Source: Lama guanicoe (taxonomy: Eukaryota). Taken from it: 46,917 bases of DNA. The stretch is from NCBI GenBank assembly GCA_013239625.1, contig MU053758.1, forward strand, positions 3,891,490-3,938,406, in the 5' to 3' direction. Below the pieces are notes generated by a model, which saw only the letters and a program-made list of their open reading frames with translations, had not been told where the DNA came from and did no database searches. Positions 1 to 46,917 of the stretch are shown here, piece by piece; position 1 is the stretch's first letter; the number at the start of each line of letters is the position of its first letter. The position numbers were made by a program, and so were the translations under genes.

Positions 1-47
1 CACTGAAAGGTGAGGGCAGGTGAAGGGGGAGCCCCTGGCTGGCTTAC

Positions 48-86
48 CCCGGGTCTGACGTCCCCTCTGGAGTCACCTCATAATTC
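48..86 (-). CDS. HAP1: Probable HAP1 39-nt exon (NYEVTPEGTSDPG); gene continues beyond the window
   Basis: ttttctctgttgaag| acceptor gives R-N-Y-E in frame after FME, as in recalled human FMERNYEM; GG|gtaagc donor; symmetric phase 2. Confidence 0.7.
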
Positions 87-392
87 CTTCAACAGAGAAA
101 AGGGCTTTCACTGTCAACAGAAGCTGAAAGTGCAAAGTCCCTGGGGCCTTGTCATGCAGGAAAACCCCAGGGAGAAATGATGGACCCAGACTGTGTGCAC
201 AGAGGAAAGACGTTGAGTGGAAGAGGCGGGAGGACCAACTAGGTGGGTGGAGGAGGCAGGAGGAGGGGCACCACGGGGGAAGGGAGGTCAGAGCCTGAGG
301 GCAAACCCTTCCCACCACCAGAAAGGCTGCTGCCCACCAGGCAGGCCAGGATGAGTGCAGGACTGGCAAGGGTCTGGGGACCGGGAGCACAC

Positions 393-484
393 CTTTCCAT
401 AAAAAACACAGGGTCTGAGATAATCCTCCTTAGAGATGTCCTGAGCTCCTCAGCCAGGGTCTCCTGGAAATCAGGAAGCACCTC
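393..484 (-). CDS. HAP1: HAP1 exon 10 (EVLPDFQETLAEELRTSLRRIISDPVFFMER)
   Basis: ccacctcag| acceptor and AG|gtgtgc donor; 92 nt, phase 0 to 2. Confidence 0.94.
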
Positions 485-621
485 CTGAGGTGGAGAGAGG
501 GGAACGTTACCAGAGGATCCCTGCAGAACCTTCCACCCTGCGTACATCTAGGCACAGGAGGGGACTGCGGGTAGACACAGGGCGCACAGAGGTTGAAAGG
601 CAGGCAGCCAGGGGGCCTCAC

Positions 622-756
622 CAGAGGTACAGTGTATGCGTAGCGGGTGACGGAGCCAGCGGGTGCCCGGGCTTGCTGGCGGGGGGTCTTCGCCTCCTCC
701 CGGGTCTCAATCAGCACGCCCCCGCACTCCGTGTACTTCTCCCGCAGGTCCTGCAG
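622..756 (-). CDS. HAP1: HAP1 exon 9, possibly alternative (LQDLREKYTECGGVLIETREEAKTPRQQARAPAGSVTRYAYTVPL)
   Basis: In-frame acceptor ttcccag| (exon starts 756) and |gtgagg donor; 135 nt, symmetric phase 0; the exact acceptor is uncertain (see findings). Confidence 0.8.
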
Positions 757-1060
757 CTGGGAACCCCCACAGGTTCTGCCAGGACCCAGGCACACCCAGC
801 CCAGACACCAGACCCACATAATGACATGCAGGGAGACCCTGGGCAGGACCCTGGCCTCCACCCCACTCAGACTCAAACTGAACAGCCACCTGCCAGGCCC
901 TGTGCCAGAGACAGAGGGGATGGAAAGGACAGACCCAGGTCCCACTGCAAGGAGCTCGTCCTCTCAGGAGAGTCAGGCAGCTGCCCAAGGACCCCGGCAC
1001 CCCACTGCTTGGGGCTGAGGGCTCTAAAGAGCCAGGCCAGGAGCCCAGGGGGTGCCTCAC

Positions 1061-1135
1061 CTGGTCCTGGAGCTGCATCTGGATTTCTTTCTCCGAAGCC
1101 AGCTGCTGCTGCAACTTCTCTGTCTCAGCCCCATA
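1061..1135 (-). CDS. HAP1: HAP1 exon 8 (YGAETEKLQQQLASEKEIQMQLQDQ)
   Basis: tctttccag| acceptor and |gtgagg donor; 75 nt, phase 0 to 0. Confidence 0.95.
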
Positions 1136-1525
1136 CTGGAAAGACCCAAGACCGGTGAACCCCCACCCCAGACCTCCCCATTCCCACGCACCCACTGCTT
1201 CTGGCAGGTCTTGTCAGGCATATCAGAGAGTCTTTGGTAGCCCTTTAAATAAGAAGTCATATGGAATGAGGTCAAAGAAGGTGGGGGAGTCATGTGGCCT
1301 GGTTCCTGGAACACTCTATGACTCTGGAATCAGTCCCCAACTTGGGATGAGGTGGCAGGATTAGGGGCTCTCTGAGGTCTCCTCCAACTCTGACCGGGAC
1401 ACAGAGAGGGGGCCTTGGGCCTCTGAGCCGAGAGCTCCATGGGGTGGGGGGAGGGAGAAGGGGGCGGGGTCCCCAGGGGCCATGGGACGGTGACAAGACG
1501 GAGCCCCGCTCACACCCCTACACAC

Positions 1526-1656
1526 CGACTGGCAGCGCTGCTGCAGCTTCATGACCTGGGTCCGCAGCTGGGCCATCTCCTTCTGCTGCTCCTCATAGTT
1601 CTCCATCCTGAGCGCCAGCACCTCTGACAGCTCAGCCATCTGCTGGCTGGCCTCCG
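1526..1656 (-). CDS. HAP1: HAP1 exon 7 (SEASQQMAELSEVLALRMENYEEQQKEMAQLRTQVMKLQQRCQS)
   Basis: ctccccag| acceptor and |gtgtgt donor; 131 nt, phase 1 to 0. Confidence 0.95.
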
Positions 1657-1794
1657 CTGGGGAGCAATGGGGAGGGGTCAGCCCTGGCTCCCCAGGCCCT
1701 CAGGCTCCCAGACGCCTCTGTCTGCCTGCACCCCTCAGCTCCCGCTGAGTACCCGAGGTTCCACAAGGCCTAGCATCCCTCACTTGGGTCTTCT

Positions 1795-2270
1795 TTTCAA
1801 TAAACGTTTATTGACTGACAGAGCCGGGTGCTAGGTGAGCAGTCGGCAAGACCTGACCCCAGCCCACACTGAGCTCAAGACTCATGCAAAGACTGAGGGA
1901 GAAAGAAATCACAATCGTGCACATTACGGGCTGGGATGCAGCGCACGTAAAGGGTGCACCGGGGGGTCACAGCTGCAGCAGCCAGACCAGCCTTCGCGGG
2001 GCAAATGGGGCTCTCAAGGCAGAAGGGAAGACAGGAGGGGTGTGGAGAGGCCCAGAGGCATCACAGGACAGAACGAAGGAGGGGCTGGGGCAGTGGGCAG
2101 GGCCCAGACCACTACGGCTGGGGTAGGGAGATGGAGACAGATCCTTCTGGCAAATGGGAAGTTATCTGGGGGTTTTAGGCAGAGAAGTGACACCATTAGA
2201 TTTGATTTTAGAAGACTCTTTTGGTCTGTGTGCAGAAGGGCCTGGAAGGGGAAGAGTGGGGATGGGGAGA
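1795..2270 (-). mobile_element. Old L2-like LINE fragment
   Basis: ttcaataaacgtttattga...gtgctagg and the downstream agatttgattttagaag...ctctttggtctgtgtg resemble the L2 3' end; boundaries approximate. Confidence 0.5.
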
Positions 2271-2955
2271 CCAGCGGAGAGGCAGCTGGGGTGGGGAAGA
2301 CAGAAGAGACTTGAGCCTTTCCTATGCTTTCCCCCCATTCCTAGGAAGTAGAAGTGACAGAATAGGGGAACTGGCGCCTACTCCAGGGGCCTGGGACCAG
2401 GGAAGGGTGGGGGTAAGGGGATTCAGGGAAGCCAGGGGTAAGGAAGGCCAGGCTGGGGGTTCAGCTGTTGCCACCTAGAGTCTGCACCTCCCCAGCTAGG
2501 CCCGGGCATCTCAGGGACCAACACTGTGCCTCGCCCATCTTTATAAACGCAGTGCCGCACAGCCACTGCCTAATATATGACTCTGAACTGCCCCAGTCCC
2601 AGTGCCCCGGACTGCCTGGTCTCTAGCAGCTCATGGCTCCCTCCCTTCCTCGCTTCTAGTCCCCTCCTTGCCCCTCCCCCAAAACAAAAGAAGACAAGCT
2701 TAGAGGAGCCCCACAGCTTCTGTACAGCTCACTACAGTTTGCACAAAGCCATAACCCCTGGAGAGGTCAGCAGCACCAAGATCATTCACTCCCCTTCTAA
2801 AGATGAAGGTTCAGAGAGGTCAAGGAAATTGGCCAAGCTCACACAGCTGGGAAGTGCCAGAGCTGTGACTTGAACGCAAGTCTCCAGGAGAGTCCGGGGT
2901 CCTTCACTCTGCTCCTTGGGACAGCCCCCTCCCCCCAGGTCACAAGTTCACGTAC

Positions 2956-3022
2956 AAAACTGCTCCACACAATCCAGGATGAGCATCTGCTCCTCTTCCT
3001 CCAGGTAGTCGAGCTGAGAGGC
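2956..3022 (-). CDS. HAP1: HAP1 exon 6 (ASQLDYLEEEEQMLILDCVEQF)
   Basis: Translated by hand; ccctccag| acceptor and |gtacgt donor; 67 nt, phase 0 to 1. Confidence 0.93.
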
Positions 3023-3106
3023 CTGGAGGGAGGGAAAGAGGAAGGGGCAGGGGAGTCAACACCCCCTGTCCTGCACACAGGGCGCGGCCCTCTTTCCCAT
3101 CCGCAC

Positions 3107-3209
3107 CTCCTCTCTCAGCTGCTCATTCTCCTCCTCCAGCAGCCTCAGCTGCTCCTGCAGCGCTTCCAGCTGTGGGCAGCGGTGCGACTCCCGCTCCGGC
3201 TGGGCAGTC
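3107..3209 (-). CDS. HAP1: HAP1 exon 5 (TAQPERESHRCPQLEALQEQLRLLEEENEQLREE)
   Basis: Translated by hand (not in the ORF track); cccctag| acceptor and |gtgcgg donor; 103 nt, phase 2 to 0. Confidence 0.93.
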
Positions 3210-3423
3210 CTAGGGGAGGGAGCAATGGCAGTCACAGTTCAGGGGCTTAGGGACCCAGTTCCCAGCCCACCCAGGGTTTTCCCCTACTCCCGGGCTGAGT
3301 GTGATGGTCTCAATTAGCCCCAGCAACCCTGCTGGTAAGTACACCGCGTTCCACTTTGCAAACACGGAAACAGAGGCTCCAAGAAGGGAAGGGGCCGCCC
3401 AGGTGCAAAGGCAGGACACTTAC

Positions 3424-3635
3424 GGCTCAGGGGTTTCGTAGGGATGGTCAGGCTGCTGCTCCTCCTCTTCCTCTTCTTCCTCATAGTCCTCCCCTTCCTC
3501 CTCTTCCTCTACCTCTTCTTCCTCTTCTTCTTCATCTTCATCCTCCTCCTCCTCCTCCTCATCATCATCATCAGAGTCTGAGTAAAGCTGAAGGAGGTCA
3601 TCCCGCAGGCTCACCTGGTGTCTGAGATGTGAAAT
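3424..3635 (-). CDS. HAP1: HAP1 exon 4 (ISHLRHQVSLRDDLLQLYSDS + acidic tract + QQPDHPYETPEP)
   Basis: ccttgccag| acceptor and |gtaagt donor; 212 nt, phase 0 to 2. Confidence 0.94.
3459..3572 (-). repeat. Coding GAG/GAA/GAT low-complexity tract (38 codons, 35 Asp/Glu)
   Basis: Read directly: DDDDEEEEEEDEDEEEEEEEVEEEEEGEDYEEEEEEEE. Confidence 0.95.
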
Positions 3636-3756
3636 CTGGCAAGGGGAGGAGGAGTCCTGGGTCGTGGTGCCGGCAGGGGCAGGCATGGGTCCTGGCACAA
3701 GCAGGACGGAGGCAGGCCTGAGATACACCCATCCCCGATCCTTCCCGCCCAGTTAC

Positions 3757-3873
3757 CTCCTCCCTGGCCGAGCCCAGCATGGCTTCCAGCTTGCTGTTCT
3801 CCTCCATCAGAACACTGTTCTGTTGCACCAGGGACTGGCCAACGTGAGCTGCCATGTTCAGGTGTCGCTCTCT
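3757..3873 (-). CDS. HAP1: HAP1 exon 3 (RERHLNMAAHVGQSLVQQNSVLMEENSKLEAMLGSAREE)
   Basis: tctgcag| acceptor and |gtaact donor; 117 nt, phase 0 to 0; HAP1_N coiled coil. Confidence 0.92.
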
Positions 3874-4257
3874 CTGCAGAGGGACCCCCACCCATGGGGA
3901 ATACATTCCAGGTTTCTGGGATCTCCGAGACAGGTGGGAGAAGCAAGGGGTTGGAGGGAAGCTAGGCCACTAGAGGAACCCTCCCATCCCCTAGTTCTCT
4001 AGGGTACTAGACAAGAGCCTGCCATGAACCCTGCCTGACTCAGTTTCCCCCAATGGAAAAAGAGCAGATCGGACCAGATGGCTCTAAGAGCTCTTCCAGC
4101 CTGGACATCCCACATCTACCTGCCTTCCATAAGCAGTACCCTCAGCTTAGCCCCAGAGAGGTAGCCAAGGAGGAAGCCTCCTACCCCCGCGGGACAGAAT
4201 TCGAACGGGGGCCTGGCTGAGGCTGGGACTGGCCCGGATAGGGAAGGCAGCACACAC

Positions 4258-4337
4258 CTCCTCTAGCAAACTTAACATCACTTTGACATCCTCTTGGGTG
4301 ATCTTCTTGACTGGCGGTGGTGCGACAGGACACAGCG
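4258..4337 (-). CDS. HAP1: HAP1 exon 2 (ALCPVAPPPVKKITQEDVKVMLSLLEE)
   Basis: ctctcacag| acceptor and |gtgtgt donor; 80 nt, phase 1 to 0; start of the HAP1_N (Milton/TRAK family) region. Confidence 0.95.
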
Positions 4338-5344
4338 CTGTGAGAGAAAAGTGGGCAGCAGGGTCAGGTAAAATGGGGCATACGCTAACCCACACCCTAC
4401 TGTTTCCTGCCCTCAACAGCAAAGGTCAGCCACAAGGGAGAAGATGACTGAGCTCCCTCTCTGCCCGCAACATCCCCTCCATACCCTCAGAGTATTCAGC
4501 ACTCTCTTCCCTGCTCCCAGGGCCAACTTAACTTTTTTTTGCCCTCTAAGATGGTGTGGATAAGGTAAGGAGATCACAGTGCTACACATTCAGGTGGAAC
4601 CCAGCTCTCAGACGCCTGGGTCCCTGGAACCTCGGAAGATGGAGGTGGCTAGCGGAAGTACAGCACCGACTGACTCATCACCCCTTCCCCAGAGGGCAGC
4701 CTTGGCCGGCTCATGGGAGCCTCATGGATCATAAAAACAAACGCAGTCACCCACCCTGCACCTGTTGCGCATGGAAAGGAGAGGAGAAGACTTCCCCAGC
4801 ACTGGAGTAGGAGGCATCTGAGCATCTAGACCCAAGCCAGAGATCTCCAGAGACCCAGGAGAGGGTCAGAGGGAAGAGGAGAGGCAGCATCTGCCTGAGA
4901 GTCCGCCTACCCCCAGGATTGAGGGGAAAGCGCGGTCTTAACCCCGGCATTCAGAAGATTGGCAAAACCTCCCCCTTCTGCCCACCCCCGCCCCGGTTGC
5001 TTGCGCACCAGGCCAGCGCAGGCTCAGAGTGCACCCGGCAGCGCCCTCCCGCAGCCCCCCGCCCCTCTCCTGGCACTGCGGTAGCCCCGGGAGGGGGGCA
5101 CTGAGACTGCGCAGATCTGCCGCAGCAACAGGCGCGAAGACGGGGGCGGGGGAGCGCGCGGTCCCCGGGACCCTACGCACTGAAATCAGGGAACGACAGA
5201 AGGGGAGGAGGTTATGGGGACGGGATGACAGGACAGACACCGCAGACTGTGACAGTGGACAGGGCTCCTGGACCCGACGGGCCCCCCTCCTCCCTGGAGC
5301 TGCCCTAGTCCCATCCGCTCCAGGAGCCCGGGGACTTAGTTTAC

Positions 5345-5822
5345 CTTCCTTAAGCTCCCGAAGAAGGGCGATGCGCTCGGGGCCAGACACCGCAGACCGC
5401 CGGCCGAGGTAGTCAGCCGACGTCTTCCAAATGCCCGCCGCCTTTCCAGTCCCCAGGCCAGTGGCGCGGGGATCAAAGGGCCCTTGGCATTTGAAGCGGG
5501 TCCGCTGCGCGTCCGAGTTGTCGGGCACAGACTGAGCATTTCCCTGGACCGCCGAGAATGCGGACGCGCCCTGGGCTCCTGCCTCCGATCGAGCCTCAGA
5601 GGCTGAGCGAGCTCCCACCTGGGGTCCCGAGACGGATGTGGATCCAGATCCAGCTCCCTGTCCAGCCGCAGGTGCCTGCGCAGAAGTGGGTTCAGAGTCG
5701 GCAGAGGGCTCTGGAGTGGGGTTGGCTGCGGGCGGAGGAACCGGGGTAACTGCTGCGGGATCCCCGTGTCCCGGCCTGTCCCTGTCCCCGGGGCAGCCCT
5801 GCCCCGACTCTTTCGGGCGCAT
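5345..5822 (-). CDS. HAP1: HAP1 coding exon 1 (MRPKESGQG...LLRELKE)
   Basis: ATG at 5822 just downstream of a TATA box; translation resembles the HAP1 N-terminus (FKCQGPFDPRATGLGTGKAAGIWKT); ends at G|GTAAAC donor; 478 nt, phase 1, in frame with the next exon. Confidence 0.93.
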
Positions 5823-5855
5823 TTTGAGTCCGCAGTCGCCTGCCGCAGCCCGGCC

Positions 5856-5862
5856 TTTATAA
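5856..5862 (-). promoter_or_regulatory. HAP1 TATA box (TTATAAA)
   Basis: Isolated AT motif in a GC-rich tract about 34 nt upstream of the ATG, with GC-box-like sequence upstream (5880-5915). Confidence 0.75.
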
Positions 5863-7777
5863 CCTGTGCCTGGATGCGCGCCCGCCGGGCCGTACCACGC
5901 GCGGGAGGGGGCGGCCGTGGAGCAACTGGTGGTGCCCGGGAGAGGGGGTCGCGCATGGGGGCTAGCTAATGGGGTCGGAACAGAGCGCAAAAGGAAGCAA
6001 AGAGCAAGGAGAAGAAGCGAGTGGACGTTCCAGCTGGTTCCGCGGGTTTGGACTCCTAGTGCTGCGCTTCTCTCCCCTTCTCCACCTCCGGAGAATGGTT
6101 TTGCCCAAAGTCGCCGCTTCTCGGGGATTCGGGGGCAGAAACTCCGAGGTCCCTAACTGGGGGCCACCCCCTCGCTCCGCTTTAGCCCGGAGCTTTCTGG
6201 CTGCCTTTCCTGGATCTGGCTTGTGAGTTGGGGCCGTATTGAGCCTTTCCCCGTTAACCGGGAGGTAAATCCAAACTCCCGCACGGTCTCCCCACACTGC
6301 CCAGTCTGGCGCGTCACACACTGATCCTCGCGCTCACACCCCCAGTTCTCGAGCCTCTCAACAGCTCCCTTTCTTATTTCTTAGTTGGTCGTAATTGCCT
6401 TTCCTCGTGCTTTACCTCTGCCCTCGCTCACTTTGCCTACCTCCTTCCACGCTGGCAAACACCTGTTCTACCGGGAGACCCCGCTTAAGTGTCTCCGCGT
6501 TAGGACTCCTCCGACCCCGTCCTCACAGGCCCCAGGGCATCCTTTATGCGATGGCTGCAGTGGTCAGACTGTGACTCTCTCCAGGACCAGACCTGCGCCA
6601 CTTCAGCGCAGGAAGCGTGTCCTTTAGGGCGCAGCAAGGGACGGGACACATACGAGACTGAATGAATGAACTGTGGGGCAGCAAAAGAGTCCAGTGGATA
6701 TGTCTATGCCTTTGGACCAGAGGACCCTACAGGCCAAAAAGAGATGGCTGCGGCTCTGATTCTTTTAAAGCCTTAGGATCATTCTTGGTGCCCCGTTTCC
6801 TTCTTTTCAATATCGTCAATTAACAAATCCTACTTAATTTGCCTGCTAAATGTTTCTCAAATGTGCCATCTCCTCTTCATCCCCTCTGTTGTTGAGGCCT
6901 CATTCTCTCTTCTAGATTATTGTGATTCTATCCCCCATTCAACCCCATCCACAAGAATCCATCTCTAGCCCATCCTGTCACTCATATTCCTATCCTAGCT
7001 GAGGAATTCAGGAGCGCCTTCCCTAAGCCACTGCACCAAGCCAGAGCCCAGGACAGAGGCTATGCCCAAGTTCTGCACCTGGAACAGAGGCTGTTAGTGC
7101 TCACAACGTGCTTTGGACACCAAATGTCCATGACACAGTCTGAAACAAGAGATACAACCCAGAAAGAGGGCTCAGAGCACCCGTCCACCACCACCAGCTC
7201 TCCAGTGGAAAATCATTGTGACTAGAGTATTTCCTTCTGTCTGGGTCCATTCATTCATGTGACAAACATTTCTTGAGCCCCTGCTATTATACTAGGTACA
7301 GTGCTAGGCTCTCAGGCGAGGGCAGGGATCAAGAGAAACTAGATCACTGCTCTCCTGGAGTTTAGAGTCTAGAAGGAGAAGGCAGATAAACAAGAAAACA
7401 AGTAAGGTAATGACAGAGTGTGGGGAGCCCTCTGAAAGAAACAAACAAGGAGCTCTGATGGAGAAAAAATGGAAAGTACCTATGTGACAGGGTGGTCTGG
7501 GTGGGTAGGGGAGGAGAAATCATTCATTGCACAGGATTTTGCATCTCAGCCTACACCCCCACCTCACACAGCCCACTCATGCCCTCCCCCCTCAGATGAC
7601 AGCCTCTCTCCTCAGGTGCCTGTGTTTCTCACTCCTGATTGGTAAGTGAACCCTGGTGCCGATTCACCTCCCCTTCCCCAAATCCAGCAGCCCCACAGGG
7701 ATTCATCTGCCAGTTCATCAAAGAAGCAGCCCTGGCCCCTCATTATGTTGTTTCTGAAACAGTGACTCAAAATGCAC

Positions 7778-7870
7778 CGGGGGTGGTGAGTGGGTATAAC
7801 TTAATGGTAGAGCGCATGCTTAGCATGCAGGAGGTCCTCAGTTCAATCCCCAGTACCTCCGTTTAAAAAA
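7778..7870 (+). mobile_element. tRNA-derived SINE (Vic-1-like)
   Basis: Pol III A/B-box-like head (taatggtagagc...gttcaatccc), A tail, target site duplication aaaatgcac at 7769-7777 and 7871-7879. Confidence 0.88.
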
Positions 7871-8194
7871 AAAATGCACTCCCCTTATTGGGAAGTAAAA
7901 AGTGGTTCCCCTGAGGAATTCAGGCCCCTCCCAACCCTCGCCCACCTAGCCCCTGCTCACTCTTCCTCTCCTCTCTTCTCAACCAGATTCCAGGGCACTT
8001 CTGCCAAGTTTTTAAAGGTCACTCAGGCCAGAGGCTTTGGATAAGAAGATGGAACATCTGAGATCCACAGCTGCCTTCTCTGCTTTTCACCTGCTGTATC
8101 TTTGATGGTTATAATCTTAGGAACCTTAATATTTGTTGACTTCATCTCTTCTTTCATCTCAGCTCTTCTCATCCCCCTAAATTAACTTCTACTC

Positions 8195-8745
8195 TATTCG
8201 CTCAACAAACATTTATTAAGTAGTTTGTGCCAGGCATTGTGACAGGTGTTGGGGACATATCAATGAAACAAAGCAGACAAAGATCTTTGCCCATGTAGGG
8301 CCCACAGGCAATGGGGAGCTACCAAAAATAAACAAAGAAGTCCATCACATAGTATATTCGATGTGACAAAGGCTGGGGGAAAAAAGCAAGCAGAAGGGCC
8401 TGGGGGGTGGGCTGTCGGTTGCAAGTTTAAATATTAGGGTGATCAGGAAATATCTCACTGAAGAGTCACTTAAGTCCAGAGCAGAGGGATGGAGGGAGCC
8501 AGGGAGAATATTCACTGACAGAGGGCGAGAAGCAGCAACAGCAAATGCAAAGACTAAAGAAAGAGGTCGCAGTGGCTAAAATGGCATGAGCGAAGGGGGT
8601 TGTAGGTGATGGAGGCAGAAAAGTAACAGCAGAGCCCGATGGAACTTATTTGAATCAGGGGAGGGCTTACATCAGAGGAATGATGAGCTCTGACTTAAGT
8701 TTTAACAGGAAGGCTCTGGCTGTTCGGCTGGGACTAGGCAGACAG
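8195..8745 (-). mobile_element. Old L2-like LINE fragment
   Basis: ctcaacaaacatttattaag...tgtgccaggcattgt 3'-end signature; boundaries approximate. Confidence 0.55.
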
Positions 8746-8752
8746 TAGAGGG

Positions 8753-9110
8753 TGTCTTAGCCCGTTCTGATTGCTCTAACAAAATACCAGAGCCTGGGTG
8801 GCTTAGGAACAACAGAAATTTATTTCTCGGAGTTTCGTAGGTTGGAAGTCGAAGATTAAGGTGTCTGCTGAGAGTTCCTGTTCCTGGTTCACAAAGAGCC
8901 CTCTTATCTTCTCACCGAGTCCTCACGTGATGGAAGGAGTGAAGGAGGTCTCTGGGGTCTCTTATAAGGCCGCAATTCTCATTCATGAGGGTTCCAACCT
9001 CCTGACATTACCACCTCCCACAAGCTCCTCCTCCTAATCCTATCACATTGGGGGTAAGTTTTGACATACGAATCGTAGAGGGAGGGAGGGGACAAAATAG
9101 TCTGTGATAA
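8753..9110 (-). mobile_element. MaLR solo LTR (MLT1A-like)
   Basis: tgtcttag...taacaaaataccag...ctgggtggctta...aacaacagaaatttatttctc matches the recalled reverse-complement MLT1 3' end. Confidence 0.75.
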
Positions 9111-9129
9111 CCCTATCACTCTTCTAAAA

Positions 9130-9445
9130 AATTAACAGCTTTATTGAGATAAAATTCACATACTATAAAATTCACCGTTTAAAAGTGTCCAGTTAGTGGT
9201 TTTAGTATATTCACAGAGCTGTGCAACCATCACATCTATCTAATTTCAGAACATTTTCATCACCCCAGAATGAAACCCCATACCCATCAGTAGTCATTCC
9301 CCCTTCCCCTCTCCCCCAGGCTCCTGGAAACCACTAATCTACCTCTGTCTCTATGGATTGCCTATTCTGGACACTTCACATAAATGGAATCATAATACAT
9401 GGCCTTTGTGTCTGGCTTCTTTCACGTAGCATAATTTTTTCAAGG
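9130..9445 (-). mobile_element. Old L1 (L1MB-like) 3' end fragment
   Basis: acagctttattgagataaaattcacatac...gtgcaaccatcac...ctattctggacacttcacataaatggaatc. Confidence 0.75.
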
Positions 9446-9621
9446 TTTACAGCAAAACTCAGCAGAAAGTGGAGGTCCCTATATATCCTTTGCTCTCACA
9501 CATGCATAGCTTCCCCCATTATCATCTCCCCTCAGAGTGGTACCCTAATCTTTCAGAGGTGGATACTGGCTTTTGTATATAAAATGATGTCTGAGATTTG
9601 CTTCAAAATAACACTGAAACA

Positions 9622-9708
9622 GGGAGGAGGGTATAGCTCAGTGGTAGAGTGCATGCTTAGCATGCACGAGGTCCTGGGTTCAATCCTCAGTACCTCCATG
9701 AAAAAAAC
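9622..9708 (+). mobile_element. tRNA-derived SINE (Vic-1-like)
   Basis: gggtatagctcagtggtagagtgcatgcttagcatgcacgaggtcctgggttcaatcc, A tail, flanking repeat aataacactg at 9607-9616 and 9709-9718. Confidence 0.9.
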
Positions 9709-10708
9709 AATAACACTGGAAGGGGAAGCAGTTGGGGGCAGAGATGAAACAATGTTGGCCATGAGTTGGTGACTGTCATTGTAGGGGATCGTAATACTGT
9801 GCTCTCTTGCTCAGGTATTTTTTAAGTTCTCCAATATAAAATCTTACCTTTAACATCGTAATGCACAGACACATATTAGCCCCCTGATAATTCCCTATCC
9901 TCTACAAAAAGGGCCAAAAATCAGTTGTCAGCATCTCTCCTGCTTTGTCGCCCCAAATATTCCAATCTTACGTACTTTTACTGTCAGGGTGGCCACCAAC
10001 TTTTGGGCAGCACATTCAAGCTCTTCTTATTTGGGGCTCCCATCTCACCCACCTGCACCCTTGCCATCCCCTAACATCCCTTCCACTCCAGCCACACGGG
10101 ACTTCTACCCACTCTTGGGACCAGTCGTACTTTCATTCATTCATTTGACAGGTCTTTACTGAACCCTTTCTAAGGGCCTGGTACTGTTCTAGGTACTGAG
10201 GATACAGCGATGAACAAGACAAACTCCTCCTCTTAGGAACTTCTGCTCTAGTGAAAGCAGACAAGGTATCACCACCTATAATGTCACATGGTGACACCAC
10301 CTAGGATATCCTGCGGTGATACATTGTGGGAAAGAAAGAGAGCCAAGTAAGAGAAGGACGAACAGATGCTACTGTTTCAGAAAGGGCGCAGCTCCGTCGA
10401 GTGGCTGCCCCAGCACTCTCTCCAGCCACCAGCTTCCTGGACAGTCTCACTGTCTTGGACATCTCTTCATCTCCAACACCAAGCACAGAACAGAATATAC
10501 AGTAGGGGCCCATTCAATTTTTGATGAATAGGTGTTTGCTGAATTGAATTATCCCTGCCTTTGAGAATGCAGCCCTGAGGTCCCTGGGAAGTTTCAGGTG
10601 AAGAAGGAGGAAGTGAAACGGAGAAGACAGAGATGAAGGGGACCCTGCAGGCTTCCAGGTGACTGCATCTTCTAGGTCCCAGCACAGGTGCTGGCAACTC
10701 TCGCTGCA

Positions 10709-10725
10709 GCCACCAGAGGGCAGTG
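10709..10725 (+). promoter_or_regulatory. CTCF motif (GCCACCAGAGGGCAGTG)
   Basis: Close match to the CCASYAGRKGGCRS core; motif only, no binding data. Confidence 0.65.
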
Positions 10726-11649
10726 CCAGTCCACCTACCACCATCATCCCACTCCACCCCTGCTCCCCCAGCTCCCTTGCCTGCAGGGTCGCTAGCCTCT
10801 ACAAAAGAGGCAGTGGATGGTGACTCCATTTTACAGATGGAGAAACCAGGGCTAAGACCTCCGATCCCTCCGCAGCAAGCATTTTGGCCTTGCTGATTGG
10901 TGTCTGACACTGCCCAGGGCTGTCCAGGAGACCCAGGGTGGGTCTCTGACCCCAAAGGCTCCAGAGAGGGCTGATGTGTCCAGGCAGGGCGAGAGCCCAG
11001 GGCTCTGGACTCCCAGAACAGTGCTCCCCACTCCCCAACACAGGTGAGCCCCACCGGGAAATCTCCCAGACAGTGCCTGTTGGGAGAGAAAATTCAAGGA
11101 CTGGAGCCACAGAACCTCAGTGGGGGACGCCCAGCACAGTCATGTCCTCCCAGTTCTCACTTATAGCCCCTCAGCCAAGTCACTTCCTGCAGGGATCAGA
11201 GCTGGAGGTCTAAGTGGGATACAGAGCTGGCAGGTCATAGGGCCAGCCCTGACCGTGGGAAGCAGCTGGGAGGAGGGTGAGGGGAAACAGCGCCCACTGT
11301 GGAGGGGCAAGGCAATCAGCCAGGTCCAGACTGCAGGGCAGGCAATGCTGGCCAGCCTGGGAGGATGTTCTTCCACCCTCAGGCCCCTCTGAGCTCCCTC
11401 CAGGCTCAAGTAGAAGACAGAGGAGCTCTTCACTGCTTGACTTGTCTCCAGAGTCAGCAGCTCCCTCTGATCCTTGGGTCTGTGTCCAGGCTCTGAGCAC
11501 TTCCCGGGGAATTTGTGGGGTTGGAGATCAGGCAGGGAGGGAGATCCCGACTAGGTCCATACTTTGGTGTGTTATTTCATTTTATAGGTGAGAACGGGCC
11601 CAGAGAGGTCAAGTGACTTATCCAAGGACACACAGCCAAGAAGTTATCA

Positions 11650-11805
11650 GGGAGATAATATCACAATACCTTGTAATGGCCTATAATGAAAAAGAATATG
11701 AAAAGGAATATATATATGTATAACTGAATCACTATGCTGTACACCAGAAATTAACACAACATTGTAAATTAGCTATACTTCAGTTAAAAAATAAAATAAA
11801 ATAAT
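11650..11805 (+). mobile_element. 5'-truncated L1 3' end
   Basis: caataccttgtaatggcctataatgaaaaagaatatg...taactgaatcactatgctgtacaccagaaattaacacaacattgtaaa followed by an A-rich tail. Confidence 0.8.
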
Positions 11806-12707
11806 TTTTTTAAAGAGTCCATGTGCTCTCCACTGCCCCCCATTGCCTCTCAGATCAGGAAGGCGGTTAGGGGAGCTGTGCCACCCCCTTCCCTGGGGCT
11901 GGCTGTGTTCACTGACTTCCTTCCACATAACAGTAGTTACAGGCCCACTGCTAGATCTTATTTAACGAATTAAGAAAGACACTTGTCTATTACTATATCA
12001 CACACTGTTAAATACTTGGATCAGTTTATATTATATGTAAGTTCCCTTTACAGTCTTATCTTTTTATCTTAGGTATTTAAACACATGGTTCTCAGAAGGA
12101 GGCCCTGAGGTTCACCAGATGGCCAAGGTGGCACAAAATGGTTAAGAGAAATGGATTGAAGCATTTTTGGTGACGTGACCCAATGACTGACGTTGGCTCA
12201 AAGAGACTCAGCCAACTGAGGGTGGTAACGAAACAGGAACAGCGGGAAAGTGACCATCACTGAAACTGAGTGATGGGGACATGGAAATTCTTTGTCCTGA
12301 TCTCTCTACTTTTCTGAATGCTTGAAATATTCTTTTAGACGTTTTCAAATGTTTGTAATATTCAATTCAGTTCCAACACAATTCAATTCTGTTTCAAATA
12401 AAGTCCTATTTCTTAAATGTAGATCAACAAACAAGGTTTTAAATCACCCATAACCTGGTGATTACTCAGAGAAACCGCTAGACTATGCCAGCACACACTT
12501 TTATTTTGTGTGTGTGTCGGTCTTTCCACGTTGATAACTGGGTCTCTATTCTCATTTCAGTACTGCCCAGTGAGAATGTAAATGAGTGAAGAAATAAACA
12601 ATGCCCTTGCACACCCTGACCTGGCTGGGAACCCCCACAGAAGGGTGGCTCTGTCCCAGAGACACTTCCCTCCAGCAGAAAATACACTTGTCCATTTCCT
12701 CTTCCCT

Positions 12708-12824
12708 CTTTTTTTAAACAAAATTTTTAATTAAGAAAAAAAATGTTAAGGGAGATACTGGGGATTGAACCCAGAACCTTGTGCATGCTAAGCATGTGCT
12801 CTACCACTGAGCTATACCCTCCCC
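12708..12824 (-). mobile_element. tRNA-derived SINE (Vic-1-like)
   Basis: Reverse complement of the same head (gggattgaacccag...ctctaccactgagctataccctcccc). Confidence 0.88.
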
Positions 12825-14319
12825 CTCACATCCCCCTTTTAGCAGCAGAGGTGACACCCTTCAGGAAATCAGAACTCCAGACAGCCCCAACGATGCCCAC
12901 CCTCTCTGAGCCCTACCACTCAGCCCCAGGGGAGGAGATGTCACTGGGTATGAGTGGGAAGCTGTCCAGGCTGAGTGTCCATGCTGACAGCCTCAGTTCT
13001 CTGCAGCCTGCACGCTCCTGTACTCCAAAAGCTTGGAATTCTGGGCCCAACACCCCATCAGCCCTCTCAGGAACAGGCTCACCCCATCGGCAGGTGTTGA
13101 CCCCCATTGCCTATGGAGAGGGGATGCCTGCCTGCCAGAAACCACAGGTGAAGGAGAGACAGACATTGCCTTACAGACGCTATACCTGCTCTTCCTTCTT
13201 CAAACCTCAGTTCAGGCGCCACCTCCTCTGAGAAGCCTTCCCTGATGTAACCTGGCCAGAACTGGGCCCCTGCTCCTCTCTGTGCTTCCCTCTCTCAACA
13301 CACTGGTGCAGAGCCAAGAACAGCCACTGTGCCCCATTGCTGATACCTCTGAGCCCATCCCGGCCTACAGCAAGGGGGAGATGCTTTGTACCTTGACATA
13401 AGCCAGAAATAATGAGGTTGTCCTGAAACTGGGTCTGGTCTTCAAAATAATAAAGCTTGAGCTTTTCCCGTAAACCTGGACCCCCTAACAAAACAAGTGG
13501 ATTCCTGAAGCTAAGTCATGCCCTTTGTGAATGTGCTATGTGAAATACCAGCCACTTGCCGCCGGAGACAGGGCCGTGCTGAGGTTTCCCTTAAATCCCT
13601 GTTGTGTTTCCTATTTGGAGAGCAGGTCTTCCCTGCACTCTCACAAGTAGGCTCTCCGTTCCTTTCTTCTAAGCTTGGGTCCCGAGTCTTCCTTCAACAC
13701 AGGCTGTGAACACTGATCTCCCCGCCGGGGGACCCCACCAGACTCGCCAGCTCACGGCAGGCATTGCTGGTCCCCATCTCTGAGTCCCAGCGCCTGGCCC
13801 AGGCTGGCACCACCCAGTCAACGCTTGCTAGGTGATTTAGCCAACAAGGAGATTCCGTCGGTGGACAGGGTCTGATACACGCAGACCCCAGGCTATTCCT
13901 CAAGGCCCAGCTCTCCCCAGAACCCTCCCAACCTTGGGAGGAGGGCGGGCAGAGTACCTCGGAATTGAGTTAGGTGTCCTGGATTCATATCCCAGCCCTG
14001 GTGCTCACACAGCTGTGTCGCCTTTGAACGTTTCCTAACCTCTCTGAGTCTCAGGGGCCTCACCTTGTATAATTTACCTTCATTTAAAGACACACCTCAC
14101 AGGGCTGTGGTGATTAACAGAGATTATTCAATAAAACACTTAGCACCTGAGGGCTCAAAACTGCTGTCGTTAATGTTACTTAAAACAACTGAGTTACAGG
14201 AAGGTCACTAAAACTTCCTCGGCCTCAAAAGTAAAATGAGAGGCAATTACCTCCAACCTCAAAGTCGTTTTTTCTCAGACTCCCCACCCAGGTTCCTACG
14301 TCCCTGTCTTTGCTGTTCC

Positions 14320-14460
14320 CGTTGCCATGAATACTGGTGCCTCGCAGGGACGCTGGTCAAACGACTCGTCCCGATTCAGACTGAGGCGCAAACATCCCCC
14401 ACTTCCTCCCCGGGCTCCCGGACCCGCCCAGCCTCCTAGGCGCATGCGCACTTCCCCGCT
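14320..14460. promoter_or_regulatory. Orphan promoter/enhancer-like motif cluster (RFX-like, GC box, NRF1, ETS)
   Basis: GTTGCCATGAATAC 14321-14334, ACTTCC 14401-14406, CCCGCCC 14423-14429, GCGCATGCGCA 14440-14450 abutting CACTTCC; locally CpG-enriched. Confidence 0.5.
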
Positions 14461-15086
14461 GGCCTGCCGGTGCTGGCTCACTGTCCATCTCGCCCAGGAA
14501 GACCAGGATGTTGGCCTCCCTAGCCCCAGTGCCTTACAAAGCCTGGCAAAGAGCAGGCCCTTAGGAAGCATTCGGTGAATGGAGGAACGAGTGAATGAAT
14601 GACTCACAAATCTAGCCAATGCAGCGCTACCACTGTCCCCCAGGGACGTCAAACTTCTGGCAACACAGACAATACAGGACCGCATTTTGAATCATTTTCC
14701 AAAGCTTCGTGGTACTAGCACTTTATTGTGAACGTAGGGGTCAACTTAATTTCTCAAATCATTCCCACACATCCTGGGTGTAGCTGAATTCCTCCGTATT
14801 TCCTACCTGTGCACAGATGTTTTTAGATCAAAGTGTAGAATTTAGGATTCCATCTAATTATTTCCTACGTAGTTAGCTTATTGACTGAATCTTTGAAGCC
14901 AACTTACATGCTTTGGGGAGGAGGTCGTGTAGAACTGTTTAAAACAATTTTTAGTGGAAGCCTCACTCTATTAACTTATTAGATAATAAGTTATTTTTCA
15001 TAACTTATTTTTTTAATTGACAGGCTTTATTTTTAAGAGCCATTTTAGGTTCACAGATGAGAATTTAAGACTTATTTTAATAACTT

Positions 15087-15345
15087 TCTTTTTAATTTAA
15101 TTATAGTCAGTTTACAATGTTGTGTTAATTCCTGGTGTGCAGCATAGTGAATCAGTTGTACACATATATATTCCTTTTCATATTTTTTCATTATAGGTTA
15201 TTACAAGGTATTGAACATAGGGAAAGGTGGATGGAGGGATAAATTGGGAGTTTAGGATTTGCAGACACTAGCTACTACTATATATAAAATAGATAAACAG
15301 CAAGATCCTACTGCATGGCACAGGGAACTATATTCAATACCTGTA
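15087..15345 (-). mobile_element. 5'-inverted, truncated L1 with 15-bp TSD
   Basis: L1 3' end on minus (15087 to about 15219) joined to the adjacent upstream L1 segment on plus (about 15220-15345); ttattttaataactt repeated at 15072-15086 and 15346-15360. Confidence 0.85.
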
Positions 15346-15436
15346 TTATTTTAATAACTTGATGTTGAAATCTCACCTTGTTGGATTATGCCCCTTATTC
15401 TGGCTCACCACCTTTTCTTGGAGGGGGGGCTCACTT

Positions 15437-15450
15437 CTGCCATCTAGCGA
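15437..15450 (-). promoter_or_regulatory. CTCF-like motif (TCGCTAGATGGCAG)
   Basis: Matches the CTCF core except at the first base; motif only. Confidence 0.45.
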
Positions 15451-16749
15451 GTAACTCTCCCTTGTGATTGGTATCAGCATTGTTGTCTGCATCGGTCTGT
15501 CTGACTGCTTTACTACTGCTGATACCAAGGTAGTGATGTTGACCATGCAAGTGGCAGAGACCTTCCTCTAGACCCTCCAGAAAGACAGGGCCAGGTCCCT
15601 ATTCCTTGGGTGTGGCTCAGTCAGGTCTGCCCACCTCACATAGGCCTGTATTTCCCATCTGGTCTGCTACTCCATCAGCTCCTTTGCTGAAACCCAGACA
15701 CTCGGTTCTTCTGCTGGATCCCCCAACAAACCCACCTAAAAAGCAGCAGTTGGTCTAGAAGACTCATTCCTAGTCACAGAAGGCATGACTGGTTGTCTAC
15801 CCTAGGTCTTCTGCATCCTTCCTTTCTTCCTATTAGAAACCTGATTTTTTTTCAAGTGGCTGCAGTATTGTTTCCCAGCTTCCCTTGCAGCAAGAGATGG
15901 TTATACGACAGTTTTCAGCCCATGTCCAGATGTATCCCTCGGGTAGATTTCCCTTCTAGAAGGCAAAAAGGCAGTCTCTCTAGAAAAGAGCTCTCGCCCT
16001 GTCCCCTTCTTCCTGCTGGAATCACTGTGCTTTCTCACTTCCTCTTGTTTGGAAAGTGAAGCAGGCATTATTCCCATTTTACAGATGAGGACATTGACAT
16101 TCAGTGAAGTGAATCGACTTTCTCAAGGTTGCAGGGCTCAGACAGCTCTTCCATGAAAACTGAAGGAGCAGTTAATTCACTCCGTTGAGATTAACTTGCC
16201 TTGTTTCCCTTTGTGACTAGGCTGCCAGGAAGCTCAGCACCTAATGAGGAAGCTCAATTATGGCTAGTGTTAACCCTTAACATGGGTGCTTTGCTGCCCC
16301 TTCCTTTTCCTTGTCTTCACTGCCTGTTTTGAGACTTGAAAGACCAATCCTTTCTTGTAATCCATCTTGAGTCCTATTTTGGAAAGATGGGAGGCGTGGA
16401 AAAGAAAATTATCTTTCATTGGCATCCCCAGATCCCCTCTCCACTCTGCTCTGGGCAGAGGGGGACATGAATGGACCACAATGATGGGCTCTCTGGTCTC
16501 CGCTTGGGTTTGGCCAACAGAAAGCACCAGTAGGAGGGAGCAATGTCGCAGCCCCCCCTTGTCAGGAGCCTTATCTTGGGTCCTATCACCAAGCAGCACT
16601 CCTTCCCTTCCTGCCTGACTAGAAGAGGTAAGTTTACCACAGTAAGCCCCTTCTCCCTTACTGTTTCCTATACCTGCCCACACCTCTGTAAACGGTCCCT
16701 TTACCAAATTCTGAAATTACCCAAGTTGAGTGTTTCCTATCAGGGCCCT

Positions 16750-17126
16750 CTTATGGGAATGCCTGTGTCCTTCCAAATTCATTTATTGAAGTCCTGGCTT
16801 CCAATGTGATAGTATTTGGAGACAGGGCCTTTGGCGGGTAAATAGGTTTAGATGAGGTTGCAAGGGTGAAACCCTCATGATGGAATTAGTGCCCTTATTA
16901 AGAGGGAGAGAAACCTCTCCCCCTCTGAACAGGCACCAAGGAAAGGCCATTGGAGCACACAGCAAAGGGGCATTGTCTACAAGCCAAGAAGTGGTCTCTC
17001 ATCAGACATGGAATCCACTGGCACCTTGATCTTGGACTTCCAGCTTCCAGAGCTGTGAAAAATACCTGTCTGTCGTTTAAGCCACCAGTCTACAGTATTG
17101 TTAAGAGCAGCCAGAGCAGACTGACA
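16750..17126 (+). mobile_element. MaLR solo LTR (MLT1A-like)
   Basis: ccaatgtgatagtatttggag...gggcctttgg...ccctcatgatggaattagtgcccttat...cttggacttccagcttccagagctgtga...gactgaca. Confidence 0.8.
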
Positions 17127-18180
17127 GGCCCTGAACACAGTGCGTTATTAAAAGACCTTCTTGTGATCTCTGAAAATTCTGTTCTCCCCTCCCTTCCATG
17201 GCTTCCCTTGGTGGAGCTCCACCCAGCATCTCACCCCTCTGGCCAGCACCTTACAGCCACCTCCTAATGGGCTCCGTGCCCTGGTCCCAGCATCCATACC
17301 AGTCCCTAACATCACATCTGTGACACTGCTCCTCCATGAACGAGGCCATGGTCTCCTCCACTGTCTGAGCTCCAGGCAGTAGAGAAATGAGACAATGGAC
17401 CTGGTGAGTGCAGGCCCACAGGGACCACGTGTTTCAGGCTTGGCATGAGAGTTAGCCCTCCCTAGGAAGGAGAATTTGGAGACATGGGTGGGGGACCATC
17501 AAATAAGGTGACAATGACACCAACATGATGGGTAAAATCATAGCCGTTGCACAGGACATTATGGAGCAGAGAAGGGGCACCAGCTCAGCCTGGCCGGGAC
17601 AGGGCAGATCCCAATGGGTGAGCAGCTGAAGGTATTCCAGGCAGAGGTAACAGCATGAACAAAAATCAGGAGGCAAGAGACAGCGTGGAGGATGCTGGCT
17701 GAGTGGCTGAAGGGAGTGGGGGGAGGTGAGCAGGGGCCAGGTGGGCCCACCACAGACCAATAGCGGGCTTCGACTCCAAGCCACAGGCCAGGGGTGTGTT
17801 CTGCCCAGGAGAGCTCAGCCGAACTTCATTAAGGCTGGACGGAGGCAGAGCAGAATGGAGGTTGAGAGGCTGGCAAGGAGGTTCCCCACTGGAGACAAAT
17901 AATGCCTGGTGTTCCCGAAAGGGATGACACAGAGCCCCAGTCATCTCTTCACCCTTCCTAGCCTCCTAAGGTGCAAAGTTGTGTGTATTACATTAAATTA
18001 AATCAACTCTGGCTCCTGGAATGCTCTTCTCCCTGCCACTCCTCTCTCCCTTACTCTCCCTGAACACAAGACGGCCATGAGGACACTTGGCATCCAGCCT
18101 CAGAGGCATCTGGCTGCTAAGGGAGCCCCATCTCCCCATCCCACTCCCCAAAACAGCCTCCATCAGATCTGTGTGTTAGT

Positions 18181-18186
18181 TTTATT
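18181..18186 (-). terminator. JUP: JUP polyadenylation signal AATAAA (3' UTR about 18160-19321)
   Basis: First AATAAA I could find on the minus strand after the stop codon, preceded by a U-rich stretch. Confidence 0.8.
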
Positions 18187-19321
18187 GTCTTTGCTTTGGT
18201 CTATACAAAAAAACCAATAACCAAAAACATAAAGCGGTAATAATAAAACTCTCTGCTGGGACCCCCCCCAGCCCCCACACCCATGTGCAGGAGGTAGTGA
18301 GGGGAGTTTGAAACAGGAAGGGGAAGAGAAAGCCCCTCACCGCACACCAGAGGGGTCAGCCAAGAGCACTTCTCAGGGGTCAGCTAGGGCAGTTACATGG
18401 ATGGGGGGGGGCGAGGAAGCTGTCCCCAAGCTCCCCTGGGGTGGGTGCCAAAGCCAGTTGAGCATCCTGGAGAGAGGAGCAGGCAGTGTCCTGGAGCGGG
18501 GGACTCGCTCTGCACATCTTCGCCCCATTTCCCTGGACGATCCCTGAACTTTTCAAGAGAAGCTTTGGATTCTGGGCCTTTGGGCCTTGAACATGGGTCC
18601 CGGAGACCCCAGGGGCTCAGCACAGTTGCTGAATGGAGTTCAGTGATCAGAGCCAGAGGAGAAACCAAAGCCCCGTGGGGCCCAAGCCACTGGAGACAGC
18701 CCGAGAGGAGGGGAGATTTCCAGGGGAGGGCAGCCCAGGAGGAGGGTAGGTTTCTGGGGGAACAGAGGGTGCCTCGAGTCTCTAAGCTTTAGTGCCAGGG
18801 CCTCGAGGGTAGAAGGGGGTGTCGGGCCCTGGACCCCTGGCCCAGAACAGAAAAGCAGGAGCAGATCACCATCCCAAGACAGACCCTACAGAGGACCTCT
18901 GGAGGCGTGGGGTTCAGCCGGAAGCCGCACCCTGCTGCCCGGGCTCAGGCACTTTGCTATCTTGCCCCATCACCTGCGCGGAGAGCCTCTCAGATGGGAG
19001 ACCGCACCTGGGGGAGGGGCAGACACAGAGGGGTCAGGCTGGGCCTGTGACCCCTAGGAGCTCATGCCAGTCCAGAGTCACCTGCCGACCACCCATAGGA
19101 GGAGCAGGACCCCCTACCCCAAGCAGAGATAACAAAACGTGGCAGGCCGAGGCCTTCTCTCGGGGAGCTCAGCACCAAGAAGCCCACACTTATCCCCCAA
19201 AAAGGAGCCAGGGTTTCAACGGAAACATGAGAGGGCCTCAGCAGGAAGGAGGTTCTAAAGGGAAGGGAAAGCGCGAGGGAGAGCTGCAAAGTGGGGAGGC
19301 ATCATACTGGGATCCAGCCAG

Positions 19322-19473
19322 CTAGGCCAGCATGTGGTCCGCAGTAGGGAAGGGGGGCCGGAGGCCGTCGCTGTAGGTGTCGATCGGATAGTCCCCGTCC
19401 ATGTCCATGTGCATCTCCAGGGGGTCCAGGGGCACATCACTCGAGTACATGGGGCGGTAGGTGGCATCCATGT
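19322..19473 (-). CDS. JUP: JUP exon 14 coding part (DMDATYRPMY...PTADHMLA*)
   Basis: ccttcccag| acceptor; 152 nt to TAG; plakoglobin C-terminus. Confidence 0.97.
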
Positions 19474-19735
19474 CTGGGAAGGAGAAAGGAGCTCCATCTA
19501 AGGGTCTCAGGCTACCCTGTGGGGGGCCTGGACAGACCTCAGCCACACTCCAGGGGGCCTGCCCTCCTCCCCAGACTCCCATGCCAGGGATATGGAGAGT
19601 ACACGTGAACACTACGGTAGCTGTCCCTGGTCCTTTGGCAATGGGGATACAAAGCCGCTTTGTCTCTCACACCCACACAGCACCCCGCCCCCCGCCCCAG
19701 ACTCTCTGGGGTCCTGAGGAACTCTGCACACTTAC

Positions 19736-19775
19736 CATCTGCATAGGGTTCATTGATGGGGATCATGCTCTGGGC
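19736..19775 (-). CDS. JUP: JUP exon 13 (AQSMIPINEPYAD)
   Basis: atccttag| acceptor and |gtaagt donor; 40 nt. Confidence 0.96.
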
Positions 19776-20079
19776 CTAAGGATGGAGACAAAGAGAAACA
19801 TTGTGGGAGAGGGGAAGGGTGGAAACGCAGGCTCTGGGCTGGGGGGCACTGAGAAAATGCTTCTATAAAGAGTGCTGGGGGAAAAGCAAAGACCCCTTGA
19901 AGGGACAGAGGATGAGATGGGGTCACACAGTGCCTTGATCAATTTCCGTCCTCAGGAACCTCCCCAGGGTCCCACCATTCATGCTTGGGGGCACTCATAG
20001 AACTAGAACAGCCCAGGGGAGGGGAGTGGAGGGCAGACAGGACTGGAGAATGGGTACTGGGAGCTGCCCTACCCAGGAT

Positions 20080-20352
20080 CAGGGCAGCCACCAGCTTATA
20101 TAGCACTTTGTGAAAGTAAGAGAAAGGCACCCCTGCCCCAGTACTTTATATTAGTTTGGACAAAATAAAAATGCCATTATGCAGGTCAAAAACAGGTAAG
20201 ATGGTGTAACCTACAACTTCCATCTGTTGAGAATTGTCATAAATGATTCAATTATAAAATAAAAATCCATGAAGTTGACAGGAGATAGGAGCCCCCTTAA
20301 AAGTGCCATCTTTGTGCAGTGTGCAACTTGCACAACCATATACTGCAGCCCA
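20080..20352. mobile_element. Possible old hAT/Tip100 (MER91-like) DNA transposon remnant
   Basis: cagggcagcc at the left and ttgtgcagtgtgcaacttgcacaaccatatactgcagccc at the right resemble recalled MER91 termini. Confidence 0.45.
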
Positions 20353-20367
20353 ACTCCAGGTACTCAC

Positions 20368-20489
20368 AGCCTCCCAGGCGGCAGGGTCATGCTTGAAGAG
20401 GGAGTTGGTGAGCTCCACAGACACACGCTTACGGTAATCTGGGTTCTTGTCCTCGGAGATGCGGAACAGGACAGCAGCGGCGTAGGTGG
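20368..20489 (-). CDS. JUP: JUP exon 12 ([41 protein letters not shown])
   Basis: Translated by hand; ctgttcag| acceptor and |gtgagt donor; 122 nt. Confidence 0.96.
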
Positions 20490-20602
20490 CTGAACAGAGG
20501 GAAGAAGACAGGCCAAGTCAGGCCCCTGCCTCCACCCAGACTGGGGGAACAACATCCAGCCTCTCCCCTCATCGCCCCCATAGCCCCAGCCTAGACCCTC
20601 AC

Positions 20603-20753
20603 CGGTGCCCTCGTTGCGGGAGTGCAGGAGCTCCATGAGTGGGGCTGAGGCCCCCTCAGCATCAATGGCGTCGGCTGCCTCCTTGTCCTGGGCCAGCTCA
20701 CACAGCACCCCAGCAGCTACACGCTGGATGTTCTCCACCGAGGAGTACAGGAG
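20603..20753 (-). CDS. JUP: JUP exon 11 ([12 protein letters not shown]...SRNEGT)
   Basis: tccccag| acceptor and |gtgagg donor; 151 nt; armadillo repeats. Confidence 0.97.
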
Positions 20754-21024
20754 CTGGGGAGGGGGGCGCAGGGCCAGCGTAAGGCAGGCCGGCAGCACAC
20801 CTCACAGCCCTGCCCACCTCTGCCTCCCTTTTTTGGATTTAACCCAAGTCCACACTAGGAAATGTATAAAGTCTAAGAAAAGTATAAAGAAACAGAAAAG
20901 CAGCTACAATCCCCCAGCCAGATACAGCTTGTTAACACACTGGTATACTTCCATTGGATTTTTATCATCACTTTTAAATATATATATATTTACATATATA
21001 TGTAAATCATATATATATGATTCC

Positions 21025-21147
21025 CTTTTGGCGGAGGAGGTAATTGAGTTTATTTATTTATTTACTTTTTTAATGGACGTACTCGGGACTGAACCCAGGA
21101 TCTCGAGCCTGCTAAGCACGCTCTACCACTAAGCTATACCCTCCCCC
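21025..21147 (-). mobile_element. tRNA-derived SINE (Vic-1-like)
   Basis: ggaggtaattgagtttatttattt...gggactgaacccagg...ctctaccactaagctataccctcccc. Confidence 0.87.
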
Positions 21148-21678
21148 TGTAGTACAGGAGAGCAGTTCTGACTCTGTTGTATCTGTTCTTTTAGCTCTAA
21201 CCAGTGTGCCGTTTTCTAGGTTTATTCTTGCTAGCTCTGCACTCTTTGTAAAACATTGTTGCCTTTAGCCTGTCTGGTAAACAGGAGAGCCTTTTCTCAA
21301 GGCTCTGACCTTTAAGGACATTAACACTTCTGCACTTACATAAAGACAAGCTGCAGAATAGAACCTAACTTTTGTTTTGTTGAAGGTTTACACGGAAAGG
21401 TTTACACGGACACCATGACCTGACCCACGTGGACAGCTGCAAGAACAAAGAATTCCTGCAGCAAGAAGTTTGTAACAACCAACCACACCCCCTCCCGTTT
21501 TTTTGTGTAAAAGGAGCCTGTATTCTGACTGGAGCAGGATGGTTCTCCAAGACGTTAGTCTGCCATCCTCTTGGTCTGCCCGCTTTCTGAATAAAGTCAC
21601 TATTTCTTGCCCCAACACCTCATCTCCTGATTTTTTGGCCTGTCATGCAGCCAGCAGAACAGTTTGGACTTGGCAACA
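21148..21678 (+). mobile_element. Solo ERV LTR (ERV1-like), antisense to JUP
   Basis: TGT...ACA termini, AATAAA 21590-21595, degenerate TATA (tgtaaaa 21506-21512), 14-bp tandem repeat 21383-21410, flanks ccccc/tcccc. Confidence 0.8.
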
Positions 21679-21784
21679 TCCCCGACAGATTCCTGTTTGT
21701 TTTTTTAAATCAAATATTGTAGCAGAATGCTTTTTCCCATATAATTCAATAGCTGTTCTTAAAAACCTGAGTTCATATTGATAT

Positions 21785-22010
21785 TCAGGAGAGAAAGAGG
21801 CAAGGTAGATAGGCAGGGGATTGAGAGGTACAAACTACTAGATATAAAATAAATAAGCTACAAGGGTATATTGTACAACACAGAGAATATATCCCAATAT
21901 TTTATAGTAACTATAAGTGGAGCTAATCTTTAAAATTATGAATCACTATGTTGTACACCTGAAATTTACATAATACTGTACATTAACTGTATCAATAGAA
22001 AAAAAAGGAA
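21785..22010 (+). mobile_element. 5'-truncated L1 3' end
   Basis: gaggtacaaactactagatataaaataaataagctacaagg...atcactatgttgtacacctgaaa followed by an A tail. Confidence 0.75.
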
Positions 22011-22208
22011 GGAAGGAAGAGAATGCTACAAAGCAAACAAAAACAAAAATTAAAAATCCTCATCGATCACAATTGGAGGTAGTTACCGGTACCAATTCCT
22101 TGCTTGGAACATTAAAAATTAAAGGATTAAAAAAAATTTAAAGGAAAAAAATTTCAAAGACAAAAAAATTCTTCAACACCATTGTCTATGACCTCATGAT
22201 ATAATGGA

Positions 22209-22340
22209 CTTTTTTTTTTTTTAAGTTTAGATTTTTACTTTCAGTTTTTTGGTTTTTGTTTCCCCTTAACAGAGGCATTGAGAATTTTACCCAGGACCTC
22301 GTGCACGCCAGCACATGCTCTGCCACTGAGCTATACCCAC
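22209..22340 (-). mobile_element. Diverged tRNA-derived SINE
   Basis: T-rich tail then cccaggacctcgtgcacg...ctctgccactgagctataccc. Confidence 0.8.
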
Positions 22341-22430
22341 CAAACCCCTCAGTCCGTCCTCAATTCTAAGTAAGGTTGCAATTGTCAGCGGTGTGCATAC
22401 ATCTGTATCATATTTAAATCACATCATGTT

Positions 22431-22573
22431 GGGGAAGGTATAGCTCAGTGGTAGTGCATGCCTTGCATACACAAGGTCCTGGGTTCAATCCCCAGTACCT
22501 CCATTAAAAACAAGTAGATAAAAACCTAATTACCTCCCCCGCCAAAAATAAATAAAAACAATTTTTCTTAAAA
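22431..22573 (+). mobile_element. tRNA-derived SINE (Vic-1-like) with 15-bp TSD
   Basis: ggggaaggtatagctcagtggtag...gggttcaatcccc; aaatcacatcatgtt at 22416-22430 and 22574-22588. Confidence 0.92.
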
Positions 22574-23266
22574 AAATCACATCATGTTATTTCAAAAAGA
22601 GCAAGTCCCAGACCTGTACTACTTGATCAAAGGAGACCAACATTTTCAAGGCTCTCTATACATACTGTGAAATTGCTTTCTGGAGAGGTTTTACTACCTC
22701 ATCTTCTCCTAGTGGGGTATGAAACAGCCCATTTTATAGCATCTTCACCACCACAAAGCACTCCCATTTTTTTCTCCGCCAATTTGGTAGTGGAAACTGG
22801 GCTCTCACTGTGCGGTAAGCTTCATTCCTTTAAACTCCCAGGGCTGAGCATTGCTTGTTCATGAGCCACCGGGGAATTGCATGTCCTCCTCCTATTACAC
22901 GACTAGGGTCTACTATTACCGAGCTCTCTTATATGAAAAATACCAAATTCTTGTCTACTCTGATGCTTGCAAATATTCTCCCAGTTTGCTGTTTACTTTT
23001 TAATGCTTTCAGGTTGTCTAACATTAAAACATCATTCTTGTTTTTATTTGTGGCCTCCCTTGCCTTTGAGCTTGGAAAGGCTTTCCCATGCTAGGATTTG
23101 TTAAGTGGTCACTCTTGGTGTGGCCACTTTTCTCCAAACTCCTCCAAAGACTCTTGATGCCTAGCCAAGATGCCCTCAAACCCAAGGCTACCAACCTTCC
23201 CCTTCCAGTAGTGGGGATAAGCAGGGGTTGGGGGGAACCTCTCCTGCCCAACTGCCCCAGACTCAC

Positions 23267-23386
23267 CTGCACAAACAGGGGGATGGTGTTAAGTCGGAAG
23301 ATCTCCATGCGGTTCATGGGATCCCGGGCAAGGATGTGCAGGGCTCCAGTGCAGCCCTCCACGATCTCCTCCATCCTCACGCCATC
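23267..23386 (-). CDS. JUP: JUP exon 10 ([11 protein letters not shown]...IPLFVQ)
   Basis: ttgtgcag| acceptor and |gtgagt donor; 120 nt. Confidence 0.97.
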
Positions 23387-23591
23387 CTGCACAAGAGAAG
23401 GCACTGGGGTATAGCAGCAGTGGCTCTTAGGCGTGGACACACACACACCATGACACTAGCAACTCTCTCTGGTCCTTGGAGTTGGTGTCAATTGCAACTT
23501 GCCTCCCAAGATGCTCACATGTGCACACATTCACAGAAGACACCCTGACTCCTGGGGGGGTGGCAGTCCCAGGCCCCACCAGCTCACTCAC

Positions 23592-23747
23592 CGTGTAGGG
23601 CTGCTGGGTGCCTGCAGCCACGTGGCGCTGGGCATCCTGGTGGGCCTTGACCAGCAGCTGGACAAGGCGGGGAATGACCGCGGCCTCCTGCAGTGGGGCA
23701 TGGTTGGCTGGGCACAGGGCCAGATTCCGGATCAGGCCGATGGTTGC
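23592..23747 (-). CDS. JUP: JUP exon 9 ([13 protein letters not shown]...GTQQPYT)
   Basis: cttgccag| acceptor and |gtgagt donor; 156 nt. Confidence 0.97.
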
Positions 23748-24807
23748 CTGGCAAGAAAACGGACACCCATTCAGGGCATTTCCTGGGCATCTGGAAGACC
23801 CCACTTCCCCAGCATCATCTCTTCCCTCTCATCTCGGTTCCCCTAGGCCAGCCACGGACATGCTGGAAGAACTCCAGAAAATGAGACCACCCCTAGCCAT
23901 GCCCCTTACTCCATAGAATCTATGGGTCCTCATGTCTGACTCTAACAGTCCCTCCTAAGATGATACCCCATTCCAGAATATTCCACCAGCCCCTACGCCC
24001 TGGCCCTAACCCCTGTCCCTTCTCTCTTAACCACCCCCTCTCTCCAACAGACAACACTACTTGCTTTTCTGACAGTTCTGATTATCAGGGAGTCCTCACT
24101 GGGGTGACCCCAAAGCCTCCTGCTTTGGTGATGTTCATACTGTAATCAATCCCGAGTAGGGCAGCTCTGGGAAGAGGTCTTCTTCCCAGGTCCCCCAACT
24201 CCCAAGTCATTCTGGCCTCCTAAGTTTCCTCAGGGTCTAATAAAGCAATTTATTATCTCATTTGATCCTAAAAACAAGAAGCCAGGAGGGCAGGGATGAA
24301 AAGCATAGGAGAGAGGACGTCGTGAACACAGGGTGGATAATCTGCCAAGGTCACTTGTCAACTTAGCTGCTGAAACAGGAGGCAAACCCCACCCCCACCC
24401 CCTGCCTCAAGCTTGCCTTGACCAAGCCCATGGAGGGGCCACCTGCTGCCCTGTCTCTAAAATAAAAAATATATAATCACTTAGCATCATTCTTATCTGC
24501 ACTGTTTAGCTGTTGAAAATTACAGCAGTAAGCCCCTGCCAGCTGGCTCCAGACCCTAGTCTGTGGTAGCCCCTCCTTGAAGCTCTATTCTCGGGGATGG
24601 CCCAGCTGTAAGACAGAAAGATTCTGGATGTCAGAGCCATTGTGAAGGTCTAAACCGTTACATAAGAGCGGGATGAGCTTTTGCCTTATTGGAGCCACTG
24701 TATTTCAGGCCTCTTTGTTACAACAGCTTTGCCTGTACCGATACAGCGCTTACTCCTGTCTTCAGAGCTCCTTCCCTCCCCTGACCCCACCATGCAGCAG
24801 GCGGCAC

Positions 24808-25146
24808 CTTGACCAGTGGCCACTGGTTGGGCTGGTTAAGCAGCTTCACAATGGCTGGGATGCCGTAGTTGAGGCGCACAGAGTTCTGGGCCATCTCCGC
24901 CTCGGGGTGGCGGCTGGTGAGGTGGCGCAGGGCACAGACAGCAGGCTCTGTGATGTCGTCCTTGTCGCCCGCGCGCAGGATGGCATGGATGAGCGCCTCC
25001 ACGCCGCTGTTCTGCGTCACCAGCGTCTTGTTCTTGCTGTTGTTACACGTCAGGTTGGACAGAGTACCCGTGGCACAGGTGAGGACGTTGACGTCGTCCA
25101 CGCTCAGCTGGTTCACCAGGATCTTCAGCACGCTCTCCAGGCCCTC
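24808..25146 (-). CDS. JUP: JUP exon 8 ([10 protein letters not shown]...NQWPLVK)
   Basis: gaccccag| acceptor and |gtgccg donor; 339 nt. Confidence 0.97.
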
Positions 25147-26357
25147 CTGGGGTCGGGGGAGGCAGTGGAGAGTGAGGGAGACTCCCCAGAGCAGGGTGTT
25201 CCCAATATATCCGAGAGGAGGAGGACAGCCTAAGGGGGTCTCCAGCACACTTAGCTGATGATGCACCCTGCCGGTGTGTGCCCTCTAACTTTCACCTCCG
25301 TGATCCCACCGACACCCCATGAGAGGGTAATTCTAACCCGTGGGGCAGCTGGGGATCAGAGAAGTTGAGGGCTTTGCCCACAGACACACAGCTAGTGAGC
25401 TGGATATGAACCCAAGCCCATCTCTAAGCTCCATGCTCTTTCCTCCACCCTCTCCTGCCCCTGCTCTGGGTCCACAGATACAACAGAGCTCTACCCAGGC
25501 CAAGGGAGGCCCCTAAGCCAGAAGGAAACTGTTGAGGAGGCCATGTGCTTCGGTAACAGGCCCAGCTGACCTACTTTTACACACTTCTCACCTTCCTAGG
25601 CCTTCACTGCTGCCCACTCAGTGGTCCCCAGGCCAAATCTGCTTTCAGGAAACATCCCTAACCCAGAAGTCGCCCTTCTCCCAGGGAGAGTCATGTGGAC
25701 CTTGTGGTAGAACAGAAAAACCCCAGGCTCTGGGGGGCAGACATTTCTGGGTTCAAATCCCAGCTCTGCCATTGACTGGCTGTGGCCAAGGGCCATTCCT
25801 TAACTCCCAGAGCCTGTTTCTTCATCTAACAATGGACCCCACACTCTCCCTCTGGGTATCGAAAGGGGTAAAGAGCCAGTGTCCCCAAGTGCCTGGCAGA
25901 GTCCAGCACATGGTGTTTGATAAGCAGCCCACTGATGCAGTTCTTAGGAGTGACAGTTAGGGTGCAAGAGGGGACCAGAAGACCTGTCCTAAAACTGCAT
26001 TTCTCCCTCAGTTGTTTTTAGCCATCGGGGCCCCCAAGCTGTCTCTCGCACACTGCTACTCCCTGCCCATGGTCTAGATCACAACAGTTCCTCTGGTACC
26101 ATCTGAACCCCGGCTTAGAAACATCAGCCTCCTCCTCCTAGTCCCCTTCTTGAATCCCTAAGAGAGGTTAGAGCCTTAGGTGAAAGGGATGAGGGGCTTG
26201 AGGGCACTTCCAGCCTCAACCACAGTGGAGCCAGATTTAGAGGCCTCAAGCCTCACAGGGCTCCTTAAGGTCAGACTCCCAGACAGGAGGCTGGCCGTGC
26301 TAAGACGGGAGGCCAAGGCAGCTGAGGAAGCAGACCCAGGCCCAACCCGTCACTCAC

Positions 26358-26461
26358 CTGCTTGGTGGCCACATCCGAGAGGTTGCGCAGGGTCCAGAGG
26401 CAGTTCTGCACCAGGCGGGGGCTGTTGCTGGTCAGGTGTTTACCCAGGGCCTGCATCCCAC
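26358..26461 (-). CDS. JUP: JUP exon 7 ([11 protein letters not shown]...DVATKQ)
   Basis: caccccag| acceptor and |gtgagt donor; 104 nt. Confidence 0.97.
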
Positions 26462-26571
26462 CTGGGGTGGGAGATAGGGAGCACGTCAGCCATAGGGGAG
26501 CACAGTGGATGGAGCCCAGCCACTAGTTCGGGCCCCTATCCTTGCCCACCCAGCCACATGGGCCATCCTCA

Positions 26572-26832
<261 letters not shown>

Positions 26833-27530
26833 CTAAAATCTGAATAGCTTTTGTGATGATTAAATAAGCCAAAATGTTGGAGAAAATGATAATATACAGT
26901 GCTGGCAAAGATGAGGTGAAACTACTAATAGATATCACCGATAGCATTGTAAACAATGCTATCCTTTTGGAAAGTATCTGGCAATCTGGGAAAATGCTTA
27001 GACATATTAAAAACCCTTAGCCCCACTGATGATAAAAGTGTTCTCACTCTTTGGGAAAAGCTGTGTCCCCAAAGATGTTCATCACAAGTGGATATTCATA
27101 AAGATGTTCATAAAGATGGAAAATTGGGATCAGCATAGATGCCCTCCGTCAGAATACAGTCCAGGTCCTCCACTTAATGAAATGTGATTTGCCATTATAG
27201 AGGGTGATTCTGAGGACAGTTGAGCCAACAAAAAAAAAAGCTTTTAAAAATATCATGTAGAAAACAGACACAAACTGCTCTGACTACAACTATGTACCAA
27301 TATGTCCACAGGAAAGCACTGGAGGAAGCACGTGAAGATAACAGGGGTTATGTGAGAAGAATGAATGTCTTCTTTCGCTTATCCTCAAAATATTCAGTAA
27401 TATGATGAAACACGTACACCTGCATATACATATGCAGTTAACCAAAAAAGGGTTAAGGAGGCAGTGGCTGGAAGCTGCAGCTGGACGGAAGGTGATGCCA
27501 CGGGAGTGGCGGTCCTGGTTGGGGGCCCAC

Positions 27531-27732
27531 CTTGCTCTCCTGGTTGCCATAGGCCAGGAGCTGCAGGCAGTCGGTGGTGATGGCCAGGAACTTGGGGTTG
27601 TTCTTGTTGAGCAGGGGCACCATCTTTTGCAGCCCATCCGCCAGGCGCACCGCCATCTTGGCGCCCTCCTGGTAAAGCAGCAGGTTGTGCAGCGTGGTGA
27701 TGGCGTAGAACAGGACAGACTCCACGGGGGAG
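27531..27732 (-). CDS. JUP: JUP exon 5 ([11 protein letters not shown]...GNQESK)
   Basis: catcccag| acceptor and |gtgggc donor; 202 nt, phase 2 to 0. Confidence 0.97.
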
Positions 27733-27859
27733 CTGGGATGGGAGCAGGGGGTTTTTGTCAGTCAGGTCCTAGATGGATGTAGGCTACCTCCCCCAGTACT
27801 GACACGCTTATGGAAATAACTGTCTGCTAGTATCTCATCATCCTTTGAGTCTAGCCTCA

Positions 27860-28341
27860 TCTTTTTTTTTTTAAAGGAAATAGCTTTATATCTTAGCACC
27901 TGTAACAAACAAACAAACAAACAAAAAAACCCAAAACAAAAAAATATCACCCAAGGAAATAGGTCCAGGAATGTGGTTTTAGAAGCTCCCTTTGGAGAAT
28001 GTGTGAACAGAGGATATAATACAGGCCGTTCAGTAAAAAGACCTTCATTCAAGTCCTAGCCAAGTCCCTTCTCTTCACTGGATGCCCTCAGGTGATTCAT
28101 TTGACCTCTCTTGGTCTCATTCAGTTTTTGTTTTTATTCACTTCAAAACCCAGAATTTTATAACTGGCATAAACATTTCCATTACACCAAAAACAACAAA
28201 ATACCTAGAAATAAACTTACTTAACCAAGGAGGTTACCTATACTCTGAAAACTGTAAAACACTGATGAAGGAAACTGAAGAGGATACAAATGGAAAGATA
28301 CCTTGAGTTCTTGGATTGGAAGAATCAACATTATCAAAATA
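27860..28341 (-). mobile_element. TSD-flanked chimeric retroinsertion: poly(A) + non-L1 sequence + oppositely oriented L1 ORF2 fragment
   Basis: ctagcctca at 27851-27859 and 28342-28350; T11 at 27862-27872; about 28180-28340 on plus encodes decayed L1 ORF2 (KYLEINL...LYSENCKTLMKETEEDTN...WIGRINIIK). Confidence 0.7.
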
Positions 28342-29497
28342 CTAGCCTCACTCTTACATACAGAGCAAACAGCATCTCTCCTCTCTCCACTGGGACCATG
28401 GCTCCTGCTCTGGGCTCCCGGCTCAGTGCTAAGCTCACAGTTAAGTCTTCATGACACCTGTCCCAACTGAGTAACTGTCATGTGGAAGGCCTCGTCCTAG
28501 AGAGGCATTACAAGGGATTCATAGAAGAGTGGAGTCAGTGTCTCCACCCTCAGGGAACTGGTATGTGAGCAGATGGGCCATGCTGACTGCCACTGTGAGA
28601 AGGGCGGGCCAGGAGACCCCTCCACGATGCTCAGACACACCCAGGTCAGCCTGGTATGGAGATAAGGAAAAAGGCAACATTGCCAGGCTGGGAAAGATAA
28701 AGGTGGCAAGGGACTTTGCACAGGATACTCCCTCTGCCTGGAATACTCTTCCCTTCATCTACACCAGCCAAACTCCATCCAACTGCCAATCCCCTGACAT
28801 TAAAGTCAACAGCTTCTTATAGCTCCTCTGACCGATCTTGGACACACCTTTGCCCTAGTCTATACTGTATCCTAATAACTAACTTGCGAGTTACATGTCT
28901 GTCTCCCCTGCTAGGCTGTGAGCAGCTGAGCACCAGGACTGGGCATGGCTCTATACCTGGCACGTAGCAGGTGCCCAGGGAAGAGAGGGGAAGAAGTCCA
29001 AGTGAGGGAAGCAGTAATACCAAAAAGCATGACACTCATTTATATGTGTGTCTGGGTACTTCTGTAGGCACGGGCATAAAACAAAATGTTCATTGCATGG
29101 CCTATTGGTGAAAAATAACCTGACTGTGTATTTTTCTATTTTCTCTAATGAATCCTTTTAAAATAAAAATAAGCCTTTTCATGTATTAGAATTAAAACAA
29201 TGTTCCAATTAAAATTGGGAAGGCTGTCTTATTTGTTTACAATCCACTTCAGTTTCTGTAAAACCAGTTCTTTTGGAAACCAAATAGAGGTCCCCATTTG
29301 GATGCAAAATAAGACCACCCAGATGCAAGACAGATGAAATCAAATTTAGATCGACCCTTTGATTCTTATAAATTTTATCAGAATGCTTTGGCCCAAATAG
29401 CTGGGACTCATCTGAGACATTTGGAATGATTTCTGCACTGGGGAAGCGTAGACGCCAAGAGGGGAAACTTGCACCCACAGTGAGATGGGGTGGGTAC

Positions 29498-29736
29498 CTG
29501 AGCATGCGGACCAGGGCAGGGATGCCGCCTGACTTGAAGATGGCAAGGAGCCCCTCACGGTGATGGGAGAGGTTGTGCAGGATGCTGGTGGTGCAGCGGG
29601 CCGTGTCCAAGTCACTGGTGTTCTGCATGGTGCGCACGACAGCCGCCACCAGCTGGGGTGAGCCCATCAGCGCCCGCCGAGACGCCTCCTTCTTTGACAG
29701 CTGGTTCACAATCATGGCCGCCTTGGTCACCACTAC
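29498..29736 (-). CDS. JUP: JUP exon 4, copy A ([17 protein letters not shown]...ALVRML)
   Basis: gtccccag| acceptor and AG|gtaccc donor; 239 nt, phase 0 to 2. Confidence 0.9.
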
Positions 29737-29972
29737 CTGGGGACAGCGGGGAGGAGGGGAGGATGTGAGCAGATGGGCCAGGCTGACTGCCACTGAGAGG
29801 GAAGGGCCAGAAGACCCCTCCACAACATTCAGACACACCCAGGCCAGACTCTTCCTGCTAATGGGGCTCTGGGTCAATGACCTCGCTCCACCCCAGGTAG
29901 GGCCCTCTCCTACAGACATCTGATGTCTCCCCTCCCTGCCACGCCTGTACCCCAGCCAGGCCCCTCACAGAC

Positions 29973-30232
29973 CGGGTCCTCATCATTGAGCAGTTTGGTG
30001 AGCTCGGGCAGGGCCCGGGTGGCCAGCTCAGCGTCGTCCTGGTAGTTGATGAGATGTACAATGGCTGACTTGAGCAGCTGGGATGGCTCGGCCAGCCGCT
30101 GCAGGTTGGTGGTCTGCCCCTCCACCTGAGTGGCCAGCAGCAGCGAGCTGTCTTCTCCTGTCACGCCAGGACACATGGCCTCCCGCACCCGCTTAGCTCT
30201 GGCCGTTGTGGACATCTGGTACTCCAAGTCAC
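29973..30232 (-). CDS. JUP: JUP exon 3, copy A ([22 protein letters not shown]...LLNDEDP)
   Basis: gcccccag| acceptor and |gtctgt donor; 260 nt, phase 1 to 0. Confidence 0.9.
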
Positions 30233-30669
30233 CTGGGGGCCAACAGGCAGGGACTAAGCTGCAGGAAGTGGGCAGGGGGACACTGGGGAGCAGGGCAGGC
30301 TGGGCAGACTGTTCCCCTGGGTTCTCTGGCTGCCTCTAGCCCACCACTCACAGTTCTGCTTCTAACTAGTGATCTTAAAGAGGTCACATCGCCTCAGTTA
30401 CATCATCTGTAAAATGGGGCACCACCTGTTCTGTCCACTGCAGGGAATTCTTATGAGAATTAAACGAGACAACAGTTGTAAATTGCTCTTAGAGGACATG
30501 ATGCATGTACTTGGACATATCACTATAAGCAGATTATTGTATGTCAACTATACCTCAATAAAGCTGTTGGGTTTTGGTTTTTTTTTTTGGAATTAAGCTG
30601 TTTTTTTAAAGCAGAAAAAAATGTCAGTGATTATCACTATTAGTAGGAAGAGCTAACTTTGTAAAATTT

Positions 30670-30895
30670 AATTTTATCTTTTTAACTGAAATATAGTTGA
30701 CTTACAATGTTTCAGGTGTACAACAAAGGGATCCAGTTATGCATTTATATATAAATCTATTCTTTTTCTGATTCTTTTCCAACATAGGTTATTATAAGAT
30801 ATTGAATATAATTCTCTGCGCTATATGGTAGGCCCTTGTTGGTTATCTATTTTATATATGTTAATCCCAAACTCCTAGTTTATTCCTCCCCCACC
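30670..30895 (-). mobile_element. L1 3' end fragment (duplicated at about 32900-33086)
   Basis: atatagttgacttacaatgtttcaggtgtacaacaaa...taggttattataagatattgaatata. Confidence 0.75.
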
Positions 30896-31689
30896 TTAGC
30901 TAACATTTTTTTCAGTACAGGACCTCTGCCTGGAATACTCTTCCCTTCATCTACACCAGCCAAACTCCATCCAACTGCCAATCCCCTGACATTAAAGTCA
31001 ACAGCTTCTTATAGCTCCTCTGACCGATCTTGGACACACCTTTGCCCTAGTCTATACTGTATCCTAATAACTAACTTGCGAGTTACATGTCTGTCTCCCC
31101 TGCTAGGCTGTGAGCAGCTGAGCACCAGGACTGGGCATGGCTCTATACCTGGCACGTAGCAGGTGCCCAGGGAAGAGAGGGGAAGAAGTCCAAGTGAGGG
31201 AAGCAGTAATACCAAAAAGCATGACACTCATTTATATGTGTGTCTGGGTACTTCTGTAGGCACGGGCATAAAACAAAATGTTCATTGCATGGCCTATTGG
31301 TGAAAAATAACCTGACTGTGTATTTTTCTATTTTCTCTAATGAATCCTTTTAAAATAAAAATAAGCCTTTTCACGTATTAGAATTAAAACAATGTTCCAA
31401 TTAAAATTGGGAAGGCTGTCTTATTTGTTTACAATCCACTTCAGTTTCTGTAAAACCAGTTCTTTTGGAAACCAAATAGAGGTCCCCATTTGGATGCAAA
31501 ATAAGACCACCCAGATGCAAGACAGATGAAATCAAATTTAGATCGACCCTTTGATTCTTATAAATTTTATCAGAATGCTTTGGCCCAAATAGCTGGGACT
31601 CATCTGAGACATTTGGAATGATTTCTGCACTGGGGAAGCGTAGACGCCAAGAGGGGAAACTTGCGCCCACAGTGAGATGGGGTGGGTAC

Positions 31690-31928
31690 CTGAGCATGCG
31701 GACCAGGGCAGGGATGCCGCCTGACTTGAAGATGGCAAGGAGCCCCTCACGGTGATGGGAGAGGTTGTGCAGGATGCTGGTGGTGCAGCGGGCCGTGTCC
31801 AAGTCACTGGTGTTCTGCATGGTGCGCACGACAGCCGCCACCAGCTGGGGTGAGCCCATCAGCGCCCGCCGAGACGCCTCCTTCTTTGACAGCTGGTTCA
31901 CAATCATGGCCGCCTTGGTCACCACTAC
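31690..31928 (-). CDS. JUP: JUP exon 4, copy B
   Basis: Same translation and splice sites as 29498-29736; only one copy can be used in an intact mRNA. Confidence 0.85.
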
Positions 31929-32164
31929 CTGGGGACAGCGGGGAGGAGGGGAGGATGTGAGCAGATGGGCCAGGCTGACTGCCACTGAGAGGGAAGGGCC
32001 AGAAGACCCCTCCACAACATTCAGACACACCCAGGCCAGACTCTTCCTGCTAATGGGGCTCTGGGTCAATGACCTCGCTCCACCCCAGGTAGGGCCCTCT
32101 CCTACAGACATCTGATGTCTCCCCTCCCTGCCACGCCTGTACCCCAGCCAGGCCCCTCACAGAC

Positions 32165-32424
32165 CGGGTCCTCATCATTGAGCAGTTTGGTGAGCTCGGG
32201 CAGGGCCCGGGTGGCCAGCTCAGCGTCGTCCTGGTAGTTGATGAGATGTACAATGGCTGACTTGAGCAGCTGGGATGGCTCGGCCAGCCGCTGCAGGTTG
32301 GTGGTCTGCCCCTCCACCTGAGTGGCCAGCAGCAGCGAGCTGTCTTCTCCTGTCACGCCAGGACACATGGCCTCCCGCACCCGCTTAGCTCTGGCCGTTG
32401 TGGACATCTGGTACTCCAAGTCAC
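32165..32424 (-). CDS. JUP: JUP exon 3, copy B
   Basis: Same translation and splice sites as 29973-30232. Confidence 0.85.
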
Positions 32425-32824
32425 CTGGGGGCCAACAGGCAGGGACTAAGCTGCAGGAAGTGGGCAGGGGGACACTGGGGAGCAGGGCAGGCTGGGCAGA
32501 CTGTTCCCCTGGGTTCTCTGGCTGCCTCTAGCCCACCACTCACAGTTCTGCTTCTAACTAGTGATCTTAAAGAGGTCACATCGCCTCAGTTACATCATCT
32601 GTAAAATGGGGCACCACCTGTTCTGTCCACTGCAGGGAATTCTTATGAGAATTAAACGAGACAACAGTTGTAAATTGCTCTTAGAGGACATGATACATGT
32701 ACTTGGACATATCACTATAAGCAGATTATTGTATGTCAACTATACCTCAATAAAGCTGTTGGGTTGTTTTTTTTTTTTTTGGAATTAAGCTTTTTTTTAA
32801 AGGAGAAAAAAATGTCAGTGATTA

Positions 32825-32899
32825 NNNNNNNNNNNNNNNNNNNNNNNNNNNNNNNNNNNNNNNNNNNNNNNNNNNNNNNNNNNNNNNNNNNNNNNNNNN
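32825..32899. other. Assembly gap (75 N)
   Basis: Run of n characters. Confidence 1.
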
Positions 32900-33108
32900 A
32901 CAATGTTTCTACAACAAAGGGATCCAGTTATGCATTTATATATAAATCTATTCTTTTTCTGATTCTTTTCCATCATAGGTTATTATAAGATATTGAATAT
33001 AATTCTCTGCGCTATATGGTAGGCCCTTGTTGGTTATCTATTTTATATATGTTAATCCCAAACTCCTAGTTTATTCCTCCCCCACCTTAGCTAACATTTT
33101 TTTCAGTA

Positions 33109-33803
33109 CAGGCACACCTCAGAGATACTGTGGATTCAGTTCCAGACCACTGCAATGAAGTAAATATCACAATAAAGTCACACAAACTTTTTGGTTTCCT
33201 AGTACATGTGAAAGTTATGTTTACACTATATGCAGTGTATTAGGTGTGCAATAGCATTATGTCTAATAAACAACAAGGACCTACTGTAGAGCACAGGAAA
33301 CTATGTCCGGTATCTTGTAATTACCTATAATGGAAAAGAATCTGAAAAAGAATAAATGTGCGTATATAAATATATAGTAGATATATATTACATACATATA
33401 ACTGAATCGCTTTACTGTACACCTGAAAACAACATTGTAAATCAACTATACATTATCAAAATAAAAAAATGAATGTTAAAATGAAAAAAGTACATATCTT
33501 AATTTTAAAATATTTTATTGTTAAAAACTGCTAACCATTATCTGAGTCTTCAGCAAGACACACAGCAGTAATATCAATGGTCACTGATCACAGATCATAA
33601 GAAATATAATAATCATGAAAAAGTTTGAAAAATTACAAGAATTACCAAAATGTGACACAGAGACACAAAGTGAACAAATGTGGTCGGAAAAATGGCACCG
33701 ATAGATTTGCTCCATACAGGGCTGCCACAAACCTTCAATTTGTAAAAAACACATTATCTGCAAAGTATAATCAAGTGAAGTACAATAAAATGAGGTGTGC
33801 CTA
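33109..33803 (-). mobile_element. Internally deleted Tigger1-type (TcMar) DNA transposon
   Basis: TIRs caggcacacctc (33109-33120) and gaggtgtgccta (33792-33803) flanked by TA; both arms match recalled Tigger1 ends. Confidence 0.85.
33268..33490 (+). mobile_element. L1 3' end inserted inside the Tigger element
   Basis: caacaaggacctactgtagagcacagg...ataactgaatcgctttactgtacacctgaaa plus an A tail interrupts otherwise colinear Tigger sequence. Confidence 0.8.
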
Positions 33804-33804
33804 T

Positions 33805-33985
33805 ACTACTATGTGCCAAGAGTGAATTAAGTGCTTTCCTTACATGTTCTCATTTAATCTTACAACAACCCTACAAAGTAAGACTATTATTATCTCCACT
33901 TTACAGATGGGAAAACTGAGACACAGAGAGGTTATAAGAACCCAACCTGGGATCTGAACTCAGACAGCCCGACTCCATAGCCCAA
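33805..33985. mobile_element. MIR SINE
   Basis: MIR core attatctccactttacagatgggaaaactgagacacagagaggtt; other MIR cores near 11580, 16070, 36525 and 42970. Confidence 0.7.
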
Positions 33986-35183
33986 CCCCGACTCTGTGTC
34001 TCTCCCTTAACAATCAGGTAGAGACAACCTAGGTCTCTTTTCAACCCTGAAATCTCATGATTCTAATTATACCCTCATCCTCCCCAACAGAGGCAACTCT
34101 CCCATTACATGGGCAGGCAAATGGAGGCCCAGAGGGTCACCTAGTAGTATTCAGCAGATCAGAGGGAAAGTCAGGACTGCGGGTTTCAGAGAGCAGGAGG
34201 TGGGTTCTCAACTCAGACTCCAGGCTCCACCCTCTGGTGGATCTGAGAGTCCCACAAACAAATGCCCCGCGAGTATCCCAATGGCCCGGGGAGAGGGAGG
34301 CAGAGGTCCTATCCTCCAGTTAGTCGGGAAGGAGGGGACATCCACATGGCTTTCCCACCTGGATGCTGTACTTCAGCTACCAACACAATGCCTGGCCCTG
34401 CAAAGCCGAGCGGCCTCTGCCTGCTGCCAGGGAGCAGCTCCCCGGGAGCAGAGGCCGAACTCCACAGTGGCCCAGGCCACCACACCCTACCCTGCACCCT
34501 TCCCAGCTCCCACGGCTCACCACACTGCAACACTCAGGGCCCAGGAGGCACCTGCAGACAGCAGCTAGGACTGGATACTCCTCTCCCCCAGAGAGGCGGG
34601 TGCCCTGGGCTGGCTGGCATCCCCACCCCTGACTAAGCTCCATGCCTGACTAAGCGGTCACTCCACCACCCAGCCTTGGCCTATTTGCATATTGGGATAT
34701 GCCAGCCTGGTCTCCTCCCCGCCCCCCACAAGGAGCCCTCAGGCTTGAGAACTGCACCTCCTCTACCAGACCTAGGGTTCCCTGAGGGCTGGAGGTCTGC
34801 CTGCCCTTCAAACTCCTCCTGGACCAAAAGGACTGTGTCTCCCCCAGAGTCCATGGGCTCCCTGAGGGCAGCAGTGATGCCCCCGTATCACAAAGTTCAT
34901 GGAAAGCAAGGACAGTGCGTCTACCTTCAGACCGGAGGGCAGGGTCTATGCCTCCCCTCCATTCAAGACGTTCATGGAAGTGTAATCTGCCTCCCTCCCA
35001 GATGGGGGCGCCCGGAAGTAGCTGTGCCTCCTCCCTCAGACTCGTGAGTGTAAGAACAGGAACTGTGCCTCCCTCCTCAGACTGGGGGCCCCTTAAAGTC
35101 TGTCTGTTTTGACCCTGACTCCCTCCAGGGCCCAGCCTGGTTTTCTGCTGGAATATTCCCACAGAAGAGCCCCCAGGCCTGAC

Positions 35184-35391
35184 CTTGGCTCTGGGGCACC
35201 GCCTGGGTGTAGGTGGTGGTCTTCTTGAGCGTGTACTGGCGCCCGCAGGCCTCGTCCTCCTCCATGATGCCCTTGCTGCTGACCGAGGGCACGCAGGTGT
35301 TGGCCCCCGAGTGGATGCCCGAGTCATAGGTGTACGTCTGTTGCCACTCAGTCACCTTGATGGGTTGTTCAATCAGGTTCATCACCTCCAT
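35184..35391 (-). CDS. JUP: JUP exon 2 coding part (MEVMNLIEQPIKVTEWQQTYTYDSGIHSG...VPQSQ)
   Basis: Strong Kozak GCCACCATGG; DSGIHS degron at 35308-35325; exon starts 35399 after cccag|; G|gtcagg donor; 208 nt. With one copy of exons 3-4 the CDS is 2238 nt (745 aa). Confidence 0.97.
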
Positions 35392-38300
35392 GGTGGCTGC
35401 TGGGGACACAAAAGAGAGGCAGGAAATTAGCTGGCCCTGGTGGAGCATCCCATCACCTGGCGCAGTCCCCATTTTCAGCCTCTCCCCCACCCTGTCCATT
35501 GCCCCTTACCCCACCACAGTCCCAAGGGCCCCAGTGGGCTGTGGAGGAGGTGGGGTGGGAGGCAGAAAGGACCAATCCCAGGGAGGGACTGCCCAGGATG
35601 GGATGCCTGTGTGAGTCCTGGGCTTGGATCTCTGACCTCCAGCCCAGAGTGGGGCGAACCCCGGGGGGAGAGCAGCAGTGAAGGAGCAGATGCCCCAACC
35701 CAGCCCTGGGCTCCCTCTCCTGGCTGCCCCTGCCCAACACCCCCAGAGCAGGAGAAGGCACTCAGGGTCTCCAGTAGCTTCTGGGGTCTCACAGACCCAC
35801 CCCCATCCACTGGGGCCCCTTGGGAAAGGCTGCGGAGGTGAGGCAGCTACACCCCAGGCGCTGGGCAGGAAACCCAGTGGGGCAGGGAAGCAGTCAGACA
35901 GGTTTCCCCAGGGGCCCCAGGCTCCCTTAGAGACTCCAGGATCTCACTTTCCTGCAGATAGGACAGGATCCCAAGTGATTCAGAGGACCAGGCCCTGAGA
36001 CCCCCAACTCTCCAGCACTCCAGCTCCTGGAAGCCTTTCCCAGAATTCTGAGTCCCACTGACTAGGTCCAATCTCAAGACACATGCTACTGGGCAATTTC
36101 ACTGCTTTGCTGAACCTCCATCCTCATCTGTAAAACCTGGATTGGGGAGGGGATGGGAGGCCTACTGGCTTTGTAAAGGGCCCACGGTGCCTGGCACATA
36201 GTAGGTGTATACTGTTGATGGCCTTGGCCAAGTATCAGTAGTGCCTATCCCTAGGGTGCTTTCTCACCTCCTGGCCTCCTCGGGTGGGGCGGACCTCGGG
36301 TGATCACTGCTATTCAGAGACATGGAGGCACTTGAGGTTAATGAATAGCTGGGCCCGACTCTGTCCCAGGGAGGTGAATTCCCACTCGCTCTGTCCAGCT
36401 CCCCTGTGTTGGGAGCTGACCTCCAGAGTCTAGCAGCTGGGAGGAGAGGCAAGGGAAGCTGTCCCCAGTGAGGGCCTACCTGTCAGATCTTTCCCTCACA
36501 AGCGGTTTCAAAGCACCTGCTGTTCCCCATTTACAGATGGGGAAACTGAGGCTCCACCCAGCAAGGAGGCATAGCAGAGAAATGGCAGAGCCGGGACTAG
36601 GCCAAGGCATGAGTGACACCCGAGTCTGGCCTGTGAACACCCAGCGTGGCCTCAGAGAGCAGACAGACCCCAGGCTGGTCCACCCATGAGGCTGAGCAGC
36701 AGCACCTTGCACCTCAAACCCAGTGTCCTATCGCCCTGGGAGATAGAGTGAGGATGAGGCCAGAGTGGTAGGTGAGTCTAGCCCCACCCCAGGAACAAAG
36801 ATCACCAGGGATCTGTCTTCTGGGAGGGCCCAGTGCCAACCTCCAAGAGGATGATGAATGACCCTTCAGGTCTCCCTGCCTTTTATGGCAACACCGGCTC
36901 CTCCCTGGCCTGTGAGCACACCTGGAGCAGGCAGAGGCAGGAGCCAGACCAGCTCCCAGCAGTCTCCTTCCTCTCCTCCCATCAACCAGAGTGACTCAGA
37001 GTTTCAGGCTGATAAAACAGAAGCAGGCTCAGTGCCACCAGATGTGCCCAGCTGCTTTCCAGGCACTGGCCAAGCGTGGTTATTTTGGGGGAGCCCCCAC
37101 CCCCGCCTTAACCACACACTGCCCAGCATGCCTGCGTTTCCTGGAGAGAGGGAGACAGAGAATGCAAGAGAATTTGGGAGGAGAAAGCCAGTCACAGAGC
37201 AGCCCCCAGGGAGGAGAAAATTCAGGCAGGAGGCCTTGGACATGCAAGCACTGGAGGAGAAAGATGAAACCATCAGTATATACAGTTGCACTAACCCTGT
37301 AAATGCCACTGTGAGGCAGAGGGCTGAGCTGACATCTCCAACATCTGGGTGCTGAGCCAACATCTGGCCGCAAGCCTCAGTCAGACCCACTCAGGACAAA
37401 CTGTACATCTCCAGCCTTATCAGTAAAAACACCTCATCCAAGCCAGAAAAAGCCATTCCCCAAGTAGAGACTGCAATCTACCCCTGGCGCTTCTCAGCCA
37501 GAAGGGCGTGGGCCTTGCCTGGAACCTCACCATGTCCAAAGGGACCACCGAGGTCAAGGCTGGCCATAGGAGGGGCATCTCCTCTGCAGGCCCCTCACCA
37601 ACCCGCCAGCCTAGGCCTGGAGCCAAGAGAAGCTGAGGGCTGGACAGCTGCCCAGGGCCAGACAGAGGCCTCACGGAGGTCAAAGGATCCACAGCGGAGC
37701 GGGTGGGGGACAGTCGCCTTAACTATCTAATGAGTCTCATGCTTCCCTCGAAGCAATGTGGACTGGCATTTTATTATTCCCAGTTTCTAGGTGAGGAAGC
37801 AGGCTCCACGTGGAAAAACAGTGGTGCTGTTAAAATCCAGGTCCGCCTCGGGGCAGACCAGCCTCCAGCTGACCAGGCAGGGCTGCTGCCCTGGGGTCAA
37901 GGAGAGTCCACCAGATATCCTGCTGCAGAAGGGAGTGAGGGGCAAGTGGCAGCTGCTCTGAAGTCAGGAGTCCCGAGTTCCAGTCCCAGCTCCGCCACAA
38001 ACTTCCTGGGTATTCTTGGGTGACAACTTTCCCTCCCTGTGCTTTGTCTACAGAAAGGGTGGCCCAGGTGATCTCAGAGGCACGTTGACATTGAAGCTTC
38101 TAGGAATAAGGAATCAGAATTCCCATGACAGACAAGAGGCGGTTGAGGGTGGACAAGGTTAGAGGTGGAAAGAATTTCAGAAAGGATACACTCCAAAGCT
38201 CTTCTGGAAGAAAGGATGGTGGAGGGAGCTGATCCTGCCACAGAAAAGCTCTAAGTCAGATCTCATGCAGGAGTGTCAACCAGCCCCACCTTTCTCCTCA

Positions 38301-40857
38301 CCTACTCCCCAAGAGAACTAGGGGAATTCTCCCATAGTAACAAAAGTGCTGTTTTTACAGTTCCCAGGGTGGAGGGCGCCGCACCCAGTTTGGTCTCGTC
38401 CCTCTACACCCTGGACTGGGAGCAAGACCCGCCACAATGCCCCTGGACAGAGCCAGGGCAGGAGGAGGCAAGACAGACACGGGCCCTGCCCATGCACCCG
38501 GCTGGAGACAGGCACAGCCAGACACAGGACACAGGGCGGTGCTCTGAGTTGAATGGGGGTACTTTGTTTAGCAGCATGCTCTATTGTTGGCAACACAGGA
38601 GGAAGAAGCCAGCTCAGAGATCACAGGGTGGGGTGAAGGACCTCACAAGGGGCAGGAAGAGAGAAGACAGGGGCCCTGGAGAGGGTGTTCGAAGGACCCC
38701 TCCCCCACCGGTCCACACTGGCCAGCAATCTGCAAGCAAGCCATAAGGCTGCTTTGGGGCGGACCCTGCCCCGCACTCCTGGTTCCTCCTCTGCATGTCC
38801 CACCCAGCAGGATGGCACTGGGCACTCTAAATCCAAGACTGTCCTGGCAGACTGTGACCCAGCCGTGACATTAAAAAGAACTCCCACCAGAACTACATCA
38901 GGCTCTGGCCCCCGCCCGGACCCACCAGCAGTGACGGGCACAGCTGGGCTGGGCTGCAGGATGCCAAGTGTCAGTAAGACAGCTAGAAACTAGGACAGGA
39001 ATGGGCTGCCCAAGAGGCTTGCTGGGACCAGGCTCAGAAACATTGCATTAGAGGACAAGAAGGGCAGAGGGAGGGCCCTCCAGAAGTTCCTTGGGCCAGA
39101 GGCCAGCACCCTGTACAGACTCGGGATCATGCGCTCAGACAATGACAGAGGAAGGGGGCTGTGGGCAGGGCAGAGGAGTGTGGGGGTCAGGGGAGAGTCT
39201 CCATCCAGCCCCACCACTCAGTGACTGTGTGCCCTTGGTTAAGTCACGTGATTGCCGTAAACCTCATCTGTAAGGTGGAGACGATCAAGACACTCCTTTT
39301 TTTAGGCTGTTGTGTGAGTTGCACACAACTGTGACTGTGGAAGGTTCCTGTCAACAGTCAAGGCCCAGGCGAGTGCTCTTCTGTTAGAGAAGCAAAGAGG
39401 CAGAGGAGGCGGCCAGCAGAGATCGGCCTGGAGAGGTGGCCAGCAGCCAGCCTGCTTTTTGGGACCCAGTACCTAGGCCAAGACCCAGCCTTCCTTTCCC
39501 TGACCCTCTCCAATGAGGGCTAGGAGGGGAGCTGCCTCCTGGCCCTAGGCCAGAGCCCCTGGGGCAGGGTGGGGATGTGGTTGGGGAGGACCAGTTATGT
39601 CCAGGTCCTGGGAGGAGAGGCCAGGTGGAGATACTGCACTGCCCCTCTCCCTGGTCACGTGAGCTGCCTTCTGCAGCCAGGGGGCGGGCAGGCCAGTCGG
39701 GCCTGGACATTCCCCACATAGCAGCCCCATGGGAGAGGCTGGGCTCAGCCAGTCACCAGCCCCAACCCTTCCCTACTCTGTCTCTGACTCCAGCAGAGAT
39801 TTGGCCAGCAGTCCCAAGCACAGATGGACAGACTCTAGAGAAGTACAGAAACAGACATGACTGCTTCCCTTGAGAGCCATGTCTCCCCCATCAGGCTGGG
39901 ACTTCCCAGCTAGGCCTCTCCCCTCAGACTGGTGGCTCTAGGACAAAACCCCCTGCAGGCTAGAGGTTCCTTGCCAGAGACTGTGGTCTCCCCCATCAGA
40001 CTGGTCATTCCGAAAGGGCAGAGACTGAAGTGGGCGCCATGCATGGCCAGGGCCCTGGGGACGGGATAAGACACAAGCCCATCCGGAGCTTCCGGAGGAA
40101 ACCCCTCACTTCCGGTCTGGAGGACAGCCCCAGCTGGGGCCGGGGACTGGCTGGGGGTGGGGGAGACTCAGGTCAGACCGACCCAGCTGCTATTTGTTTT
40201 CCTCCTTCTGGGCTCCTTCCCAAAGCAAACAAACCAGGGTGGGAAAATGAAGGAGACTTGGAGGAGAGGGAAATACCCAGCCAGGTGGCTCGACCCAGGG
40301 AAGAGGGCTCCAGCTGGAGCTCCGTTGCCTGCCGGTGACCCTGTGCCGGCAAAAAATCCCAATCTGGCAGATGACCCCAAATTGGAACTCCTAGGAATGG
40401 AAAAAATGCTCTACCAGCCTCGGGAAACAACAGCAAAGGACTGATTTGTGTCGGTAATGGTGACATATCTCAATACACAAGTGCCCAGTATCCCCATTCA
40501 ACCACACCGAGCGGGGCTGGGGGAACCCTGACCCCAGGTGGTGTCCACTCCTCAGGTATGGCTGGCCAGTTTCATCCTGCAGGGATCGCCGCTGGGCCCT
40601 CTCCTGGGAAAGAGGGACAACTCAACTTTCAGTTCCCTGTGGAGAAACTAGGATTTGGATAAAGGTTTGGTCAATATTTGTTACTGTATAGAGAGTGGGG
40701 GATCATCAAGATGGAGACTGAGGAAAAGGGGGATGCTAAGAGAAGAGAAATAAATGTGGTGGTAGTTGCCTCAACGGAATGGGATTATGGGTGATTTTTT
40801 TTTTCTCTTCTCTCATAAACTTTCCTAAACTCTACAACTGTTTTGTAAAATGATTAT

Positions 40858-40992
40858 GGCGGGAGGATATAGCTCAGTGGTAGAGGGCATGCATGAGGTC
40901 CTGGGTTCAATCCCCAGTACCTCCACTAAAATAAAGAAGTAAATAAAGAAACCTAATTACCACCCCCTAAAAAGAAATAATTTTTTTAAAAA
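40858..40992 (+). mobile_element. tRNA-derived SINE (Vic-1-like)
   Basis: gggaggatatagctcagtggtagag...gggttcaatcccc; flanking repeat taaaatgat at 40846-40854 and 40993-41001. Confidence 0.88.
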
Positions 40993-43900
40993 TAAAATGA
41001 TCAGATGTTACTTTTTCAACCAAGTGGGGGTGGTGGTCCATGTAGTGCAACCTCCACCTCACCCCCAAAAAAGCAATGTATTGATTGTCCAGCCCCACCC
41101 ATTTCTCCTGTGTCCCTGCCACTCGCCAGACACAAGAATCAACTGTCCCCACAGGGGGAAAGAAAGCAGACCTGTTAACGCACATTCTGCAGGTCATGGA
41201 AAGCTGAGCCTAGCTTCCTGCCTTGAGCCTCCAAAGGCTAAGAAGCCAGGAGGCTGAGCAAAGGGGAGTGGTCAGTTTTCTCTTCAGCTTGGCCAAGGAA
41301 GTTGCTGGAAACTGGGGCAGTCTGTGCCTCTCAGACCTCCACCAGATCCAACCGTGTCCCAGGAGGGAGCTTCGTAGTGTCGCTTACAGGAACACCAACC
41401 CGGATGACCTGTCCCAGACACAATGCTCTTTCTCTTCACAGGGGTCACAGGGCCAGAGGCTCCAGGCTATCTGCCCCTCACATCCAGGTCTCTCCTTCCA
41501 AAAGACACAAGACTGAGATGTTTCTCCCCAGGGACCCCAACAGATTTCAGACTTGCCCCCAAAGGTAGTGGATTTCTGCCTGCCCTCTCTCCCGAGTCAG
41601 GCTGGCCCTCCCCCAGGTCACAGGGATGGGGCCCTGCTCCATCCTCTTCAGAGAAAAGCTGGCTCTGAGCCTCCATCAGCATCTCTCTCCTACTCTTCAA
41701 CATCTCCTCTCTCACAGGCAGTAAGTCCTTCCTCCAGTCTAGCCTCCACTCCTTCCAAAACAGTCCCAATTGCTCTTGTGTCCTGTCCTCAGGGTTGTTG
41801 GAAAACCACAAACCCGTCACCCTCTTCAGAGCCATCAGCCAGGACTGAGTTATTCGAGCTATTCTGTCACAGCAAGTCCCCTCAGCCTTCTCGAGGATCA
41901 ATAATCCCCATGCTGGGGTCCCCTCCTTACCCTCAGGGGATCCAGAAGCCCAGTGCTGATAGGCTCTGTACCCAGACTGATACACACAGAGGCCCATGCT
42001 GGTGTCAGGTGCCCAGTTGGCAGACGTACCAGAGCCAGGCAGGTCTGAGAGGACAGTGACACCAGCCCCTCCCTCGAGGACCAAGGCTCTGCTGACCCCA
42101 CCCCCATCACCAGAAAGGCTCTCTCAGCAGAAAGAAACCTACTCCCAGCCCTCAGGGCTCCCAGCCCCAAAGCAGAGGGTTGCCAGTTCCCCGCCCAAGA
42201 GCAGCCTGGCAGCCTTGACTGGTAGAGTCCTGTAGGGCAGTGGCCCAGGCCTAAATCTGACTTTCATTTCTCTCCACACCCCAGGGAACAGGACCCCCTC
42301 CTTTTATCTTGGCACAGCCCCAAGCCCCCAACAAATCAGACAACTCCCACTTCCTATGCAGGGACAAGCCCAGAACAGTCCATGGTTCTGCCCAGCTCAA
42401 GCCAGGCGAAGACAACAGCTTTGACTTCTGCCCTCCTCTCCCAGCCACAACCTCCTCCACACATCCGCCACAGCCCCTGGCCCTGGGGACACAGCCCCCT
42501 CCACCAAGAACCAAAAACCAAGGCATGGGGGAGGTTTCAGAGGGCTGGAGGCTGGGATATGAGTCACCCCCACCTGACAAACCTGCCCCCACCATCACCA
42601 CCCACACACACCATCCTGGGCCCTTTTGAATTATCTTCTCCCCAAATTCCCAAGCAGAGACTGTCAAAAAGGGATGGCAGAAATTCTTCCCAGAGCCACA
42701 GTAGGGTGGTATAGCAGGTCAGACTCTGGGCTTGGAGCCAAAAGACCCAAACGCCAGCCTTGGCCCTCCTTGGGTCTTGCTGTGCAACCTTGGGCAAGTG
42801 ACTTAACTTCCCTGAGTTTCAATTTCCTCACCTGTGGAATGAGGTAATGATACTCGAGGGGTGGTCATAAGCGAGGGATGGTCATAAGGATTAAGCGAGA
42901 ACAGTTAATGAAAGTGCATGGAATCTGAAAAGCCATCCCTTGCTTTTTAAGTTACCATTTATTTGATATCATTATTCCCATTTTGCCAAGGAGGTACTGA
43001 GGCTCAGAGAGGTAAGGTGACTTGACCAAGGCCACACAGATAATGAGTGACAGAGCTAAGAATCAAACCTAGCTCAGTCCAAGCCTAAATCCCATCTCTC
43101 CAAATAAACAGCCCTTCTGTGTATGAGTCAATTGCCCCATTTCATTCTAAGGTAGCTCTTCTTCCCAATCCCTCCCAGTCTCTGAGGAGAGACCCTCCCT
43201 ACCCCCCAACCCCGCGGCAAGCAATGGTACCTGCCCCATAGTTACCTCCTTCGTTCCCATGAGCTGCAATCCTCAAAGCCTCAGCCCTGGCAGCCCAAAC
43301 AGAGGTTCCAGAGGGAATAGGGTGTAACTGGGGCTCGGGGTGGGGCGGGGTGGAGGGTGCTAATGTCACCCAAGCTGGGGCCTGATCTATTAAGAAATGA
43401 CTAATTGGATCATACCTTTTTTTCTCCCTCCAGTCCAGTAAGTAGCCAGTTTGCACCTCCTAGCAACCTTCTGGGTATTATCTTTTCATTGCCACAAACC
43501 AGATTAGTTAAACGAATCATTTAACCAGAGTAATTACAATGCCTTCCCCTCCTCCACTTTGGCAGAGAAGAGGGAAAACAGGTTATTTCACCCAAATTCC
43601 ATGCCCTTGTGACTCCCCAGAGGTACGTACCACCCACCAGAGCAGAAGAGGGATAAGGTTCCATCCTGACTCTCCCCTGACCCAGGGCGGAGCCTGACTC
43701 CAGCCCAGGACACTCCTTGTGGATGGTCTGCCCTCTGCCCCACTCTCCAATCTACAGCCACAGTGGAGCTGTAGGGCGGTGGGGTCTTCCCAAGTGACTC
43801 AGGGCAAGCAACCTGATTCCCCCAATCTTGCCCTCACCCCAGGAATGAGGGAGCACCTGGCTCTTACATTCCCCTCTTCTCCCCAAAGAGGCCAGAGAAG

Positions 43901-44649
43901 GGGCTCTTAGGAAATTGGAGGGTCGGGCAAAGGGCTAACACAGTTTTGCCTGAAACCTTCCCCCCCAGAAGCCTTCCTTCTGTCCCACTTTCCCCATCAG
44001 GAAAGGGGGTGGGAAAGGAAAGGACTGCAGAAGACTCCAGAAGGAATGCACCTTCAAAACCCAGAAATCAAATGGAAATCCAGCCCCGTCGCTCCAACTC
44101 TTCAGCCTCAATTACTAGGCAACTAAATAATGCGGGGGATGGGACGGGGAAAAAAAAAAAAAGACCAGAACAATCGCTCCCCCCCTCAGTCAGTTTGGCC
44201 GAGCCCTGCCCCACCCCCATTCCTGGGGAGGGGGGCAGAACTCGGGAGAGCGCCTCTAAGGCAGGCCTCCTGCGAGGGGGTGTGGTGGTCCCCGGAGGCA
44301 GGAAGAGAAGGAAGAAGCTGCTTCCCCTTTGGCCCATCCCCCAGACCCCTGCCCCCACCTCAGGCCCCAGGGGCCCGACAAACAGGATGGAGGTGGGGGC
44401 GGGGAGGACGGGGTCAGAGCGCCGGCTCTGAACCAGGTTCAGCGTGGTCGGCTAGGGGAAGGGGCTCTGCCCCAAGAAGGACCCCGTCAACCTGGGAGAA
44501 GCGCAGGGCAAGGAGGCAGGAAAACCCCCAGAGAAAGCTGCCGTGAGTACTTCCTCCTGGAAAGTTTGTTTTGGGTGATTTTTTCCGCCAAGAAGAGGTT
44601 AGAGAGGATGAGTAGTCCTGTTCCCATATCAACACTCTGAAAGCCGCAG

Positions 44650-45850
44650 CTACTGGAAGCAGGGCGGGCGACCCCTCCGCCCAGACCCCAGTCCGAGCCA
44701 CGGGTGCCAGCCACCGGCTGGTTGGCGGAGCGGAGCCCTACACCAATCCCACTTCCATCCCATTCCGCCTCTGCTGGCCCAGCCGTAGCCCGGCACCCAC
44801 CGGAGCGGAGCGGAGGGAGGCGCCGCAGGTACTGTCCCGACCCGGCTCTGAGAACTGGAGGACAGAGCCTCTAGACTCCGTCTGCTCACCTGCTCGGCAG
44901 GTGGGGCCCGCGTCGCTGGGAAAATGTGCTCTCAGCCCCCACAGTTGGGCAAGCCGGGCGCAGACAATAGGGCCCCACCCAGGCCCCGGGGAGTAGAGAG
45001 GGAGGGAAAGCGAGGATGACGCGTGAGGTGGGGTGAGGGTGGCCCCGAAGAGACCAGCGGCAGCAAGTTTCCCAAACAGTAAATTCCTGACTTCAGAGTG
45101 AGCCCCGGAACTCAGGCGTAGCAGGTTAAATGTGTTCCCTGCAAGAGTCAGGGCCAGAGTCAGGGACTCGGCGTCAGGCGAGCTTCGCCTCCCTGGGGGA
45201 GGCGCGACCCCGGAGGCACCTGCCTTGACCCCACCCGGCCCTTTTCAGACTCGGGACCTTCGGGCCCCCAAGTGCGCTCTGCTCGAACCTCGCGCCCCCT
45301 TACTAGCCGCGCCCAGGACCCCAGCGCGCCCCCTACAGCCGGTGCAGTATGGCGCTCCCTGATTCCCTCCCTCACCTGCCCGGAGACGCGGGGATGGGCC
45401 TCTCCGCCACTCGCCAGCCTTCCCTCGCCCCAGCGATACCTGCTCCGATCGTCCGCACCTGCGTGTGGAGCCTGGCCGGGCTGGGTAGGGGTCGGGCCGG
45501 GATGGGAGCCGGCGCGGGCTGCAAACTGAGCTCGGCGCGCTCGGGCGGCGGCTGCTCCGGACTCTGGCCAAGGCAGCAACTCAGTAACCGAACAAAAGGC
45601 GAAGGGACCTGACAGCCAAGCCACGCCTCTCGCCCCTCGAAGCTCCGCCCCCAAGGGAGACGCCCACCCAGTGATGTGGGCTCACTGGCTGCCTCGCCTG
45701 ACTGTTGCATCGAGGGGCGGAGCCTCGTGCACAGTCCTCTCTCACCGACGCCTCTGTTTATCCGCTGGCCATTGGCCCCAGGGAATGCCACTCGGCCCTG
45801 GGGACGGTCTCCAACTTGATATTCCTCCTAATTCCGCACCTATTGGCAGA
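44650..45850 (-). promoter_or_regulatory. JUP: JUP CpG-island promoter, TATA-less, with GC boxes and CCAAT boxes
   Basis: GC boxes at 45643-45652 and 45714-45722; CCAAT on minus at 45771-45775 and 45842-45846. Confidence 0.8.
45459..45570 (-). other. JUP: JUP non-coding exon 1 (5' end approximate)
   Basis: agagtccggagcagccgccgcccga...gagctcagtt resembles the recalled human JUP 5' UTR; ends CAG|gtgcgg; lies in a CpG island. Confidence 0.8.
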
Positions 45851-46917
45851 TAGAAGGTTACTTCCTCCTGGTTGGACAAAGAACTGTCAGTAAGACTAAG
45901 AAAAGAACCAGTGGAAAGGATGGGGTGTGTCTTGCCCCACCCTACCTCCAAGCAGGTGAGACTGATGACTCTCCCCCCTACCTGTCCAACAGGTGAGTCA
46001 GGGGGCGCCATGGGAAAGAGCAGACGCCTTCACTGGCCAGCCAACTTAGCGTCAGGCATGTTGCTTCTTTGGGCTTATTCACCCTTGCTGCAAAGTGGTA
46101 ATAACATATTTGTATAGCATTTCATAGGCATTTTTCTGGATTGGACTTTTTTTTTCACCAAAGATGGAGTGATCATGAGATTTAGAATTAGAAGGCTTGG
46201 ATTTGGCTTCTGCTGTTTAGTAGCTATATGATCTTAGGCAAGTTACTTGTCTTTCACCCTGTTTCTCCACATCTGTAAAATGGGTACATTAACTCTCATG
46301 GGGGTGAAGGGAGATTTGTGAAATCATTTGGACAACTGCTAAATGTTAGAATTTAAATTAATGATATGAGGTTTTTTTTTTTAATTCTCATGACAGTTCT
46401 GGAACACTATTAGGGCAACAAAATGATCCTCCTTTCAAAGATGAGGAAACAGCTTCAGAGAGGTCACAAAACTATAAAATGGCATATCTTAAACCAGAAC
46501 CCCTTTCTCTTATAATTTCAAGGCCCACCAAACTTCATGTTCTCCTGGTGGAATAACAGCACAGACACAAAATGTCAAAGCAGTGGGGAGGGGCTGGAGA
46601 CAAGGTGAAAACAAATATTCTGGGGAGAGACAGAAGAGAAATGATTTGTGACAGAGAAAGTATTGGTGGGACAAAAATCAGGCAGCAGATCTAAAGGAAA
46701 TCAACACTGGCATAAAAGAAGCGGGGCAGCGGGCCCCTCAGTAGTGGAAGATACTGGGGGAGTAATCAGAAAGAGCTTCCCAATAGACGAGGATCTTTCC
46801 TTTCTGTGGTTGATGAAATGAATGTCTGCTGGTGGCTGTACAGCGTGCTAAGGGTCTTACAGATATTTATTCATCAACACATAAGTATTGAGCACCAGCT
46901 GTATGCTAGGTACTGGA

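Follow-up and report, generated by a model that had tools for sequence, protein, structure and literature searches.

In an assembly of the guanaco genome, a 2.19-kb stretch carrying exons 3 and 4 of JUP, the plakoglobin gene, is written twice in direct tandem, and we put the probability that this is a false duplication, with two haplotypes assembled one behind the other, at roughly 0.8. The window analysed comprises 46,917 nucleotides of Lama guanicoe DNA (GCA_013239625.1, contig MU053758.1, positions 3,891,490 to 3,938,406 of the forward strand). Exact 20-mer self-comparison of the window gave 1767 shared words at an offset of 2192, 166 at 2191 and 11 at the next offset, bearing out the near-perfect tandem duplication of JUP exons 3–4 described in a first-pass annotation. 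The N gap that it had placed within copy B was also found there, away from the join. The repeat is made up as follows.

28720 to 28730, + strand: left flank, ACAGGA-TACTC, whose first six bases recur immediately before copy B
28731 to 30921: copy A of the repeat unit, 2191 bases, complete and without N, containing part of JUP intron 4, exon 4, intron 3, exon 3 and part of intron 2
30922: extra single A at the join, which may be a filler or may follow directly on a 5-base microhomology shared with the left flank
30923 to 33112: copy B of the repeat unit, 2190 positions including 75 N, with 10 differences from copy A
32825 to 32899: 75-N assembly gap in copy B, beginning 1902 bases into it

By its sequence matches, the gene is JUP, of the armadillo-repeat family, rather than beta-catenin. 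Exon 4 was identical to plakoglobin chain 3IFQ_A at 79 of 79 residues (3IFQ_A 34-112, 163.2 bits), and the best beta-catenin scored below this (141.5 bits). Exon 8 gave a Pfam Arm match above the cut-off, and Ser68 and Gln184 of the predicted protein coincide, by hand count, with human variant numbering (PMC7729882). With a single exon 3–4 pair, the 13 coding exons would yield a complete 745-residue plakoglobin with one stop and AG/GT ends throughout. The gene thus has the 745-residue frame of plakoglobin, and differs in one Pro-to-Ser change in exon 6, relative to 3IFQ, and in the exon pair doubled in this assembly. In the direction of transcription, its parts are the following.

35184 to 35391, - strand: exon 2 from its ATG onward, the first exon with coding sequence, present once
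32165 to 32424, - strand: exon 3, copy B, 260 nt
31690 to 31928, - strand: exon 4, copy B, 239 nt
30233 to 31689, - strand: chimeric 'intron' from exon 4B to exon 3A, 1457 nt, containing the join
29973 to 30232, - strand: exon 3, copy A, 260 nt
29498 to 29736, - strand: exon 4, copy A, 239 nt
19322 to 27732, - strand: exons 5-14, single copy, frame intact to the stop codon

The two copies of exon 3 are identical, as are those of exon 4; AG/GT ends are present in all, and the chimeric 'intron' combines a normal exon 4 donor with a normal exon 3 acceptor (GT-AG). Exons 3 and 4 together measure 499 nt and are entered in phase 1 and left in phase 2. The gene, the exon numbers, the intact splice sites, this length and both phases had been read correctly in the first pass. 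Its frameshift in the four-exon transcript also held as regards loss of frame, but no long tail follows, as the second exon 3 brings an immediate stop two bases in, a TGA formed by bases 2-4 of exon 3A (30231-30229) when joined after exon 4. Splicing of all four exons would therefore stop at codon 237, 1877 nt above the last junction, and give a product of 236 residues. Across the 16 exon combinations tested in silico, three gave the full 745 residues and 13, including the default four-exon form, stopped early. In-frame rescue by dropping one exon was considered and rejected, because the frame is restored only by loss of a whole 3+4 set.

Alignment of the copies revealed 10 differences in total, given here as copy A/copy B.

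29182 T / 31374 C: clean difference
29473 A / 31665 G: clean difference
30503 G / 32695 A: clean difference
30574/32766, 30576/32768, 30577/32769 and 30612/32803: further substitutions
30600: 1-base deletion between the copies
30714 to 30718: deletion of these 5 bases
30782/32973: A/T transversion

The three clean differences had been reported earlier with the right positions and bases, in a list that was otherwise incomplete. They amount to 3 of 1830 clean bases (0.16%; 95% interval 0.03-0.48%). All three are transitions and two lie at CG sites, and so they resemble true SNPs. Because 0.16%, with its wide interval, fits the camelid heterozygosity tabulated in PMC6389616 (0.74-2.66 per 1000), these differences are allele-like, as had been proposed; in the portion of the guanaco paper PMC11102080 that was available, no usable number was found. 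Seven of the 10 differences lie at most 80 bases from the N gap, a zone making up 7.6% of copy B (P ~1e-6, or ~1e-4 with the three T-tract changes counted as one). This crowding suggests thin read support for copy B. The copy-A counterpart of the gap is 70 bases long (30634-30703) and has a G+C content of 23%, which puts it in the bottom 1.3% of the 70-mers sampled across the window.

These features are best explained if each chromosome of the animal carries one JUP locus, with a single exon 3 and a single exon 4, and the assembly wrote the stretch twice, as a false exon gain. Copy A would be part of a contig that enters from the left and ends at 30921, and copy B would represent the second haplotype, split into 30923-32824 and a piece running out rightward. 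The scaffolder may have got the relative placement of these two pieces right but positioned them behind copy A when they belonged on top of it. If the resulting overlap (a 'negative gap') was then closed by a single filler base or by a brief spurious overlap, the join would be free of N. On this view the clean differences would be heterozygous SNPs and those at the gap edges mostly poor read ends. Consistent with this, the N gap falls in copy B where copy A is complete and the differences cluster, and the truncated four-exon product would belong to a gene whose loss is lethal.

False duplications rank with the most frequent errors of assemblies and may look like exon duplications (PMC8081667); incorrect gap filling sometimes joins the copies with no assembly gap between them (PMC9516828). 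In heterotype false duplications (Ko et al. 2022, PMC9516828; Rhie et al. 2021, PMC8081667), as in JUP, near-identical copies with allele-level differences lie next to each other, a gap falls within the pair, errors concentrate in one copy and whole exons are gained within one gene; unlike in those cases, the JUP gap lies inside the second copy, not between the two, and the join is continuous. The negative gaps handled by PBJelly (English et al. 2012, PMC3504050) likewise arise from overlapping neighbour contigs written serially, often with low-quality flanks. The overlaps validated there measure 1-43 bases, whereas that of JUP would be 2.19 kb and would require a retained haplotype contig. 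The proposal of two haplotypes in tandem, which had been made on the allele-like differences and the copy-B gap, remains the best reading; it is inferred, and the gap-free join counts against it.

The first alternative is a real, recent intragenic tandem duplication on one chromosome, with the animal living on its normal allele, which we consider unlikely. It could have arisen when replication switched template, in the FoSTeS/MMBIR manner, across a microhomology of 5 bases, perhaps from one homologue to the other, with five bases lost beside the join; splicing in the order 2-3-4-3-4-5 would probably send the transcript to nonsense-mediated decay after the stop at codon 237, and the allele would be a null. 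The unbroken sequence across the join, the 1457-nt middle intron with its normal splice sites and a stop far above the last junction all agree with such an allele. The join can be read as a 5-base microhomology plus a 5-base deletion or, equally, as a one-base insertion. Among 198,696 random breakpoint pairs, the left-side match was expected by chance in 0.4%, a six-base match on either side in 0.8% and the matches seen on both sides jointly in 0.015%, in a test chosen post hoc, after the join had been seen. This microhomology-like mark at a gap-free join, which the first-pass annotation had missed, somewhat favours a real event and speaks against a false duplication; tandem duplications that are real typically show such microhomology (PMC6913153, PMC10899794). 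There are human precedents. In TRPS1, a duplication of exons 2-4 has microhomology at its junction, and exon 4 is spliced to exon 3 again, which leads to a premature stop (PMC6913153); in EDAR, a duplication of 9.2 kb shows 3 bases of microhomology (PMC10899794). These cases resemble the putative JUP allele in the direct tandem arrangement of internal exons, the microhomology at the join, the splicing back and the premature stop, but they span 9-36 kb, come from patients and were confirmed by Sanger or long-read sequencing and by dosage assays. Among the matches listed in the literature search, judged by title and the start of the abstract, none was a JUP exon duplication, and nothing related appeared, judged by the listing, under the name circJUP.

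Lethality does not decide between these two readings. Loss of JUP leads to death of mouse embryos (PMC7327121) and of newborns (PMC7729882), but heterozygous Jup knockout mice are viable (PMC7327121) and the parents of patients with a JUP frameshift are heterozygous carriers (PMC7729882). Because these heterozygotes live, lethality rules out the homozygote only. The earlier argument from lethality thus stands for a homozygous frameshift but leaves a heterozygous null allele unaffected, and one allele can be what the assembly shows. Two further observations weaken the case for a false duplication: unequal exchange between homologues would likewise yield allele-like differences, and the gap DNA is so AT-rich that a real second copy would be poorly covered too. 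Against a real allele, duplication within a single chromatid would yield identical copies and not a pair that differs by 3-4 SNPs, and the breakpoint neighbourhoods showed no extended homeology above chance (P = 0.28, 20,000 random pairs). With the left flank included, the two copy-B pieces start 6 and 10 bases ahead of a 5-base deletion; the span from anchor to anchor around the gap is 85 positions in both copies, so that the N count is exactly 70 + 5. Because both pieces start near a 5-base deletion, a common gap-filling step would be simpler than two mutations, and the second deletion, at the edge of the N gap, points to software. Gapped assemblies of the short-read type usually collapse adjacent copies that are 99.8% identical instead of writing them out, and in our judgement out-of-frame duplications of an essential gene are rare relative to false duplications. 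Among public runs of DNA or unlabelled type, 19 of the 24 listed hold 0.71-0.84 of 147 words sampled from a 1441-base stretch around the join (seven studies, five organism codes) and none holds all; with ~3 words expected, by estimate, across the join, it is unresolvable by these shares, which are uninformative either way. The same shares indicate that relatives differ by roughly 0.6-1.1%. Back-splicing yields the same exon 4-to-exon 3 RNA junction, so such junctions are no proof of a DNA duplication.

The remaining idea, also raised in the first pass, is a real duplication that is common or homozygous in the species and still allows plakoglobin to be made, with splicing that retains a single exon 3 and a single exon 4 (3B-4B, 3B-4A or 3A-4A) while decay clears the other products; we regard it as very improbable. 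The three full-length combinations are compatible with it, the donors of exons 3 and 4 fit only six of nine consensus positions, and decay of the other products could serve as a filter. However, donor scores of 5-6 also occur at the unduplicated exons 5, 8, 11 and 12, the other 13 combinations stop early, and exons and splice sites identical between copies offer no mark for skipping either. Half dosage of Jup already gives heart signs in mice (PMC7327121). At 1457 nt and with normal GT-AG sites, the middle intron has the length that splicing needs, so neither a very short intron nor incompatible sites would block joint splicing. A search for competing RNA pairings of the docking/selector kind among six intron parts (15 pairs), crude in that it counted exact matches only, gave longest complementary runs of 8-13 bases versus 8-10 expected; with no run above 13 bases, the idea found no support.

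If the repeat is false, as we favour, it is a reference error that can distort JUP gene models, split reads between the copies and hide heterozygous variants in a heart-and-skin disease gene; this finding helps curation and brings no new biology. The repeat would be surprising only if the locus worked by using a single exon pair at a time, as a mutually exclusive two-exon module newly born in an essential desmosomal gene and seen before its copies had diverged, and nothing found supports this. Were the repeat instead real and heterozygous, it would amount to a camelid plakoglobin null created by an out-of-frame intragenic duplication, a kind of lesion well known in people, and a candidate recessive lethal allele for skin fragility and cardiomyopathy worth screening for.

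Self-comparison of the window revealed a single long repeat, with 1767 shared 20-mers at an offset of 2192, 166 at an offset of 2191 and 11 at the next-best offset. The repeat consists of two adjacent units of ~2.19 kb, copy A and copy B:

28731-30921, copy A
30922, single extra A at the join
30923-33112, copy B
32825-32899, N run, the only one in the window, inside copy B

We judge this repeat to be a false duplication, that is, an assembly error (probability about 0.8), on the basis of a prior that favours false over real exon repeats by ~20 to 1 for an essential gene in a gapped assembly; the prior was lowered because the join is ungapped and microhomology-like. Alignment of the two copies yielded ten differences. 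The three clean transitions named in the first-pass annotation were confirmed within 1830 clean bases, two of the three at CG sites. The divergence of 0.16% (95% interval 0.03-0.48%) fits camelid heterozygosity, put at 0.74 per 1000 in the dromedary, 1.16 in the Bactrian camel and 2.66 in the alpaca (PMC6389616), which counts for assembly error. Five further differences lie within 60 bases to the left of the N gap, and a 5-base deletion and an A/T change lie 10 and 74 bases to its right, respectively. Seven of the ten differences are thus within 80 bases of the gap, a zone that makes up 7.6% of the copy (P = 1.4e-6), or five of eight when three T-tract changes are counted once (P = 1.1e-4). 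Anchors round the gap are 85 bases apart in both copies, with 70 missing bases and the 5-base deletion accounting for the 75 N. Copy B is gapped at a stretch that is complete in copy A, and this gap, together with the differences clustered at it, also counts for assembly error.

Judged by sequence comparison, the locus that contains the repeat is JUP (plakoglobin), on the minus strand. Exon 4 was identical to the plakoglobin chain 3IFQ_A at 79 of 79 residues and scored 163 bits against plakoglobin versus 141 against beta-catenin; exon 3 matched catenin and plakoglobin chains too. With one exon 3-4 pair, the gene gives a 745-residue frame spread over 13 coding exons, all bounded by canonical AG/GT, in which Ser68 and Gln184 fall, by hand count, at the positions numbered for human variants (PMC7729882). 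Exon 6 (26589-26733, minus strand) reads VCSSNK where human plakoglobin (3IFQ) has VCPSNK, so that Ser replaces Pro in an armadillo repeat that is near-invariant elsewhere.

A segment of ~90 bases of JUP intron 3 (29763-29850; also 31955-32042) has an older copy in intron 4 (28563-28652), 82-95% identical in two blocks, which ends 78 bases ahead of the start of copy A and includes neither the pyrimidine tract nor the acceptor of exon 4. Real local duplication has thus happened here before, and the older copy could also have confused read placement. Spanning the end of copy B, 33109-33290 resembles what we take to be a Tigger1 DNA transposon at its 5′ end, and the repeated unit would therefore end four bases into that element; the bases ahead of the end of copy B resemble, presumably, an L1 3′ end. 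Elsewhere in the window we found:

1-6150 (left end of the window), minus strand, HAP1-like coding exons (weak Pfam HAP1_N match, E 2.3e-6, below cut-off)
3452-3580, minus strand, acidic low-complexity tract in these exons
41470-42123, minus strand, stop-free frame of 218 codons, 5′ of where JUP coding begins, probably non-coding (sole Pfam match TerS_C, weak, E 0.008, below cut-off)
7792-7880, 9623-9717, 12746-12825, 21113-21144, 22310-22341, 22434-22524 and 40862-40946, both strands, short tRNA-like SINE copies, presumably of the camelid SINE family, a sign that the animal is probably a camelid

Few kinds of assembly error are commoner than false duplications, which can pass for duplicated exons (PMC8081667). 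The category of false exon gains is defined by Ko et al. (PMC9516828), and negative gaps arise when contigs due to overlap are placed in series (PMC3504050). Ko et al. describe false copies as mostly gap-separated, sometimes joined by unsupported sequence from incorrect gap filling. Here the join is continuous and the gap lies inside copy B. That N-free join favours a real tandem duplication carried as a heterozygous null allele, an event also of a known kind, which we consider unlikely. The six bases preceding copy B, ACAGGA, recur at 28720-28725, five bases ahead of copy A, so that one reading of the join is 5 bases of microhomology and then the loss of 5 bases. Among 198,696 random breakpoint pairs in the window, such a match before copy B occurred in 0.42%; six matching bases on one side or the other were seen in 0.83%, and equally long matches on both sides jointly in 0.015%, in a test chosen after the join was seen. 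Real out-of-frame tandem duplications in TRPS1 (PMC6913153) and EDAR (PMC10899794) have junction microhomology; the JUP join is microhomology-like by one reading. However, a gap filler merging on a short overlap would leave an identical mark, and the wider likeness of the two breakpoints is within chance (P = 0.28). Read against the left flank, the join also lacks 5 bases, within a few bases of where a copy B piece starts; in a window with no other gap, the loss of 5 bases at the left end of each copy B piece may reflect one gap-filling habit. The gap site is AT-rich (23% G+C, the lowest 1.3% of sampled 70-mers), and thin coverage would be expected there in a real copy as well. Nineteen of the 24 runs listed hold 0.71-0.84 of 147 words sampled round the join, a measure too coarse to resolve it. 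Among the literature matches listed, none describes a duplication of JUP exons 3 and 4, as judged by titles and abstract openings.

Three of the 16 ordered inclusion patterns of the four exons (3B-4B, 3B-4A and 3A-4A) give 745 residues, and the other 13 stop early. The first-pass annotation had raised a locus using one exon pair at a time, which we regard as highly improbable. Exon copies and splice sites are identical between the units, the length of the middle intron is unremarkable and the donors of exons 3 and 4, compared by consensus matches alone (6 of 9), are no weaker than those of exons 5, 8, 11 and 12. Complementary runs among six intron parts (15 pairs) reached 8-13 bases versus about 8-10 expected, in a crude scan of exact matches alone. 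No mechanism for exclusive use was found in splice sites, intron length or exact intron complementarity.

Global loss of Jup kills mouse embryos, whereas heterozygous mice are viable but come to show right-ventricular signs (PMC7327121). Two patients whose JUP was truncated early, one of them by p.Gln184*, lived for 11 and 18 days, and parents of other probands are heterozygous carriers (PMC7729882). With the early stop, a homozygous real duplication is therefore very unlikely and a heterozygous one possible; the earlier claim against a homozygous obligate frameshift stands, but its lethality argument does not reach a heterozygous allele. With all four exons included by default, exon 4B would be spliced to exon 3A over a 1457-nt intron with normal sites, placing a TGA at 30231, 1877 nt upstream of the last exon junction. 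As a rule, stops far upstream of the last exon junction lead to decay. If the duplication is real, default splicing would therefore yield a 236-residue product, and its decay is expected.
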